From: a virus
Reading direction: 5' to 3' (one strand)
IMG/VR virus record: IMGVR_UViG_3300021964_000017
DNA: 64,000 nt
Below the pieces are notes generated by a model. The model had not been told where the DNA came from. It was given only the letters and a program-made list of their open reading frames with translations, and ran no database searches. This document shows positions 1 through 64,000 of the stretch, piece by piece (the stretch's first letter is position 1; each line of letters starts with the position of its first letter). The position numbers and the translations under genes are program-made.

Positions 1-281
1 CCCCAGCAACGATTTAAGCTTTGGCCTGGAACTCTGTATCTGGGATTGTGTTTTAGAAAGTCTCTTAGCTCTGCCAACTCAGCTGCTTGTATCTTCATAC
101 GTACCTTCATAGCGCAACTTGCTATCTTCGTAAAGTCGATAGTGTCGAACTTATCAATTGAGTAGTTATGATCAGATAGACATTTCTTCAATCCGTTGTT
201 ATATGTCTCTTCTGCGTTTGCGTGGTTAAATGTAAAGAAAACTAAACAGCCAATTACTAAACACCGTAATACATTTTTCAT
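1..281 (-). CDS. exported hypothetical protein, runs off window edge (not in ORF track)
   Basis: Hand translation from ATG at 281: MKNVLRCLVIGCLVFFTFNHANA|EETYNNGLKKC..., signal-peptide-like N-terminus, frame open to position 1. Confidence 0.7.
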   Translation of the reverse strand, partial: MKNVLRCLVIGCLVFFTFNHANAEETYNNGLKKCLSDHNYSIDKFDTIDFTKIASCAMKVRMKIQAAELAELRDFLKHNPRYRVPGQSLNRCW

Positions 282-302
282 TATGTGTTATTATTTCATC
301 TC

Positions 303-944
303 CTAATTTGCTAGTGGATTATCCAATGCTCGCTGCAGCTTCGTATTCAATGCGTCTTGCAGTTCTCTCATTTCACGAGCAATCTTTGCTTCTAGGTCAG
401 TCATACGCTGGCCACTAGACTCACGCAGATCTGTTGCTTTAGTATCGTATTGATTCTGTAGTGCATCTCTCTTATTATCAAAACGCTCTTCAGCATTCTG
501 AATAATCTGTCTGATGTCTGCTTCTGTCTCTCGTACCAACTTCTCTACTCTACGAGTCTGATCTTCAAGGTAACCAATCTGTGAGTTGGTGTCTACTTTG
601 TTCTCGCGGTTGCGGGTGTTTGCATCATCTAACTGCTTTTGTATAGCAATAAGCTGAATAGTGATTTCTTTATTTACATTTTCAAGTGACGCTTCTATCT
701 GTTGATTGCGTGTTTCAATTACATCAACATCAATGTTTTGAACAATCTCTTTCATACCCATGTAGTCGTCATACACTTGGAAAGCACCGTACAGACCACC
801 GACGATTGAACTGAGCAACGCAAACAGCATACCAATAGTTGTTGGTGTCATTGTGATACCAAACAACTTCATTTTAGTGTTCTTGAGATTTTCTACTTCT
901 TGTTCAAAATTCTCTATGCCTTCGCCAAGATCTTTATCGGCCAT
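303..944 (-). CDS. membrane-anchored coiled-coil protein
   Basis: Single hydrophobic segment (IGMLFALLSSIVGGLYGAF) followed by long heptad-rich helix. Confidence 0.7.
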   Translation of the reverse strand: MADKDLGEGIENFEQEVENLKNTKMKLFGITMTPTTIGMLFALLSSIVGGLYGAFQVYDDYMGMKEIVQNIDVDVIETRNQQIEASLENVNKEITIQLIAIQKQLDDANTRNRENKVDTNSQIGYLEDQTRRVEKLVRETEADIRQIIQNAEERFDNKRDALQNQYDTKATDLRESSGQRMTDLEAKIAREMRELQDALNTKLQRALDNPLAN

Positions 945-955
945 CTAAACTTCTC

Positions 956-1378
956 CTAGTTTTCAAACTGTGCTGTACTAGACTCATTCAAACGCCTAAG
1001 AGCCTCTAACTCTTGTTGCAGCTTTAAAACTTCTAGTCGCTTTTTCCTCAGCTCTAATTGATATAAACTGTTACAGTTAATTCTTTCTTTGGGTTTGTCC
1101 AATGGAATAACAATACGTGCATACACACCCACATCTTTTTCGCTATTGCCATAATCAGGAGATCCAAACGGACTTGCATAATTATCAATGATACCAGTAA
1201 GACCAAATTCAAGTTGTGTCGCGCCACCGATAGAGTTCTTACAATCTATGTCCCCAGCTCTAATGCTGTCTGATCCATATGAACTACCAGCTCCTGGCAG
1301 CGACAATCCAATTCCTGCATTATCAGCTAATCCTTGAATTGGGAATAACATAACACATGCTATAATATATTTTTTCAT
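956..1378 (-). CDS. exported protein with paired Cys, beta-hairpin and C-terminal coiled coil
   Basis: Signal peptide MKKYIIACVMLFPIQGLA; amphipathic strands QLEFGLTG / VGVYARIVIP between Cys residues. Confidence 0.65.
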   Translation of the reverse strand: MKKYIIACVMLFPIQGLADNAGIGLSLPGAGSSYGSDSIRAGDIDCKNSIGGATQLEFGLTGIIDNYASPFGSPDYGNSEKDVGVYARIVIPLDKPKERINCNSLYQLELRKKRLEVLKLQQELEALRRLNESSTAQFEN

Positions 1379-1764
1379 TCGCCTGGCCCCCCTACCTTAG
1401 AACAAATCTTAGATGAGATCGCTGTCCGATTAACAACCGATTTGCGTAATTTTGATACAGAGCATATGTAAGTAACTTTGTCCTTATTAATGTCTTGAAC
1501 GTAAATATCAAACGTCACTGCGCTCAGGTATGGAATTTTATAAACTTTGTAACTGGAAACGAACCGAATGGGTTTCCAATCTTTAGTGAAAACTCCAATT
1601 TCATAGTACTCAATCTCCGGTCTTTTATTGAATACTGTTAAGGAAGTCTTATGCAGACCTTCCATATAAGATGGTGCCAACTTGGGATATGTTGGCACCA
1701 TCTCATGTGCATTTACAGGAGAACAAACAATACACACTAGCATAAACAAGACATAACGTAACAT
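1375..1764 (-). CDS. exported Ig-fold protein, PapD/fimbrial chaperone N-domain-like
   Basis: Signal peptide, then HEMVPTY...TSLTVFNKR..EYYEIGVF..W...F pattern resembling the first domain of pilus chaperones. Confidence 0.45.
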   Translation of the reverse strand: MLRYVLFMLVCIVCSPVNAHEMVPTYPKLAPSYMEGLHKTSLTVFNKRPEIEYYEIGVFTKDWKPIRFVSSYKVYKIPYLSAVTFDIYVQDINKDKVTYICSVSKLRKSVVNRTAISSKICSKVGGPGE

Positions 1765-1773
1765 AAGTAATCC

Positions 1774-2292
1774 TTACTTCGCGATACAGGAAGCCTCTAC
1801 AAGTGCTGTATAGTTGCCTCCAGGGAACGCTTTAGAACCACCCATTGTGGCTGTTGAAGAAGTTTCAAACCATGTTGATCCAGTAGCAGTAAGATCATAG
1901 CGATCTGTCATTCCTGTTTCAATTTTATTGGTTTCGTACGATCCCATCCCCGTTGCATCTGACAATGTCTTGACGGATGTGTCCCCAGCCCAGGTAACAA
2001 GGTCTGGAAGGTTAGGTGCAGATGAAAAGCTACTGGGCGCAGTAATATCCACGTAGTATGCGTTTGCTAGAGTCACATCTACTCGGATAATTGGAAGTGC
2101 TCCACCATCGGCTGGTGTTGTGGATAGTGTATAAGCATTAGGGTTTCCGTAGATCCCAGGTTGGTCTGTTTGAATAATACAGCGACTTTGTACGGTACCA
2201 TTAATAGGTGTGTCTTGTGCTTGCGAGATACCTGGTTGTACCAGAAGTGGTACAAGGAGTACTGCAAGCGCACCTCTTTTTAAAGTTAACAT
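1774..2292 (-). CDS. chaperone-usher/Csu (spore coat U)-like pilin subunit
   Basis: Signal peptide, N-terminal INGTVQSRC, Thr/Ser/Gly-rich beta body, C-terminal PGGNYTALVEASC; two Cys. Confidence 0.55.
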   Translation of the reverse strand: MLTLKRGALAVLLVPLLVQPGISQAQDTPINGTVQSRCIIQTDQPGIYGNPNAYTLSTTPADGGALPIIRVDVTLANAYYVDITAPSSFSSAPNLPDLVTWAGDTSVKTLSDATGMGSYETNKIETGMTDRYDLTATGSTWFETSSTATMGGSKAFPGGNYTALVEASCIAK

Positions 2293-2302
2293 TTTATTCT
2301 CC

Positions 2303-3208
2303 TTAGTTTTCGTTTAGGGTATATTGCATATCAATCATTTGCTTGTGTAACAACTGCTGAGCTAATCCATTACGTAAACCATTCTTTGCATCAGGAATTT
2401 TTGTATCTACTAATGATACACTTTCATTGTATTGTCCACCTGGAATACTAGCTATCAAATATGTTGAAGCGATTGCGGTTTGAGCAACCTCATTCATTAA
2501 CTGTATTCTTTGATTCTCCGCTAACAACGCATTTGTGTCGATAGCAGACATTGCCTTTTCCAGTCTGTATTTTCTCTTCAGTTCTTCTTCTTCTTCTTTT
2601 TTCTTCTTTTCAGATTCTTCTAAATTCTCTACATCTTGCTCTAAAGAAACCTTGCGGTCAAGCTCAATGTTCTCATCTTTGGTTGCATCATATACATCAT
2701 CCAGACTAACCTGGGGGATGTCTGGCACCGGCGTCACATATCCAGGACAGTTCGGATCAAACTGTGGATCATAACAAGGGGTAACCTTGTAGGTATATAT
2801 CACACTCGCATCGTAAACTGAACCATTTCCTTGCACATCAATACTACCAGGTCCCCATAGCTCTCTAGGCAGATCACCCACAGCAACAACTTTATTAATC
2901 TGCGTGCCAGCTATTGATCCTGGCTTCCAATCATCTCGCTGTCTAAAGATATATCCAGTCCCATCCGCGTTCTCGTTTTGGACATAAACTGTAACCCATT
3001 CACCCGTTTCTTTTTGAATTCTATAACTGTATATTACATTCTGAATATCCAACCCAGCAGGATCTGGTAACACGCCGCCCATAGACCAGCTTAAAGACTG
3101 ATCTGTTATAGCGTTTCCAGTATACCCGAAGTACGGTGCTATGCTATCAGAGTAGCAGTAGGAAGGCCAAAACGCCAGCGCCGACAACAGGAGCAGCTTT
3201 TTCTGCAT
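2303..3208 (-). CDS. exported protein, beta-rich N-domain + PCYDPQFDPNCPGY motif + charged helical tail
   Basis: Signal peptide; disulfide motif CxDPxxDPxCPGY; KE-rich coiled coil. Confidence 0.65.
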   Translation of the reverse strand: MQKKLLLLSALAFWPSYCYSDSIAPYFGYTGNAITDQSLSWSMGGVLPDPAGLDIQNVIYSYRIQKETGEWVTVYVQNENADGTGYIFRQRDDWKPGSIAGTQINKVVAVGDLPRELWGPGSIDVQGNGSVYDASVIYTYKVTPCYDPQFDPNCPGYVTPVPDIPQVSLDDVYDATKDENIELDRKVSLEQDVENLEESEKKKKEEEEELKRKYRLEKAMSAIDTNALLAENQRIQLMNEVAQTAIASTYLIASIPGGQYNESVSLVDTKIPDAKNGLRNGLAQQLLHKQMIDMQYTLNEN

Positions 3209-3746
3209 CTATAGGTCCCATTAGTTTGAGTTCTTTTTCAGTCTCTTCAACATGAGTTTCCCAACCCAGCTTAGCCGCTTCACCAATTAAACCTTGATAT
3301 GGACAAGGTGTTCCTGCGTTCATCATTGCCTTAAAGACGTTTTCATCTTGACACATAGTTGAAACTGCGGCCACCTTCATGCCCATATCGTAGAGCACTT
3401 TTGCATTTTTCAATCGCTGACAATTCTCTTCAGTGAATGTACCACCCGCCGAGATACCTAAGATCTGTGTTTGTACAGATGCTGAAGCACCAATTGTACA
3501 TAAGTCACTATTATTCCCAGAACTAAACTGTGGTGATATTGCGGATGGGGGTGGCTGCTTAATAGTTGTTGTCATTTGTCCACTGGTAGTGATATTACTA
3601 TCATTGCCTGACAAAGTACACACATACCCTTCAGGACATTCAACATCTTGAGCATGTGCTGATGTTGCGAGTGCCGCAACTATCAACATACCAAAGAACA
3701 TCACTACAACTAGCCAAATAATTTTATGCAACATGTTAAACTCCAT
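3147..3746 (-). CDS. exported Cys-rich phage protein with C-terminal hydrophobic anchor
   Basis: Signal peptide; PPPSAISP...DLC...NC...MC...TPCP; C-terminus VVGAGVLAFLLLL. Confidence 0.7.
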   Translation of the reverse strand: MEFNMLHKIIWLVVVMFFGMLIVAALATSAHAQDVECPEGYVCTLSGNDSNITTSGQMTTTIKQPPPSAISPQFSSGNNSDLCTIGASASVQTQILGISAGGTFTEENCQRLKNAKVLYDMGMKVAAVSTMCQDENVFKAMMNAGTPCPYQGLIGEAAKLGWETHVEETEKELKLMGPIDAEKAAPVVGAGVLAFLLLL

Positions 3747-3756
3747 TCATCAGTCC

Positions 3757-3764
3757 TATTTATA
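3757..3764 (-). promoter_or_regulatory. T4-type late promoter TATAAATA
   Basis: Exact consensus just upstream of the 3746 start; gp55 encoded in window. Confidence 0.7.
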
Positions 3765-3984
3765 AAGATTCCTTTTTGGACCCATACTGGTGGCATTTGA
3801 GATCAATAATCTCATATCGTTCCAGTATAGAAGTATTCTCGTATAGTGAATTTACTTTTTGAACCACCACGTTCATACATTGCTGTTCTGTTTCGAATTT
3901 TACTTTACCCTCAACTACTTCGCAGGTCTCATATGAATGGGGTTGTCCAATAAGACATACGTATATTGCTGCTGTGAATATCAT
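3760..3984 (-). CDS. small Cys-containing hypothetical protein
   Basis: ORF track; four spaced Cys. Confidence 0.6.
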   Translation of the reverse strand: MIFTAAIYVCLIGQPHSYETCEVVEGKVKFETEQQCMNVVVQKVNSLYENTSILERYEIIDLKCHQYGSKKESL

Positions 3985-4068
3985 TATAGTTTCTCTCTAA
4001 ATAATGTGCCCGTATTATTTAGTCAAGAATAAAGGCCGCACAAATCGACCTTTTAGTGTTGTATTTGC

Positions 4069-4548
4069 CTAATCAATATTAGCTCTATCTAACCGTCTAA
4101 ATATTTCTTCAATGTCCTTCAAGACATTGTGGATGCGTTTATCATCATCTATCTGTGTGTTGTTAACTTCACGTTCTATCTTGTCAAGTCTGCTGTAGAT
4201 ATCTGAAACTTTGTTTGACAGGTTACGCATCTGTTCAAGTGTGTCTCTCAGTGCGTAGATTTGATCTCTTAATGTGTCCATCTGTCCACGTGTAACTGAG
4301 TCATTTTTCTGACGCTCTAATGATCCTACAATTCCGTTTACTTCAGCACTGATTGACTGTAAATCTAATAGTTGCTTGTTGATGTCTTTTTGGGATTGTG
4401 CAATAGAATCTATCCTTGCGTGAGCATCTGCTGATGTCTGTATAGACTGTTCAAGCGAAGTTTGTAGATCACTGGTGATTCTAAGACCTCCGTACAACAC
4501 CCCAATCAAAGGCAAGACTGCTGTGATATATCCTATCCATTTCCACAT
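4069..4548 (-). CDS. membrane-anchored coiled-coil protein (paralog-like to 303..944; possible i-spanin)
   Basis: N-terminal TM (GVLYGGLRI, cf. GGLYGAFQV) then coiled coil; AAGGAG RBS. Confidence 0.65.
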   Translation of the reverse strand: MWKWIGYITAVLPLIGVLYGGLRITSDLQTSLEQSIQTSADAHARIDSIAQSQKDINKQLLDLQSISAEVNGIVGSLERQKNDSVTRGQMDTLRDQIYALRDTLEQMRNLSNKVSDIYSRLDKIEREVNNTQIDDDKRIHNVLKDIEEIFRRLDRANID

Positions 4549-4569
4549 TTTATAATTCTCCTTAAAAAC

Positions 4570-4597
4570 AAAAAAGTCGGGCTAACCATGGCCCGAC
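4570..4597 (-). terminator. intrinsic terminator
   Basis: GTCGGGC-catggtta-GCCCGAC followed by TTTTTTGTTTTT on minus strand. Confidence 0.75.
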
Positions 4598-4628
4598 ACG
4601 TGCTTATTACGTAGCAACCCGATACTTT

Positions 4629-4636
4629 TATTTATA
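4629..4636 (-). promoter_or_regulatory. late promoter TATAAATA
   Basis: Exact consensus. Confidence 0.6.
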
Positions 4637-4640
4637 CGTA

Positions 4641-5000
4641 TTAGAATGCGAAAGATGCACCCATTTTTACGTTGCCAAACTCAAAGTCAGAGTCTGTAGA
4701 TACTTCACCATATGCGGTCAAGCCTGTTGCGCCAATGGCATACTCAGCTGAGAAGTCCAGACCCTTAAAGGTGTCATCACCATTGAGGTTCATCAGATCG
4801 AATGTGGATCCCACGGTTACTTCTGCGCCCATAAGACCCAAGCCAACTTCAGGAGTTGCTTCAAGTGCCCAAAGCTCTGTGCCAGTGGTGTAGTTCATAT
4901 CTACTTCACCACCTACTGTAAGACCATTACCAAGGTCTACTGCTGATGCTTGTGTTGCAACCAAGAGAGTTGCTGCTGTTGCGAATACTGCGAGTTTCAT
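4641..5000 (-). CDS. small outer-membrane beta-barrel (porin-like) protein
   Basis: Signal peptide, about 8 amphipathic strands, C-terminal beta-signal KMGASFAF ending in Phe. Confidence 0.75.
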   Translation of the reverse strand: MKLAVFATAATLLVATQASAVDLGNGLTVGGEVDMNYTTGTELWALEATPEVGLGLMGAEVTVGSTFDLMNLNGDDTFKGLDFSAEYAIGATGLTAYGEVSTDSDFEFGNVKMGASFAF

Positions 5001-5035
5001 TTTACTTTTTCCTAGATTGAGTTAAACATTATAAA

Positions 5036-5330
5036 AGTGCCACATTTTCTGTTGCTAAGCAAGTGGCCAGCTCCCTGTGTTTAGGCTGCTAGAGCCAAAC
5101 CAGATGGTGCAAAGTTATTGTTTGCAGTTAGTTTGTTTGATCTATACGCGATCATCCGGTAAACTCCACTTCATCTTCACACCTGTCGATCCTATTTCAG
5201 CCCCATCAAAAGTACACTTTATATTGAGAGGTTCTTACGGCTTCAGCGCTGCCTCGTAGTGTACTTATGGTGGAGCTGCTGGGTACCGCCCCCAGGTCCA
5301 GTATGTGTCCACGTTGCTTCAACGTTTACT
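5036..5330 (-). ncRNA. ssrA: circularly permuted (two-piece) tmRNA, alphaproteobacterial type
   Basis: Acceptor piece ends GGACCTGGGGGCGGTACCCAGCAGCTCCACCA (CCA end at 5268); intervening segment 5267-5205; coding piece starts GGGGCTGAAATAGGATCGAC at 5204; tag reading frame 5125-5081 = ANNNFAPSGLALAA*; outer ends approximate. Confidence 0.93.
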
Positions 5331-5333
5331 AGC

Positions 5334-5561
5334 TTACTTATACATCCTCTTTAATTTAAAGGCAACAAGGTTTAAACATTTGTACAGAGTAGGACCTAAA
5401 AGGCACAGTGCATAATACATTCCAAGTATTATCAAATACTCTGTAAACACATTCCCTTGTGTACGTAACACTCCACTGAATATACTACTATGGATTGCGG
5501 TGTATAGTAATACAAGAAAATATGAAAAGAATGGCCCCAAAGCCAGCATTAGCAATTTCAT
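5334..5561 (-). CDS. small two-TM membrane protein
   Basis: Two hydrophobic segments; TAATG-coupled to upstream ORF. Confidence 0.55.
   Translation of the reverse strand: MKLLMLALGPFFSYFLVLLYTAIHSSIFSGVLRTQGNVFTEYLIILGMYYALCLLGPTLYKCLNLVAFKLKRMYK
5337..5365 (-). promoter_or_regulatory. sigma70-like promoter for tmRNA
   Basis: TTGCCT-17 bp-TATAAG. Confidence 0.55.
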
Positions 5562-5806
5562 TAAAAGGGTGGCTCCTCACCCTCATACGAAGGCATCCAT
5601 CCCATGGATATACCAGTGCGTACAGCGCGCTCATGGGGAGTTTCTTCTTCAGGCCACACAATATCTGACTGTGAACCATAAATTGCTATTCTGTCATCTG
5701 ATGATAGAACGCCATGCTTAAGCATCCAGCACTCAAGGTCAATAGGTATCTCTTCAGTTGCTTGCATCCCAATCTCCATCCCATGTATAAAATAAATGAT
5801 TACCAA
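5561..5806 (-). CDS. hypothetical protein (true start probably internal)
   Basis: ORF track; acidic, ends GEEPPF. Confidence 0.55.
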   Translation of the reverse strand: MVIIYFIHGMEIGMQATEEIPIDLECWMLKHGVLSSDDRIAIYGSQSDIVWPEEETPHERAVRTGISMGWMPSYEGEEPPF

Positions 5807-6242
5807 TCACTTTAGACAGATCAACATATTCTGCCCAGCTAGGATTGACGTAGTTCGCATGATAGTATACAGCACCCATGGTAGGGTCGACAACATTTCC
5901 TATCATGACATCGCGCGCAATTACCTTAGCTGCGTTCCACGCTTTGTATTCTTGTGGAGTCTGCTGTTTAATTAGATGAGTCCAGCTAAACTGCTTAGGT
6001 TGATAAACAACCTCACAAACCGTTGAAGGCCATTTTTTATGGGCCACACGATTCATAGTAACATGAGCAACTGCAATTTGACCTTCTACACGTTCACCTC
6101 TAGCCTCATGATAGATGTTCAAAGCAAGGCATTCATGCTGCTTTGAATCAACGGTAGGAGGAGCCATCATAGCTGCCGCAACAACGCTTGCTGCAATAGA
6201 CATAGTGATTAATCCACTTATTATGTTAGTTGTTCTGCTCAT
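5754..6242 (-). CDS. cell wall hydrolase, SleB/Hydrolase_2 family (candidate endolysin)
   Basis: CLALNIYHEARGE...GQIAVAHV.MNRV...CEVVYQPKQFSW...GAVYYHA.YVNPSW...IGNHLFY; weakly hydrophobic N-terminal anchor. Confidence 0.9.
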   Translation of the reverse strand: MSRTTNIISGLITMSIAASVVAAAMMAPPTVDSKQHECLALNIYHEARGERVEGQIAVAHVTMNRVAHKKWPSTVCEVVYQPKQFSWTHLIKQQTPQEYKAWNAAKVIARDVMIGNVVDPTMGAVYYHANYVNPSWAEYVDLSKVIGNHLFYTWDGDWDASN

Positions 6243-6283
6243 ACTTATACATACCTCACTTTGATATTGAAGTCAACAGCTAA

Positions 6284-6295
6284 TATTTATAAATA
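6284..6295. promoter_or_regulatory. palindromic double late promoter TATTTATAAATA
   Basis: TATAAATA on both strands (6284-6291 minus, 6288-6295 plus) between divergent genes. Confidence 0.7.
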
Positions 6296-6329
6296 CGATA
6301 ATAAAACAATAATAATTGGGAACCAACCT

Positions 6330-6794
6330 ATGTATGAATATAGAGCAAGGATTAACAGAGTCGTAGATGGCGATACCGTTGATGTTGATATTGAACTTGG
6401 ATTTGGAGTTGTCTTATCAGACGAGCGAGTCCGTATTATGGGTATTGATACACCCGAATCCCGTACAAGCGATAAAGTAGAAAAGTTGTTTGGAAAAGCT
6501 GCTAAGGCTAAACTTCAAGAACTGTTGGGCGATGTCTCTATTCTAAAGACCCAGATCGCTAAAGACGGTGAAGATATGAAAGGTAAGTTTGGCCGAGTTC
6601 TTGGTGACTTTGTTACAGAAGATGGTCGAATGGTAACAGAAGTAATGGCAGAGACCGGCCATTGCGTGCCGTACATGGGTGGTTCGAAAGAAGATACACA
6701 GGCAGGCCACCAAGCTAATAGAGAGCGTCTATTGGCCGAAGGTGTGGTGTCACAAGAGGATTATAAAAAGGCTTGGGAGAAAATGAATGGCTGA
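6330..6794 (+). CDS. thermonuclease (SNase family)
   Basis: RVVDGDTVDVDI...RVRIMGIDTPESRT...GKFGRVLG; start taken at MYEY. Confidence 0.9.
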   Translation: MYEYRARINRVVDGDTVDVDIELGFGVVLSDERVRIMGIDTPESRTSDKVEKLFGKAAKAKLQELLGDVSILKTQIAKDGEDMKGKFGRVLGDFVTEDGRMVTEVMAETGHCVPYMGGSKEDTQAGHQANRERLLAEGVVSQEDYKKAWEKMNG

Positions 6795-6996
6795 TAATCA
6801 ACAACCAATAGACATGCCAGAAGGTAAAATGGAAATGTCCCTCAGAGTTCTGGGCAATGAGCTTATTGGAATCAAGATGACTGTAGATGACTTCAAAATG
6901 AAGTGGATGGCTTTTGGAGTAATTGCAATCGTTGTAGTAACAGCAGCAGTTTCTACCTTTGGTCCATCAATAGCGGGGTTACTCGATAATGGCTAA
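6787..6996 (+). CDS. small single-TM membrane protein
   Basis: C-terminal hydrophobic segment. Confidence 0.6.
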   Translation: MADNQQPIDMPEGKMEMSLRVLGNELIGIKMTVDDFKMKWMAFGVIAIVVVTAAVSTFGPSIAGLLDNG

Positions 6997-7348
6997 TAAG
7001 AAAAACACTTTTGGTATTGAACAACGAACACTAGACGGAATGAAAGCTGCTGACCTTGATGGCAACGGCGATGTTACTCATGAAGAGCTAGAGCTACAGC
7101 GTAAGATTTTAGAGATTCAAGACGAAGATGCTATGCGTGATGCACAGCGGAAGATGGCATGGTTTGCCTTGTTTGGAATGCTGCTGTATCCATTTGCTGT
7201 TGTTCTAGCAGTGCTGCTTGGACTGGGCGAAGCGTCGAAGATACTTGGAAGCATGGCTTCTGTATACTTTGTCTCTGTCGCAGCAATCGTAGCAGCGTTC
7301 TTTGGTGGCCAAGCGATCAAAGGTAAGGGTACGCCTGATAAGAAGTAG
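6989..7348 (+). CDS. two-TM membrane protein with EF-hand-like loop (holin-like candidate)
   Basis: DLDGNGDVTHEE loop, two TM helices, basic C-terminus. Confidence 0.6.
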   Translation: MANKKNTFGIEQRTLDGMKAADLDGNGDVTHEELELQRKILEIQDEDAMRDAQRKMAWFALFGMLLYPFAVVLAVLLGLGEASKILGSMASVYFVSVAAIVAAFFGGQAIKGKGTPDKK

Positions 7349-7500
7349 TGCGGAACGTATATTCTAGTTCACTAATCAGATCTTTTAAGTCATCTCGATT
7401 AGCTTGATATAGAAATCCAATTCCCCCAGCAGCTTTCCACTTTTGAATGTTGCTGGGGTTATCATCTACAAGGATGTTAGGCGAACCATCAACAATGTCA
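7317..7500 (-). pseudogene. 5'-truncated remnant of HAD-family 5'(3')-deoxyribonucleotidase
   Basis: Frame reads DIVDGSPNILVDDNPSNIQKWKAAGGIGFLYQANRDDLKDLISELE...*; no in-frame start before upstream stop. Confidence 0.65.
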
Positions 7501-7501
7501 T

Positions 7502-7717
7502 TTACACTCCTAAAATTCGACGTACGGTTGTCGGATCATCCGACATAACATTACCACCAGCATTCATATGCTCAACAATCTGCTCAAAGTAGAACTGAGC
7601 ATCAGACTCGTCCTCCATTAGCTGAGCAGCTGTACGAAAGAAGTTACGCAACTTCATATCCTGCATGCCATCGTTAGCTGCAGCCTTGTGTGTCTTACCT
7701 GATCGTTGATTACTCAT
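7502..7717 (-). CDS. hypothetical protein
   Basis: ORF track; coupled to upstream ORF, AGGAG RBS. Confidence 0.65.
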   Translation of the reverse strand: MSNQRSGKTHKAAANDGMQDMKLRNFFRTAAQLMEDESDAQFYFEQIVEHMNAGGNVMSDDPTTVRRILGV

Positions 7718-7920
7718 GATGTATACTCCTTACTAACTTCGCTTGCATCCCAAACATAGGGATGATACTTCAAATTATCAACAACGACAACATCGCTATC
7801 ACCAACCTCGGTCCAGACTCTATCATCCATCCACTTGTGGTAATAAGCAGGTCCACCCCAGACTCTTCGAGCCCGTTGGTAAGTTGCCTCATCCATTCCT
7901 ACGTAGTGCACGGTTCGCAA
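7714..7920 (-). CDS. hypothetical protein
   Basis: ORF track; overlaps neighbours. Confidence 0.6.
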   Translation of the reverse strand: MRTVHYVGMDEATYQRARRVWGGPAYYHKWMDDRVWTEVGDSDVVVVDNLKYHPYVWDASEVSKEYTS

Positions 7921-8108
7921 AAGTTTTCCTCCACAGACTTAATATGTTTACATTTCTTGAATGCGGGACAGTCACAATAGAAACCCCTGTCCGACAATTC
8001 AATATTATACATGTTATTCTTAGAACCAGCAACAGTCCATTTGAACCCTATTGCCCAATGACCTTTAGTGTTGATCTCATCAGACTTATGATAAAACTTA
8101 GACTTCAT
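7899..8108 (-). CDS. SWIM zinc-finger protein
   Basis: Y.IEL....FYCDCPAFKKCKHI. Confidence 0.75.
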   Translation of the reverse strand: MKSKFYHKSDEINTKGHWAIGFKWTVAGSKNNMYNIELSDRGFYCDCPAFKKCKHIKSVEENFCEPCTT

Positions 8109-8374
8109 TAGGCTGCTTGATCAGCCATGTTGTCATCAACTTCACCAAACTCGATATACTCTCTAACCAAGCCTTCGATAAAATCATCAAGGTCAAAATG
8201 CAATTCACCAAGATCTGCTTCTTTAACACCGATGTGTACATCAGCATCAACAAAGTTCCAATTAAAACCTTCCCAAGGATTGTTTTTGCAATCAGCATTT
8301 TCAGGGTTAGCTACAGCCTTACGGAAGATTGCGATTACTTTGTCTTCGATCATCATTTCGTTTGTATAAGCCAT
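8108..8374 (-). CDS. acidic hypothetical early protein
   Basis: Strong RBS (AAGGAG), first gene after promoter at 8399-8427. Confidence 0.7.
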   Translation of the reverse strand: MAYTNEMMIEDKVIAIFRKAVANPENADCKNNPWEGFNWNFVDADVHIGVKEADLGELHFDLDDFIEGLVREYIEFGEVDDNMADQAA

Positions 8375-8398
8375 TATAGTTCTCCTTTTGTTATATTA

Positions 8399-8427
8399 GT
8401 TATAACATATAAAAGAACAAAGGTCAA
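8399..8427 (-). promoter_or_regulatory. sigma70-like early promoter
   Basis: TTGACC-17 bp-TATAAC. Confidence 0.7.
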
Positions 8428-8436
8428 CAACTAAAT

Positions 8437-8670
8437 TTAACTTTTTTGATCATCTATTACATATGCCCCTTCAGGTAATTGAAAAGACTTCATTAGTTGA
8501 AGATACATTTCTGGGGATAATACAATAACGTCAAACCAATCTTTCTTTTCATTCCACTGGCGAATATAGCAAACTTCGTCATAGAGCAGAGCAGAGACAT
8601 CTTCATGATATCCCTCTCTGTCCATAATAGTCAGTAAAGTTTCGTCGTGATCAAACTCTACTGTAATCAT
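8437..8670 (-). CDS. hypothetical protein
   Basis: ORF track. Confidence 0.65.
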   Translation of the reverse strand: MITVEFDHDETLLTIMDREGYHEDVSALLYDEVCYIRQWNEKKDWFDVIVLSPEMYLQLMKSFQLPEGAYVIDDQKS

Positions 8671-8795
8671 TTGTTTCGACGCTGACGACGAAGTCGTGCA
8701 AATATGTTCTCTGTCCGTTGCCGAATTACAGAATTGATTCTTTTGCGTTTCAATCTAGCTGCAGTAGACTTTGCTAGTCTTATTGCTCTATCCAT
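8667..8795 (-). CDS. 42-aa highly basic protein (not in ORF track)
   Basis: MDRAIRLAKSTAARLKRKRINSVIRQRTENIFARLRRQRRNK*, fills gap with ATGA coupling. Confidence 0.55.
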   Translation of the reverse strand: MDRAIRLAKSTAARLKRKRINSVIRQRTENIFARLRRQRRNK

Positions 8796-9306
8796 ATTTT
8801 TTGTCATGTCCTTTACCATCACCATAATCTCCATCATACATGCTAAGAGTTTCTGCTTCGTAACTTAGATACTGACCAATACGAGTACCAGGCTTAATAC
8901 GCATTGGACCCACACCTACATGCATAACACCAGCCATCACACCAGAGTATCCAGCATCATACAAACCAGAGGTGAGGAACACGCCATTGCGGTTAAGAGT
9001 AGAACGTGTGATGACCCAACCTGCTTCACCACTTGCAACTGTCACTTTGTTTTCCATAATGACTTCATAGTCTCCTGGAATAAGATGATAGTATCCATCA
9101 GATCCAACATGCATCTCATCAGACCCACGATGAACTTTTTGATCTTCATCAATAATGAATTCGGTGCCCTTGATCTTGAAGATCTTACCTACACGTAAGT
9201 CAACAGCGTTCGGCTGAACATCTCCATCCTTAACAGCAGTTAAACTAGAATTGTTTTGCTTACTTGCAATATTAATCATGCTCATAGTTTGCGCTCTCCC
9301 ATGCAT
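8788..9306 (-). CDS. dCTP deaminase / trimeric dUTPase-fold protein
   Basis: QPNAVDLR, RSTLNRNG, GLYDAGYSG, GTRIGQ, YDGDYG; true start likely MINIAS. Confidence 0.8.
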   Translation of the reverse strand: MHGRAQTMSMINIASKQNNSSLTAVKDGDVQPNAVDLRVGKIFKIKGTEFIIDEDQKVHRGSDEMHVGSDGYYHLIPGDYEVIMENKVTVASGEAGWVITRSTLNRNGVFLTSGLYDAGYSGVMAGVMHVGVGPMRIKPGTRIGQYLSYEAETLSMYDGDYGDGKGHDKKYG

Positions 9307-9568
9307 TTAGAATATTATTAAAACCCATTATGACCCAATCATATGGTGTATCATATTGGAGGTCAACCCAATTGCGTAGCTCCTGCCACTGCTCTTCGGT
9401 TAGATCATCAGTATCATCTACCCCATAATGTTCTTGAACGGTATCCATTGCCCACTCGGTGAGAGTGTGCTCAATGTTATCAACCCACTTGTGTAGCTTT
9501 GGTACATCAAACTCAGACATTAGTTTCCTCCAGATCCAAAGCATGGCATAAGAATAGACTGTACGCAA
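9272..9568 (-). CDS. acidic hypothetical protein (likely start 9520)
   Basis: ORF track; GGAGG RBS before MSEFDV. Confidence 0.6.
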   Translation of the reverse strand: MRTVYSYAMLWIWRKLMSEFDVPKLHKWVDNIEHTLTEWAMDTVQEHYGVDDTDDLTEEQWQELRNWVDLQYDTPYDWVIMGFNNILNAWESANYEHD

Positions 9569-9705
9569 TTACTAGAATACGCTTCTGGGTCGATTGCAAA
9601 TGCTAAAAATAATGGGACTGCGCTAAGTATTAGGATGATCGTAAGAAACGATAGCGGAAGTCCTCGAAATAGTTTAGTAGACTTGCTCATGATTGTGCCT
9701 CCCAT
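9520..9705 (-). CDS. small membrane protein
   Basis: Hydrophobic segment. Confidence 0.55.
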   Translation of the reverse strand: MGGTIMSKSTKLFRGLPLSFLTIILILSAVPLFLAFAIDPEAYSSNCVQSILMPCFGSGGN

Positions 9706-9711
9706 TTACCT

Positions 9712-10032
9712 TCAACAACCCAAGAAGGGCGCGCGGCCCTCTCGGACAGCATCAAGTTCTGCTTCCTCTAGATCCAATGCATATAACATTAATACACAAT
9801 AGTGCATAGCCTTCATAATGTCCTTACGATTCTTACCACCTTTCTTACCGTACCGAGCAAGATACTTAATCGCTGTATCACGAGACGTAGTCTCCAGCGA
9901 ACCTAAGGAACGCCAGAAGTCTACAGTCTGAACATCACCATCACCAACATAGTGTTGGCCATACGTTCCATCAATATACTCTTGCAAAGCTGCCATAGCT
10001 TTGTCTTCATTATATTTGTATTTAATTGTCAT
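9712..10032 (-). CDS. DUF3310 / T7 gp1.7-like putative nucleotide kinase
   Basis: YKYNED...YIDGTYGQHY...AIKYLARYGKKGGKNRKDIMKAMHY; start MTIKY overlaps stop of dpdA-like gene. Confidence 0.7.
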   Translation of the reverse strand: MTIKYKYNEDKAMAALQEYIDGTYGQHYVGDGDVQTVDFWRSLGSLETTSRDTAIKYLARYGKKGGKNRKDIMKAMHYCVLMLYALDLEEAELDAVREGRAPFLGC

Positions 10033-10891
10033 AGTACACTCCTGAATCAGCTGGTAATTGATCATCGATATGCCGGCAATTATACATTGCTTTGGCAATC
10101 TTGGCAACGTCTGCTGAGTTGTGATCGAAATCTACCTCAATCTCATTCTTACCAGCAATCAATCCAGTTGGAGAATTATCAAATTGAATATCACACATAC
10201 CAGCCCACACAGCTGCAGAGCTATCCCAAGAGTCAATCGCCCACAGATACTCTTCCACTAGACTACATTCGTTAGGACCATCAACCATACCCAGGAAGTG
10301 AATCTTCTTATTGTTACCTTTGATTGCATCTAGGATACCACGCTCGTGGAGCTCACGCATAAACTTCCAACGAGACATGAATCGTTGTAGCTTATTGTCT
10401 TTTTCAACACCATACGCAATTGGGACGGCTAGAATAGAGACACCAATATAATCTACATGCTCGGACTGAGCTGCCCACTCGAACGCACGAATGAGATCTT
10501 CGAGGTCTCCCTCTTCCGATTGAGGAACAAAGAATGTTCCAAACCCAGCCTCTCGTAGCTCTGGCGCCATCTCAATAGCTTTATCAATAGTTACTTGAGA
10601 GGGTTGGCCTGGATAGTCGGACATCACAATGTAGTCAGCTCCGACTTTGGTTCCCATTTCAATTAGCTTATCGGATGGATACATTTCACGACCCTGCTTG
10701 TACATCTCGAAGGCAGAGTTATCCATAATGTTAACATAAGGACTAAGCCCACGAGACAAGTCGCGATCAGCATACCAACTGGCATACGTCTCGTCTTGCT
10801 CGATCAAGTGTGCTAATGTTAAGTGAAAAGGTCGACCTGCTGCAAACAAGTCTAAGTACGCGGTTGGCGTAATGTGCGCAAATTCAGTCAT
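10022..10891 (-). CDS. dpdA: TGT-fold 7-deazaguanine transglycosylase, DpdA family (divergent, DpdA3-like)
   Basis: IMDNSAFE (cf. DSGAF), IVMSD, VPQ, IHFLGM (HxLG), SWDSS motifs; context with folE/queD/queE. Confidence 0.75.
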   Translation of the reverse strand: MTEFAHITPTAYLDLFAAGRPFHLTLAHLIEQDETYASWYADRDLSRGLSPYVNIMDNSAFEMYKQGREMYPSDKLIEMGTKVGADYIVMSDYPGQPSQVTIDKAIEMAPELREAGFGTFFVPQSEEGDLEDLIRAFEWAAQSEHVDYIGVSILAVPIAYGVEKDNKLQRFMSRWKFMRELHERGILDAIKGNNKKIHFLGMVDGPNECSLVEEYLWAIDSWDSSAAVWAGMCDIQFDNSPTGLIAGKNEIEVDFDHNSADVAKIAKAMYNCRHIDDQLPADSGVYYDN

Positions 10892-10937
10892 GATATCTCC
10901 ATAGTTTAAGGTATAGGCAGATTAATCGTCTGCCTAT

Positions 10938-10966
10938 ATTATACTTCAAATCAGTTTAAAAGTCTA
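10938..10966 (-). promoter_or_regulatory. sigma70-like promoter for dpdA-like gene
   Basis: TAGACT-17 bp-TATAAT, followed by leader hairpin TAGGCAGA..TCTGCCTA. Confidence 0.65.
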
Positions 10967-11194
10967 CTGGGCTTGATGAATGTGATGAGGAGGAACTCGA
11001 TGTGCTGCTTTACCAGTTTCGACATGAGCATAAGACCGACCGCCCATTGACTTCATGCCTTTATAAGTACCAGTAACTTTTTCGCCTGTTCTCTGATGCG
11101 TGAAAGATACTTCTTTGCCCTTCATAGGCTTGAGTTTAGCCTTAGCGGCCTTAACTGCATCTTCCTGCAGTGAGTGGTTTTGAAATGATTGCAT
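10964..11194 (-). CDS. small basic late protein, candidate internal head protein
   Basis: Own late promoter; N-terminus MQSFQNHSLQE resembles the T4 capsid-targeting leader. Confidence 0.55.
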   Translation of the reverse strand: MQSFQNHSLQEDAVKAAKAKLKPMKGKEVSFTHQRTGEKVTGTYKGMKSMGGRSYAHVETGKAAHRVPPHHIHQAQ

Positions 11195-11231
11195 CTTTAA
11201 GATCCCATAAGATTAAGTGTATATACAGTCT

Positions 11232-11239
11232 TATTTATA
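11232..11239 (-). promoter_or_regulatory. late promoter TATAAATA
   Basis: Exact consensus. Confidence 0.65.
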
Positions 11240-11618
11240 CATCTTCATATCGCGAAACGGAACCGTTCTCACCATCTTCTGATACTTCTATTTCAATGGA
11301 TCGTCCAGGATACTTAGCATTGATAAGTTCTGCAAGCTCGTCTGAAACCATCTCACAAGATCTGTAGTCAAGTGTGAGTGTTCCGTCAGAATATAGACGC
11401 TCAAGCCAACGCTTAAACTGAATAAACTCAATGTCACGATCATCATGAAAAACCTCAATACCCACCCGAAAATGGAAAATGTGCCGATGAGGATAGCCCA
11501 GAAAGCTAACATCATCCCAACCACCAGTAGCAAGTTTAGGATCATCTAATGCTGCAGGATACTTATGTATCCCCTCCTTTTTGAATGTTACCCATATTTG
11601 ATTAAATACTTTTTTCAT
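11235..11618 (-). CDS. dpdL: T-fold QueD paralog, DpdL-like (putative CDG decarboxylase)
   Basis: LGYPHRHIF matches LxxxHRHxF signature; RDIEFI, SCEM, VSEDGENG T-fold motifs. Confidence 0.7.
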   Translation of the reverse strand: MKKVFNQIWVTFKKEGIHKYPAALDDPKLATGGWDDVSFLGYPHRHIFHFRVGIEVFHDDRDIEFIQFKRWLERLYSDGTLTLDYRSCEMVSDELAELINAKYPGRSIEIEVSEDGENGSVSRYEDV

Positions 11619-11947
11619 TAGCGAATTGCCTCGTATCGGTTACGTTTTACTGAATGTTCATAGGGGTTCATGTCGATATTATACTTTGGTCTTGTATAAC
11701 GAATCAACGCACCCTCTTCAATTTCAATTTGCTGTTTAGTGCATTCTTTAGGTTCTTGAGCCCAACGAACGGTCCAATCTTGACCAATGGTAATCAGAGC
11801 TTCTCGGAACAAGGTAGAACTATATCCCTTCTCCTTCCACTGTCTATGATTCTCTTCAAGACCACCTAAATACCATTTAGACGTTGATCCCTGATAGACC
11901 ACCTCATTTCCATCTAACCATTCATAGATTCCATACTTATACGCCAT
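11618..11947 (-). CDS. small GIY-YIG nuclease-domain protein
   Basis: YGIYEW....VVYQGST...EEGALIRYTRPKYN. Confidence 0.65.
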   Translation of the reverse strand: MAYKYGIYEWLDGNEVVYQGSTSKWYLGGLEENHRQWKEKGYSSTLFREALITIGQDWTVRWAQEPKECTKQQIEIEEGALIRYTRPKYNIDMNPYEHSVKRNRYEAIR

Positions 11948-12155
11948 AACCCTGGCCTTTCATAATAAAGTTATTCATAGCAAGAATCATACGATCTTTC
12001 TTCATGTAAGACAACTGATTAATCAATGTGTAATTGGGTGCGCGCGCATTTTCAATCAATGCTTTACAATACGCTTCACACTCATCGCGATCCATAGTTT
12101 GGATTGCAGAATAGAATTCAAGCTGCTGTTGTTCTTTGATCTTAGCGTTTTTCAT
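11937..12155 (-). CDS. hypothetical protein
   Basis: ORF track; TAATG-coupled. Confidence 0.6.
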   Translation of the reverse strand: MKNAKIKEQQQLEFYSAIQTMDRDECEAYCKALIENARAPNYTLINQLSYMKKDRMILAMNNFIMKGQGYGV

Positions 12156-12682
12156 TATATATAATAAATCCCATACTGTTTTTTTGCTTTGGTAGTATTC
12201 AGCTTCGGCATTTCAATTAACTCTACTCCCGCAGTTTCATACATTTCCTTCCAACAGTCAACGCCAAAAACGAAGTCCTTTTGAAAATGCTTCAATCGCA
12301 TATTCTCATCTGCTGTTGTGATGGTTGTTACTAGATTGGTGAACCACATATCAATATAATCCTGAAAGGATAATGTGTGTGGTAAACAGAGAATGTGCTC
12401 AGCAACATTCTTATGAGTGATGGGATGCTCGACAGCAGTTCTTTGACCGCCTACCGGTTTGATCCCTTTCTTTTTATTGATAATAGTTTCTAAAGCTGCT
12501 TTACTAACAAGGCCTGTCTTATTGCCTCGGAATCCTGCTTCTGTAAGCATACCTTCTATTTGCCTGCGGGCTCTTGACTTTTGAGTCTTTGATAAGCTAT
12601 TCCAGTTTTCTTTCACCTGGACATATACACCATATGCCAACTCGTAGTTAAATTTTACGTCTTCGAAAGTTATCTTCGCCAT
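12155..12682 (-). CDS. hypothetical protein, possible His-Me nuclease-like
   Basis: VEHPI...ITTADEN pattern; own early promoter. Confidence 0.5.
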   Translation of the reverse strand: MAKITFEDVKFNYELAYGVYVQVKENWNSLSKTQKSRARRQIEGMLTEAGFRGNKTGLVSKAALETIINKKKGIKPVGGQRTAVEHPITHKNVAEHILCLPHTLSFQDYIDMWFTNLVTTITTADENMRLKHFQKDFVFGVDCWKEMYETAGVELIEMPKLNTTKAKKQYGIYYI

Positions 12683-12713
12683 AGGTCACTACTCCATTTT
12701 TGATATACCTATA

Positions 12714-12742
12714 GGTATACCATACAGTCGAATAGAAGTCAA
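12714..12742 (-). promoter_or_regulatory. sigma70-like early promoter
   Basis: TTGACT-17 bp-TATACC. Confidence 0.6.
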
Positions 12743-12753
12743 CAGTTAATTAA

Positions 12754-13035
12754 TTAAACACCAAAACTTTCTCCACAACCACAGTTAGCGGTTGCGTTGG
12801 GGTTGATTACTTTAAGGTAGGACCCACCCAACTCTTTCACATAATCAATTGTGCATCCAAAGATAAACATCTCAGCCATAGGATCAAGCCATAGGTTGTC
12901 TATGGTAGGTTCTTTATCAGTAGTGCCCCACACATACTGAAAACCAGCACATCCCCCGCCTTTGACAGCGAGGGACACATTTGGATCACCAACTTCCAGC
13001 ATGTATTGCTTTGCTGATTCAGTTAAAGTAATCAT
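12754..13035 (-). CDS. iscA: A-type Fe-S cluster carrier (IscA/HesB family)
   Basis: ITLTESA, KGGGCAGFQY, NPNATANCGCGESF. Confidence 0.92.
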   Translation of the reverse strand: MITLTESAKQYMLEVGDPNVSLAVKGGGCAGFQYVWGTTDKEPTIDNLWLDPMAEMFIFGCTIDYVKELGGSYLKVINPNATANCGCGESFGV

Positions 13036-13232
13036 TTTAGATACTTGTTTACCATCTCTAGTAGATCATCATATTTAGCTACTTCATCGAGTTCTTTTTC
13101 AATCTCCTCAATGATATCACCATTGTTACCAACTCCAACTGGATTGTTAAGCAACACTTCTACATTTGCTAAGTGTTTATCAACATGACCCTTTGCATGT
13201 GATACGAAGCATTCTAATAGGCGTTCTTTCAT
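13032..13232 (-). CDS. hypothetical protein
   Basis: ORF track; ATGA-coupled. Confidence 0.7.
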   Translation of the reverse strand: MKERLLECFVSHAKGHVDKHLANVEVLLNNPVGVGNNGDIIEEIEKELDEVAKYDDLLEMVNKYLK

Positions 13233-13390
13233 TGATCTTCCTTCCGTTTATCTACAACTTCTTCCAACACACCTAGGACTTCTGCTAGGATAATGAATAC
13301 ACCACCCCATAGTAGGCTACCATAGATGAAAGCAGCACCAGCAACAAAGCGCAGGCCACTCTTAACAAAACTTACATTCATGTGATTCAT
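13229..13390 (-). CDS. 53-aa membrane protein (not in ORF track)
   Basis: MNHMNVSFVKSGLRFVAGAAFIYGSLLWGGVFIILAEVLGVLEEVVDKRKEDQ*; coupled to both neighbours. Confidence 0.7.
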   Translation of the reverse strand: MNHMNVSFVKSGLRFVAGAAFIYGSLLWGGVFIILAEVLGVLEEVVDKRKEDQ

Positions 13391-14100
13391 TATACACGAT
13401 TCCCCGCGAACTGTTGTTGCATTTTAATATAGTCAAGGAATTCATTCTTGACAGATGGATTAAAGAACTGACCACGCAGCTCACACGTTTGAGTCAATGA
13501 GCTATGAGCCATGATACCACGGTTCTCACAACATCCATGAGTCCCTTGAATATATACAGCCAAGTCTTTTGCGCCTGTATGTGCTGCAATCTCATTAGCA
13601 ATGTCTTGCGTAAGCTCTTCTTGCAGAGTCCCACGACGTGCACAGTGCTGAGCTATACGAGTGTATTTAGACAAACCAATTACTTTAACACTAGGAATCA
13701 GACCAATATATGCTACACCTGATACCGGCTGGTGGTGATGTGAACACATAGACTTAATCTCAGAACGTACAACAATCATACCACCATAACGAGTATCAAT
13801 ATCGTCGTTGGGGAATGCTGTAACAGATGGCTGAGGGTCATAACGACCAGCCATAGTCTCGTTTACATACATCTTAGCCAGACGACGAGCTGTACCCATA
13901 GAGTTAGGATCTTCATTCTGATCAATAATCAAAGAGCTAAGGACACCACGAAACTTCTCTTCGAGCTCATCAATAAGCTCCCATTTCTCTTCTTCACTAA
14001 TAAACTCCGCGATGTTGTCATTAGCCCAATAGCGAGCTCCTGCTTCATCAATGCGGTCCTTAATTACATCAGAAATGTTCATTTGTTTTCCTTTTACCAT
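13390..14100 (-). CDS. folE: GTP cyclohydrolase I
   Basis: TARRLAKMY, SMCSHH, IGLSKYTRI, LQEELT, HGCCENRGI. Confidence 0.93.
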   Translation of the reverse strand: MVKGKQMNISDVIKDRIDEAGARYWANDNIAEFISEEEKWELIDELEEKFRGVLSSLIIDQNEDPNSMGTARRLAKMYVNETMAGRYDPQPSVTAFPNDDIDTRYGGMIVVRSEIKSMCSHHHQPVSGVAYIGLIPSVKVIGLSKYTRIAQHCARRGTLQEELTQDIANEIAAHTGAKDLAVYIQGTHGCCENRGIMAHSSLTQTCELRGQFFNPSVKNEFLDYIKMQQQFAGNRV

Positions 14101-14101
14101 A

Positions 14102-14539
14102 TTAATCTTTCTCCCAAGGAAATACTATCCAACGATCGTCGCTCAAAGTCAACGCTGCAGTTGCTGGATGTGTAGTTTCGAGCTTCTGGACTAGAGAGAT
14201 AAACATTACATTGGATCGAGCTCCATGATATGCTTTACTAATCTCACTAAATGTACGCCCAGTATCATTGATATCATCCACAAAGACAACACGAGATCCT
14301 GTGTCAATCAATTGTTGAATGTAACTATTATGCTCACACTTATTGACGTCTCGCGTCTGCCATATAATCGTTTGCAGTGGTCGATCTAGGTGATGCGACA
14401 AGTGGAGAGCTGGAAGAAGACCTCCTCTTGTAATACCTACAATAACGTCAGGTTTAAACTTAGATACATCATGAACAAGATTCATGTTCATTGATTCTAC
14501 ATCATTGTAGTCCAAATAGATTTTATTTTTAAACTTCAT
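14102..14539 (-). CDS. type I phosphoribosyltransferase (Gpt/Hpt-like)
   Basis: VGITRGGL, PRPP-binding VFVDDINDTGRT, WIVFPWE. Confidence 0.88.
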   Translation of the reverse strand: MKFKNKIYLDYNDVESMNMNLVHDVSKFKPDVIVGITRGGLLPALHLSHHLDRPLQTIIWQTRDVNKCEHNSYIQQLIDTGSRVVFVDDINDTGRTFSEISKAYHGARSNVMFISLVQKLETTHPATAALTLSDDRWIVFPWEKD

Positions 14540-15480
14540 TATGTACCAATCGCATTACCAAAGAGATACACATGCATGCGACCAGATACGTTATAGCCAC
14601 GCTCAAATGCCATCTTAGCTACATCACCTGCTGTCTCTTCTTGCTCTTCGAGTCTGGCACCTGTTGGCATGATCCAGATTGGATACTTAACACCAGCATC
14701 ACGGAACAATGTTACAACTTCATCTAGCTCGTCCCATTGATCTTGCTCAGGTCCTACAACAAACTTTAGTTGACCTTTATCAGACACATCGTAGTACGAT
14801 TTAACAATCTCTGGCTTGATGGCTTTCTCACGTTTCTCGCCAGCTACAGTCCATAGCTTAGGTGATACAGAGAAGAATGCTTCTGGCTTAAACAGAGGTG
14901 ACTTAACCAGCTTAACAAAGTCATCTGATAGACGCTGTGTACCATTAGTCTCCCATGTAATCGACGAAGGTAGGTTCTCTGCAGCGTTATAAGACGTCTC
15001 TGCAATAGGTCCACCAGGCATAATAGTCAATGCATCGTAGATGTCAAGGAAAGCCATCTGAGATAGTTTCATCAAAGGCTCACCACCAGTAATACACAAA
15101 TGATTGTGATGACCAGACAAAGGATGACGGAACCAACCTTCTGGGTTGTGTTCATTCTTCATAATGTCTACGAGCTTCTGAGCCAACTCAGGTCCTGTAG
15201 CTTGACCCATCAAGTGCTTATACTTCTTAGACCAAGTATATGACGAGTCACACCCTTTCTCCCACACAGGAAGATCTTCAACACGTTCTACTTTAGATGC
15301 ATCAAACTCTGCATAAGGCAACTCGTATGTCTCAGGCTTAGTCGGAAACTTCTGACCGAAGCCATCACATTGTAAGTTACACAAGAAGAATCTTATCCAG
15401 GCAGTAGGGACACCAGTGTAGTGTCCCTCACCTTGAATCGAATGGAAGATTTCACTATACGTGTATTTCCTATCCGTCAT
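14539..15480 (-). CDS. queE: 7-carboxy-7-deazaguanine synthase (radical SAM)
   Basis: EIFHSIQGEG, CNLQC...CDS, ITGGEP, ETNGT, SVSPKL, RMHV. Confidence 0.9.
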   Translation of the reverse strand: MTDRKYTYSEIFHSIQGEGHYTGVPTAWIRFFLCNLQCDGFGQKFPTKPETYELPYAEFDASKVERVEDLPVWEKGCDSSYTWSKKYKHLMGQATGPELAQKLVDIMKNEHNPEGWFRHPLSGHHNHLCITGGEPLMKLSQMAFLDIYDALTIMPGGPIAETSYNAAENLPSSITWETNGTQRLSDDFVKLVKSPLFKPEAFFSVSPKLWTVAGEKREKAIKPEIVKSYYDVSDKGQLKFVVGPEQDQWDELDEVVTLFRDAGVKYPIWIMPTGARLEEQEETAGDVAKMAFERGYNVSGRMHVYLFGNAIGT

Positions 15481-15658
15481 GCGTCTTCGCCTTTTCTACA
15501 TTGTATCCATTACCATTAGGAAGCTCGGTCCAGATGATAGTATCACCTGGCTTCCAGTTCATAGTATCCAACAAATCGTCAGGAAACTCAAGGAATAATT
15601 CTCCACTTGAGTCTGCTTGAACAGTTAGAAACTTTTTATTGAGAATAGCTTTGACCAT
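15470..15658 (-). CDS. AbrB/MazE-like small protein
   Basis: GELFLEFPDDLLDTMNWKPGDTIIW. Confidence 0.6.
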   Translation of the reverse strand: MVKAILNKKFLTVQADSSGELFLEFPDDLLDTMNWKPGDTIIWTELPNGNGYNVEKAKTHDG

Positions 15659-15666
15659 AATAACTC

Positions 15667-16134
15667 CTAAGCATTGTATGCAATGCCACTAGTGGCATTA
15701 TAGATGGCGCTATTGGCTCCATGCTCTGCACATTCCACAGAGACAACCCAACAACGATTATCTGTCATTTCTCTTACTAATTTATCTGCAAAGTTGTATG
15801 CATGCTTAGCAAACATCTCTACACCCACACCATCTAGAATCGTAAGCTCGGCTAGTCCATTACTTGCTAGAAACTCAAACTTAGGAAGATGAGGATCTGT
15901 GCTATCCAATACTACCTTATGATCGAATGTATCTTCAAGCCAGGCTTTCAGAGGTTTCAACCCACCAAAGTCTACTACCCAATTGCGTTCATCCAGCTCA
16001 GCAGCTTGGAATGTAAACTTGAATGCTAGTGAATATCCATGCAAGAACTTGCAATGTGAATGAGCGTTTGGTTGTCTAAAACAAGCGCTGAGGCCAATAT
16101 TATGGCCATATGTTTTTGTACTACAATAAGGCAC
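15667..16134 (-). CDS. queD: 6-carboxy-tetrahydropterin synthase
   Basis: HCKFLHGY, WVVDFGGLK, FDHK, VECAEH. Confidence 0.9.
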   Translation of the reverse strand: MPYCSTKTYGHNIGLSACFRQPNAHSHCKFLHGYSLAFKFTFQAAELDERNWVVDFGGLKPLKAWLEDTFDHKVVLDSTDPHLPKFEFLASNGLAELTILDGVGVEMFAKHAYNFADKLVREMTDNRCWVVSVECAEHGANSAIYNATSGIAYNA

Positions 16135-16366
16135 TTTGAATGTTTCCTTCCAGTTTCTTAATTCCTAAAGCCCAGTTCTCTGCAGCATCTTCAACATAAC
16201 TAATAGACTTGTTAGGAAAATCTTCTTCAAAGAACTTAACATCATTATCGTCAAAATACTTAATAAAGGCAACTTCTTCTTTGAAGTCCATCCAAACTTC
16301 AGCGTATCCCTTTCCAAAGTCTGACCAGTATGTTGAAATCTTCCTTTGACGACTTTCTGTGGACAT
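16121..16366 (-). CDS. hypothetical protein
   Basis: ORF track; AAGGAG RBS. Confidence 0.7.
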   Translation of the reverse strand: MSTESRQRKISTYWSDFGKGYAEVWMDFKEEVAFIKYFDDNDVKFFEEDFPNKSISYVEDAAENWALGIKKLEGNIQSALL

Positions 16367-16370
16367 TATA

Positions 16371-17057
16371 CTACTCCTTTATGAAATTGGCAACAGGGGG
16401 ATAGATGTTAGATATAGCATCTGCTACTGCTATCGCAATATCCATATGTTCCTTCTGTGTACCGTTAGCTGAACGAAGTTCGATATAATGAATCCATGAT
16501 CTAATAGTACCATTCACATACAATCTAGAAACGGTATTGCCTTCTGGTAGAACAGCTCGAGCTTGTTCTTTAGCAATACCTGCTTCAATAGCCCAATCAT
16601 AAGCATTCTTAGCTGCTTCGATTACTATTTGCTGATGGGCATGCCACGCTCTTTGAAGATGTTCATCATCTGTCTCAATAGAGTTCTGACGATTTTTCAT
16701 ATCTTGTAGACGGCATTCCCGAATTACAAAATCATTATTAAGATCGCGGACGTCAGCATACCGCTGAGAAAACTCTTGGAATGAGAATGATCGGTGGCGG
16801 AGGAGCTGCCGTGCAATATCTCTGGTTGTTTCGATTTCAATGCAGGCTGATGCCATTTCAAATGGGGACCAGTGCTTGTGTTTAATGAGATACTCAAGTA
16901 GCTTTGGTGTTGTCTTCGTGTTAGCTTGGTTTGCTGGATTGGAGACACGCGCTGCGTAAGCGATGAGGTCTTGGATATTGTCGAGCCCCGTCGGTGCAAG
17001 TTCGCCAGCGTGGATTCGAAAGCTGGGTTGACTATAGGAAATGAGTTTAGCATGCAT
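16371..17057 (-). CDS. thyX: FAD-dependent thymidylate synthase
   Basis: HWSPFE, RQLLRHRSFSFQEFSQRY, AKEQARAVLP. Confidence 0.96.
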   Translation of the reverse strand: MHAKLISYSQPSFRIHAGELAPTGLDNIQDLIAYAARVSNPANQANTKTTPKLLEYLIKHKHWSPFEMASACIEIETTRDIARQLLRHRSFSFQEFSQRYADVRDLNNDFVIRECRLQDMKNRQNSIETDDEHLQRAWHAHQQIVIEAAKNAYDWAIEAGIAKEQARAVLPEGNTVSRLYVNGTIRSWIHYIELRSANGTQKEHMDIAIAVADAISNIYPPVANFIKE

Positions 17058-17170
17058 TAACCCTGACCTCGATTCTTCTTATAGCTACGTTTTTTCGATT
17101 TGTTCATAGAAGACATCTTGATATTTCGTTTGCCAATAGAAGTCTTTTTACTGTTAGTTATACCCTTCAT
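17057..17170 (-). CDS. 37-aa basic protein (not in ORF track)
   Basis: MKGITNSKKTSIGKRNIKMSSMNKSKKRSYKKNRGQG*; GAGG RBS, TAATG-coupled to thyX. Confidence 0.65.
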   Translation of the reverse strand: MKGITNSKKTSIGKRNIKMSSMNKSKKRSYKKNRGQG

Positions 17171-17176
17171 AGTACC

Positions 17177-17659
17177 TCACACTTGTTTGTACCAGATAAG
17201 ATCTGGTCCGGTTTCGTACGTTACGATTGTTTCTGTTATAGCTTGTTTAACCCACGGTTGATTAATGTCATGACCACACATATATCCTCCAGATCGGACC
17301 TTAGGTAGCCAGTTAATAATGTCTTTCTTTACGGATTCGTATTTATGATCAGCATCGATAAACACAAAGTCTAACGATACATCATCAATGTGTCTATGAG
17401 CTGTAAATGTAGATTCTCGTAAGATAATAGAGTTGCTATTAGTCTTACAATCTTCAACCAACTGTTTATACCAATTGATAAAGATAGGTTTATGAGTCCA
17501 CAGATCAACACCATAGAGGGTTAGGGTTGGACATGTCTCTAACAGATGTCTGTAAGTAACACCTTCATGCACCCCTAGTTCCGCTCCTCTAGTAAAGTTA
17601 TTGTCTTTGACTAGTTTCTCTAGCCACAGCTTTCTATGATTATCTGGATGCGCTACCAT
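17177..17659 (-). CDS. class I SAM-dependent methyltransferase (Methyltransf_24-like)
   Basis: GAELGVHEG, YGVD, DFVFIDADHKYESV..D, GGYMCGHD. Confidence 0.85.
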   Translation of the reverse strand: MVAHPDNHRKLWLEKLVKDNNFTRGAELGVHEGVTYRHLLETCPTLTLYGVDLWTHKPIFINWYKQLVEDCKTNSNSIILRESTFTAHRHIDDVSLDFVFIDADHKYESVKKDIINWLPKVRSGGYMCGHDINQPWVKQAITETIVTYETGPDLIWYKQV

Positions 17660-17662
17660 GTT

Positions 17663-19030
17663 CTATTCCATCTTAAAGTCATTAAATCTTTCTGCAGTCT
17701 TTGACTTATCGAATGCAGGTGAATCATCCACAACTCCTTCCTCGGGGTTATCTACATCATACAACCTCATCCGCGAGCGGTCAATGCCTAACACGAATCT
17801 TTTCTTAAAGTTGGGATCATTATATCGATTCTTCAATTGCTTGACCATAACCTGTCCGAGCGATTCTAGTTCTTCTGATGATACCAGAGCAAACATTAGA
17901 TCTGCCGTTGCGGGTAGTCCAAAAGATTCGGACGTGTCTTCAAGCCCAGGATCCGAGCTAGTATAACCACTACGAGTCGTCTGCGTTGCAGATACGACCG
18001 GTACGTCAAACTCGACCGCAAGGCCACGAAGCTCTTCAGCAATTGCTTTAATGTATGTGTAGGAATTGATTGACCCTCCCATGCCTTTCATACGAGACGA
18101 AGAACAGATATTCAGATAGTCAATAAAGATCATCTCTGGGACAAAGTTCTTCTTTAGTTTAAGTTCATTAAGTAGAGCTCTAAAGTGACCCGCATGGGCA
18201 GCTCCAGTTGGATATTCTTTAATGATCAACTTACCATTGCTGCCAGTAGCAATATCTTCTACTTTTGACGTCAGCATAGGTTTAGATATGTGCTGCAACT
18301 GATCTAGTGGTATATTGAGCAGGTTAGCATCTATACGTTCAGCAATACGCTCTTCTGCCATTTCCATGGTAATATATAGGACGTTTCTACCCTGAGCAAG
18401 AACATTACCTGCAACATGACACATAAACAATGACTTACCAACACCAGTACCAGCCAGGCAGATGTTGAGAGTCTTATTAGGTAAACCACCTTTGGTAATC
18501 CTATTAAAGTAATCTAGATCAAAAGAGATACGTTCTTCATCCATATGATAGAAGTCATATCGTTGTTCCACATCCTCGATATAGTCATGACCGACAGACG
18601 GATCAAATGTAACAGCCAACGCTTTGGTCAACAGATCTGGCAAAGCATTCTTAGTAAGACTCTTATGCTTACCATCTATAATACTAATCGATTCCATAAT
18701 TGCATTGTGGATAGCTCTATCTTGACACCACTTCTCCGTAGTGTCGTGTAGCCACTTCTCATCAGCTTCTTCTGGTGCAAAGATCTTTGGCAACAACTCC
18801 ATTGCAGCAGTATACTGATCGTCATTAAACTTATCAGATTGATCAATTTCAATCCTAAAGGCATCAAGGTTAGGTAGCTTATTGTACTTGCCAACAAACT
18901 TACCAGCTTCCTTAAAAAGCTGGTTGTACACACCCTCAAAGTATTCTGGTTTAATAAAAGGAAGTACCTTACGCATAAACTGCTCATTGGTCAGTATGTT
19001 GCGTAAGATTACTTGTTCAATGTTGCTCAT
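17663..19030 (-). CDS. gp41: replicative DnaB-like helicase
   Basis: AGTGVGKS, ITMEMAEE, IKEYPT, IDYLN, SATQTTR, LKNRY. Confidence 0.96.
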   Translation of the reverse strand: MSNIEQVILRNILTNEQFMRKVLPFIKPEYFEGVYNQLFKEAGKFVGKYNKLPNLDAFRIEIDQSDKFNDDQYTAAMELLPKIFAPEEADEKWLHDTTEKWCQDRAIHNAIMESISIIDGKHKSLTKNALPDLLTKALAVTFDPSVGHDYIEDVEQRYDFYHMDEERISFDLDYFNRITKGGLPNKTLNICLAGTGVGKSLFMCHVAGNVLAQGRNVLYITMEMAEERIAERIDANLLNIPLDQLQHISKPMLTSKVEDIATGSNGKLIIKEYPTGAAHAGHFRALLNELKLKKNFVPEMIFIDYLNICSSSRMKGMGGSINSYTYIKAIAEELRGLAVEFDVPVVSATQTTRSGYTSSDPGLEDTSESFGLPATADLMFALVSSEELESLGQVMVKQLKNRYNDPNFKKRFVLGIDRSRMRLYDVDNPEEGVVDDSPAFDKSKTAERFNDFKME

Positions 19031-19437
19031 AGTTTTCCTTCTCTACGCATCTCCGCTCTAATCTTGGTGGCAGATATGTCGTGTATTTCTTTGCCTAAGT
19101 CGTGCTCTGTAAATGTATATCCTACACCACGACCGTAGCTAATATCAACAATGTTGGGAACCACTATTATAACATATTCTTCGCCTAAAGTAAACCCTGC
19201 TTCTTTAAGTCCAGCAACAATATTTAACTTCACTTTATCCATTTGAAATGGATTGTCATCTTGTACTGCAGTACGTCCACCGCCTGCGTCATAGTTAACA
19301 ATACCTGCTACATCTCTAATCTGAATACACACTTGACCTGTTATTGCATGACAACGTCTAAACAATTCAGTGTGGCCATCATGCCACGGTTGCCATCGTC
19401 CCAACATCTGCACTGTGGGTAATTGACTGTTAAACAT
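19027..19437 (-). CDS. HIGH-superfamily nucleotidyltransferase
   Basis: GRWQPWHDGH, ISATKIR; start at MFNSQ. Confidence 0.8.
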   Translation of the reverse strand: MFNSQLPTVQMLGRWQPWHDGHTELFRRCHAITGQVCIQIRDVAGIVNYDAGGGRTAVQDDNPFQMDKVKLNIVAGLKEAGFTLGEEYVIIVVPNIVDISYGRGVGYTFTEHDLGKEIHDISATKIRAEMRREGKL

Positions 19438-19852
19438 TTGGAAAATCCTTACGCATGTTAATAACAAATGAATCGACTTCATCATTAGTCATAAACTTAT
19501 CAACAACGTATGTTTTGTGAATTGGTTCTTCAAAGATTTTATTTGTATCTTTAAACCTTCCTGCAACAATAGTATCCATCCAAATAGTAACATCAGCATT
19601 AAATACAGATCTTGTTGTCGCCAGCGGACAGACAAAGTCACATATCACAGTACGATTGTAACTCTTTTCCAAGTCAGCAAGTACTTTCATTCGATATGCT
19701 TGTTTGAGTCTAGCCGCCTCAGAGAACTCCCAATCATTTGCCATCTCACGAATCTTATCCGCATTGTACCAAGCGCAATTCAATCTTGTTTGAAGTTGCT
19801 CAGCTAACCACGTCTTACCAGACCCAGGTAGGCCCATAACTAGAATTTTCAT
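19430..19852 (-). CDS. adenylylsulfate kinase (CysC)-like P-loop kinase
   Basis: GLPGSGKT, NADKIR, DWEFS..AR, ICDFVCP, FEEP. Confidence 0.75.
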   Translation of the reverse strand: MKILVMGLPGSGKTWLAEQLQTRLNCAWYNADKIREMANDWEFSEAARLKQAYRMKVLADLEKSYNRTVICDFVCPLATTRSVFNADVTIWMDTIVAGRFKDTNKIFEEPIHKTYVVDKFMTNDEVDSFVINMRKDFPNV

Positions 19853-20157
19853 TTTTTATCTTGCTCATTAAGGTTGTTAACAATAATACTTTCTAAGATT
19901 TTACCTGCATACTTTTGAAGATCAATATTATTAGTTGTTAGATCTTCGTCTGGACTATACTCTAAAGTCAAGTCAAAGTTTAGGATCGGTGAGTCATCCT
20001 CCATTGTAATCTTACCAAAGCTAATTACAGATTCGATAAACTCACCTTCCTTAATTCTAATATGCCAATGATCATCACTACCAGGTGTCAACTCATACTG
20101 CACATTCTCTTCAAACATATTAGGAATACTAACCATCAATGCTCTCCACAATTTCAT
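19849..20157 (-). CDS. hypothetical protein at the T4 gp40 position
   Basis: Immediately downstream of uvsX; size and beta/alpha pattern compatible. Confidence 0.5.
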   Translation of the reverse strand: MKLWRALMVSIPNMFEENVQYELTPGSDDHWHIRIKEGEFIESVISFGKITMEDDSPILNFDLTLEYSPDEDLTTNNIDLQKYAGKILESIIVNNLNEQDKK

Positions 20158-21190
20158 CCATGGACACTAGAGACTGGAATCCAATCTGATATTGCTTCTT
20201 TAAGAACTCTTTAAAATCTGTGTCAGCAAAGACTGGATCCCAGAAGGCTTGATCATTAGTGGCATCGAACCGTACTTTAGGTCCAACTTCTCCAGTAGCT
20301 TTATTAACCACAGCATACCAGCCGTTAGCAGGCTTAGTAACATAGCCGCCAGCGAGAGCGCAATCGAGCAAGCCAGAATACTTGCGGACACCCCCATCCC
20401 AAGACACTGTAATAGGAATCTTAGACTTTTCTTTAACATAACGAGATTTCTCCACATTGATTACAAAATGATACCCTTGGATCTCAGTACCTTTCTTGTC
20501 TTGCTGACGACCCAAGATCCAGATATTATCTGCACTATAATAGATACCGGTACCACCACCCACAACGTCTTTAGGGAATAGACCAATCTCTTTGTAGGTG
20601 TGGTTGATAGCTAACAAAGGAATATTCTTCATTGTCAGATATGGAGTTGTCATACGAAACAACCCTTTGAGAGCCTTTGCTCGAGACATATCTGCAACAG
20701 ACTTTTCATTCTGTGCATCTTCTAGTTCTTTCTTCGATGCCATGTTACCAATAGAGTCAATAACAATAATGACATCATCATCGCGGTCTAGCTCTTCAAG
20801 CTGACCAATCATATCGAACTTTAGTTCTTCAACATTGGTAATCGGTGTATGCAACACACGGTCTGTATCAATGCCAAACTGTTCGAAGTAGCTCTGTGGA
20901 CTACCAAATTCACTGTCATAGAACAGCATTACGGCGTCTGGATGCGCCTTTAGGTAGGCACCTGCCATCAGTAGTGCAAAGGAAGTCTTGAAGTGCTTAG
21001 ATGGCCCAGCTAGCACTGTTAACCCAGCTGCTAGACCTCCATCTACTGATCCAGACAGTGCGACATTGATCATCGGCACGTCTGTAGGTGTAAAATCTTT
21101 TTCGTTAAAGAACTTTGAATCAGACAGGATATCCGTCGATTTGATCTTGGAGTTCTTCTTTAGTTTGTCCATAATTGACATGTTGTTCAA
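20129..21190 (-). CDS. uvsX: RecA-like recombinase
   Basis: AGPSKHFKT, FYDSEFG, IDSIGN, ADMSRAK, GGGTGIYYSAD. Confidence 0.96.
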   Translation of the reverse strand: MNNMSIMDKLKKNSKIKSTDILSDSKFFNEKDFTPTDVPMINVALSGSVDGGLAAGLTVLAGPSKHFKTSFALLMAGAYLKAHPDAVMLFYDSEFGSPQSYFEQFGIDTDRVLHTPITNVEELKFDMIGQLEELDRDDDVIIVIDSIGNMASKKELEDAQNEKSVADMSRAKALKGLFRMTTPYLTMKNIPLLAINHTYKEIGLFPKDVVGGGTGIYYSADNIWILGRQQDKKGTEIQGYHFVINVEKSRYVKEKSKIPITVSWDGGVRKYSGLLDCALAGGYVTKPANGWYAVVNKATGEVGPKVRFDATNDQAFWDPVFADTDFKEFLKKQYQIGFQSLVSMDEIVESIDG

Positions 21191-21956
21191 TCTCCCGATT
21201 GTCTAGTTCATATTGTGATCTGTAATCATTGTTAATCATAATACATTTCTCCAGTAATGTCAACTTATCGCTGTGCTTTGTAAACGCAGAAAGATCCTTT
21301 GGAAAGCATGCTCCTCCAAATCCTTGCTTGCCATCAAACCCTGGAACTTTTGTATGAGATGATCCAATACGACTATCAGCAGCAACTGCTTTTATTACTG
21401 TCATAAAGTTTGAGTCTGTTGCTGATATTGTATCGTACAGCTGATTAAAGAATGTTACTTTTAGTGCAAGGAAGCTATTGATTGTATACTTTACATAGCT
21501 TGCCTCTGCTGCTGTCATGTGGTAGAACTCTGCTTCATCACAAAGACTGTTGTGACGATAGAACTGTTCCACTGTAATTGTATCTAATGGGTAACCGCCA
21601 AGGATGTGAAACTTTGCGGACACAAACTGTTCATTAGCAGCTTTCTCTGTTAAGAACTCCGGATTGTATACAACATTATATTGCTCGATAATGTCAGGAG
21701 TTACTGTAGACTTTACAACTACTAAGGGGTGATCCTTTACTCGTTGAAGAACGCTATCAAGGATAGATGTATCAATACCGCCGTCACTCCCCATAGGGGT
21801 AGGTACACACACAAATACAATATCATACTGTAGTAAAGTATCGTCAGGAATTTCTGTATCATATTTTGGATCCACAATGTACCTGGGTATGTTGCTAAAT
21901 GCATAGTCAACTGCCTGGCCGACAAACCCATGGCCAATAATTAAAATGTTAGGCAT
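21120..21956 (-). CDS. UDP-glucose/GDP-mannose dehydrogenase family protein
   Basis: GHGFVG, VCVPTP, KSTV, NPEFL, GFGGACFPKD. Confidence 0.9.
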   Translation of the reverse strand: MPNILIIGHGFVGQAVDYAFSNIPRYIVDPKYDTEIPDDTLLQYDIVFVCVPTPMGSDGGIDTSILDSVLQRVKDHPLVVVKSTVTPDIIEQYNVVYNPEFLTEKAANEQFVSAKFHILGGYPLDTITVEQFYRHNSLCDEAEFYHMTAAEASYVKYTINSFLALKVTFFNQLYDTISATDSNFMTVIKAVAADSRIGSSHTKVPGFDGKQGFGGACFPKDLSAFTKHSDKLTLLEKCIMINNDYRSQYELDNREIEQHVNYGQTKEELQDQIDGYPV

Positions 21957-22383
21957 TACTTACTCTCGCTCTCAGATCGCTGGTAGAAAACCTATGATCT
22001 CGTTTGTTAAAATATATCTCAATACCTCGTGCTGCGCATGTAGCTCTACCAGTAAATGTACCATGTTTATATTCTTCACCGATGATCCGTACATCAATGT
22101 GAAATGTATTCAAGATATCTTCAAGGTCTGTTTCAGTCTGATATGGTATGATTTCATCAACATATTTTACTGCTGATAGCTGTATGTATCTTTCTACCAA
22201 AGTCTGGACTGGTTTGTTCTTTTCTTTTCTATCAACAGATGGGTCAACTTGAATCCCACATATCAAATGATCGCATTGAGACTTAGCTTCACGCAACATC
22301 ATAATATGGCCAGCATGTAGTAGATCAAACGTACTAAACGTGATTCCTACAGTTGCTTTAGAATCTTCCATGTATCTTTCCAA
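21949..22383 (-). CDS. tagD: glycerol-3-phosphate cytidylyltransferase-like
   Basis: TFSTFDLLHAGH, VKYVDEI, FSTSDLR. Confidence 0.85.
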   Translation of the reverse strand: MERYMEDSKATVGITFSTFDLLHAGHIMMLREAKSQCDHLICGIQVDPSVDRKEKNKPVQTLVERYIQLSAVKYVDEIIPYQTETDLEDILNTFHIDVRIIGEEYKHGTFTGRATCAARGIEIYFNKRDHRFSTSDLRARVSNA

Positions 22384-22398
22384 TCTTTAACATGATGT

Positions 22399-22427
22399 AC
22401 TATACCACCAATTTCATCAATGGCCAA
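22399..22427 (-). promoter_or_regulatory. sigma70-like promoter
   Basis: TTGGCC-17 bp-TATAGT. Confidence 0.55.
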
Positions 22428-22455
22428 CAATATTTCATAGTTGTTTCCCCCCAAA

Positions 22456-22644
22456 TCACGATCCCCACTTTTCACGTCCTTGAGTTTGCATTCTTACATG
22501 CCTTGTTGGAAGTTCAGCTTCTTGCTCGCCTAAATTTTCCCAACCTTCGTTTAGCTCTAACCATCGATTCAGTTGTTTGCTATCGTCGAATGTCATTTCA
22601 GTAACCATGCCATTGTTACGATTTATAATAGATACTTTTTTCAT
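22456..22644 (-). CDS. hypothetical protein
   Basis: ORF track; ATGA-coupled. Confidence 0.6.
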   Translation of the reverse strand: MKKVSIINRNNGMVTEMTFDDSKQLNRWLELNEGWENLGEQEAELPTRHVRMQTQGREKWGS

Positions 22645-22988
22645 TTTGTATGACCTACAGTTTCACGGACAATGTCATTATGCGAAAATTCTGCCCAATA
22701 TAATTCAAAGGCAACGCCATCTTCTAGACACTCAAATTGGTGATACACACCAGGCTTAACTTTAGTATACATTCCAGGCTCAAGAATAGTTTCATCCACC
22801 AAGTCGTAGTCTTTCTGCCATACACGAATAAGCATACGGCCGGATTCAACATAAAAGCCATTCCACTTAAACTCATGTAGATGTTTTGAGCATACTCCAC
22901 CTTTATTCATTTCAATCCGATGGAACTCTAAAGCACCATTGGCCTCAAGCAGCTCTGTTTGTCCCCAAACTTTTCCAAAAATACCCAT
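22641..22988 (-). CDS. cupin-domain protein (sugar isomerase-like)
   Basis: KVWG, CSKHLH..K...FYVESG, PGVYHQF. Confidence 0.8.
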   Translation of the reverse strand: MGIFGKVWGQTELLEANGALEFHRIEMNKGGVCSKHLHEFKWNGFYVESGRMLIRVWQKDYDLVDETILEPGMYTKVKPGVYHQFECLEDGVAFELYWAEFSHNDIVRETVGHTK

Positions 22989-23052
22989 ACTTAATCCTTA
23001 TCCCCACCATCCTAATTTAACTGTGTTATGTATAATACTCGTGTATGTGTGT

Positions 23053-23280
23053 CTACATCACTGTCCGTGTAGTATGTTGTGATTTTATTACCTGCTCATA
23101 CATAAAGAATAGTTGCTCAAACTTCCACTCATATAGCTGTTGCATACCTATCAAGGCGTTCATCATTTCATCGTGTGTAGGCTCACGTTCACCGTCACCT
23201 ATCTGCTTGAACACTGTCTCAAGGTCATTACAAACGTGCCAACAATCCATTATAGGTTGTTCAAGGTCGTGTAGTTGCAT
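23053..23280 (-). CDS. hypothetical protein (start revised to MQLHDLEQ)
   Basis: GGAG RBS before ATG at 23280; upstream part of track ORF overlaps the kdsB remnant. Confidence 0.65.
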
Positions 23281-23377
23281 TCCACTTCTCCATATCATAT
23301 GGTGTATTAATTTCAACACCGTTAAAGTCTACTTTACGCAAATGTACTTTGTGTCCATTAGCAATCCATCTTAGTTG
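23261..23377 (-). pseudogene. kdsB: C-terminal remnant of CMP-Kdo synthetase
   Basis: Startless frame [32 protein letters not shown] matches KdsB C-terminal (E)QLRxLxNG...(D/N)TPxD; directly after kdsA. Confidence 0.7.
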
Positions 23378-24146
23378 TTAATTCCTGTATTGTATATTGA
23401 TACCGTACAATATCTTCAACAACTTTTTCAAAATCTTCTAAGCGTATCATATTTGGCCCATCGCTTGGAGCATTATCTGGATCAGGATGCACTTCTAAGA
23501 AGAAGTTACTAACACCCATAGCAGAGGCAGCGCGAGCAAGACCTGGAACGTAATCACGATTACCGCCACTAGATTTCCCATTGCCTCCTGGCTTTTGAAC
23601 AGCGTGGGTAACATCAAAAACAATAGGTACATCGTAATTGTCAAGCATATACTGAATCCCAGTATAATCAACGACCAAAGTATTATAGCCAAAACTCGTC
23701 CCTCTTTCAGTAATCCAGACTTCTTTAGCGCCTTGCGTCTTACTGAGGATACCATCAACATCCCATGGTGCTAAGAACTGCCCTTTCTTAATGTTGACAA
23801 TACATTCTGTAGCACAAGCAGCTCTGATCAAATCTGTCTGTCTAGACAAGAACGCAGGAATTTGTAGTACGTCTACAAAGGAGCGACATCTACTGACATG
23901 TCCTTCTGTGTGAACATCCGTAAAGATCTTAACCCCAAGAGTTTCTTTTAAAGCCTGTAGATCAGGAAGTCCAGCGGATATTCCCACACCACGTTGACCG
24001 CTCATGGATGTGCGGTTGGCTTTATCAAAACTTGCTTTAAAGTAATAATCGATATCATACTTGTCGCACACACGTTGACACTCTTTAGCAATCTCAGCGC
24101 TCTGAGCCAGTGTTTCGTGTTGACATGGTCCTGCAATGATTCTCAT
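23358..24146 (-). CDS. kdsA: 3-deoxy-8-phosphooctulonate (Kdo8P) synthase
   Basis: IAGPC, KASFDKANRTS, QIPAFLSRQTDL, NIKKGQF, TERG..FGY, DVTHAVQ, EVHPDP..APSDG. Confidence 0.95.
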   Translation of the reverse strand: MRIIAGPCQHETLAQSAEIAKECQRVCDKYDIDYYFKASFDKANRTSMSGQRGVGISAGLPDLQALKETLGVKIFTDVHTEGHVSRCRSFVDVLQIPAFLSRQTDLIRAACATECIVNIKKGQFLAPWDVDGILSKTQGAKEVWITERGTSFGYNTLVVDYTGIQYMLDNYDVPIVFDVTHAVQKPGGNGKSSGGNRDYVPGLARAASAMGVSNFFLEVHPDPDNAPSDGPNMIRLEDFEKVVEDIVRYQYTIQELTTKMDC

Positions 24147-24340
24147 TGTGATTGACTCGCTGTTATAAACATCTCACGCCGACCCTCAATGCCTAGCTGA
24201 GCATCATAGATGTCTTTCAATTTAACTTGCATCATTGAAGCCAACATTAAGATTTCATTACGATCATCACATAGCATAATCGCTTCATCAATTGGCGCGG
24301 CTAGCATTAACATTTTAGCAGTCAGTTGTTCATTGTTCAT
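24143..24340 (-). CDS. hypothetical protein
   Basis: ORF track; ATGA-coupled both sides. Confidence 0.65.
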   Translation of the reverse strand: MNNEQLTAKMLMLAAPIDEAIMLCDDRNEILMLASMMQVKLKDIYDAQLGIEGRREMFITASQSQ

Positions 24341-25335
24341 TGTATAACTCCATGCTTGTATGCATACTCTAATGCGTTGTTAGCTTCTACTTCCATAGGT
24401 CTATTCTCATACCAGTTGCCTGTCTCTCTATCAAACTGCTTACACAATTCAACTATCTGAGATGCAGTGATTGGATATCCCTTCTCAACAGCCTTGCCAG
24501 CTGTTGCTATCATAATACGATACATTTGTCTGTACCAACCAGTGGATGAGATAGTTATGTATTCCATTGCTAGTTTCTTCGGCCAGAATGGACAATCGTT
24601 GTATCCAGTCCAAACATACGATGTGTTATCTAGTTTGCCTTTACGATACTCTACAATCTGCTCTCTCCACGCAGGAGGAAGTCTATCCATAAAACTCTTA
24701 GCATCACGTTTGTCATCGTATGGCCAACGAGCTAGAACATAATCGACATCCATAGGCTCAGCGCTATTAACGAAGAAAAAATTATTAGCATCAAAATAAC
24801 TAGCAGGAATATAATACATACGCGCAAAGTCTTTAGTTTGCTTATCTCCGATGTCTTCAAGCTCTGAGTTGAGGGCGTACCAAAAGTGTTTAATTCGATC
24901 TTTTGTAACTGAACCGTTAAGTTGGAATACCAACCGAAACTTTGGTAGAGTAGTAGTACTGCTAGCAGTACTGTAACAAACGTAGGTCCAATGACCAAAG
25001 CGCTTACGAAGCTCATCTTCTACATCTCCATCAATCTCAATATCATCAACATCAACAGCAGCCCAACCAGCCCAAGCAATGACATTGTCGTTCTTTCTAG
25101 TAGTATTAGGTTTAAATATAGCTGGCGTAATAAGTTCAGCGTCTTGCTTACCATTTAGTTTCCTTTCACTTAGTTTGCTTAGGAACTTAACAAATCGCTC
25201 CCAAGACTCAAAGTCCATTCTACGATGGGTCTTATTATCATATACAAAACGTTGTTGTTCTTCCCACCAACGTGGTGATTTAAATACTGTTAGACTATAC
25301 AAAGAAGTCCTCCAACGTAGCTCTTGGCTCAACAT
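24337..25335 (-). CDS. AEP/PrimPol-like primase with helical C-terminal domain
   Basis: AAVDVDD (DxD), YSTASS...PKFRLVF, D..TKD.ARMYYIP; true start likely near gp43 stop. Confidence 0.65.
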   Translation of the reverse strand: MLSQELRWRTSLYSLTVFKSPRWWEEQQRFVYDNKTHRRMDFESWERFVKFLSKLSERKLNGKQDAELITPAIFKPNTTRKNDNVIAWAGWAAVDVDDIEIDGDVEDELRKRFGHWTYVCYSTASSTTTLPKFRLVFQLNGSVTKDRIKHFWYALNSELEDIGDKQTKDFARMYYIPASYFDANNFFFVNSAEPMDVDYVLARWPYDDKRDAKSFMDRLPPAWREQIVEYRKGKLDNTSYVWTGYNDCPFWPKKLAMEYITISSTGWYRQMYRIMIATAGKAVEKGYPITASQIVELCKQFDRETGNWYENRPMEVEANNALEYAYKHGVIQ

Positions 25336-27793
25336 CCCAACCTATCTCATCTAAGATGTTGCGAATTGGCTCAACAAAAGATTTTTCATACATCTTATTA
25401 TAGTCGATAAACCGATGTAAGTCAAGCTCCTTAGGTAAGTTCAACGAGTAAGAGATAATGTTTTCTTTGATAGGATTGGGTGTCTTTAGATAACAGAACT
25501 TAATCTTCTCGCCGTTCTTGACAGCCTCATATCGATTGTCAATACCTTTCTTTGCTACATGATAGTTATACAGCAACGCACCTCGGACATGTATAGGACA
25601 TGCCTTCTTATAGATATCCCGACGATCTGACCATTTGTCGAGATCGGATATACCACGAGGGAATGATACCTGCTCAGGGTCAAGCGCAGAGAATTCCTTA
25701 CGGAAGTTAGCAACAAACTTCTGAGTAGCATCCTCTCCTTCGTTTAGAATAACATTGAAGATCTCTTTGAATCGATCACGACATACTTGAGGAGTAGACG
25801 ACTTGACAGCCTCAACTCCCATAACCTTCAGCTTGGGTTGAGCATAACGTACACCTTCGTTATCATGCACTTGCATGAAGTAGCGCTTCTTGGCAATCCA
25901 CACAGCCTTATCAGCAATTACTTCTCGAGCCATCTCCATACGATTCTCATATGCATTCATCTTTCTAAACAGCTTATCATAAGCGGATGCAAGAATATCC
26001 TCAAAGTGCTCTGAGCATATCTTATTAAGAAAGTCGACAGGAGAGTTTGGATTAAACTTATCGACAAGAGGCTTCATACGAACATACAATGAGTCTGTAT
26101 CGATAGCTATGATGTAATCTACATCAGTCGTTTCAAGTAGCTTGTTCATCTCTTTGTTAATAGCTTCTTGAGCCCACAGAATAGATAGCTGACCAGATGT
26201 AGTAATAGCCTCAGCCATACGACGATCAAAGTATCTAAAGTAGTTATTACCTAGAGCACCATACAAAGAGTTCATAAGAATCTTGATAGACATCTGTTGA
26301 TTCTCTAATGTGTTGATCTCATTCTCTAGCTTCTTAGTCTTACCAGACTCATACTCTTGCTGAGCTTCTAGCATGCGATTCTTAATAGCTCTACGCTCAT
26401 CATAGTACTGCTTAATGATCTTAGGAATCACACCCTGCTGATCTTTACGGAACTGCAACCCAGATGCAGCAACAGCATAATCGTCTTCTAAGATGAAGTC
26501 TTGGTCGTTTAAGATAGCTTCGACGTTGATACCAGGAATTGCTCCATCAACGATAGTCTCAGGTGACATGTTATACTGAACAATGATGTTAGGATATAGA
26601 GAGTTGAGGTCAAATGACACAACCCAATCATGCTTGCCTGTCATAGGATCTTTTACGTAAGCACCAGGATACTTCTCTTTTATCTTTGCTACCTTAGGAG
26701 GAACAACAGTCTGATCCTTATACATCAGACGATATAGAATAGAATCCCAGATCGATGTAGTACCGAATGTCTCGGAGTAGTTAACACCACCACGATATGC
26801 CATAGTCATGGCAAGAGTGATAAGACCCATCTTCTCTTCTAATCGATCGATCAACTGTACATCCTTGATGTTATAGTCGATATACAACTGATGGTCTTGC
26901 TTATAGAGATTCTGTAGGTTGCCTACTTCATCAAACGATAGTTTGTTATCACCGAGAACAATGTATGCAACATGGTCTAGCTTGTATGATTCCAATGTAC
27001 CATATGCATATCCAAACTTACGGAATAGATCATAGTAGTCTAGCTGTTGAATGCCCATCATCTCATAGGCAATATTAGTACGACCAGCAATGACGATGTC
27101 GCGTTGATCTACTACACCCCATGGAGAGAACTTCTTATAGACGTCTCCACCAATGATATTCTTTACACGATTAATAAGATATGGAAAGTCAAATAGACGA
27201 GTATTCCAACCCGTAACCACATCGGGACAATACCTAGAATCGTGCCACCAACCCAACCAATCGAGTAGCAAAGAGATTTCGTCTTTGCACTTCTTGTAAT
27301 GGATTGCGTTAACTCCCTCAATGGGACACTTGTCTGGATCATAGTCTTTCAGCCCCCACACATAGTATGTATCTGATTGGTTACTCTTCATGGTAATAGC
27401 TGTCACTGGATGAGCAGCATCTGCAACAAAGGGAAAACCATCTTCTGAGTGAACCTCAATATCAATAGAAGTCACATTGACTTTATCTCGATCGAACTTG
27501 ATCTCACCAGGGAAGCGATCAGTCAGAAACTGGTTAACGTAATTGGTAGTACCATAGATAGGAAAGTTGTCCACACCTTCATACTTCTTAATGAAGTCAC
27601 GCGCATCGCGCATCGTATCAAATGTAACCGGTTGGACAGGATTGTTCTGTAGTGTATTCCATCCAGACTCTTTGTTGGTGGGAATAAACAGAGTTGGCAT
27701 ATAGGGAATCTTCTTATCGATACGTTTGCCATCTTCAAATCCTCTATAGAGGATGTTATTACCGTATCGATTGACGCTAGTGTAAAAGTTCAT
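25295..27793 (-). CDS. gp43: family B DNA polymerase
   Basis: DIEV exo motif, GWN...FD, SFDLNSLYP, KILMNSLYGALG, DTDS, C-terminal clamp-binding TLEDFF. Confidence 0.97.
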   Translation of the reverse strand: MNFYTSVNRYGNNILYRGFEDGKRIDKKIPYMPTLFIPTNKESGWNTLQNNPVQPVTFDTMRDARDFIKKYEGVDNFPIYGTTNYVNQFLTDRFPGEIKFDRDKVNVTSIDIEVHSEDGFPFVADAAHPVTAITMKSNQSDTYYVWGLKDYDPDKCPIEGVNAIHYKKCKDEISLLLDWLGWWHDSRYCPDVVTGWNTRLFDFPYLINRVKNIIGGDVYKKFSPWGVVDQRDIVIAGRTNIAYEMMGIQQLDYYDLFRKFGYAYGTLESYKLDHVAYIVLGDNKLSFDEVGNLQNLYKQDHQLYIDYNIKDVQLIDRLEEKMGLITLAMTMAYRGGVNYSETFGTTSIWDSILYRLMYKDQTVVPPKVAKIKEKYPGAYVKDPMTGKHDWVVSFDLNSLYPNIIVQYNMSPETIVDGAIPGINVEAILNDQDFILEDDYAVAASGLQFRKDQQGVIPKIIKQYYDERRAIKNRMLEAQQEYESGKTKKLENEINTLENQQMSIKILMNSLYGALGNNYFRYFDRRMAEAITTSGQLSILWAQEAINKEMNKLLETTDVDYIIAIDTDSLYVRMKPLVDKFNPNSPVDFLNKICSEHFEDILASAYDKLFRKMNAYENRMEMAREVIADKAVWIAKKRYFMQVHDNEGVRYAQPKLKVMGVEAVKSSTPQVCRDRFKEIFNVILNEGEDATQKFVANFRKEFSALDPEQVSFPRGISDLDKWSDRRDIYKKACPIHVRGALLYNYHVAKKGIDNRYEAVKNGEKIKFCYLKTPNPIKENIISYSLNLPKELDLHRFIDYNKMYEKSFVEPIRNILDEIGWDVEPRATLEDFFV

Positions 27794-27823
27794 ATTACCT
27801 CCGAACTTACATATTTAGCTTAT

Positions 27824-27861
27824 ATTATACTATAAAAAGGAAAGGGGGGCAACAGCCCCCC
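27824..27861 (-). promoter_or_regulatory. terminator hairpin overlapping sigma70-like promoter for gp43
   Basis: GGGGGGC-tgtt-GCCCCCC-TTTCCTTTTT; TTGCCC-17 bp-TATAAT. Confidence 0.65.
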
Positions 27862-27867
27862 AATCTT

Positions 27868-28077
27868 TTATTTCTTGTCAGACACAAAGGAATACATTTC
27901 CTTGGCCTTCTCTTGAAGTTCTTCCATTGTATACATTGTTGGACATTCGTCGATAGTTTTTTTACCAGCTTCCATCATTTGCGTAAAGAGAGCGGTATTC
28001 AATTCTACTTGTTTATCCATGTAGTCTTTTGCCATAGCAAGAATGTCTGCACGGATTTCGAATGGATTCTTATTCAT
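27868..28077 (-). CDS. hypothetical protein
   Basis: MNKNPFEIRADILAMAKDY...AKEMYSFVS. Confidence 0.7.
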   Translation of the reverse strand: MNKNPFEIRADILAMAKDYMDKQVELNTALFTQMMEAGKKTIDECPTMYTMEELQEKAKEMYSFVSDKK

Positions 28078-28139
28078 ATTATTTTCTTTCTGTGATGTGT
28101 GTGATCAGAGGGGCGGGTGATTCCGCCCCTCAGTGCCGT

Positions 28140-28313
28140 TTAGTTTCTTAGGTTCTTAATCTGAAGCATACAATACTTTGATTCTTCATACAAACCTTGA
28201 CGTGCTAGTTCAGCAGCTGCTCTAGCATATCCAATTACCTCAAGCTGATTCATAATCTTTTTTCCTAAACCAGCAAATGGGCTGGCTATCAAGTTATAAG
28301 CGATAGTTGTCAT
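28140..28313 (-). CDS. small alphaproteobacterial-type protein (start revised to MTTIAY)
   Basis: GGGAG RBS; GYARAAAELARQG motif. Confidence 0.6.
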   Translation of the reverse strand: MTTIAYNLIASPFAGLGKKIMNQLEVIGYARAAAELARQGLYEESKYCMLQIKNLRN

Positions 28314-28314
28314 C

Positions 28315-28572
28315 TTAAACTCTCCCACGAATTTTATCGTGGTAGTCGGAAACATCTGTACTTGCAATGGTGTAGATATCACCACGGCTAATACCAATGT
28401 CGCGCAATTCAGCGTTAGTAAGATTATTCAATTCGCGAATTGTATTCCGGATGTCTTGTTCTTTACGATATGAAGTGTAAAGACCTTTAAAGATATCCAC
28501 AACAGCTTTAAAGAGTTGTGCGACCTGAGTGATTACCATCATTTTCGGTAAGTAGTTGACTATTGTAGTCAT
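28315..28572 (-). CDS. DUF1127 (YjiS-like) protein
   Basis: TIRELNNLTNAELRDIGISRGDI. Confidence 0.85.
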   Translation of the reverse strand: MTTIVNYLPKMMVITQVAQLFKAVVDIFKGLYTSYRKEQDIRNTIRELNNLTNAELRDIGISRGDIYTIASTDVSDYHDKIRGRV

Positions 28573-28996
28573 TTGTTAATTCCTCGTTTTGACCAATATT
28601 GATTTTACGAGGACGCATTTCTTCAGGGATAATATACTTCAGTTCGATTGCAAGTATACCATCTCGAATATCTGCTCCGTGCACTTTTACGTGCTCAGAC
28701 AGCCGGAATGTTCGTTTAAACTTCTTTGTGGAAATACCACGGTGAATAAACTCACGACCCCTTGAGACATGCTCCCCTGTTACTGTCAAGGTACGATCCT
28801 TAACTTCAACAGATAGTTCATCCTTTGTGAACCCCGCAATAGCCAGCTCAATCAGATAGTCTGATTCAGATGTACGAATAATATTATGTGGGGGATAATG
28901 GTCTTGAGCATGTTTAGCAGTGAACTCGAGTTCATTGAATAGATGATCGAAACCAACAAAAGATGACCGCGGGAATAGTGTTTGTAAGCCTGTCAT
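28508..28996 (-). CDS. small heat shock protein Hsp20/IbpA-like
   Basis: FVGFD, YPPHNI, IELAIAGF, HRGIS...F.R.F.L, DGIL, PRKI; start MTGLQ after AAGGAG. Confidence 0.93.
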   Translation of the reverse strand: MTGLQTLFPRSSFVGFDHLFNELEFTAKHAQDHYPPHNIIRTSESDYLIELAIAGFTKDELSVEVKDRTLTVTGEHVSRGREFIHRGISTKKFKRTFRLSEHVKVHGADIRDGILAIELKYIIPEEMRPRKINIGQNEELTNDYNSQLLTENDGNHSGRTTL

Positions 28997-29000
28997 TGTT

Positions 29001-29057
29001 ATCTCCTTTTGAACAAGCAAGATTATAGCGTGACCGGATTATTCCGCATCACTATAG
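29001..29057 (-). promoter_or_regulatory. ROSE-like RNA thermometer in hsp20 leader
   Basis: UCUUGCUU can pair with SD AAGGAGA with bulged G; upstream hairpin TATAG.GTGA..CGGA/TCCG.TCAC.CTATA; TTGACA -35 at 29083-29088. Confidence 0.6.
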
Positions 29058-29098
29058 TATATATAATACCTTTGAACGCAAATGTCAACAGGTAGAAT

Positions 29099-29506
29099 TT
29101 ATTTATTTCCAATATTATATTTTGGACAAAGTTCCCACTGAACCTTCTCCTTGAATGGGATGATCTTAATCTGACGAAGAGGTGCACAACTCAATTCATT
29201 TACACCTTCAATCTCAACAAGACCCCAATCGCTCAGTAGTGTAGCAATTGTGTTTCTTCGTGCGATATCGTTCTCTTCGAGATTAGCTTTCTTCCCATCC
29301 AACATAAACAGTTCTTTAAAGTGGACGATAAAGTATCTGCCCTGCTTATGTAGAATATGACATGATTGAAATAGTTTTTTATCTTTGCGGGACGCAACGC
29401 CAATACGTGTAAGTGTCTCACGAACCTTCAAGAAATCATCAGGCTCATTCAGAACAATTTCCAACATATCTGTGGGTTGCCACTCTACTATATTATTTTC
29501 TTCCAC
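29099..29506 (-). CDS. regA: translational repressor RegA
   Basis: DDFLKVRETLTRIG, QSCHILHKQG.Y.IVHFKELF.LDG, PKYNIG. Confidence 0.96.
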   Translation of the reverse strand: MEENNIVEWQPTDMLEIVLNEPDDFLKVRETLTRIGVASRKDKKLFQSCHILHKQGRYFIVHFKELFMLDGKKANLEENDIARRNTIATLLSDWGLVEIEGVNELSCAPLRQIKIIPFKEKVQWELCPKYNIGNK

Positions 29507-29870
29507 CTTTGCTCACCTTCTGTCTTATAATTTTTATTTGTTCAGGTGATAGAAGAGATAATACTTGTTTGGCTTTTTCGTTGCTATAACCATAGTATTG
29601 CTTAATCACTTCAATATCACTGACCTGCTGAGGTTTAATCCATTTCGAAAATCTTTTACGTTTTCGAATAATATTTATAAGAAAGTGATATTGGAGTTTA
29701 TTATCAATGTGATGATAACGGTTCATCACATTAGCAAAGGATACAGTATCTTGAAAGTAGCTTAATGATCTATTGATCATAAAACCATTATATGACTTCT
29801 CGGTCATATCATCAATCATAAGATTTCGCTTATGATCATTTATGCTGTTGAGGTAATCGAATGGGCTCAT
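29493..29870 (-). CDS. gp62: clamp loader small subunit
   Basis: FMINRSLS, RKRKRFSKW, YYGYSNEKA; synteny. Confidence 0.92.
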   Translation of the reverse strand: MSPFDYLNSINDHKRNLMIDDMTEKSYNGFMINRSLSYFQDTVSFANVMNRYHHIDNKLQYHFLINIIRKRKRFSKWIKPQQVSDIEVIKQYYGYSNEKAKQVLSLLSPEQIKIIRQKVSKGGRK

Positions 29871-30805
29871 TTGAAGTTAACCTGCATCATAATCTCTGTC
29901 ATACAAGCGACAGTATTAAGCTCATGATCAGCAACAAATGCATCCTTATATTGGTAGTCTGCTAGAATAAGAACCAGCTGAGGAACACTATTGTCAGCAA
30001 CATACTGGAACATATTATCGTAGAGACCTCTAAAGATAGCAACAGTATCAACGTCCATATGGTTAACTACCCACGCACGCATCTTCTTAAACTGCTTACC
30101 CTTTAGATGTTGTACTAGCTCAGCAATGCTACTATCAACACTGCCAATGTCAGCACCACCACTATCAAAGCCTCCAATAGATCGTCGCTGTCCTTCATTA
30201 AGAACTCTACGCCAATCAGGAGCATGCTTCATAATCAAGTCAGCGATTACCTTATTCTCATAAGGAACACTCTCTTGATCTAGGATATCGGTGAATCGCT
30301 TGAAGAATTGAGCAGCAAGCTCAGCCATGTCTTTCTTAGATGTATTAAACTCATATACACCACATCGAGAGTGTAACGGCTCGATGATACGGTTCTTAAA
30401 GTTACATGTAAGAATAAAGCGACAGTTATTGCTAAACTCTTCAATAAATCCCCGCAAGGCAGGTTGGGTTGATTGAGGATTAAGGTAATCAGCCTCATCC
30501 AGAATTACTACCTTATACCCACCTTGCAAGGACACACTAGAGGCAAACTGTTTGATCTTACCTCGTAGTGTATCAATGTTGCCTTCTTCAGATCCATTGA
30601 CCACAATATAGTCAAGGTCTAATTGTTTACACATAGCCTTGGCAACAGTAGTTTTACCCAAACCAGCAGTACCAGAGAACAACATATTAGGAATCTCGCC
30701 GGTGTCTACAATAGCTTGGAGTGTTTGTTTTAGTTGTTTAGGAAGGATCGTATCCTCAATAGTTTGAGGACGATACTTCTCAACCCACAGAAAGTCTTTA
30801 GACAT
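29867..30805 (-). CDS. gp44: clamp loader ATPase subunit
   Basis: LWVEKYRP, GTAGLGKTT, ILDEAD, PLHSRC. Confidence 0.96.
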   Translation of the reverse strand: MSKDFLWVEKYRPQTIEDTILPKQLKQTLQAIVDTGEIPNMLFSGTAGLGKTTVAKAMCKQLDLDYIVVNGSEEGNIDTLRGKIKQFASSVSLQGGYKVVILDEADYLNPQSTQPALRGFIEEFSNNCRFILTCNFKNRIIEPLHSRCGVYEFNTSKKDMAELAAQFFKRFTDILDQESVPYENKVIADLIMKHAPDWRRVLNEGQRRSIGGFDSGGADIGSVDSSIAELVQHLKGKQFKKMRAWVVNHMDVDTVAIFRGLYDNMFQYVADNSVPQLVLILADYQYKDAFVADHELNTVACMTEIMMQVNFK

Positions 30806-30829
30806 ATTAACCTCATTATATAAAAAAGC

Positions 30830-30858
30830 ATTGTATCACATTATGGTTAGAATGTCAA
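30830..30858 (-). promoter_or_regulatory. sigma70-like promoter
   Basis: TTGACA-17 bp-TACAAT. Confidence 0.7.
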
Positions 30859-31098
30859 TTATGATTCTGCGGCCTGTTCTTGTTGATATGATTCAGCTAG
30901 CTGGATGATCTGTAGAGATTGATCGCGGAGTTGGCCAATAGTAGTTAGCTCTTCACCTTTGAATGCACCACGAGAAGTCAATGCATCAACCACAGCCACT
31001 GTGCTTCGAGCTACGCGGTTAGATAGATTGTAGATCTGAGAGTGATCGGGAGTTGTTGGGGTGGTTGTTTCTGCTTTCGCCATTTGCTTCTGCTCCAT
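30859..31098 (-). CDS. hypothetical protein
   Basis: VDALTSRGAFKGEEL..IG.LR. Confidence 0.7.
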   Translation of the reverse strand: MEQKQMAKAETTTPTTPDHSQIYNLSNRVARSTVAVVDALTSRGAFKGEELTTIGQLRDQSLQIIQLAESYQQEQAAES

Positions 31099-31779
31099 TT
31101 ATGATTCGAAAGTTGATGTTTTTTCTAGGGCAATCCAGTACTTGAGATCCATAGTATCATCCATACTGGTAAACTGCGAGATCAGTTTAGTTGAGATCTC
31201 GACTTTGTAATCGCTAGGAATAAGTTTAAGGTTAGCGATATCAATAATGAAGTTGCAATCAGTTAGCTTGCTTTCTCCATCAACGTCAATAGCATATGTA
31301 TTTGATGTAGAGTTATCTGTCTCTATGATAGAGAGACGAATCAGACCATCAACATGTCTAATTGACATTTGTGAATGACCCAATGCACTTGCAGCGCGTT
31401 TAAGGTTATTCAGAGTACCATGATCCAAAGAGAATGTTACATCTGGCTCAGGCATCGCGATTGGTTTGGATGGGCTAGTCAACATCTCTGGATCAGAGAA
31501 GAAGTACTTAATCTCAGCACGACCTGTGCTGTCACCAATCAATAGATGGTTAGGCTCAAACCTAACCCGAGGACTATCCACAAGTCCCAACACATTCAAG
31601 AATTCTTGCAGATCGTAGATACCAAACTGCTGTGTGAATGTTTCGGGAACCGTGGCTTGTCCAAGTATGTTCTTCGGTTCAGCCATAGTCATGATAGAGT
31701 TACCTGGTTGGATAACTACATTACTATTGACTGTCGCAAAGTTCTTCAACACTTGCATAGTAAAATTGGACAGTTCCAT
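31099..31779 (-). CDS. gp45: sliding clamp
   Basis: LKNFATVN, FGIYDL.EFL, YWIALE; synteny. Confidence 0.95.
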   Translation of the reverse strand: MELSNFTMQVLKNFATVNSNVVIQPGNSIMTMAEPKNILGQATVPETFTQQFGIYDLQEFLNVLGLVDSPRVRFEPNHLLIGDSTGRAEIKYFFSDPEMLTSPSKPIAMPEPDVTFSLDHGTLNNLKRAASALGHSQMSIRHVDGLIRLSIIETDNSTSNTYAIDVDGESKLTDCNFIIDIANLKLIPSDYKVEISTKLISQFTSMDDTMDLKYWIALEKTSTFES

Positions 31780-31781
31780 TA

Positions 31782-33500
31782 TCAGTTTCCTTTAATCTTG
31801 GAGAAGTTTTTCTCCTTATATATTTCGAGCTTGTTGGCAAACTTACCATCAAGAACTTCACCTTTGTGGGATATAACAAATACATTTGTATCGTTCCCAA
31901 GAGTATAGATGATTTTCATCAAATTGTCAACACCTTCATGATCCAAAGACGAATCAAATGTCTCGTCGAGGATTAGTAGATTGGTTGCAACTGAGTTTTT
32001 CATCTTAGCAATCTGCCGCCATGTGAACAGAAGCGCTAGGTCAATACGTTGCTTCTCACCTTCAGAAAAAGAATCATATGTGAAGTTATCGCGGAAACGA
32101 GATCTGATTGTTTCTTGAAAAGCCTCGTCAAGATTAAACGACACAAAGAAGTCTAACACTTGCAAGTACTGATTGACTAATTTATTTATAACAGGAAGAT
32201 ATTGTTTTACAATCTTTGTTTTAATTCCTGTATCTTTTAGCATCTGGCTCATCACCAGATTGTAGTTGAACTGCTCGTTCAATACTAGTTTCTGCTCGAC
32301 TAGCGAGTCACCCGTCTCTATAAGCTGATCCAGATCAGCCTGCGCTGCATCCACATCAACATTATTATTTAGTTTGTTAATCTCGTTATGAGTTCTATCA
32401 ATAGATGATTGAAATTGTGCGATCGATCGATTGTTAACAGCGATCTCATTTTGATACTCTCTACACTTCTCTATGATAGTGGTTGCTGCTAGAAGTGCTT
32501 GTTGAGCGGTACGTAGTCCTTCATCCGCTTTAGTAATTCCCGCCTGGAGTTCCTTCGCTCTGCTTTTTCCTTCCAGCACGTGGGCCTCTTTTGTGTCCTC
32601 AGTGATGGTTTGATCACAGGTCGGGCAGATATCGTTCTTCTCAAAGAATTGGACGTCTTTAACGATCTTCTTGACCTCAGTGTTGAATTTTGTTTTGTAC
32701 GCTTCAAGCTCTTTGATCTTAGCTTCGTGTTGTTTTCTTTCCGCATCTGAATTAGGTAGTTGAGATTGAATGGAATCACTAAGCTCTGTGTTCTTTCCTT
32801 GTAGAGTTTTGATTTCATCTTGGAAATCTGAGATGAGTTTGAGTTTCTCTTCCCTTTGCTCTTTGTTGATTGCTTTGACGTCTTTAATGTATTTTTTCTG
32901 AGCGTCAACTTTAGTTGTTGTGAGGTCATGCTGATGTATAACATTTTTAATGTTGTCCTTCAATAATGATGTCTTCTCTTTCAAGATTCCATTCATCTTA
33001 GAGAATACATTAATGTCCAGAAGATCCTCGATAACATCTCTTCGATTCGTAGAGCTTAGCTGCATGAAAGGAATGAAGGAGGAGGAGCCTAGCACCACTA
33101 TCTGATGGAAGCTTTTATGATTGAGCTTCAAGATGTTTTGCTCGAGGATCTTCTGGTACTCTTTAGCATGCGACGATTGATTAATCATCGTGCCATTTTG
33201 CCATATTTCAAAAGAGTTGGGTTTAATAGTTCTTCGAATTAGATACTCTTTACCGTGAACATCGAATGATACTTGAACTACAGTACCTTTGTTGTTAATA
33301 CTGTTAACTAGCTGAGCCTTACTTATGTTACGGTGAGCTCTACCAAACAATGCAAAGCTCAGAGCATCCAACATAGTAGATTTGCCGGCGCCATTATGCC
33401 CTACAACAAGCGTAGTGCTATGCTTGGTAAGATCTACTTCTAACCATTGATTGCCAGTAGAAAGAAAGTTCTTCCAGCGTAAAGATTTAAATGTTATCAT
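31782..33500 (-). CDS. gp46: SbcC/Rad50-like recombination ATPase
   Basis: GHNGAGKS, CPTC zinc hook, FSEGEK, LILDE, ISH. Confidence 0.96.
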   Translation of the reverse strand: MITFKSLRWKNFLSTGNQWLEVDLTKHSTTLVVGHNGAGKSTMLDALSFALFGRAHRNISKAQLVNSINNKGTVVQVSFDVHGKEYLIRRTIKPNSFEIWQNGTMINQSSHAKEYQKILEQNILKLNHKSFHQIVVLGSSSFIPFMQLSSTNRRDVIEDLLDINVFSKMNGILKEKTSLLKDNIKNVIHQHDLTTTKVDAQKKYIKDVKAINKEQREEKLKLISDFQDEIKTLQGKNTELSDSIQSQLPNSDAERKQHEAKIKELEAYKTKFNTEVKKIVKDVQFFEKNDICPTCDQTITEDTKEAHVLEGKSRAKELQAGITKADEGLRTAQQALLAATTIIEKCREYQNEIAVNNRSIAQFQSSIDRTHNEINKLNNNVDVDAAQADLDQLIETGDSLVEQKLVLNEQFNYNLVMSQMLKDTGIKTKIVKQYLPVINKLVNQYLQVLDFFVSFNLDEAFQETIRSRFRDNFTYDSFSEGEKQRIDLALLFTWRQIAKMKNSVATNLLILDETFDSSLDHEGVDNLMKIIYTLGNDTNVFVISHKGEVLDGKFANKLEIYKEKNFSKIKGN

Positions 33501-34564
33501 GCTATCTCTAGGGTTTGTGCCTCTATCATCAATCCACTCATCTCAACCTTAATCCGATCCTTATCTAGATCGGTATCAACAGCATCGATATAGCTGTTGA
33601 GAAGGGTAGGAGTATCATCCACTGAAACGCTTTGATCGTCAACAGCTGATCCGATAAACTCGTTAAAGTTTTCTGCGATCTTTAGTTCAAGGATGTTGCG
33701 GTTCTGGATGCGATCGATAAATCTATCGAATGTGAATGTATCAGACTTGTTAATAACAACAATCTTTACAAAGTGATTTTCTATACCTGAAAGATCATAG
33801 TGAAGATAGTCGTGCTTAGTGTCATCATACCTAATCCGATAGTGTAGAGTATGAGGATTACGAACGGCTTCGATAGTTCTGGTTTCTGTATCAAGGATGT
33901 GGAAATACTTAGCATCATGTGCATCATTCCAAAAGAACTCCATTTGTGAACCCAGATACATTATATTGTCTTGTTCTGATTTTGTATGAAAGTGACCAGA
34001 CAATACTCGCTCAAACCGTTTAAAGATAGATCGATCTAGTCCGTGCTCACACTTAATACCTTTCATCATCTCATATCCTTGGATATCAAAATGACCACCT
34101 AGCCAATCACACTTTGCGTTTGCAATGAAGTCTAGTGATTGTTTCTCGTTGGCATCATCAATCCATGGGACTAGGCCTATCTTCATAGATCCATATTCCA
34201 TAACCTTAGGCTCTTGAATGATTGTTACCTCATTCATATAATGACCCAATAGTTCCTTGAGAGAGTTTAGCTCACCAGTGTTCTTATAGAATGTATCATG
34301 GTTCCCACGAATAATATCCATGGTAATGCCATTATCCCTTAACGGTTTAAGGAAGTGATTACGGTTGCGGTTAAGAGCGCGGAAGTTAATAAATTTCCTG
34401 TTATCATAGTAATCACCAAGATGCACAATATGCTTAATATCATGTTCCAGAAGATAAGGAAAAAATACATCAGAATAAAATTTCTCTGCATTATTGAGAA
34501 ATACGTCAGAGCTATTGCGGATACCACAATGAGTGTCATTAAGAAGGGCAATTTTCATGATCAA
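33497..34564 (-). CDS. gp47: SbcD/Mre11-like nuclease
   Basis: DTHCG, GDYYD, GNHD, SGHFH. Confidence 0.95.
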   Translation of the reverse strand: MIMKIALLNDTHCGIRNSSDVFLNNAEKFYSDVFFPYLLEHDIKHIVHLGDYYDNRKFINFRALNRNRNHFLKPLRDNGITMDIIRGNHDTFYKNTGELNSLKELLGHYMNEVTIIQEPKVMEYGSMKIGLVPWIDDANEKQSLDFIANAKCDWLGGHFDIQGYEMMKGIKCEHGLDRSIFKRFERVLSGHFHTKSEQDNIMYLGSQMEFFWNDAHDAKYFHILDTETRTIEAVRNPHTLHYRIRYDDTKHDYLHYDLSGIENHFVKIVVINKSDTFTFDRFIDRIQNRNILELKIAENFNEFIGSAVDDQSVSVDDTPTLLNSYIDAVDTDLDKDRIKVEMSGLMIEAQTLEIA

Positions 34565-35303
34565 GTATGTTCCATTTTGGCGTCCAGCCTAGTTTCAACA
34601 GTGCTTCGATATTAGCTTTTGTGTGTACACGTTCTCCGTTAGGATTTGCATCACGCCATTCTCCTTGGAAGTTCATAACCTTAGCTACTTCTTCCACTGG
34701 TGTAGAGTGACCAGTGCCAATATCATAAACACGTTGACTCATTATAGCTGAATTGAAGTTGGAAAGCAACACTTGAATTGCTTCGACAACATCGTTTACA
34801 TGAACAAAGTCGCGAAAGTGCCCTCGATTGATATATTCAACTTCACCTCGTTTAAACTTCATGAATAACATATCATCACGACCAGGCCAGATAGTATGAA
34901 ATCTCATACCAATAGCTGGATAGTCTTCTGCTTGAATCTCATTCATCTTCTTAGTAGCGGCATATGGATTACCCCACCACTCGTATGCATTAGAAGAAGA
35001 AGCATATAAGATGTTACTATCATTTAGCTCAGAGAATGCTAGCATATGACGCATACCACCAACATTAACTTCCTCATACAGTTCTGGCGCATCAAATGAA
35101 GGTCTGACTCCAGCTAGAGCTGCAAGATGAATAATAGTATCTATAGGTTTAGATTCATCATGAAGTTCTGCCCAATGTTCCCAATTGCGGACGTCTTTAT
35201 CCTCTCCAAAGGTTACAACAGGATATCCTTTACCAACTAGATGTTTTACTAGCCGGCTTCCGACCATACCATCAGAACCTGTAATCAACAACCGCATAAT
35301 CAA
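34539..35303 (-). CDS. NAD-dependent epimerase/dehydratase
   Basis: TGSDGMVG, HLAALAGVR, ASSS, YAATK, RDFVHV.D. Confidence 0.9.
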   Translation of the reverse strand: MIMRLLITGSDGMVGSRLVKHLVGKGYPVVTFGEDKDVRNWEHWAELHDESKPIDTIIHLAALAGVRPSFDAPELYEEVNVGGMRHMLAFSELNDSNILYASSSNAYEWWGNPYAATKKMNEIQAEDYPAIGMRFHTIWPGRDDMLFMKFKRGEVEYINRGHFRDFVHVNDVVEAIQVLLSNFNSAIMSQRVYDIGTGHSTPVEEVAKVMNFQGEWRDANPNGERVHTKANIEALLKLGWTPKWNILDHENCPS

Positions 35304-35899
35304 TCCTCCATAAAATCACCGAGGTCAGAATCAACGTACATTACTCTTTTCTTACGTTTTTTTTCTTCCCTGATGTACTGTTTAATCTCAGTGTCTTTCT
35401 CTTTCACTCTGTCAATACGATCTTTTAACTGGTTGACAAACGCTTGAACAACTTGCACAGATTGTTGGTCCGATTGGTCTGTTGCAATGTATTCTTCAAG
35501 GCCACTTTGAGAGAGATATCTTAACTTAACATCCTGTTGCTTCTTTTCCTTTGCAATACGACGAAGGAATGCATACCAACTAATTTGCGTGAAGTATGCG
35601 AATGCATTAGGTAGGCCGGTCCGTGTGGCTGCTTCGATGTTGTAGTTCTCAATTGCCTTGAGGCAGTTCTCTACTGCGTCCATAACCATCTCTTCACGAT
35701 ATGTGTATCGGATGAAGTTAGACTTATGAGAAAGCCCTTCTGAGATTTTTAGAAAACAAGAAGCAATATAGTCAGGTACAATTGGCAATGGTTGTTCATT
35801 TGCCTTTGCTTCTTTTAGTGTTGTACAATAATCAACAACTGCTTGAGAGAACTCTTTGTTGTTGACGTAATGAATGCTCGCGCGTTTTGATCTAGCCAT
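35300..35899 (-). CDS. gp55: late-transcription sigma factor
   Basis: HYVNNKEF, NFIRYTYREEM..DA.ENC, NAFAYFTQI...AFLRRI.KEKKQ. Confidence 0.95.
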   Translation of the reverse strand: MARSKRASIHYVNNKEFSQAVVDYCTTLKEAKANEQPLPIVPDYIASCFLKISEGLSHKSNFIRYTYREEMVMDAVENCLKAIENYNIEAATRTGLPNAFAYFTQISWYAFLRRIAKEKKQQDVKLRYLSQSGLEEYIATDQSDQQSVQVVQAFVNQLKDRIDRVKEKDTEIKQYIREEKKRKKRVMYVDSDLGDFMED

Positions 35900-35924
35900 A
35901 ATATAGTCCTCACTATTTGATATT

Positions 35925-35985
35925 ATTATACACCATTAAAAAAGATTTTACAACCCGTTGACTTATTTTATTTTTCTGGTATAAT
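35925..35985. promoter_or_regulatory. divergent sigma70-like promoters
   Basis: Minus: TTGTAA-17-TATAAT (35953-35925) for gp55; plus: TTGACT-16-TATAAT (35958-35985). Confidence 0.6.
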
Positions 35986-36017
35986 AAGGCATCAGCCTTG
36001 CAGGGGGCAGTATATCC

Positions 36018-36677
36018 CTATTTAACTAAAAATCCAATCCGTGAATCTTCGAGTTGTCCGTCTGCATCATCATACGATTCTACAAAGTTATAACCGTGCA
36101 TTTCCATATGTTGTTTCTTTACACCAAGATCCGAAGCCCACACAGGAATGATATGATCATAATCCGGATCGGGGGATGGACGTAAATGAACCTCTATAAC
36201 TTGATTACCTTTAAACTCAACATTAATAGCTTCAACGTCTCTCAGGCAAACCAACTCATCAGGTACTTCTGGTATATAGTCAGATCTTTTCCACTCAACA
36301 AACTTAGTCAGATTGATAGGCATGTTAGTTCCTTCCCAACAGGAAAATCCTTTCCATGGCTGCAACCACTTACCATCTTGCATATCTCTGTCGTATTTCC
36401 ACTTATAGTTTGCTGAGTAATGTTTCCCCGTGAGGTATTCACACCAGAAGTAACCTGCAGGGACAGATCGATCGTCTCCAGCTTTTATTTCTTTTACTTC
36501 AGCTCCAACGCCCATACCCGACAGATTGTATATAGGTCTTACAATGTATGTTCCATCCTTAGTTGGTGCAGTTCCGCTTGGACCACAATCATATCCAAAC
36601 AGCTCAGCGATGTATAGTTTATTAAACCATTTACGATGATGTGGGTACTTTGCATATGAGTCGTCGTCGTCTTGCAT
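36018..36677 (-). CDS. hypothetical protein, ATP-grasp-like
   Basis: YIVRP..N..GMG.GA, FWCEYL.G..YS, INVEF....VIEVHLR. Confidence 0.55.
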   Translation of the reverse strand: MQDDDDSYAKYPHHRKWFNKLYIAELFGYDCGPSGTAPTKDGTYIVRPIYNLSGMGVGAEVKEIKAGDDRSVPAGYFWCEYLTGKHYSANYKWKYDRDMQDGKWLQPWKGFSCWEGTNMPINLTKFVEWKRSDYIPEVPDELVCLRDVEAINVEFKGNQVIEVHLRPSPDPDYDHIIPVWASDLGVKKQHMEMHGYNFVESYDDADGQLEDSRIGFLVK

Positions 36678-37105
36678 TAGTGTAACTTATCCTTATTAAA
36701 CAACGAAACGACATTACTATTATCTGAATCACTCAATTCAGCTTGTTGTAGTTTGTGCAGTATTCGTTGTATCATTATTGCATCATCACTATCATAATGA
36801 TCAGATAATTCACCTTCATCACTTTGCGCTTCAATTGATTTTAGATATTGATTCAATAAAATCTTAGATGGTTTGGCTTCACCGACAATATGAGAATAGT
36901 TTAGTAGCTGCAGATATTCATTGTTAAGTTGAAATGACATCCATGGCCTAAAAGAATAAAATCTATATCCAGTCTCTAGATTATCAGTTCTAGTTATCAT
37001 CATAGCATTGCGAATTACTATATTAACCTCTTCACCTTCAGGTTCTTGTACGACTTGAGCAATAATCTCATCGCCGTTGGATAATCTAAACTGTGTATAA
37101 TTCAT
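36677..37105 (-). CDS. conserved T4-like protein downstream of uvsW
   Basis: QFRLSNGDEIIA, RPWM; synteny. Confidence 0.7.
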   Translation of the reverse strand: MNYTQFRLSNGDEIIAQVVQEPEGEEVNIVIRNAMMITRTDNLETGYRFYSFRPWMSFQLNNEYLQLLNYSHIVGEAKPSKILLNQYLKSIEAQSDEGELSDHYDSDDAIMIQRILHKLQQAELSDSDNSNVVSLFNKDKLH

Positions 37106-38604
37106 TTAAGATCTACCTTTACTATTTCATAATCAAATTGTTCTTTATCATACATCTTTACACGAAGGGCAGAGTGTGTGAGAGTAAAATTATTCCTTTT
37201 ACCCCAATGAAGATCGTCCGCTATGTCAAATAGTTTAGTATCTTGTCCATTGTCCGATTTCCGTAGTCCGCGTCCGATTGACTGAAGAACTTTGATTTGG
37301 GACTTCGAAGGTGATGCAAATATAATATTATGAAGGTTACGTATGTTAATACCAGTACTGAAGGTACCAAGACTAGCAACAATGATAGCATCTTTTTGCT
37401 TCTCCACTATTTTACGAATGGCTTCTCTATCTGAGGTATCTGTGTCGCCTGATACAAAGAATACCTTTCTGCCTCTTGCGACCTTATTATTTATAAGCTC
37501 GAATAATGGCTTGCCATGAGCTTCCACACGATGATATAGGACGAGAGTATTTCCAGAAGAAGATACAGCCAGATTACGAATGAAATTATTACGAGATTCC
37601 ATTCCGATAATAAAATTGATTTCATCTTGATAAGTTTGTTTGCCAAAGTTTTTCCTAACATCCTCAGCGTAATTCATTAATAATACTTTAATATTTAGTT
37701 TTGCTAATGTCCCATCTTTCTGCAGATCAACGGTCTTTGTGACGTTGTATACGGGGCCAAACAACCCCTCTAGTACTAACTTGTGAGTCTGGGTACCATC
37801 GAGAGTCCCTGTAAACCCGTACCGGTATTTGGCAAGGGTAGCTTTGTTCATAATTGAAGATAGTGACTTAGATTTAAAACCATGACACTCATCTCCCAGC
37901 ACCATACCAAATTGCTCAAACCACTTCTTAGGAAGTTTATAAATACTCTGCCATGTAGAAATAATAAATACTTTATTAGTATCCTTATCTTTGCCTGAAT
38001 AAATTTTATGGGCAGCGTCTGGGATCATACCATAGTCGATAAAGTCTTGATGCATTTGTTCGACTAAAGACGTGGTAGGAACAATTATAAGCACTTTGCT
38101 CGCTCTGGGGTAGTTTACCCCATCGGTGAGATATTGTTGCCAGTATTTCATGATCAGATATATCATATAAGATTTACCTGATCCAGTAGGAGACAAAAGA
38201 ATTGCTCGAGTTCTTGTCAGGGCTGTGGTTATCGCATCGAGTTGGTAATCTCGAGGTTGAAATGGAAGTGCTTCATCAGCTAGTAAATGAGGTACGGATT
38301 GAGCAGCTTGTGGATCCGGAATTGGAAGCCCGTAATCAGACTCTTCAGTGTCAAGAAGATACGATCGCTCAGCTGCAAACTTTATTAAATAAACATATAG
38401 CCCAGCAGAGAGCTCTCCAGTCATGCGATTGAATAGCTTGATCTTTCCATCCCAAACTTTGTTCTTATAAGCAGGCATAAACTTGTAGCCTGGAACAAAG
38501 AATGAGAAGTAGTCAGATATCTCCGCAGCTAACCCAGCGTCAACATCTACTTCTAACATCGAATAATCTTTTAGTCTACAAACAATATCAACCACCGGCT
38601 TCAA
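37102..38604 (-). CDS. uvsW: SF2 DNA helicase
   Basis: PRDYQ, SPTGSGKS, DECH, TGT, QSIGRGLR. Confidence 0.95.
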   Translation of the reverse strand: MKPVVDIVCRLKDYSMLEVDVDAGLAAEISDYFSFFVPGYKFMPAYKNKVWDGKIKLFNRMTGELSAGLYVYLIKFAAERSYLLDTEESDYGLPIPDPQAAQSVPHLLADEALPFQPRDYQLDAITTALTRTRAILLSPTGSGKSYMIYLIMKYWQQYLTDGVNYPRASKVLIIVPTTSLVEQMHQDFIDYGMIPDAAHKIYSGKDKDTNKVFIISTWQSIYKLPKKWFEQFGMVLGDECHGFKSKSLSSIMNKATLAKYRYGFTGTLDGTQTHKLVLEGLFGPVYNVTKTVDLQKDGTLAKLNIKVLLMNYAEDVRKNFGKQTYQDEINFIIGMESRNNFIRNLAVSSSGNTLVLYHRVEAHGKPLFELINNKVARGRKVFFVSGDTDTSDREAIRKIVEKQKDAIIVASLGTFSTGINIRNLHNIIFASPSKSQIKVLQSIGRGLRKSDNGQDTKLFDIADDLHWGKRNNFTLTHSALRVKMYDKEQFDYEIVKVDLK

Positions 38605-39031
38605 ATACTCTCCATTTTATCATATTACCAATTGTCTGGTGTCTCCAGTTGAGATTGTTTACTATCTCATTAAGCGTATCTATCATAGTTTTTAGATATT
38701 GAATTCTAAGCTCTGACTCTTGAATCTCTTTATCAGAATCATAATAGTAATCCATCTCACCCTTCATAATCTTTAGACCATCAAGAGGATCATAATCCCA
38801 ACCCAACTCTTTGATTTGATCTTCAGACATCTTACCATTGTACCAAAGCCATTTTAGCTTTAGTAGCTTCTTTTGATCCATTTCCGCTTTCTTAATTCTA
38901 AGTTTAGTATTAGAAAGTAGCGTCAGATACTTGGCATGTAGCGCTGGGGTTTGACGAGATGTTTCGTCCAGGTTGTTCTTAGACAGCTGTGAATCAGCTG
39001 CCCACTCTTCGAGCAGTTGCTCTAATGTCAT
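38588..39031 (-). CDS. uvsY: recombination mediator
   Basis: W..DS, P.LHAKYL, WYNGK, I.N.I.WR.F..G; synteny. Confidence 0.9.
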   Translation of the reverse strand: MTLEQLLEEWAADSQLSKNNLDETSRQTPALHAKYLTLLSNTKLRIKKAEMDQKKLLKLKWLWYNGKMSEDQIKELGWDYDPLDGLKIMKGEMDYYYDSDKEIQESELRIQYLKTMIDTLNEIVNNLNWRHQTIGNMIKWRVFEAGG

Positions 39032-39046
39032 AATATAACTCCATCA

Positions 39047-39607
39047 TTAGTTCAATTCAAAGTACGAAAATCTAAAAGTAGCTGGAAATGTAATCTGCGT
39101 GGTATCACCAGTCGTAGCTTCCATAACCATGTTACCTAGTCCTGTTGGTACACAATCTATATATCTAATCTTTCTAGTGACGTTATTGTGGCTGCTAAGA
39201 ATAGCAAGTGTGATATCACTATACGTTGGAGGAGTAGTATCGGTTAACGATCTGTTCAAGCGACTCTTCTGTGGTGTTTGTACCAATCTTTGCATCCAGT
39301 TATACATCTCAGTATATGCATTCATATTTTCGTCAACTATAATCATACACTCTAATTCAGTAAAGTTCAACTTATCTCCTGCCATAGCAATGTTACCAAT
39401 ACGTGAATAAGAAACATCTGCAGCTGGAATATCCATTGCTGGGTGAGCTACACTTTGACAAAAGAACTCAAGGTTTGGAAAGTTCTTTCTATCAACAATT
39501 AGTTTAAACGCCGTGGGTTGTAATAGGTTAACATTGTTCAAACCAGTGGTAGATCCAGTTAGAGTATCATCTACATTAACTGTGACTGATGGGTTTAGTG
39601 TTACCAT
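39047..39607 (-). CDS. gp3: tail tube terminator / tail completion
   Basis: N.LQPT.F, FFCQSV..P, GDKL.F..L, VDE.M..Y.E...W; late promoter at 39648-39655. Confidence 0.88.
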   Translation of the reverse strand: MVTLNPSVTVNVDDTLTGSTTGLNNVNLLQPTAFKLIVDRKNFPNLEFFCQSVAHPAMDIPAADVSYSRIGNIAMAGDKLNFTELECMIIVDENMNAYTEMYNWMQRLVQTPQKSRLNRSLTDTTPPTYSDITLAILSSHNNVTRKIRYIDCVPTGLGNMVMEATTGDTTQITFPATFRFSYFELN

Positions 39608-39688
39608 AATTTTTTCCTAAAGATGAAATTACCTGTTGACTTGTTATTATTTATATGTGATAAAGAATACAGATAAAGGAGATACACT

Positions 39689-40033
39689 ATGACACAGTTT
39701 AATAAAGCAGACTTTGAATACCACGGTGGATACTTAATGTATAGAGGTGATTACGAAGGCCGTCCAGTATATCCCAACAAAGAAGGTGTTCATCCTTCAA
39801 ATGTGGGTCGTGGTATCGATCTCTTCGTCGCCCGCTTCAAGTATTCCAAATCTCCTATCACAAAGGCTAAGTTTTTAAAAGAACTCATCAAGAACTTTAC
39901 TGTTGAAGAGTATGTAGAGGCTCGTAGCCGGGAAGGAATCGAGGGCTCACCGCTTGAGATTTTGAAGAATAATAATCCAGAGTGGTATTGGAAAATTATT
40001 AATAATTTCTATCCTGCAGAGCCGCGGGTATAA
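39689..40033 (+). CDS. hypothetical protein, counter-oriented
   Basis: AAGGAG RBS; TTGACT upstream; converges on gp23 terminator. Confidence 0.7.
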   Translation: MTQFNKADFEYHGGYLMYRGDYEGRPVYPNKEGVHPSNVGRGIDLFVARFKYSKSPITKAKFLKELIKNFTVEEYVEARSREGIEGSPLEILKNNNPEWYWKIINNFYPAEPRV

Positions 40034-40057
40034 AAAAAGGGCCGCGTGAGCGGCCCT
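40032..40057 (-). terminator. intrinsic terminator after gp23
   Basis: AGGGCCGC-tcac-GCGGCCC-TTTTTTT. Confidence 0.85.
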
Positions 40058-40079
40058 AGTTGTTTCCGTAATCCGAATC

Positions 40080-41399
40080 CTATGCTGGGTTCAGGATGTT
40101 GTCTACGCGGAAGATTCTGTAATACTGGTTAGCACGTGCTGTACCAATATCGTCGCCTGGTGTAGAACCTACGAATGGGTTTGCAACCATACCATAACGA
40201 GTTTTGAACCCGATACGTGGTTGGAAATCATTCTCGCCTACTGCACGGACCATAGTTAGTGGTACGTATGGGCAATAGAAGATACCTGCGTCATATGCGT
40301 TTGTACCTTTGTAGCCTACTGTGACATAGTCAGCAGTTGCATATGGATCGATGTATACTTTCATACGACCGTTCAAAGTACCTGCAAATGTGTTACCTGT
40401 ATCGTCTACGTTTAGGCCTGTTGCCATTGCTGGTGTATAATCCAACATACCGGAAGCAGACAAAGCCGTTGCAACGTCTGAAGAACAGATAACGATGTTA
40501 CCTTTACCACGGCGTGTGTCTTTGGCAATTTGATTTGCTTCACGGTCAAGTTGTACTACCAGACCTTTGAACTTCTCTGCTGACCAACGGCCATCTGCGT
40601 CTGCTGACAGATCGAAGATACCTGGCTTAGTAGCGTTTGAAGTTGTGAAACCAGTTTTCGCACGAGAGTTGATTGTACGAATAACTTCACGGTTGATTTC
40701 AGCCAAGATCTCAGTTGACAAGATGTTTGCCAATTCTGTCTCAGCGTCAAGACCATGAATCGCTTTCAAGTCTTGTGCAAGCTCGAGTGTGTACTCTGCT
40801 TTCAGCGCGCGTGACTTTGCAGTCACAGTTGCTTTTTCAATGGTGAAACCCATTTCAGCAAAAGAAGACTCACCAGTTGTTCCCAACTGTTCTGCGTTTG
40901 CTGTGGACATGCCACCACCAAATGTTGGTACTGCACCTGCAGAGTCAACATTAGCCAAGCCACTGAGACCAGTACCATCTGTTGATTGTGTTGAAGACGA
41001 GTCACCAGCAAAGCCTGAAATTGCTTCACCGAACAATGCTTCATCACCAGATGTGGCGCCAGCGCGTGTTGTTTTGTACTTGGACTTCATTGCGAAGATC
41101 AAGCCTGTTGGGCCAGACATTGGCTGAACACCACATACGTCATATGCCATCATGTTTGGCATAGCACGGCGTACGAGTGAAATCAATACTGGGTTCCAGT
41201 TTGCTGCAACAGATGTGTTGTTGGCAGCTGCATCTTCCGTCATCATTGAGGCTTGTTCGCCTTGCTCACGGATTGCTTTTTCTGTGTTCTCCAGAACGAC
41301 AGCGGTAACAGCACGCTTGTGAGCGTCCTGAATTGAACCGGCTGATTCTTCGTTCAATACCGGAGACCATTTCTCTACGAGACGATCATAAGTTTCCAT
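40080..41399 (-). CDS. gp23: major capsid protein
   Basis: KW.P.L, LVRRAMP, GVQPMSGPTGLIFA, SRALKAEYT.ELAQDLKA.HGLDAE.EL, YCPYVPL, GFKTRYG. Confidence 0.98.
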   Translation of the reverse strand: METYDRLVEKWSPVLNEESAGSIQDAHKRAVTAVVLENTEKAIREQGEQASMMTEDAAANNTSVAANWNPVLISLVRRAMPNMMAYDVCGVQPMSGPTGLIFAMKSKYKTTRAGATSGDEALFGEAISGFAGDSSSTQSTDGTGLSGLANVDSAGAVPTFGGGMSTANAEQLGTTGESSFAEMGFTIEKATVTAKSRALKAEYTLELAQDLKAIHGLDAETELANILSTEILAEINREVIRTINSRAKTGFTTSNATKPGIFDLSADADGRWSAEKFKGLVVQLDREANQIAKDTRRGKGNIVICSSDVATALSASGMLDYTPAMATGLNVDDTGNTFAGTLNGRMKVYIDPYATADYVTVGYKGTNAYDAGIFYCPYVPLTMVRAVGENDFQPRIGFKTRYGMVANPFVGSTPGDDIGTARANQYYRIFRVDNILNPA

Positions 41400-41414
41400 A
41401 ATTGGATCTCCTAC

Positions 41415-42347
41415 TTACTTATTTGTTTTGCGTAATGCATTAAGGTACTGTTCCATCATTGGAGATACTTCTACTTCATCGGAAGTGTCATCTGCATCTT
41501 CTACAACGGACTCAGCGGTTTTTTTAGCGCCAAAATATGATTCTTTCAACGTAGCGACTTTCTGTGTAAAAGACTTTTCGTTTTCAAAATCTACATTTTC
41601 AGCAAGTGATGTTAGCTTTTCAACTTGTGTTTCTGCTAGATCCTTAGAAGCTTCGCGAATAACCGCTGCGCGCTTATATGATTCCAACTCTTCTGCAAGT
41701 GAAAGACTCTTAGCAGTTGCTTCATTGATCCGAGCTTCAAGATCTACATTAGCTTCTGCTAGTTCATCAACTAGGTCTACTTTGGATTCTGGGACTTCAA
41801 TGTAAGACTCGACGAACACGTCTTTCAACTTGCTCATAAAGCCTTCTGCAATCTCAGTACGAAGACCGGTTTGAATTGCAACTTTGTTATCTTCCATCCA
41901 TTGCTCAACTACATAGTTGAGGTAGCTGTCTACTTTCTCTACAAGATCGGCTTTTGTTGTAGAAACTTCTTCTGCCAATTGCTCAGCATATTCTGTTTCC
42001 AAACGATCGATCTCTTCTGAAAGTTTAGACTTAACCGCCGCTTCGAAAATCACTGCAGTTTTAGCTTTGAACTCTTCGCTCAATGTAGCTTCAGATTCTA
42101 CAAGTGCATTCAGGTCGTCACTAAAATCTCCATCAAAATCTACGTCTTCGGCCTTCATAGCCTTGCCTGCAGCTTTCAATTCGGACGGTTGGCTGTTGCT
42201 CTTATCACCCTTGCGCTTTGCAGCTTTGGGGCCTTTGTTCTCAGCAGCATCTACAGATGCAACTGATTGAGCTTCAGCATTCTTTGGATCGTGAGCTTCT
42301 TCGATTTCCTCGTCGAGCTCAACATCATAATCGATTTGATCAGTCAT
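41415..42347 (-). CDS. gp22: prohead core scaffold
   Basis: LSEEFK.K...IFEAAV, VDSYL.YVVE.WM.DN, LKESYF. Confidence 0.93.
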   Translation of the reverse strand: MTDQIDYDVELDEEIEEAHDPKNAEAQSVASVDAAENKGPKAAKRKGDKSNSQPSELKAAGKAMKAEDVDFDGDFSDDLNALVESEATLSEEFKAKTAVIFEAAVKSKLSEEIDRLETEYAEQLAEEVSTTKADLVEKVDSYLNYVVEQWMEDNKVAIQTGLRTEIAEGFMSKLKDVFVESYIEVPESKVDLVDELAEANVDLEARINEATAKSLSLAEELESYKRAAVIREASKDLAETQVEKLTSLAENVDFENEKSFTQKVATLKESYFGAKKTAESVVEDADDTSDEVEVSPMMEQYLNALRKTNK

Positions 42348-42358
42348 GTCTGACTCCT

Positions 42359-43018
42359 TTACAATTTAGTTTTCATTAACGAGAGGAAATTTTTAAACTC
42401 ACGTGTCTGCACCTCATAAAGGTCAGCACGTGGAGCCTTCTTAATTTCAGTCTCCATTTGTTCAATTACTTGAGATTCGATAATACCATTATTCCAGATC
42501 CATTCAACACCTTCCATTATTCCATTTACAAAAGCTGTTGGCGCTGATGGATCTTGCACGATATCAACCGTGTTTAGAATGAAGTCGTCTTTGACGTACA
42601 TAGTACCATTTCTTTCCTCAAGGCTACCCATACCACGAGTTGACACTCCTAGTTGAACACCACCTTCAAGTAAACCCTTTACGATATTACCCATTGGAGT
42701 ATCCAAAATTTGTGCCTTACCCATAACATCATTTCCCTTAAAATTAAGTTCTGTAATCTTATGAGATACTTTATCCAAGTTAACAGTTGGTCCGTCTGGG
42801 TGATTCAATTCACCTACAGCTCTGTTCTTGGAAACCTGTTCAGTAACATACTTATCCACAGCCTTTTCCATAATGGCTTTAGGGTAGATACGTCCGTTTC
42901 TATTCTTTGCTTCTGATTGCATGAAGACGCCTTCGATGAAGTGATTCTTTGTACCATCTTCATTGGCTTCAACAAGACATTCAATGTTCTGTTCGTTATA
43001 TTCTGCAATCAGTTTCAT
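42359..43018 (-). CDS. gp21: prohead protease
   Basis: IEGVFMQ, NRNGRIYP, GELNHP, GVSTRGMGS, DIVQDPSAP.AFV. Confidence 0.96.
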   Translation of the reverse strand: MKLIAEYNEQNIECLVEANEDGTKNHFIEGVFMQSEAKNRNGRIYPKAIMEKAVDKYVTEQVSKNRAVGELNHPDGPTVNLDKVSHKITELNFKGNDVMGKAQILDTPMGNIVKGLLEGGVQLGVSTRGMGSLEERNGTMYVKDDFILNTVDIVQDPSAPTAFVNGIMEGVEWIWNNGIIESQVIEQMETEIKKAPRADLYEVQTREFKNFLSLMKTKL

Positions 43019-43233
43019 GATCTTGCGTCCCAATATGTTTTACTTATTTCGCCATGATCTACATTACCGCTACCAACTCTTCTACAGCGAGTGTATACAC
43101 TATGACCAAACTCGGTTCTAATTCCGTTAGTCTGCTTTTGCCACAACGGTCTCATGGGGTGATTAGCACCAGGATCAGGTGGAGCATTATCATACTCATA
43201 CTGATCATTATTTGGTATTGCTACAAACGCCAT
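43015..43233 (-). CDS. hypothetical protein in head cluster
   Basis: ORF track; ATGA-coupled to gp21. Confidence 0.6.
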   Translation of the reverse strand: MAFVAIPNNDQYEYDNAPPDPGANHPMRPLWQKQTNGIRTEFGHSVYTRCRRVGSGNVDHGEISKTYWDARS

Positions 43234-43234
43234 T

Positions 43235-43447
43235 TTAACCCTTATAAGCCTTTACAAATTGTTTCGCCATCTTCTCAGCCTCACGCTGAGTTTTATAAGC
43301 ATCTAATCTATCACCGTCAAGATAAACTACAAACCCTGATTTCTCTTTATGGATCATCACAGGAATACGGTCTATCTTTTTATTAAAGACCATGTCGCCC
43401 GAAGGATGTCTACCCAGCTTTTCTCTAAGTTGTCCAAACGTCTTCAT
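43235..43447 (-). CDS. small prohead core/internal protein (gp68 position)
   Basis: MKTFGQLRE leader; late promoter at 43476-43483. Confidence 0.6.
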   Translation of the reverse strand: MKTFGQLREKLGRHPSGDMVFNKKIDRIPVMIHKEKSGFVVYLDGDRLDAYKTQREAEKMAKQFVKAYKG

Positions 43448-43505
43448 TTCTACACAGTCTCTTATTATTGTAATTTATTTATATAAAATAAAATTTAGGG
43501 AAAGA

Positions 43506-43841
43506 TTATTGCTCTTCTTCGTCAGATTCGGAATCATCATCACCTTCATCCTCATCATCCTCATCATCTTCCAGTTCAAGAGCTTCTTCAGCTGCATCGT
43601 CTAGTTCATCCTCATCATCGATGTTAGGATCATCCAAGTCCAGTTCATACTGATCTTGATCTGCACGCTCTTCTGGATCAACTCCATTGTAAACTTGATT
43701 GGCTATTTTTACCTTCTCTTGTTCCAATGATTGGTTGACCATATCACCCATAATGTCTTTAAACATAGGGGCTGCGCTTGCAAAGTCTTGATTAATAACC
43801 TGATCCAAAAAGTCTGTTACTTCTGCCATTTTATACTCCAC
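43506..43841 (-). CDS. acidic prohead core protein (gp67-like)
   Basis: Follows portal; very acidic C-terminus. Confidence 0.7.
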   Translation of the reverse strand: MEYKMAEVTDFLDQVINQDFASAAPMFKDIMGDMVNQSLEQEKVKIANQVYNGVDPEERADQDQYELDLDDPNIDDEDELDDAAEEALELEDDEDDEDEGDDDSESDEEEQ

Positions 43842-43858
43842 TATTATTCATTTGATTG

Positions 43859-45379
43859 TTATTCATTGTCTTGAGGTTGTTGGTCTTCATCATCATTTAT
43901 ATCACCAGCTTTTACTTCATCGGCAATCTGCTTCTTCATTTCATCAATCTGGTTTTCATCGAGGAACAGAACATTCTTCATAACATATTCTTTGGAGAAG
44001 AACTCTCCCACATATTGTTGCATCATATCTAGGGTCTGTAATCTTTCCCTGAGAAGTTCAGCATCTTTAAGTTCTGTGAAATGATTATCACGAACATACT
44101 CAATATTAATATTTTCTTTCCAGCTATCCCAATCTTCTTGAGTGATAATCCCTTTAAGAATTAATTGTTTCTTTAAGATATTATAGAAAAGGTTATCAAA
44201 ACGAGAACGGAGTCTGTCAATAAACTTCTGGAACTTCAACTCGTCTCTCGTGATCTCTGTAGATCTACCTAGTGAGAACTGAGACTCTTGCTCAAGTCTA
44301 TTAATAGGAACATTTAACGAACGATATAGACGTTTTTGGAAATATATAATGTCATCGATTTGTCCGAGATTTTCACCACCTGGCAAAGTTGATATTTCAG
44401 TCCCTCTACCACCTTCACGACGAGGAAGCCAAAAGTCTTCCAACATCGACATATGTTTACGATCATCTCTGATGGCTCCTGTATTAGCGTCATATACCAG
44501 TTTGTTCCGGTATTTAGCCATGATACCTTTCATATATTCTTCTGACTTACCTTTTGGAAGGTTGCCCACATCAATGTAAAAGATACGTCTTTCGGGCGCG
44601 CGGGCCAAACGATAGATGACCAAAGAGTCTTCCATCATACGTAGTTGGTTAATAGGTTTTAGAGCTTTGTGTAGATGAGAGACTACTTTCTTACGAGCCT
44701 CATCCAACAGACCTGATGTTACATAAGAAACACTATCTGCTGTAATCTTAACACCCTGATTGGTTCCACCTGGTTTCTCTTGGTAGATGTAGAATTCGTC
44801 TACACGCTCGACCAACGTTGCACCTGTATCAGGATCTTTTTTCTTCTTGACTTGTTTAACTTTTTTAATTTTTGCTGCATCGATAGGACGAACCTCTTGA
44901 ATACCAGCTTTAAGATTTCTCTCGTCTAGCACAAGATGGTGGAACATGCGACCATCAATATACCAACGCTTGAACATATCATGTCCAAGATCATTAAAGT
45001 TGAGCATAGACAATACAGAACTAAATTCTTCAGCCATTGCTTTTTTAATACTGTCGCTCAAACCATCTACGTTATCAAGATTAAGTCTTACGGGAGGCTC
45101 GTTCTGACTGGATGAGATTGCTTCACCAACAATATCCTCAACTGCTGCATCAACCTCGGGGTGATGGGACACAGCACGATATTGCATAATTAATTGTTTT
45201 TCATCTTTGGATTTTTCACCATCTAAGTCTACATAGGTACCATAGTGTGCACCTGCAGCTGTGACAAAGCCTGCACCATCCTCATCTACCGGAGGAACAA
45301 TAGATTGCAACTTGCCTTGCTGTCTATTGCGGGCTCGTTTAATCTCGAACCCAAATAATTTAATACTGTCGTCAGCCAT
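43859..45379 (-). CDS. gp20: portal protein
   Basis: LFGF, WYIDGR, ED..VIYRLARAPERR.FYIDVGNLP, EDFWLPRREGGRGTEI.TLPGG; late promoter 45426-45433. Confidence 0.97.
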   Translation of the reverse strand: MADDSIKLFGFEIKRARNRQQGKLQSIVPPVDEDGAGFVTAAGAHYGTYVDLDGEKSKDEKQLIMQYRAVSHHPEVDAAVEDIVGEAISSSQNEPPVRLNLDNVDGLSDSIKKAMAEEFSSVLSMLNFNDLGHDMFKRWYIDGRMFHHLVLDERNLKAGIQEVRPIDAAKIKKVKQVKKKKDPDTGATLVERVDEFYIYQEKPGGTNQGVKITADSVSYVTSGLLDEARKKVVSHLHKALKPINQLRMMEDSLVIYRLARAPERRIFYIDVGNLPKGKSEEYMKGIMAKYRNKLVYDANTGAIRDDRKHMSMLEDFWLPRREGGRGTEISTLPGGENLGQIDDIIYFQKRLYRSLNVPINRLEQESQFSLGRSTEITRDELKFQKFIDRLRSRFDNLFYNILKKQLILKGIITQEDWDSWKENINIEYVRDNHFTELKDAELLRERLQTLDMMQQYVGEFFSKEYVMKNVLFLDENQIDEMKKQIADEVKAGDINDDEDQQPQDNE

Positions 45380-45439
45380 ATTAATTCCTAGTTAGAGTTG
45401 GCGAGGCCATTTCTAGCCTCGCCTGTATTTATAGGACTC

Positions 45440-45967
45440 TTACGAAGTGGTGTTTGATTCCCAGTACTGGACTTGGAACTCAACAGTGAATCGTTCAATC
45501 TCATTTTCTGATGCATAGCTCAGATCGATTGGTGATACAGCTGTTGGGAAACAACCGCGGAAGTTATATGTCTTAATTGTAGAACCATCTTTATCAAGTT
45601 GCTCTACAACAAGATCAGCTTCGTAATCAACTACGTTTACAAGACCGGTGTTTGCACTGTGTGCATTCATACCGTTCATCCAACGCTCCATTGAGTCACG
45701 AATTACAAAATCCGTATCGTTAATGATAGTTGGAGTCCATACATCAAATGTACGATCTCCAGCCATTTTCAATTGTCTACCTCTGAATGGGACAACAATC
45801 GGTGAGATTGTTGAACCAGGTAGCTGTGCTGCCTCACAGAGGAATGAAGATGCTTCTACATCGCCCCCTGCATAAGCTGGGAAGTTGATTGTCGCTTTGA
45901 ACAGATTAGGTCTAGCGCCGCCACCTCTCAGCTTGGCTTTAAAGTCGTCTACTCCTAGAATAGCCAT
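45440..45967 (-). CDS. gp19: tail tube protein
   Basis: GGARPNLF, F.GR.LK.AGDRTFD.W, FP..VS.I.L. Confidence 0.95.
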   Translation of the reverse strand: MAILGVDDFKAKLRGGGARPNLFKATINFPAYAGGDVEASSFLCEAAQLPGSTISPIVVPFRGRQLKMAGDRTFDVWTPTIINDTDFVIRDSMERWMNGMNAHSANTGLVNVVDYEADLVVEQLDKDGSTIKTYNFRGCFPTAVSPIDLSYASENEIERFTVEFQVQYWESNTTS

Positions 45968-45987
45968 TTATTTACTCCTCTGACCTG

Positions 45988-47709
45988 TTATACTGTGCCT
46001 GCGACTTCTTCGAAGTCAACACCAGTTCTAACAGCTACGAAGTTCAGAGTTACGTAGTTAATTGAACGTGCGGGCTTGACGAAGATGTTCGCGATGAATT
46101 CATTGCGGTCTACAACTGCTGCTCCATTGTTGGTTGCATCGCAAACAACTTTGAAGTCTGTAATACCACGGCGACCTTGAATCTCTCTCAAGAATGGCTC
46201 TACAATGTTTACAAACTCAGCGCGAGTAAACTCATCGTTGAATTCAAACATTACATTTCTAGCCGCTGCTGCAATCGCTCTTTCCATGACAAGGAACAAT
46301 CTACGAACATTAACTCTATCAAATGCAGATGGTCTGTTCAAGAATGTTTTGTCACCAAAAAGCAGAATGCCTTGGCCAGGAATGTTTGCCACAGGATTGA
46401 CTCCAGCTTTATATAGTGCATCTCTTTGTGCCTTTGTAGGAGAATAAGACAAAGCTGTCACACCAAAGTACTGTCCACGTCTCTGACCTGCTGGTGAGAA
46501 CCATGGAGCTGCGTTAGCGTCTGTGGCTGCCATTACACCTGCTGTTGTTGATGCAGCTGGGATAAAGACATATTGGTCGTTAAATTTGTCGTAGACTTTA
46601 AGGTAGTTATTGTCTACAACTAGGTATGAAGAACTGTTGAAAGATCCTACTGTAGTAGTTGTTGCCGAGACTGGAGTAGAGTTGTTAACAACTGCTGCTC
46701 TGTCTGGAGAGGTTACTACTACACAATCTTTTCTAGTTGTACCTGCGATACCTACTAGATTGTTTACTACTGTTGCCTGGTCAGCGGCGTTTGCCATACC
46801 AGGTGCAATCAAAAAGTCAACCTGGATGGTGTCTGTATCTTTGTACAAATCAAAGCCAGTTGCTACTTCAGTAGTTGTCAGAGAACCTGAATCAACACCA
46901 CCAGTAAGAGACTTACTAATTGCTGCTGATGGGTTGCCAAAAGTTAGACCTGAAGCTGCAGAACCTGCATTTGTCATTGTAGAAAGATCACCGTCCCAAT
47001 GTGCCAACCACACGTAGTTGGAACTAGAGTTGATTACATCTAGTGCATAGTTTGATGAGCCGTCAGTTGCTTTTGCATCACTGGCCATAGATACGAATGC
47101 AAATCTTTCGAGAACAGTTCCTACTGTACCTGAAAATTCACCATCTTCGTCTACAACTACAACATGACACTCATCACCTGAAGCGCTTCTGGCAGATGCG
47201 TATGCTGATGTTCCTGGTGCCGCGTCGAACTCACTATTGTAAGCCCATGCTGCAAATCCTGCCGCTGTACAAATATCTACTTTAAGTGAGTTGCCGAGCG
47301 CGCCGGCCCATTTAGCAATCCAGGCACCTACGTTGGTATCGCCTGAGTCTGCACCAAATGCACTTTTTACTGTCTCCCAATGATCCTTGTTGTTAACTGT
47401 TGTTACAACAGATGTTGAGGAGGTTGCGTTTTTAGCTGCTGATGTAATCTCGCGAACGACAAACATTGCAGCGGAATATCTTAGAAATTGTGCTGCGGAC
47501 AAAAAGTCTACTGCACCAGTTGCTGTGGGGGATCCAAACTTCTCGGCAAGCGTGGCCTCTGTGTCAACCAGAGTAGCTTTCTTTGCTGGACCCCAGCGAA
47601 AATTTCCTACGAAAGCACCAGTAGTTGACTGTACATTAGGGACAAAACCCGAAAGGTCAACTTCCTTAACTGTAATCGCAGGAGATTCAGAGGGACTAAA
47701 TACTGCCAT
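45988..47709 (-). CDS. gp18: tail sheath protein
   Basis: SP.I.V.E.D, F.WGP, PWFSPAG..RG, SAFDR.NVRRLF, FEFND, KPARSIN; late promoter 47770-47777. Confidence 0.97.
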   Translation of the reverse strand: MAVFSPSESPAITVKEVDLSGFVPNVQSTTGAFVGNFRWGPAKKATLVDTEATLAEKFGSPTATGAVDFLSAAQFLRYSAAMFVVREITSAAKNATSSTSVVTTVNNKDHWETVKSAFGADSGDTNVGAWIAKWAGALGNSLKVDICTAAGFAAWAYNSEFDAAPGTSAYASARSASGDECHVVVVDEDGEFSGTVGTVLERFAFVSMASDAKATDGSSNYALDVINSSSNYVWLAHWDGDLSTMTNAGSAASGLTFGNPSAAISKSLTGGVDSGSLTTTEVATGFDLYKDTDTIQVDFLIAPGMANAADQATVVNNLVGIAGTTRKDCVVVTSPDRAAVVNNSTPVSATTTTVGSFNSSSYLVVDNNYLKVYDKFNDQYVFIPAASTTAGVMAATDANAAPWFSPAGQRRGQYFGVTALSYSPTKAQRDALYKAGVNPVANIPGQGILLFGDKTFLNRPSAFDRVNVRRLFLVMERAIAAAARNVMFEFNDEFTRAEFVNIVEPFLREIQGRRGITDFKVVCDATNNGAAVVDRNEFIANIFVKPARSINYVTLNFVAVRTGVDFEEVAGTV

Positions 47710-47789
47710 TTCTCTTTTCCTTTTGAGTTAATGATAAGATGTCATAATAAGGCTATGTTCAATTACCATTATTTATAACATTTTAAAAC

Positions 47790-49400
47790 TCAGTAATATT
47801 CTTCCACCCAAGGCTTTCCACCATGAATATTCCATTCATCAGGTTCAGGTTCAGGAAGTATCTGATCTAATCCATCATCATGATATCCCCAATCAAGAAT
47901 ATCATTTTCAATCTCTGACATTCTTTGTTTGAACATCATCTCTTTCATATTAATATCTGTCATCTCAAGAAACAGATCGCCCAATGTAAAGTAACCAAAC
48001 ATAACAAGGTTCATCATTAAATCATCATGATTGCCATCAGACGCCTCATACGACTGACCTTTAGCAACAAATGTAGACATCTCAATAATAGTTTCTTGGT
48101 CATGAATATTTAGTTTATTGCTTTCAAGAATGTCTTTGATTGTTGAACATCCAAGCCGTTTAACTTTCTTATTCATTGTAACACCAAGACCATTAGCCTT
48201 CAATGCTGATTCAAGATGTAGGTTCTCATATTCCAATTCATAGTATAACCCATTACATACAATGGATCCTTGGTCATTATTCTCTACAACAACATACGCT
48301 TCATTGTAGTTCTTTGCGTACTTATATATCATGTTGGGAAATAAGATTGGAGACATCTTATTGTTTCTGTATACACATACCTGTTCAAATGGTGAAGTTG
48401 ATATGTCTATAATATTGAAAGTAGAGTAATCACCACCAACGCCTTTAGCAACGTCGACAGTACAAATATAGCGGTGATCTTTTTCGGGTTCTTTATATAC
48501 AAGGAGTGAGCCTCCTTCCAACGCAACGATAGGATTTTTAGCGCGAAGTCCCATGAGAGTTGCACCATCGATTAACGTGTCCCCTGTTCCAAAAAAGGTG
48601 TTGCCAAACTCTTGATCAAACTGTAGCTTAGATGTGTTGGCAATTGTTTGTTCCTTCCATTGTTCATCTCGACCTGGAACATCATACCAATCAACTCTGA
48701 AAGGTTTGTACTCGTTTGTCTTCTGAACAGCACCTTCCCACAGTCTATGATACATGTTCCCAATACCATTGGCAGTGGAAGTGATAATAACTTTAGTGTT
48801 CTTACCAGATGCAATAACAGGATATGTTGAAGTATAGAAGGTAGCAGCATCTTCAACAAATGCAAACTCGTCGAGGTATAGCAAGTTAACAGACATACCA
48901 CGAATCGATGATCCAGATGTCGCTGCTGATACAATTCGAGAGTTATTACTAAACTCAATAGAACGCTTGTTGAGAGCTTTTGTCCCAGGTTGTAGAAAGA
49001 ATGGAAGGTTCTCTAACATAAGAGTTACCCTCATCAACATCTCTTGTGCTGTTGCACCTTTGTTGGCTAGAATAGCAATAGTCTGATCTGGATGGAATGT
49101 TGCATACCATAGAAGATATGCTACTGATGATATTGACTTACCTGACTGTCGACAAGCAAGCACAATGGAGAATCTGTTATCATCAAAATGATTAAACATC
49201 TTCTGTTGATAAGGATATAGATCAAACGGAACCAGACCTCTATCGAGGTTAATTACCTTACAATAATTGATAGCAAAGTATGCAGGATCTTTACTGCATT
49301 TTATATACTCATCTACTTCATATTGAGTGTATTGTTGTACAGCCCCATCACGCTTTACGTTGATGTTACCATTATATGAGTCATTCATCATTCTGTTCAA
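47790..49400 (-). CDS. gp17: terminase large subunit
   Basis: RQSGKS, LDEFAF, ITSTANG, QEF, DVAKG.G.DYS, HDDLMM. Confidence 0.97.
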   Translation of the reverse strand: MNRMMNDSYNGNINVKRDGAVQQYTQYEVDEYIKCSKDPAYFAINYCKVINLDRGLVPFDLYPYQQKMFNHFDDNRFSIVLACRQSGKSISSVAYLLWYATFHPDQTIAILANKGATAQEMLMRVTLMLENLPFFLQPGTKALNKRSIEFSNNSRIVSAATSGSSIRGMSVNLLYLDEFAFVEDAATFYTSTYPVIASGKNTKVIITSTANGIGNMYHRLWEGAVQKTNEYKPFRVDWYDVPGRDEQWKEQTIANTSKLQFDQEFGNTFFGTGDTLIDGATLMGLRAKNPIVALEGGSLLVYKEPEKDHRYICTVDVAKGVGGDYSTFNIIDISTSPFEQVCVYRNNKMSPILFPNMIYKYAKNYNEAYVVVENNDQGSIVCNGLYYELEYENLHLESALKANGLGVTMNKKVKRLGCSTIKDILESNKLNIHDQETIIEMSTFVAKGQSYEASDGNHDDLMMNLVMFGYFTLGDLFLEMTDINMKEMMFKQRMSEIENDILDWGYHDDGLDQILPEPEPDEWNIHGGKPWVEEYY

Positions 49401-49761
49401 TTGGTGTTACATCTTTCATCAATATCTTTTGCAGGTCAGCTGTTGATCCCACAAAAACATTATTATTAGTAGTACCAGTTGGAAGAGCAGGAGTATCCTT
49501 TTTTTCCATATCATGCTTCTTCTTGTGTAGGTCCATAAGAGAGCCGTTAATATCACCCATGTTCTTCATCATACCAGAGAGAACTTCAAACGCTCGAGGG
49601 TGCTCTGTAGCTCGAGCAACTTCCATCATATCTTCAAGAGCTTCAGAGCCCTTTGCTAAAAGATCGTGATAGATCTGTCTCGAGTACTCAAAGTCGTTTT
49701 CTTTATTATCATTCGAACTCATAGTCATATTCTTCCAAGAATCCATAATCACTGTCTGCAC
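49381..49761 (-). CDS. gp16: terminase small subunit
   Basis: DFEYSR, EHPRAFEV, NNVFVGSTADLQK. Confidence 0.92.
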   Translation of the reverse strand: MQTVIMDSWKNMTMSSNDNKENDFEYSRQIYHDLLAKGSEALEDMMEVARATEHPRAFEVLSGMMKNMGDINGSLMDLHKKKHDMEKKDTPALPTGTTNNNVFVGSTADLQKILMKDVTPIEQNDE

Positions 49762-50476
49762 TTACACCTGCAGGTGTGGGTGTAATTGTCATAGTTAAGT
49801 AATCACTATCAGCAATGCCTTTACTGTCTAAATCAATTTTAGGAATAGATTTTGTAATTACTTTACCATTGTTAAGTGGGCCATAGAAGTTAACTTTCAT
49901 ATCAAAATTCATTGTGTATATAATAGTTCTTCTTGACGCTAGATCACCCTCATAATCATCGTTGAAATCAACACTGGTAATAGTGATTGGAACATCTTCA
50001 ATTACGTTGGGGTAATCTGTAAAAGGTTTTATTGAAACATTATATTGTGGATTAAAATATGGTAAAATCTGCTCGACAATTTGAAGAGCATCATTCTGAG
50101 TTTTTGAATAAATATTCATTTGAAAACTAATAGTATATGGGACAAATGTGTTTATCTTTGTTCGTAGAGACGACGATGTCCCAGCTTGCTGAAAGTTTGT
50201 TGTTTTTTGCAGTTGTCTTGCTGGATCATAATTAATACCTACAATTTCAAAAGACATCCTAGGTAATTTAATTGCTACTCGTTGACCTTCTCCTAAATCA
50301 GCTTGTTCCCTAATCCTATCTAAAAATTTAGAACGAGGTGCATATGAAAGCGGAACTTTAACCTGACTGACAACTTGATTTGATGCGCCAACTCTCAGGA
50401 CGTATATATCGTTGAATAGTCTACCAAATGTAGCTACTGACTTTCGGATCCGTTCGTGATAGAAATAAGTAAACAT
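49709..50476 (-). CDS. gp15: tail sheath stabilizer / tail terminator
   Basis: YFYH..IRK....FG.LFN, VPLSY.P, LPRMSFE, QIVEQILPYF.P. Confidence 0.95.
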   Translation of the reverse strand: MFTYFYHERIRKSVATFGRLFNDIYVLRVGASNQVVSQVKVPLSYAPRSKFLDRIREQADLGEGQRVAIKLPRMSFEIVGINYDPARQLQKTTNFQQAGTSSSLRTKINTFVPYTISFQMNIYSKTQNDALQIVEQILPYFNPQYNVSIKPFTDYPNVIEDVPITITSVDFNDDYEGDLASRRTIIYTMNFDMKVNFYGPLNNGKVITKSIPKIDLDSKGIADSDYLTMTITPTPAGVSADSDYGFLEEYDYEFE

Positions 50477-51510
50477 TATGGCTCTCCGAATGGATTATTC
50501 TCAGAGAAGTCTAAGAAATCGGTTAATGTATCAAAGTAATCATTCTGCTCGTTTGCTGAAATCTTATTTTCTTCTGTCACTGAGAGAACTTCTCTCGTAT
50601 ATGTTGGACTACTTCCGGGACCTGAGAATACAATATCACTTCCCACAGCAAAAGTGTGATATTTTCCGTCATCTGCACCAACATGTACAAGATGTAAAAT
50701 ACCGTCTGAATCAGAGTACTTCGAGATCTCTCCTCTTATTTTTACACCACCTGATAATGTTTGGGTTGCGCTGTCGCCTTGTGATATATTAGTTCGTGGC
50801 GCTGTGGAAAATGTAATTGTAGGTGCAGTCACATAACCACCACCAATATCCGTTATTGACAATGCATTAACTGCTCCCCTACTATCGATAGTAGCGGATG
50901 CTGTTGCCCTAAAATCATTCGCTGTGCCACTAGCGGAGTCAATTGTTACTGATGGCGCAGAGTCGTAATCGGTACCTCCTAAAACAACATTAATACTACT
51001 TAATTTACCACCATCAGATCGATTAGTTCCACTTACTATAGCTGTTGCTGTTGTACCAGCTCTGGTACTGTCGATGTTAATTGTCGCAGCTTGCTCAGGG
51101 TTACTAAGAACAGTTGATACTACATCTCCTACAACGTAATTTTTACCACCATCAACAATAGTAAAACTTACTAAACCACCAGTGCTTGTAGATCTGATTA
51201 TAAGTCCAGTTCCCGACCCACCTGTTGTATTATAGTTTTGACCATTTATGTGACTCACACCAGTTGTGGCAATGCTTGCTCCGTCCACAATACCAGACTT
51301 TGGTGGACCAATTGTTACGTCAGGAATACTTGTGTAATACGCACCAGAATCTACTAAGCTAATTGCATTAACCACACCACCTGCACTCACAGTTGCTGTT
51401 GCTGTTGCAACAGCAGAATCAAGGTCAGGTATTGAGATTGTGATTGTGGGAGCTGATGTATACCCATATCCTGAATCGGTAAGTGAAAGTGATGTAATAG
51501 GACCCGCCAT
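50476..51510 (-). CDS. C-terminal half of split neck protein gp14 (GxGYTSAP repeats)
   Basis: Repeated G.GY..AP.(I/V)T units; ends with gp14-type QN..F....DFLDFSENNPFG. Confidence 0.75.
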   Translation of the reverse strand: MAGPITSLSLTDSGYGYTSAPTITISIPDLDSAVATATATVSAGGVVNAISLVDSGAYYTSIPDVTIGPPKSGIVDGASIATTGVSHINGQNYNTTGGSGTGLIIRSTSTGGLVSFTIVDGGKNYVVGDVVSTVLSNPEQAATINIDSTRAGTTATAIVSGTNRSDGGKLSSINVVLGGTDYDSAPSVTIDSASGTANDFRATASATIDSRGAVNALSITDIGGGYVTAPTITFSTAPRTNISQGDSATQTLSGGVKIRGEISKYSDSDGILHLVHVGADDGKYHTFAVGSDIVFSGPGSSPTYTREVLSVTEENKISANEQNDYFDTLTDFLDFSENNPFGEP

Positions 51511-52106
51511 TATGTTATACTCACTGTAGCAGTTGCTGTCTTAGCTGGGGGTACAGTAACTTTGTATGTGTACGCATAATCCACTTCAACCGAATCAACA
51601 TCCAGAATATTCGTATCCATATCCTCATCACCATATTCAAACAACTCACAACGGAGTTTAAACGTGGGTAGATTGTTTAACTGATAGAATGGCTGCTCGT
51701 GTTCAACGTGTGTGATCTCAAATATTTTACGAGAGAACGGAATGTAAAGTAAGTCACCTTCTTTGGGTCTATCAATCACAATTTCATTATCATGTCTGTA
51801 TACTGTTTGCGACCATCTACGGCGGGCAACAACAAAAGTGGCCTGGTCTCTAATTTCCACACCAAACTTAGTAAACAGATCACCTTCACCATCAAAACCA
51901 TCTACATTTTCAATATACATTTCAATCTTATATGATGAATTGAATCGTGAAGGAACATCTTCGCCCAACACTCTATCTTCATTCACAAGATCTCTTGGCA
52001 AATAGTAAATATCTTGACCATAGATTTTCAACGACTCTATGACAATATCTTCATAAAGACTCTGTTCTGATCGTACCGATTGACTGAAATATGGATTAGT
52101 TGCCAT
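51510..52106 (-). CDS. gp14: neck protein gp14, N-terminal core
   Basis: NPYF, EQ.L..D...ES...YG.D..Y.PR, KFG.E.RD, P.EGDL.Y.P, FEI..VEHE.PFYQL. Confidence 0.92.
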   Translation of the reverse strand: MATNPYFSQSVRSEQSLYEDIVIESLKIYGQDIYYLPRDLVNEDRVLGEDVPSRFNSSYKIEMYIENVDGFDGEGDLFTKFGVEIRDQATFVVARRRWSQTVYRHDNEIVIDRPKEGDLLYIPFSRKIFEITHVEHEQPFYQLNNLPTFKLRCELFEYGDEDMDTNILDVDSVEVDYAYTYKVTVPPAKTATATVSIT

Positions 52107-52109
52107 TGT

Positions 52110-52862
52110 TTATCCCACAAAGAAGTCTGCTGGCATCTCATGTTCAAGTCTGATCGTTTCTCTCAATCGCTCAATATCACCAGTTGCATCATCGTACAGT
52201 TGTCTACCATTAATCATAACACCGCCAGGTAGTTGCATACCCTCAAACTTCATTAGGTTTGCGCCCCATTGTTGTTTGATAAGAGCTGTGGTATATTCTT
52301 TTAGCCACATGTCATTATAGACTTTTGTGTGTGTATCTGCATCTATTGTTTCATAGATCTCTGCTACAATATAATCCCCAGCTTTAAGATCACCATCCTG
52401 GAATTCACCATGAATGTACAATCTGTTCTGCTTACGTGCAAATGTAATCTGTGGGGTACCATTAAGTCTCATGTCGAGCAAAGAAAGATACTGCTGCATC
52501 TGCTCATAATAAGCTAGATCTCCAATATATGAATGCATGTTAGCAATATCATTTAGATGTAATTGATACTTTATATCAAAGAAGTTCCGTGTAGAAGCAT
52601 CTCCATGCACTTTAAACATTTTTGATACAAACTGCACGTTGGAACTTAAAGTAATGTATTCATTGGTAACGTCATCAGCAGTCACTTGATGCTTAAGAAA
52701 AGTTCTAAGAGTGGCATCAGAATTAAACTCTTGATAGTACTGAATAGCCTCATCAACACGATCTTCTTGCTGATCAGGATCGACGTTGATCTCGATGACG
52801 GGATCACCTAGTCTACGTAGACAATACTCTATAAGAGTAGCTCTTGATGTTGGATTTGCCAT
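52110..52862 (-). CDS. gp13: neck protein
   Basis: YCLRRLG.PVI.INV, W.K.Y.TALIK.QWG.NL.KF.G..LPGG; late promoter 52891-52898. Confidence 0.95.
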   Translation of the reverse strand: MANPTSRATLIEYCLRRLGDPVIEINVDPDQQEDRVDEAIQYYQEFNSDATLRTFLKHQVTADDVTNEYITLSSNVQFVSKMFKVHGDASTRNFFDIKYQLHLNDIANMHSYIGDLAYYEQMQQYLSLLDMRLNGTPQITFARKQNRLYIHGEFQDGDLKAGDYIVAEIYETIDADTHTKVYNDMWLKEYTTALIKQQWGANLMKFEGMQLPGGVMINGRQLYDDATGDIERLRETIRLEHEMPADFFVG

Positions 52863-52904
52863 AACTTTATCCTCTAAGCAATATTAATACTATTTATAAA
52901 GCTA

Positions 52905-53150
52905 TTAATAGGTGTTTGCTACGCCGCCGTCTATTAGTGTCACGCGTGTTGTAACATAATCTGAATCTACAAGATCTTGTGTTACCGTGCCTCCAGCAAC
53001 ATAACCGAGTGAACTCCACGCAGTTGTCCCGTCACCAAGTTTTAGTTGACTAGTATTGGTCTCAACCCCCAATTCACCTTCTGATAAAATTGGATTGTTT
53101 GATGTCCAATTAGAAGCGGTGTCACGCCTTAACTGTAATTTTACTGCCAT
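52905..53150 (-). CDS. stand-alone Mtd-N / hyaluronidase-N-like fibre attachment domain
   Basis: QLRRDTA.NW...NP.L..GE.G.ET.T...K.GDG.TAW..L.Y. Confidence 0.75.
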   Translation of the reverse strand: MAVKLQLRRDTASNWTSNNPILSEGELGVETNTSQLKLGDGTTAWSSLGYVAGGTVTQDLVDSDYVTTRVTLIDGGVANTY

Positions 53151-53200
53151 AGAAATGTTCCTTTTTAACTCATAATAAAATCATATTTGGGTAATTGATA

Positions 53201-53665
53201 CTACGACCAATCTTCCTTAACGGGATTTGACCCGTATCCAGGAAACAATGTGTTTATAACCCCGTCTTCCCTAGGCAGATCTATACTATTATCAACAGAA
53301 TTGGGTCGTCTTCGAATCAAATTTTGCACTCCAATTCTACTACCTGTTAATAGAGTATTATAAGGAGAGTTGTCTGAATCACCAGCTAACAGATCACTAT
53401 CATAAAATAAACTTTTAGCATGAAGATTGTCACTATCGTACCATCTTAATATATTACTCTTAGCAAAGTTTGTTGTACCCGCTGAGATATATACAAGGTT
53501 TCCAATGTGTCCATATCCATCACTATCAGCTGAATCTAACATAAATTGTGTAAAGTGACGGGCTTCTTTCCAACCTACCCATGTTAGAGGGTATATAGTA
53601 TAATCTGAATCCACGGCACTTGTAATGTCTACAGCAGAATCCGGATGTAAATGTTCTAATGGCAT
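53201..53665 (-). CDS. hypothetical virion-module protein, Asp-Ser rich
   Basis: ORF track; seven DS motifs. Confidence 0.6.
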   Translation of the reverse strand: MPLEHLHPDSAVDITSAVDSDYTIYPLTWVGWKEARHFTQFMLDSADSDGYGHIGNLVYISAGTTNFAKSNILRWYDSDNLHAKSLFYDSDLLAGDSDNSPYNTLLTGSRIGVQNLIRRRPNSVDNSIDLPREDGVINTLFPGYGSNPVKEDWS

Positions 53666-53705
53666 ATCATACCCTCTTTAGATCTGGTATATTATAAAAT
53701 AATTA

Positions 53706-54953
53706 TTAATCGATTTCCATCATCCATGGTGATGAATTTGAATTGCCAAATAATTTATATTTCTTTCCGTTAATTGTAATTTCATCACCACTCACTCCCA
53801 TATCTCGAGATCCTTTATAAACACCACAAGTTGATGAAAAATCCAACACACCAGATCTCCAACTCGACATTTCAATTTGCCAAGGAGTCATAGGCAGAAT
53901 CTTTGTCCCGTCTGATTGTCTTGACATTCCCTGGCGGCCCCCGCCGGTACCTACAGCTTCTGAAGCATTGTGGCCAGGGCCTGGTGTATAGTAATTGGTA
54001 AATCCTCGTCCAAACGTCATATGATTGTTCCAATCGTTGGTGAAATAAGCGTAGTTGTCATTCTGGTACGATCTCGTCCCTCCATCTGTCCCATTATCTC
54101 CCACGGATTTGCACATCAACGAATAGAACCCCACATTTTGATTCCATATTCTAAAATGACTAAACCAAGGTTTTCTCGATTGGTAATAATCATAGTGTGA
54201 ACCGTATGGAAAAGCAATATAGGGTATTGGATAGTAGTTGTAACTCGTATTATTCCAATACCCCGATTCGCAATCTTTAGCGTAGGTGTACGTTTGATTT
54301 GTGCTCATACCTGAGGTAGCGTAGTTTTTCGAGAGGGACCACCAGTTAGTAGACAAATAACAGTGTGCTGTTAGATCATGATATTTTGTCCACCCATTTG
54401 TCTTCCACTCAAAAGATCCCTGCCATTTCGGACCGTCGATGACGGTGTTGTAGGCTTGATTTGCTCCCACAAGCACTAATTTTCTAGGAGTAGCAAAAAT
54501 CTCAATATCCCCAGCTATCCCATGAGACATAAGATGTGAGTGTGTCGTGTTGCTGGATGAGTATCCAAATATTTGTTCTTGAGATTCACCATAATCTCCA
54601 ACTGTACTAAGTAATGGATTTACTAATCCATTAGTGTTATTATAGACAGTCGAACTTGATATTGTACCTGGAAAAGTAATTATAACAGTTTTAGTCTTAC
54701 CATCCACAGTATTGCACTGTAGATAATATTTACCATCCTGTGTATAAGTTGCACTACCTGTTCCTAAAGTTTGGCCAGTCACGTGGGCCCAACCACTGTT
54801 TTTTCCAGCAATTAGTTTGCTGTTATTTACATTGATATATTCAAGGTCATTTAAGTTTGCAGTACCTCCATTCGAGGCTACAATAATCCTTACAATATCT
54901 CTAACTTTCTCCATCGGCTTAGTACCGCCTAGGAAATTTAATTTTGCATACAT
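53706..54953 (-). CDS. putative virion/receptor-binding protein, paralog B
   Basis: Shares N-terminus, IFATPRKL and C-terminal GDE.TI.GK.Y with 54959..56272. Confidence 0.65.
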   Translation of the reverse strand: MYAKLNFLGGTKPMEKVRDIVRIIVASNGGTANLNDLEYINVNNSKLIAGKNSGWAHVTGQTLGTGSATYTQDGKYYLQCNTVDGKTKTVIITFPGTISSSTVYNNTNGLVNPLLSTVGDYGESQEQIFGYSSSNTTHSHLMSHGIAGDIEIFATPRKLVLVGANQAYNTVIDGPKWQGSFEWKTNGWTKYHDLTAHCYLSTNWWSLSKNYATSGMSTNQTYTYAKDCESGYWNNTSYNYYPIPYIAFPYGSHYDYYQSRKPWFSHFRIWNQNVGFYSLMCKSVGDNGTDGGTRSYQNDNYAYFTNDWNNHMTFGRGFTNYYTPGPGHNASEAVGTGGGRQGMSRQSDGTKILPMTPWQIEMSSWRSGVLDFSSTCGVYKGSRDMGVSGDEITINGKKYKLFGNSNSSPWMMEID

Positions 54954-54958
54954 ATCAG

Positions 54959-56272
54959 TTATTCTTTCTCGATTAAAAGTGCACCTTTGGCGTATTGCTC
55001 AGAGTAATAGAAGTAATCTTTACCGTCAATTGTGAGTTCATCGCCGCATGATCCCAAGCCTCCGACTGTTATGAACATCCCACAGGTGTTATGAAATTTC
55101 ATAGACCCGGTACCGATCTGTTTTAACTCACCTACACATGGAATCATAGGGAATATAGTTGATCCATCTGAATCTATTAGACCATAATCCGGCTGGTAGG
55201 TATTACTACCCCCATTGTATATTCGATACATCTCTTGGGGCTCAAAGAAAGCAAATGAAGATTCCGTGAAATCATCTTGAGCTTGCCCTGGTTGTCCGTC
55301 ATATCGTTTACCTGTGGAGTAAAAGGGAGTTCCCCCATCGCGTGTTCCGTTTGAATATTGTGTCACTGAGTGGAATCCACCTGTGTCGGTACTGGTGGCG
55401 CCGAACACTCTAATCTGGCGAGAGACCACTCCCGAGTTCACATCATCTGGAAAATGGGAAAAATGAATCTCTGAAAATCCACCACCCATAGTCGATTGTT
55501 GATATGCGCCCGCATCGTCAATTTGACTGTTCTGGTCATACGGGCCTGTGAACATATTGAGAAGACCTGGATAACTGGTGTACCAGCCCAGGTCCCTGGA
55601 TCCATACGCTTTGGTTCTAGAGTGTAGACAGCACGTAGGATTTGTACCATAATATAGGGAAGTTCCATTTTCTTCATACTCAACATTAGCCATCATGGTT
55701 GGGGCATAGTAGCTATATACATATGAAGTTCCAATAAAAATAAGTTTGCGTGGTGTGGCAAAAATAGTAATCGTCGTAGAGGGGCTATTGCCGGCGTGGC
55801 CACCCAGCGCGAATCCATAATGCCTAAATCCTGTACCGCCTGTGCCAATATCCTGGGTCTCTGTAACACTTTCTGCACCAGTTACGCCGTACTCCAGCAC
55901 CGGCATCATACAATTATTTATATAAGGGTAGGAGTCGCTCCAGTTAGCGGAGTTGTCCCAGGCATTGTTGGTATAGATCCCAACATATTTTTTCTTGACC
56001 CCATCTGCGCAAGTACCTTCGAGCGCATAATATGAATCAGATTGCCCCACCGCTGTACCTGCAGCTGGTAATGCCGCAGGCGCAATATCAGAACCAGTGG
56101 CGATAGACCACCCACTATTTACACCCGCTACTAATGTTGATCCAGCCACATCAATAAACTCTAAATTGCTTAGGTTTGCACTACCTGTGCTTGAATCGTG
56201 AATAAGCCGCGCTATATCCCTATTACGTTTATTGGCCGACAGGCCGCCTGGAAAGGTTAGTCTAGCGAACAT
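54959..56272 (-). CDS. putative virion/receptor-binding protein, paralog A
   Basis: As above; late promoter at 56301-56308. Confidence 0.65.
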   Translation of the reverse strand: MFARLTFPGGLSANKRNRDIARLIHDSSTGSANLSNLEFIDVAGSTLVAGVNSGWSIATGSDIAPAALPAAGTAVGQSDSYYALEGTCADGVKKKYVGIYTNNAWDNSANWSDSYPYINNCMMPVLEYGVTGAESVTETQDIGTGGTGFRHYGFALGGHAGNSPSTTITIFATPRKLIFIGTSYVYSYYAPTMMANVEYEENGTSLYYGTNPTCCLHSRTKAYGSRDLGWYTSYPGLLNMFTGPYDQNSQIDDAGAYQQSTMGGGFSEIHFSHFPDDVNSGVVSRQIRVFGATSTDTGGFHSVTQYSNGTRDGGTPFYSTGKRYDGQPGQAQDDFTESSFAFFEPQEMYRIYNGGSNTYQPDYGLIDSDGSTIFPMIPCVGELKQIGTGSMKFHNTCGMFITVGGLGSCGDELTIDGKDYFYYSEQYAKGALLIEKE

Positions 56273-56314
56273 AGTTTAAAATCCTTTGTAGATATAACAT
56301 TATTTATAATTGTT

Positions 56315-57988
56315 TTATGTGGGGGTAAATAATAAATTGGCATATAGTCCAACTCCAGCGCTTGTAGATCCTACTTGTGTAATATCTATTGTGATATAAT
56401 CTCCCACAGCAAAGGAAACACTAACAGTGTTTCCTGTATCTGAAGTTTGTCCAGCTGGTAGAGTTATAGTTGCAGCAGTAGTACCGTTCTTTAATACGTC
56501 TATTGTGACGGCGGCACCGGTAGGAGCAGTTTCTACAAAAAGATCAACATTAGTCAAAGTTGAGGCAACATGAATATAGTTTCTAGCCGTACCAGTACTC
56601 AATCCCAGATCACCAGAATAGCTATATTTTTCACGGAATACGCTTGATCCTCCACCACCGCCAGATACTGTCCCAGGCTCAAACTTTGAGTCAGTACTAT
56701 TCCAAACAAGCGCTTGCCCGTTGGTAGGAGCTACCGATGTTGTATCAACATCTGATAACGCATCGATGCTAGTAGCTGAGATGATAGCAGATACTCCAGC
56801 AGAGTCAACGCCACTACTAGCCACTGTTCCAGGTTCAAACTCACTATTACTAGCATTCCAAATAAGTGCTTGCCCATTTGTAGGAGCCGCAGTTGTTATG
56901 TCGACGTCTGATAATACTCCAATGCTTTTTGTTGCAATATCAGTGTCAAGGATAGCAGATACTCCAGCAGAGTCAACGCCACCACCGCCACCACCAGATA
57001 CTGTCCCAGGCTCAAATCTCGAATTATCACTATCCCAGACAAGCGCTTGGCCGTTGGTAGGAGCTACCGATGTTATATCAACATCTGATAACGCATCGAT
57101 GCTCGCCGCCGCAATCCGAGCATCAGCTCTAGTGTTGGTGTAGTAAAGATTTGTGCCCTCAGATAGATAAGTTGTCGTCCTTGCAGCGATCCACGTATCT
57201 GCTGTAGAGTTAAAATCAGAAGACGATAACTTAGCAGCAATACTATTTGTTATCGTTGTACTAAAATCAGAATCATCATTAATAGCTGCAGCTAATTCAT
57301 TTAAAGTATTAAGAGCGTCAGGAGCAGAACCCACTAACGCATCAATTTTTAGTTGAGCTCTAGTATCCGCACGAGCATCTGTGTAATAAAGGTTAGTCGA
57401 ACCTTCACTCAAATCATCTGTTGTTTTTGAGGCTAGATCAGAATCAAAGTCTGAATCTGTGTACCCTCCAAGATTACGTGGCGCCCAATATGAATTACTA
57501 GCATCCCAGGTAAGAGCGTCACCTTCTGAGGGAGTTATAGTTGTGGTATTAACATCCGCTAACGCATTAATACTAGCTAGAGATATTCTAAGATCCGCAT
57601 CACTATCTGCTCGTGCAGTTGTATAATAAAGATTAGTACCTTCTGATAGATCGGATGTAGATTTACTACTAAGGTCTAAATTAGATCCAGTTTGTAAGTT
57701 TATTCTCGTATCTGCTCTAACGTCTGTAAAATATAGGTTGGTACCTTCAGTGATATCTGAAGTAGTTGCCGCGGCGACCGCTGAATCTGCTGCAGCATTA
57801 GCAATGGTTGTCGCCGCTGCACTATCAAACGAATTGATTCCTACAAGAGAATTAAATGCTGTTGCGCTGTCTCCAACTTTAAACAGGCCGGTGTCAGTTA
57901 CAAAAGCTGGCTCACCTGCATTCAACACTGGGTTTGCCGAACTCCAGTTTGCTGCTGTATCTCTTCTTACCTGAATTCTTGTTGGCAT
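56315..57988 (-). CDS. tail fibre protein
   Basis: Mtd-N-like start, EG.NLY(Y/F)T..RA repeats, LSDVD....PTNGQAL.W repeats; late promoter 58031-58038. Confidence 0.8.
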   Translation of the reverse strand: MPTRIQVRRDTAANWSSANPVLNAGEPAFVTDTGLFKVGDSATAFNSLVGINSFDSAAATTIANAAADSAVAAATTSDITEGTNLYFTDVRADTRINLQTGSNLDLSSKSTSDLSEGTNLYYTTARADSDADLRISLASINALADVNTTTITPSEGDALTWDASNSYWAPRNLGGYTDSDFDSDLASKTTDDLSEGSTNLYYTDARADTRAQLKIDALVGSAPDALNTLNELAAAINDDSDFSTTITNSIAAKLSSSDFNSTADTWIAARTTTYLSEGTNLYYTNTRADARIAAASIDALSDVDITSVAPTNGQALVWDSDNSRFEPGTVSGGGGGGVDSAGVSAILDTDIATKSIGVLSDVDITTAAPTNGQALIWNASNSEFEPGTVASSGVDSAGVSAIISATSIDALSDVDTTSVAPTNGQALVWNSTDSKFEPGTVSGGGGGSSVFREKYSYSGDLGLSTGTARNYIHVASTLTNVDLFVETAPTGAAVTIDVLKNGTTAATITLPAGQTSDTGNTVSVSFAVGDYITIDITQVGSTSAGVGLYANLLFTPT

Positions 57989-58091
57989 ATTATTTAGATC
58001 CTTTACTCAACATCGAGCTATCGATGTGACTATTTATAATAGTCATAAATTACACTTTGTCTGATTATTTTAATTTGTTGTAACATTTATA

Positions 58092-58955
58092 TCACGCAGC
58101 CCCTCGTAGATTAATAATATCTATGGTACTATAGACACTAGTAGCAGTTCCACAATCATCGAATATGTCAAAGGATGAGCTCGCAGTACCACAATCAATA
58201 ATGTCTACTACAGCGCCAGCAGGAGGCGCAGCAACCCAATTTGTACCGTTGTATGCAAGGACATTGTCAGTTGACGGATTAGCAACGGACACATTTGATA
58301 GGTCATTAAGAACATTCTGTGTAATGTTTGACTTTTGCACGTTGTCATCGGAATCAAGTACTGATATAGTATCATCGTAATTCTTTAAAACGAACTCTCC
58401 CAAATGTAAGGTCCTAAAACTACGTGTAGTAGAACCTATATTGTAAAATTCGCTTACTTCCGGAATGATATGGTTAGCATTACCATCTAGGTGTGTATCA
58501 ACAATATCACCAACAGCTGCAGAATCGATACCTCCTGAACCTCCTGAACTTTGATTCACCCAATCGTAATCAGTGCCATTCCAACTTAATACTTGATTAC
58601 TTGTTGCTGTACTTGTGTTTAGATGTGTGTCTACATCAGTTTCTGTAAAAGTAATTTGTCTAGCCTGAACATAATCAGAATCAATTAATGCGGATATCCC
58701 GGCCGAATCTACCCCGCCTGAAGCTGCAGCAATTAACGCTACGTCAGCAGAATCAAGAACATTTGGAGCTCCGGTCAATGAGCTGTAAGCAAAGTCCTGA
58801 GCTGTTTGACGAGCCTGTATATAATCGCTGTCAATCAATACGATGGTCTGAGCAGAATCTAAGCCTCCAGCAATAAGCACGCCGTTTGAGTCGAGACTTT
58901 CCGTAACGAATTCGGGTAATCGTTGAGCTAGAAAAAATCCTTGGGATATCGTCAT
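58092..58955 (-). CDS. tail-fibre-like virion protein
   Basis: IDSDY.QARQ repeats, VL.(W/Y)NGT.W motifs. Confidence 0.7.
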   Translation of the reverse strand: MTISQGFFLAQRLPEFVTESLDSNGVLIAGGLDSAQTIVLIDSDYIQARQTAQDFAYSSLTGAPNVLDSADVALIAAASGGVDSAGISALIDSDYVQARQITFTETDVDTHLNTSTATSNQVLSWNGTDYDWVNQSSGGSGGIDSAAVGDIVDTHLDGNANHIIPEVSEFYNIGSTTRSFRTLHLGEFVLKNYDDTISVLDSDDNVQKSNITQNVLNDLSNVSVANPSTDNVLAYNGTNWVAAPPAGAVVDIIDCGTASSSFDIFDDCGTATSVYSTIDIINLRGAA

Positions 58956-59036
58956 TGGGTTGTTCCTTAATTATACTCTGGTGTTATATGATTGTCGAGT
59001 TAATTGAATGTGAGAGAGGATGTTAGGAATTCCATA

Positions 59037-59405
59037 TTATGTTGGACTCGATTCAGCATCCCAGCTTTGAGTATTTTCATTCCAAGTGTACAAAGACCCA
59101 TCTGTAGGATATGCTACTGGAGGTTGCCATAAACAAGTTTCTTCATTTAGAACCCAAGAGTTGTAATGCTTTGGAGGAATAAATGCATCGCGCTCAGAGT
59201 CATACGTATATCCCGCACCAGCAAAGTTCTTACGGAACGATCCGTTATAACTCGTCTGAATCCACGTCCCGCCTAGCAAGTTGCGGCAGAATTCTTGACC
59301 TTTTGATTCTTGCTCTACGCCGTTATCGTCTAGCAATTCGTTATTATCAACAACAATTATTTGTTGAACGATATTGTTTAATCCTATTTCTGCAAAGTGT
59401 GCCAT
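59037..59405 (-). CDS. fibre-associated protein (MAHFA family)
   Basis: MAHFAE, WIQTSYNG.FRKNFAG.G.TYD..RDAFIPP, W.PP..YP. Confidence 0.75.
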   Translation of the reverse strand: MAHFAEIGLNNIVQQIIVVDNNELLDDNGVEQESKGQEFCRNLLGGTWIQTSYNGSFRKNFAGAGYTYDSERDAFIPPKHYNSWVLNEETCLWQPPVAYPTDGSLYTWNENTQSWDAESSPT

Positions 59406-59416
59406 TATATATCCTA

Positions 59417-60316
59417 TTAGATTGTAATTGAACCGGATCCGGTGAATGTGTAGATCTTGTAAGATCCATCCTGAGACACTGTGGGAGATCCTGTCGTTGC
59501 TGTAGCTGTAAGTAATGAGCGAAGAATTACAACACCAGAACCGCCAGCGCCGGATCCAGTCTGAGATACTCCTGTGGAGGTGGGGGTGCGAGCACCTGCA
59601 CCACCACCACCTGTGTTGTTTGTTCCACTTGGTGCAGGCCCGCCAGTAGTTATACCGTCGGCACCGCCCCCAAGCCCGCCTGTGCCTGCCGGACCATTGT
59701 TTGATCCACGACTAGCTGCGCCTCCACCTGCGTAATAAGTTGCCGTCCCTGTTATTGATGATTGAATCCCGTCACCGCCGTCTACACCTGATCCAGCAGC
59801 GCCAGCTCCTCCGCCACCACCACCGGCGTAGCTGGCATAACTTGACGATCCTGCATTACCTTGACCAGCTACTCCTGCGCCCGGGCCGGTGGCATAAGAT
59901 GCACCGCCACCAGATCCACCGCTGATGCTGCCTGTTGGATTAGTGTTATATGTTGCGCCTGCGCCTCCTCCTGTAGCCTCCACATCACCGAAAGAGCTAT
60001 CACCTCCTGAACTCCATGAATTACTAGAGTATGTATATGCCGGGATTGCCGTACCACCAGCGCCAATAACTACCGAGTAGGTAGATGCCACTGCCGCCGA
60101 TAACGTTCCAGTCAGAATCCCGCCGGCTCCACCACCGCCACCGGCCCAACCGCCACCAGCCCCGCCACCGGCCACAACCAAGTATTCTATCTCTGGTGGC
60201 GGTGGTGGCCAGGTACTATTATTTTGTTGTTGTTCAGCAAGCGACCATATGCCTGAAGCGCCTGAATCTGCCGGCGTATTTAATGGCCCTACGCGCCCAC
60301 CATTACCCCGACTCAT
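59417..60316 (-). CDS. glycine-rich virion/fibre-tip protein
   Basis: EYLVVAGGG.GG, YYAGGG, NTGGGG, GGSGVVI.R, YTFT.SG. Confidence 0.8.
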   Translation of the reverse strand: MSRGNGGRVGPLNTPADSGASGIWSLAEQQQNNSTWPPPPPEIEYLVVAGGGAGGGWAGGGGGAGGILTGTLSAAVASTYSVVIGAGGTAIPAYTYSSNSWSSGGDSSFGDVEATGGGAGATYNTNPTGSISGGSGGGASYATGPGAGVAGQGNAGSSSYASYAGGGGGGAGAAGSGVDGGDGIQSSITGTATYYAGGGAASRGSNNGPAGTGGLGGGADGITTGGPAPSGTNNTGGGGAGARTPTSTGVSQTGSGAGGSGVVILRSLLTATATTGSPTVSQDGSYKIYTFTGSGSITI

Positions 60317-60669
60317 CAGCTAATCTCCTCATATGAGCAAACCGCTTGTAATGTTGTGTTGGCATTTGCTGTCAGTCTCAGCGAATCCCCCTCCATCAAA
60401 TATATGGCCTTACTAATAACATCGAGCGTTGCATCTGCGGGAACGACAACTGTCTTTGCAATGTGGTATGCAGTTGTCGATCGATACAAGTCAACATTCA
60501 CTTCACCAAAAGTTGTTCCGTCAACGTTACTGACATACAGAGCGCTCACTTTGATTACTTTGCCGCTGGCAGCGTTGTTAGTAATAATTGCAGTAGCGGT
60601 TGTTGTGATTGCTTGAACAGCCGTATTACCGGTGATTGTTGTTAGACTTAATAAGTTAGGATTGGCCAT
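60316..60669 (-). CDS. small fibre-associated virion protein
   Basis: MANPN, VSNVDG, VPADATL, YL.EGDSL, SYEEIS. Confidence 0.75.
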   Translation of the reverse strand: MANPNLLSLTTITGNTAVQAITTTATAIITNNAASGKVIKVSALYVSNVDGTTFGEVNVDLYRSTTAYHIAKTVVVPADATLDVISKAIYLMEGDSLRLTANANTTLQAVCSYEEIS

Positions 60670-60672
60670 TAT

Positions 60673-63600
60673 TTAAGCTCCGAATAAAATTGAATATGCA
60701 AAAACTGCGCTTGTGTTGGTACCACCACCGCCACTTGATACTCTGGCATTAATATAATCAGAATCAATAAGATTAATAGTAGCTGCAGAATCAATACCAC
60801 CACCCGCAGCCCCCGCCGTAGCAAACGATAGTTGCCCACTGCCATCTGTTTGTAGCACTTGATTGGCAGTGCCGTCTGAGGTTGGAAACTTGTATGCGTT
60901 GTTGAATGTAATAGCACCACTATCGTTACCATCAATCTTAAATTGCACATCACTCAAATTACTGGCATCAACTGATGTACCGTCTGTGGTAACCGCAACC
61001 GTAAACTGTGTTCTGTTTTGATCGTTAGTGTTGTCAAAAGCAAACTGTCCACCAACAATAAGTGCTGAACCATTATAGTATTCGTGATTACTTCTATAAA
61101 GATAATCACCTGAGTCAATTGCAAGTGGTGAGGCAATTGTACCTCTGTATCTTCTTGTTCTTAAATCTGGAGCGTCAGCACTGTTATTGTACTGCTCCAT
61201 ACGGACCTGTGCTGTTTGAGCACCCTCGCCCGTCATGTGTAGTGTTACTTCAGGCGAGGATTGGTTAATACCCAATCTATTGTTTGAAGTATCCATTGCT
61301 AGTGTACCATTACTTGCAATACTAGTTCCATCCGAACCTACAACAAGTAGTTCATTGGCAGTACCCAGTGTAATACCAGTAACACCATCCAGTAGATTTA
61401 ATTCTGCTACTGTGCTAGTAAGTGCTGTGGTTCCATCATTTAGGGTTGAATAGGTCACTGTACCAGTAGTGGTAGTTATATCTCCACTAACTGTTAATGT
61501 ACCAGTGGTATTAATGTCTCCCGTGCCTGTTATATCATTACTGTTTAGATCTAAATCGCCGCCCAGTTGTGGTGTAGTGTCTTCAACTACATTGTCTAGT
61601 CCGCCTGCTGAAATAGTAGTCCAACTTAATTGTCCACTACCATTTGTTTTTAACACTTGATCCGCAGTACCATCAGCCTGAGGCCAATTTACACCATCTA
61701 ATACAATTGAACCAGTAGTGTCTGGAGTAATAGCAATGTTGCCACCACTTGCACTTACAATTGAATTTCCGTTTACGTCTAAATTGCCACCTAGTTGTGG
61801 TGTAGTGTCTTCTACTAGGTTTTCTAATTCGTTGCCAGTTGCACTAGTAATGCCTGCTTCACTTGCACTTTGGTTGATCCAGTTGCCCGAAGATGAATCA
61901 TAAGCAAGAATATCGTTGTCTGCAACTGTAGTAATGTCTACATCGCCAATATCAACAATGTTAGCAACACTAGCAGTTGGTTGATCCCAACTTAGGTTAC
62001 CTGCACCGTCTGTTTTTAGAAAATAATTTGCTGTGCCATCTGCTGTGGGCCAACTTAGCCCGTCTAAAATAATTTTACCAGTTGTGTCTGGCGTAATAGC
62101 AATGTTGCCAGCACTTACACTGACAATACTGTTTCCATTTACGTCTAAGTTGCCGCCTAATTGTGGAGTTATATCATCAACTACGTCTACTCTTGCTTGA
62201 ATGTAGTCGCTATCGATTAAGTTAATGACTTCTGATGAGTCTAGACTACTACCTCCTGCAGCAACGTTTAATTGTCTTGCTTGAATGTAGTCGCTATCGA
62301 TTAAGTTAATGATTTCTGATGAGTCAAGATTACTAACTCTTGCAGCAAAGTTGTGAACAGCAAGTTGATCGCCGCTGTCAGCTGCTTGGGTCAATACGAT
62401 TGTAGATCCATTTGACGCATAGTCGTCCGAATCCTTTAGCAAGATACCATTCAAGAATACAAGAATTTGATCTTCGGTGTGTGCAACTGTAAAAGATGTT
62501 TGACCACTGGTTGCTGTTTGTACATCCGCTGTAAGTGTAGTACCACTAGCTGCTGCTGCTGATACTCTGGCATTAATATAATCAGAATCAATAAGATTAA
62601 TAGTAGCTGCAGAATCAAGTAAACTATCAAAGTTTAATTGTCTTGCTTGAATATAAGCCGAATCAACAAGTGAAAGAACTTCAGCTGAATCCAAGAAATC
62701 ATATGTAAGCTGATTGGCTTGAATATAACTTGCATCTATAACACCGGTAACAGTAGTTGAATCCAAATAATTAGCATCATTTATGAATGAACTTACATTC
62801 GTTGGAGCACCAGTTAATGAACCATATGCATAGTCTTGTCTTGCCTGGACATATGCAGAATCAATTAATGAAATTGCCTCGGCCGAATCCAGATAGGTTG
62901 TATCAATTAGACCTGTAACATATGTCTGATCAATGACACCAGTAACTGTTGTACTGTCAAGATAATTAGCATCATTTATGAATGAACTTACATTTGTAGG
63001 AACACCAGTTAACGAACTGTATGCATAATCTTGTCTGGCCTGAACATAAGCTGAATCAACAATGCCAGTTACAAAAGCCGAATCACGGAATATATCTACT
63101 TGTCTTGCTTGAATGTAGTCGCTATCGATTAAGTTAATGACTTCTGATGAGTCAAGTAAACTATCAAAGTTTAATTGTCTTGCTTGAATGTAGGCTGAGT
63201 CAACATAAGCGTTGACTCTTGCGTCAGTATAGTATAGATTTGACGAACCTTCGCTTAGATTGTCAGTATCAAAGCCTGTTAGTGTGCGAGAATTGGTTTG
63301 TACAGAGTTACCCATGTATCCATGAGCAGTACACTGATAATGTAATACCGTTGGAGTAGAATCTGTAATAGTAATTTCGGTATATGCCCCAGCAACACCA
63401 GCGGAACCGTTGACAGTTACATCAGTAGAGTAGGTAGTTGTCTTAGCTGCATCATAATAAAAATTAATAGGATGACTATTATTAGAACTGTGAGATTGAT
63501 CAAACCTATATGTCCGGCCAGGAGTAAGCGTAAGGAAAGGAGAAAAGACACCATCAATTTTATAACCAGCGCTAGATCCTTGACCATTATATCTGTGAGT

Positions 63601-63882
63601 GGAATCTTTAGTTGCAACTGTTACTACAAATGTTACAACGCTGCCATGAGGAGCTTGAAGATATTTAAAACCTTTGATAACAGAGGATGTTACAGAATCT
63701 TTAATCTGCAGAGCTGTATGGCTTGAGTCCGCAATATTTTTAATTTCATTTGAACTATTTTTAAAATAAACTAGCTCGTCAGCGTAGTTTATTGCCAATT
63801 CGCCATATTCTAAATCATCTGCTGCTGGTATTCGACCAGCAACCGACGACTTTTTTAGCTTCAGCTTAGTATTCGTAGCCAT
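60673..63882 (-). CDS. long repetitive tail fibre protein
   Basis: LKKSS..GR.P....L.YGELAINYAD N-terminus; (I/V)DS(D/A)Y.QAR repeats; DTTPQLGG.LD.N repeats; P..DG.A.QVL.T.GSG.LS. Confidence 0.85.
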   Translation of the reverse strand: MATNTKLKLKKSSVAGRIPAADDLEYGELAINYADELVYFKNSSNEIKNIADSSHTALQIKDSVTSSVIKGFKYLQAPHGSVVTFVVTVATKDSTHRYNGQGSSAGYKIDGVFSPFLTLTPGRTYRFDQSHSSNNSHPINFYYDAAKTTTYSTDVTVNGSAGVAGAYTEITITDSTPTVLHYQCTAHGYMGNSVQTNSRTLTGFDTDNLSEGSSNLYYTDARVNAYVDSAYIQARQLNFDSLLDSSEVINLIDSDYIQARQVDIFRDSAFVTGIVDSAYVQARQDYAYSSLTGVPTNVSSFINDANYLDSTTVTGVIDQTYVTGLIDTTYLDSAEAISLIDSAYVQARQDYAYGSLTGAPTNVSSFINDANYLDSTTVTGVIDASYIQANQLTYDFLDSAEVLSLVDSAYIQARQLNFDSLLDSAATINLIDSDYINARVSAAAASGTTLTADVQTATSGQTSFTVAHTEDQILVFLNGILLKDSDDYASNGSTIVLTQAADSGDQLAVHNFAARVSNLDSSEIINLIDSDYIQARQLNVAAGGSSLDSSEVINLIDSDYIQARVDVVDDITPQLGGNLDVNGNSIVSVSAGNIAITPDTTGKIILDGLSWPTADGTANYFLKTDGAGNLSWDQPTASVANIVDIGDVDITTVADNDILAYDSSSGNWINQSASEAGITSATGNELENLVEDTTPQLGGNLDVNGNSIVSASGGNIAITPDTTGSIVLDGVNWPQADGTADQVLKTNGSGQLSWTTISAGGLDNVVEDTTPQLGGDLDLNSNDITGTGDINTTGTLTVSGDITTTTGTVTYSTLNDGTTALTSTVAELNLLDGVTGITLGTANELLVVGSDGTSIASNGTLAMDTSNNRLGINQSSPEVTLHMTGEGAQTAQVRMEQYNNSADAPDLRTRRYRGTIASPLAIDSGDYLYRSNHEYYNGSALIVGGQFAFDNTNDQNRTQFTVAVTTDGTSVDASNLSDVQFKIDGNDSGAITFNNAYKFPTSDGTANQVLQTDGSGQLSFATAGAAGGGIDSAATINLIDSDYINARVSSGGGGTNTSAVFAYSILFGA
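60736..63153. repeat. near-exact intragenic DNA repeats in fibre gene
   Basis: 59-bp exact pair 60736-60794 / 62560-62618; 51-bp triple 62191-62241, 62275-62325 (1 mismatch), 63103-63153. Confidence 0.85.
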
Positions 63883-63940
63883 TTTGAATCCTTAAAAAAG
63901 GGTATATTCAGCTAGTAAAAACCAGCTTGATTATTATATG

Positions 63941-64000
63941 TTAGTATGTGCCACCATCGAGCTCGCGGATATAAACATTACCTGTAGAATTAATATCAAA
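63941..64000 (-). CDS. 3' end of upstream fibre-type gene (partial)
   Basis: ...FDINSTGNVYIRELDGGTY*; DGG(T)Y/F terminus typical of these fibre proteins. Confidence 0.65.
   Translation of the reverse strand, partial: FDINSTGNVYIRELDGGTY

Follow-up and report, generated by a model that had tools for sequence, protein, structure and literature searches.

Why is the dipeptide Asp-Ser (DS) so abundant in the fibre and neck proteins of an uncultured marine T4-like phage, and does its Ser carry a sugar? The original prediction was that DS saturates these proteins as a sequon for a phage-encoded enzyme. The window, that is, the whole 64,000-nucleotide stretch of viral DNA analysed here, holds the following fibre and neck features.

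60673..63882, minus strand: tail fibre (phrog_30742, tail fibre), 1069 amino acids, 30 DS (shuffle z 7.0)
62173..63207, minus strand: fibre residues 226-570, an array of the ~18-residue unit LDSxEVINLIDSxYIQAR with linker modules, holding ~22 of the fibre's 30 DS
58092..58955, minus strand: p287, fibre-type protein with two repeat copies and 8 DS (1356 cluster representatives; AF2 model)
56315..57988, minus strand: p557, fibre protein with 11 DS, an Mtd_N N-terminus, and NLYYTDAR and GGGG-VDSAGVSAI repeats
54959..56272, minus strand: p437, fibre-region protein, function not assigned, 4 DS (not significant)
53706..54953, minus strand: p415, paralog of p437, 0 DS against 1.9 expected (not significant)
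53201..53665, minus strand: p154, orphan, 7 DS (z 4.1), with an N-terminus, DSAVDITSAVDSDYTIY, that resembles one repeat unit
52110..52862, minus strand: gp13-like head-tail adaptor, 0 DS
51510..52106, minus strand: gp14 N-terminal neck domain, a separate ORF, 1 DS
50476..51510, minus strand: gp14 C-half, 9 DS (z 3.5), most of them phi-DS following a strand, with beta repeats of the GYxxxPxVTI type
49709..50476, minus strand: gp15 tail sheath stabiliser, 255 amino acids (PF16724, E 1.7e-68)
49739..49828, minus strand: gp15 C-terminal tail, residues 217-246, with LDSKG, ADSDYLT and ADSDYGF

The N-terminus of the 1069-residue fibre is 50% identical to the tail fibre of Melnitz. The recount reproduced every hand count on which the prediction had been built: 30 DS in this fibre, 11 in 557 residues of p557, 8 in 287 of p287, 9 in the 344-residue gp14 C-half, 7 in 154 residues of p154 and 3 in the last 40 of gp15, with 3 in gp43, 1 in gp41 and 0 in the 415-residue paralog. 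Pooled composition-preserving shuffles of the 13 fibre/neck proteins gave 77 DS against 35.5 expected (z 7.9), with SD at 1.16x, DT at 0.63x and ES at 0.62x; in the same shuffles, enrichment was 4.6x for DS[ADSG], 7.4x for DS[AD] and 17.7x for [ILVFYM]DS[AD], and DSDY occurred 10 times against 0.1 expected. The remaining 54 window ORFs have no DS excess (55 against 57.8 expected, 0.95x), so that the proposed saturation holds and is confined to outer virion proteins. Protein by protein, DS is the top dipeptide of the 1069-residue fibre (30 against 10.8, z 7.0) and reaches z 4.1 in p154, 3.5 in the gp14 C-half, 2.7 in p287 and 2.0 in p557; it is not significant in the rest of the fibre/neck set. 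The lack of DS in p415, a paralog of p437 (28% identity, E 1e-30), had been taken as a sign of recent import or another location; at 0 against 1.9 expected, it lies within chance.

Could the excess be a by-product of composition and recent tandem duplication, free of any selection on DS? The fibre and neck proteins are indeed rich in Asp and Ser, 25 of the 77 DS are additional copies of repeated contexts, and repeat copies make up about one-third of the excess. Collapsing repeats, however, leaves 52 distinct contexts against ~32 expected (35.6 scaled by 0.89, the collapse of the median dipeptide; Poisson P 6e-4), and DS remains the most enriched among abundant dipeptides; the Ser is encoded by TCN as well as AGY codons, and Asp and Ser form the most conserved columns over diverged repeat copies. 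The shuffles, the context collapse and the column conservation all contradict this explanation, which we consider very improbable indeed. Given the shuffles, with SD barely raised, and the count of distinct contexts, the enrichment is real and asymmetric, and only partly owed to repeat copies; since both Ser codon families are used, it lies at the protein level, as had been proposed.

The motif behind the excess is phi-D-S-(A/D)-x-phi, and the two halves of an ~18-residue amphipathic repeat each begin with it. In a logo built on 6162 DS from 119 homologues, position -1 is I/L/V in 65% and +4 is V/I in 63%, with hydrophobic residues at +7/+8 and D in 35% at +9; the third residue (+2) is A in 52% and D in 13% (A/D 65%), then S 9%, G 8%, T 7% and V 2%, and +3 is Y in 29%, T in 10%, D in 10% and E in 6%. 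DS pairs stand isolated, ~9 residues apart, the longest run being DSDFDSD, and the acidic forms DSD, DSDY and DSADSDG are frequent. With Y[IV]xAR as the anchor of the repeat, Asp is conserved at 97% and Ser at 92% over more than 1000 diverged copies; Ser is replaced by Ala (5%) more than by Thr (1%), a sign of a size constraint, and 982 repeat units hold 870 DS and 4 DT. In a generic helix N-cap, Thr, Asn, Glu and Asp should be accepted much more readily than they are here, which speaks against a purely structural account. Retention of Thr in the conserved ALDTLNELA motif of DS-rich loci argues against a general drive from DT to DS.

The repeat is widespread (1356 cluster representatives at 50% identity; at least 994 long homologous proteins), and the homologues that bear it have a median observed/expected ratio of 3.6 for DS and 0.89 for SD; searches of Pfam and PDB returned no match to it. 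DS likewise opens other helical repeats in the fibre-type proteins of C48C1, a genome of the same clade, for instance DSEVNALIDSKI. The view that DS occurs in unrelated contexts stands in part: most occurrences are the conserved pair that heads a helical repeat unit, which makes an ordinary structural reading available, but DS is found also in the gp14 C-half, in p154, for which a single homologue was found (96% identical), and in the gp15 tail. The gp15 element DSD[YF]GF is kept in 19 of 19 clade members, C48C1 included, its counterparts being DDDFGF in Syn33 and DGDFGF in Melnitz; DSD[YF] is common to this tail and the fibre repeats. The gp14 C-half ortholog in G011 has 12 DS against 4.2 expected, with 6 DS columns in common, and in L002 and L003 these columns hold DT, NT, VV, DQ or DG instead. 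That 9 DS lie in a beta-rich domain in which close relatives differ at these residues, and that helices of the 54 other window proteins do not use phi-DS-[AD] (4 against 2.8 expected), are observations that sit poorly with a structural role alone.

Mapping onto structures, proposed originally as a check, yielded a partial answer, as DS was found at predicted helix starts in two AF2 models that are monomeric and of low confidence (pLDDT 54 and 60). In the model of fibre residues 226-445, D+1 is the first residue of 6 helices out of 8 (P 2.5e-6); in that of p287, 5 of the 7 helices start one or two residues past the Asp of DS (P 1e-5), three at D+1 and two more at D+2. The two models disagree on whether the second DS begins a helix, and this discordance, like their low confidence and monomeric state, tells against a structure-only account. 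Over the 6162 contexts, hydrophobic residues are present at N' (-1) and N4 (+4), as for a hydrophobic staple, and a capping box, with an acidic or amide residue at N3, is limited to LDSSEV-type units (+3 D 10%, E 6%). As modelled, DS would mark the starts of short helices, in keeping with an Asx N-cap plus hydrophobic staple, an established helix-start motif with hydrophobic patches at N' and N4 (PMC11101637).

We therefore favour, at about even odds (roughly 0.5), the explanation that the DS excess is the footprint of a structural motif only, without modification. Within fibre shafts of this clade of uncultured marine T4-like phages, the motif would set off short amphipathic helices, often after a Gly-rich linker, with Asp as the N-cap, Ser as the first helical residue and the hydrophobic residues at -1 and +4 forming the staple; two such starts, 9 residues apart, would make one ~18-residue unit, which would have been duplicated inside fibre genes and shuffled among them, and single copies (DSDY and the like) in p154 and the gp15 tail would probably lie at fibre or whisker docking sites. 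Beyond the observed enrichment, logo, periodicity, repeat spread and predicted helix starts, this explanation would have capping and register-setting in a trimeric shaft as the reason for the conservation, and no chemistry on the Ser.

The acidic forms of the motif, its confinement to extracellular parts of the virion and the DSD[YF] element common to the gp15 tail and the fibre repeats would also suit putative Ca2+/Mg2+ ligands, made of DS and the following Asp, or subunit and neck docking sites that stabilise the particle in sea water. We consider this improbable: the motif fits no canonical DxDxDG or EF-hand pattern, its commonest third residue is Ala, and the marine T4-like phages Melnitz, Mosig and S-B68 manage without it.

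A Ser modification tag deserves more attention, if only as a tentative proposal. Here, phi-D-S-(A/D) would be a sequon for a phage-encoded cytoplasmic transferase. Prior to assembly, this enzyme would O-modify Ser in proteins of the fibre, the outer baseplate and the neck, so that the particle acquires a sugar coat; the helix-start position would merely expose the Ser. The sugar genes of the window, which were thought to feed such an enzyme, are sugar-nucleotide genes only.

21120..24146, minus strand: sugar-nucleotide cassette (UDPG/GDP-mannose-dehydrogenase-like, cytidylyltransferase-like, cupin and KdsA-like DAHP_synth_1 genes), context
34539..35303, minus strand: NAD-dependent sugar epimerase/dehydratase, context

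The cytidylyltransferase-like protein has 144 residues (PF01467). Among the window ORFs scanned, there is no NeuB-type or KdsB-type family, hence neither a nonulosonate synthase nor KdsB, and no PF01973 (MptE-like) transferase or other glycosyltransferase; no frame contains a GNGxS motif. The candidate enzyme would be a ~200-residue MptE/Maf/sialyltransferase-like protein of relatives, possibly together with the glycan island of the clade. This protein starts with GNGDS, resembles PF01973 weakly (E 0.002 to 0.06, below the 34.6-bit cut-off) and has no PDB match, the ESM Atlas giving a lead only.

Its distribution bears on the correlation with transferases that had been proposed as a check: homologues are present in G001, G003, G011 and C48C1, four of five long contigs picked solely for the enzyme have DS-repeat fibres (the fifth is 55% complete), and the enzyme-less complete genomes of the cultured phages S-B68, Melnitz and Mosig lack a DS excess. 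All this co-occurrence falls inside one clade, however, and so is not separable from common descent. The gp6 orthologs of three clade genomes that carry the enzyme are DS-poor (4 against 13.9 expected), gp6 of Mosig is not, and four giant C48C1 proteins have 0 DS[AD] against 5.6 expected. The DS-poor gp6 of the clade, and the small MptE/Maf-like gene that DS-rich fibres accompany, count against structure alone. A tag would also accord with the limitation of the enrichment to outer virion proteins, the strong preference for Ser over Thr, and the non-homologous contexts in the gp14 C-half, p154 and the gp15 tail; the excess of Ala over Thr among replacements weighs against it, as do the published reading of glycan-island transferases as modifying host O-chains (PMC7029224), the weak likeness of the candidate to Maf, and the lack of a transferase, a nonulosonate synthase and KdsB among the window ORFs scanned. 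Use of DS as a sugar-attachment tag is possible, and it is conceivable, if somewhat unlikely, that the clade's own transferase or transferases O-glycosylate exposed helix-start and neck Ser while sparing inner baseplate proteins.

With >1300 clusters at 50% identity, few modules are as common in the fibres of marine phages as the motif-bearing repeat, yet it is unnamed and lacks both a Pfam model and a solved structure. If DS is a helix cap only, it is a clean signature for the annotation of fibre shafts and the setting of their register. If the Ser is modified, DS would be a readable code for the sugar coats of abundant ocean phages and a direct target for proteomics, with a bearing on host recognition, particle stability and the escape of virions from grazers and enzymes; a true sequon would be the first sequence-defined code for virion glycosylation in phages of Gram-negative marine hosts. 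Either way, p287 as a single fragment and a single candidate enzyme now suffice to put the hypothesis to the test.

Among known systems, helix N-capping motifs (Asx N-cap, capping box, hydrophobic staple), reportedly described by Harper and Rose in 1993 and by Munoz, Blanco and Serrano in 1995, share with the present motif an Asp directly preceding the predicted helix, matching N'/N4 hydrophobic residues and, often, a preceding Gly-rich linker. Generic capping is much less strict: here, the N1 Ser reaches 92% conservation and Thr hardly occurs. An acidic N3 is found in a minority only, and a single phage clade uses the motif, in its outer virion proteins alone.

Maf proteins (PF01973) are soluble cytoplasmic O-glycosyltransferases of flagellin, for example in Magnetospirillum, that place sugar on Ser/Thr of the filament protein before assembly; to our knowledge, flagellin glycosylation has no strict sequon. 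The GNGDS-starting protein of the relatives recalls Maf, but the window lacks it as well as a nonulosonate synthase, the similarity is below cut-off, and DS is a candidate acceptor only. The O-glycosylation of Bacteroidota, at D-(S/T)-(A/I/L/V/M/T), occurs on the periplasmic side, on proteins that are exported, with either Ser or Thr as acceptor, whereas the virion proteins of tailed phages fold and assemble in the cytoplasm. Asp before a hydroxy-amino acid and Ala as a common third residue are shared with this sequon, but the analogy that had been drawn to it is poor, given the compartment, the near exclusion of Thr (DT in 4 of 982 repeat units, and 0.63x in the fibre/neck proteins) and the frequency of Asp in third place. 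Of the third residues, those inside the Bacteroidota set are A 52%, T 7% and V 2%, and those outside it D 13%, S 9% and G 8%.

Two precedents speak for a modification tag. SdgA and SdgB glycosylate Ser in staphylococcal Ser-Asp repeats (PMC3794999, PMC8561734), where, as here, Ser neighbours Asp on a fibre-like surface protein; there, SD runs on uninterrupted over long arrays and the stalk is disordered, unlike the single DS in helical repeats, and no SdgB-like GT-B enzyme was found among the window ORFs scanned. O-glycosylation of mycobacteriophage virions (Freeman 2023, as related in PMC12801897) involves Ser/Thr-rich C-terminal extensions on capsid or tail-tube proteins beside transferase genes, a pattern that differs from the one seen here, with 2 DS against 1.8 expected in the major capsid protein (MCP), 1 against 0.9 in the tail tube and no adjoining transferase. 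A parallel in gene order comes from pelagimyophages and cyanomyophages, in their hypervariable host recognition cluster, whose transferases are read as modifying the host O-chain (Zaragoza-Solas et al. 2020, PMC7029224). That paper describes neither the DS motif nor the ~18-residue repeat; as in the cluster it describes, the fibre genes here lie upstream of gp13/gp14, and the fibres of the group are accompanied by sugar genes and transferases.

The excess of the Asp-Ser (DS) dipeptide in the fibre and neck proteins encoded at 49709-63882 is confirmed: on recount, every hand count in the original prediction proved exact, and both families of Ser codons are in use. In per-protein shuffles, DS is the most enriched dipeptide of the 1069-aa tail fibre (z 7.0), followed by z of 4.1 in p154, 3.5 in the 344-aa C-half of the split gp14 (gp14C), 2.7 in p287 and 2.0 in p557, the p-numbers giving protein lengths in amino acids. 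Pooling the 13 proteins of the region yields 77 DS against 35.5 expected from shuffling (z 7.9), compared with 1.16-fold for SD, 0.63-fold for DT and 0.62-fold for ES; the counts are 47 against 6.4 for DS[AD], 32 against 1.8 for [ILVFYM]DS[AD] and 10 against 0.1 for DSDY, and the other 54 ORFs of the window contain 55 DS against 57.8 expected. That composition or duplication created this excess is highly improbable. About one third of the uncorrected excess consists of repeat copies, and the enrichment withstands correction for both composition and repeats, with 52 distinct DS contexts against about 32 expected (P 6e-4) and DS still the top-enriched abundant dipeptide. Repeats were collapsed by clustering DS contexts, BLAST self-masking having been dropped because it over-masked whole S/T/G-rich proteins.

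All genes of the window lie on the minus strand and include a T4-like myovirus set (gp43, gp41, gp44/62, gp45, gp46/47, UvsW/X/Y, gp23, gp20, gp18, gp19, terminase and gp15). The DNA polymerase is closest, among deposited phages, to that of Phage C48C1 (54% identity), followed by cyanomyophages (47-48%). Parts of the fibre are similar to those of the myophages Melnitz (OM43) and Mosig (SAR11), and a megablast search of the 13-protein region against phages returned no match. In transcription order, the region comprises the fibre, p117, p299 (Gly_rich_2), p122, p287, p557 (Mtd_N), the paralogs p437 and p415, the orphan p154, gp13, the split gp14 and gp15; it makes up the fibre end of the pelagimyophage 'host recognition cluster', which adjoins gp14 (PMC7029224). 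The features of the window discussed here are as follows.

62173-63207 and 58092-58955, minus strand: ~18-aa repeat LDSxEVINLIDSxYIQAR with linker QDFAYSSLTGxPNVLDS
56315-57988, minus strand: p557, with an Mtd_N-type N-terminus, four (S)EGTNLYYTxxRA repeats and three SDVDITxxAPTNGQALVW(D/N)S.NS.FEPGTV repeats, with Gly runs between
50476-52106, minus strand: gp14, divided over two ORFs, one for the neck domain (198 aa) and one of 344 aa
43506-43841, minus strand: 111-aa protein between prohead protease and portal, 25 of its 111 residues Asp, no Pfam match; possible acidic internal head protein
35300-35899, 36018-36677 and 24337-25335, minus strand: three ORFs of conserved appearance (199, 219 and 332 aa) lying amid the replication genes; no match to a Pfam family at E 0.01
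21120-24146, minus strand: cassette of UDPG/GDP-mannose-dehydrogenase-like, cytidylyltransferase-like (PF01467, 144 aa), cupin and KdsA-like (DAHP_synth_1) genes, flanked by uvsX on one side and the gene upstream of gp43 on the other

About 22 of the 30 fibre DS start the two halves of a unit of ~18 residues, LDS(A/S)E(V/A)I(N/S)L(I/V)DS(A/D)Y(I/V)QAR. The unit recurs in p287 and p557, taking the form GGGG-VDSAGVSAI in the latter, and p154 has a single copy at its N-terminus. The fibre repeat region as query recovered at least 994 long proteins among the candidates scored, and p287 recovered 1356 representatives of 50%-identity clusters. No Pfam model covers the repeat part of any homologue, PDB sequence searches with the fibre and p287 gave no usable match, and exact-word patterns found no DS-repeat relatives in 185,579 prokaryote genomes. 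The repeat and its linker, present in more than 1300 clusters, are thus a candidate for the definition of a new repeat family. Among 50,697 deposited phages, the repeat region matched only S-B68; because the match lies in the AYSSLTGxPTNVS linker instead of the DS units, this phage, the only cultured one matched, was rejected as a carrier of the DS repeat and kept solely as a DS-normal control.

Across 119 homologues of the repeat, the median ratio of observed to expected DS is 3.6, against 0.89 for SD. In the logo of 6162 DS contexts, position -1 is I, L or V, +2 is A or D, +4 is V or I, +7 and +8 are hydrophobic, and +9 is often D, as is typical of short amphipathic helices. When the repeat is aligned on Y[IV]xAR, so that neither D nor S is required, these two residues occupy the most conserved free columns (D 97%, S 92%), and Ala (5%) takes the place of Ser more often than Thr (1%) does. 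Metal binding or docking, with DS as the site, is an unlikely reading of the motif.

The AlphaFold2 models of p287 (23 sequences, pLDDT 54) and of fibre residues 226-445 (27 repeat segments, pLDDT 60) are both mostly helical and of low confidence. In the fibre model, six of eight helices start one residue past the Asp of a DS pair (P 2.5e-6), six further DS lying within longer helices; in the p287 model, five of seven helix starts fall one or two residues past the D (P 1e-5). Mapping on predicted structures, which the original prediction had proposed, thus places DS at helix starts, with the models, of low pLDDT, disagreeing on whether a new helix starts at the second DS of the unit. Given this disagreement, the low confidence and the modeling of monomers where fibres must be trimeric, we take from the models only that DS would mark helix starts. 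In the established arrangement of an Asx cap with a hydrophobic staple, Asp occupies the N-cap, and N' and N4 are hydrophobic (PMC11101637). We put at about one in two the probability that DS is a conserved signal by which short helices begin in a hitherto undescribed fibre repeat, very common among marine phages, and that additional copies sit in neck proteins.

Copying of one repeat does not explain the DS of gp14C, the gp15 tail and p154. The nine DS of gp14C mostly follow a hydrophobic residue past a beta strand in GYxxxPxVTI-type repeats. In the complete relative G011, the orthologous protein (62% identity) contains 12 DS where 4.2 are expected, six columns being shared; at the DS columns, close relatives with unsplit gp14 have DT, NT, VV, DQ or DG. 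The 344-aa ORF carries an inserted beta-repeat domain of this type with the conserved C-terminus behind it; gp14 is split in the same way in G011, while it is undivided and canonical in the relatives L002, L003 and G001. In the gp15 tail, ADSDYLT and ADSD[YF]GF are present in 19 of 19 clade members, C48C1 included, the second site being DDDFGF in Syn33 and DGDFGF in Melnitz. The orphan p154 has seven DS. In the non-virion proteins of the window, helices do not use the hydrophobic-DS-[AD] motif. Conversion of D-T to D-S throughout DS-rich phages was considered and rejected: the conserved fibre motif ALDTLNELA keeps its Thr at DS-rich loci, and hence there is no general pressure in this direction. 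In C48C1 (20106-24812), the baseplate-fibre connector consists of a different helical repeat (ELRSEIRTDSEVNALIDSKITEFDQSLDLVTDSDITSATNSVK...), where DS opens every segment too.

The original prediction had Ser in DS modified by a phage-encoded enzyme fed by the sugar genes of the window. These genes, namely those of the cassette and an epimerase, are of the kinds listed among LPS-related auxiliary genes of pelagimyophages (PMC7029224), but no transferase is present among the ORFs scanned in the 64-kb window. A candidate enzyme, a protein of ~200-226 aa beginning VIGNGDSA, is present in the IMG/VR relatives G003 and G001; it has over 1000 homologues lacking Pfam annotation and occurs in 570 IMG/VR stretches. 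Nine of 23 members resemble PF01973 weakly, below cut-off, and because a PF01973 probe overlooks the copy in G001, the enzyme was looked for with a protein or profile query. A PDB sequence search with the profile gave no match naming a transferase, and ESM Atlas provided a lead, nothing more. Among deposited phages, the enzyme is found only in C48C1 (41.5% identity) and, distantly, in the siphophage DSL-LC06, where it is annotated as a sialyltransferase. Pelagimyophage glycan islands have been read as modifying the host O-chain (PMC7029224); if that holds, the small enzyme would extend glycans rather than initiate on protein.

Of the genomes with the enzyme, G001 and the complete G011 are DS-rich (fibre z 9.6 and 7.9) and G003 has a DS-rich locus; those without it, S-B68, Melnitz and Mosig, show no DS excess. 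Four of five long contigs picked for the enzyme alone carry DS-repeat fibres, the fifth being 55% complete; five DS-rich IMG/VR contigs are only 13-27% complete, and absence of the enzyme there is uninformative. In C48C1, DS[AD]-rich helical repeats occur in three proteins and not at all in four giant ones. DSL-LC06, with its 22%-identical gene, was rejected as a second lineage, its DS excess being too weak (z 3.2, in a single distal tail protein out of 25 proteins). The baseplate wedge protein gp6 has one DS against 5.1 expected in G011, one against 4.6 in G001 and two against 4.2 in C48C1, compared with six against 5.2 in Mosig; the low counts may reflect avoidance or inheritance.

G011:C1:112719-114551: gp6 ortholog
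G001:C1:62486-64315: gp6 ortholog
L032:17300-19150: gp6 ortholog (C48C1)

The comparison with glycosyltransferase content proposed in the original prediction shows the candidate enzyme together with DS-rich fibres, with the positives all in one clade. The pattern fits a tag read by the enzyme and avoided where unwanted; common descent explains it equally well, given the single clade and the orthology of the gp6 proteins. A modification sequon is possible, at appreciably lower odds than a helix start signal, and the two can both hold.

The present analysis adds the anatomy of the helix starts, the anchored conservation profile, the predominance of Ala over Thr among Ser substitutions, the ALDTL control, the comparisons of genomes with and without the enzyme, and a one-clade caution on every co-occurrence. 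Compared with known systems, the DS motif is not of the Ser-Asp repeat array type, and the features of mycobacteriophage-type glycosylation are missing from the capsid and tube proteins here. Of a Maf-type system, the donor genes are absent from the ORFs scanned in the window, and the relatives' small protein resembles PF01973 weakly (E 0.002 to 0.06, below cut-off). Bacteroidota O-glycosylation acts on exported proteins; its D-(S/T)-x sequon, the model originally offered, departs from the DS motif in the use of Thr and, partly, in the third residue. Although capping needs a Ser far less fixed than that of the DS motif, and the capping box is present in LDSSEV-type units only, the motif displays the other tested features of the Asx N-cap with hydrophobic staple.
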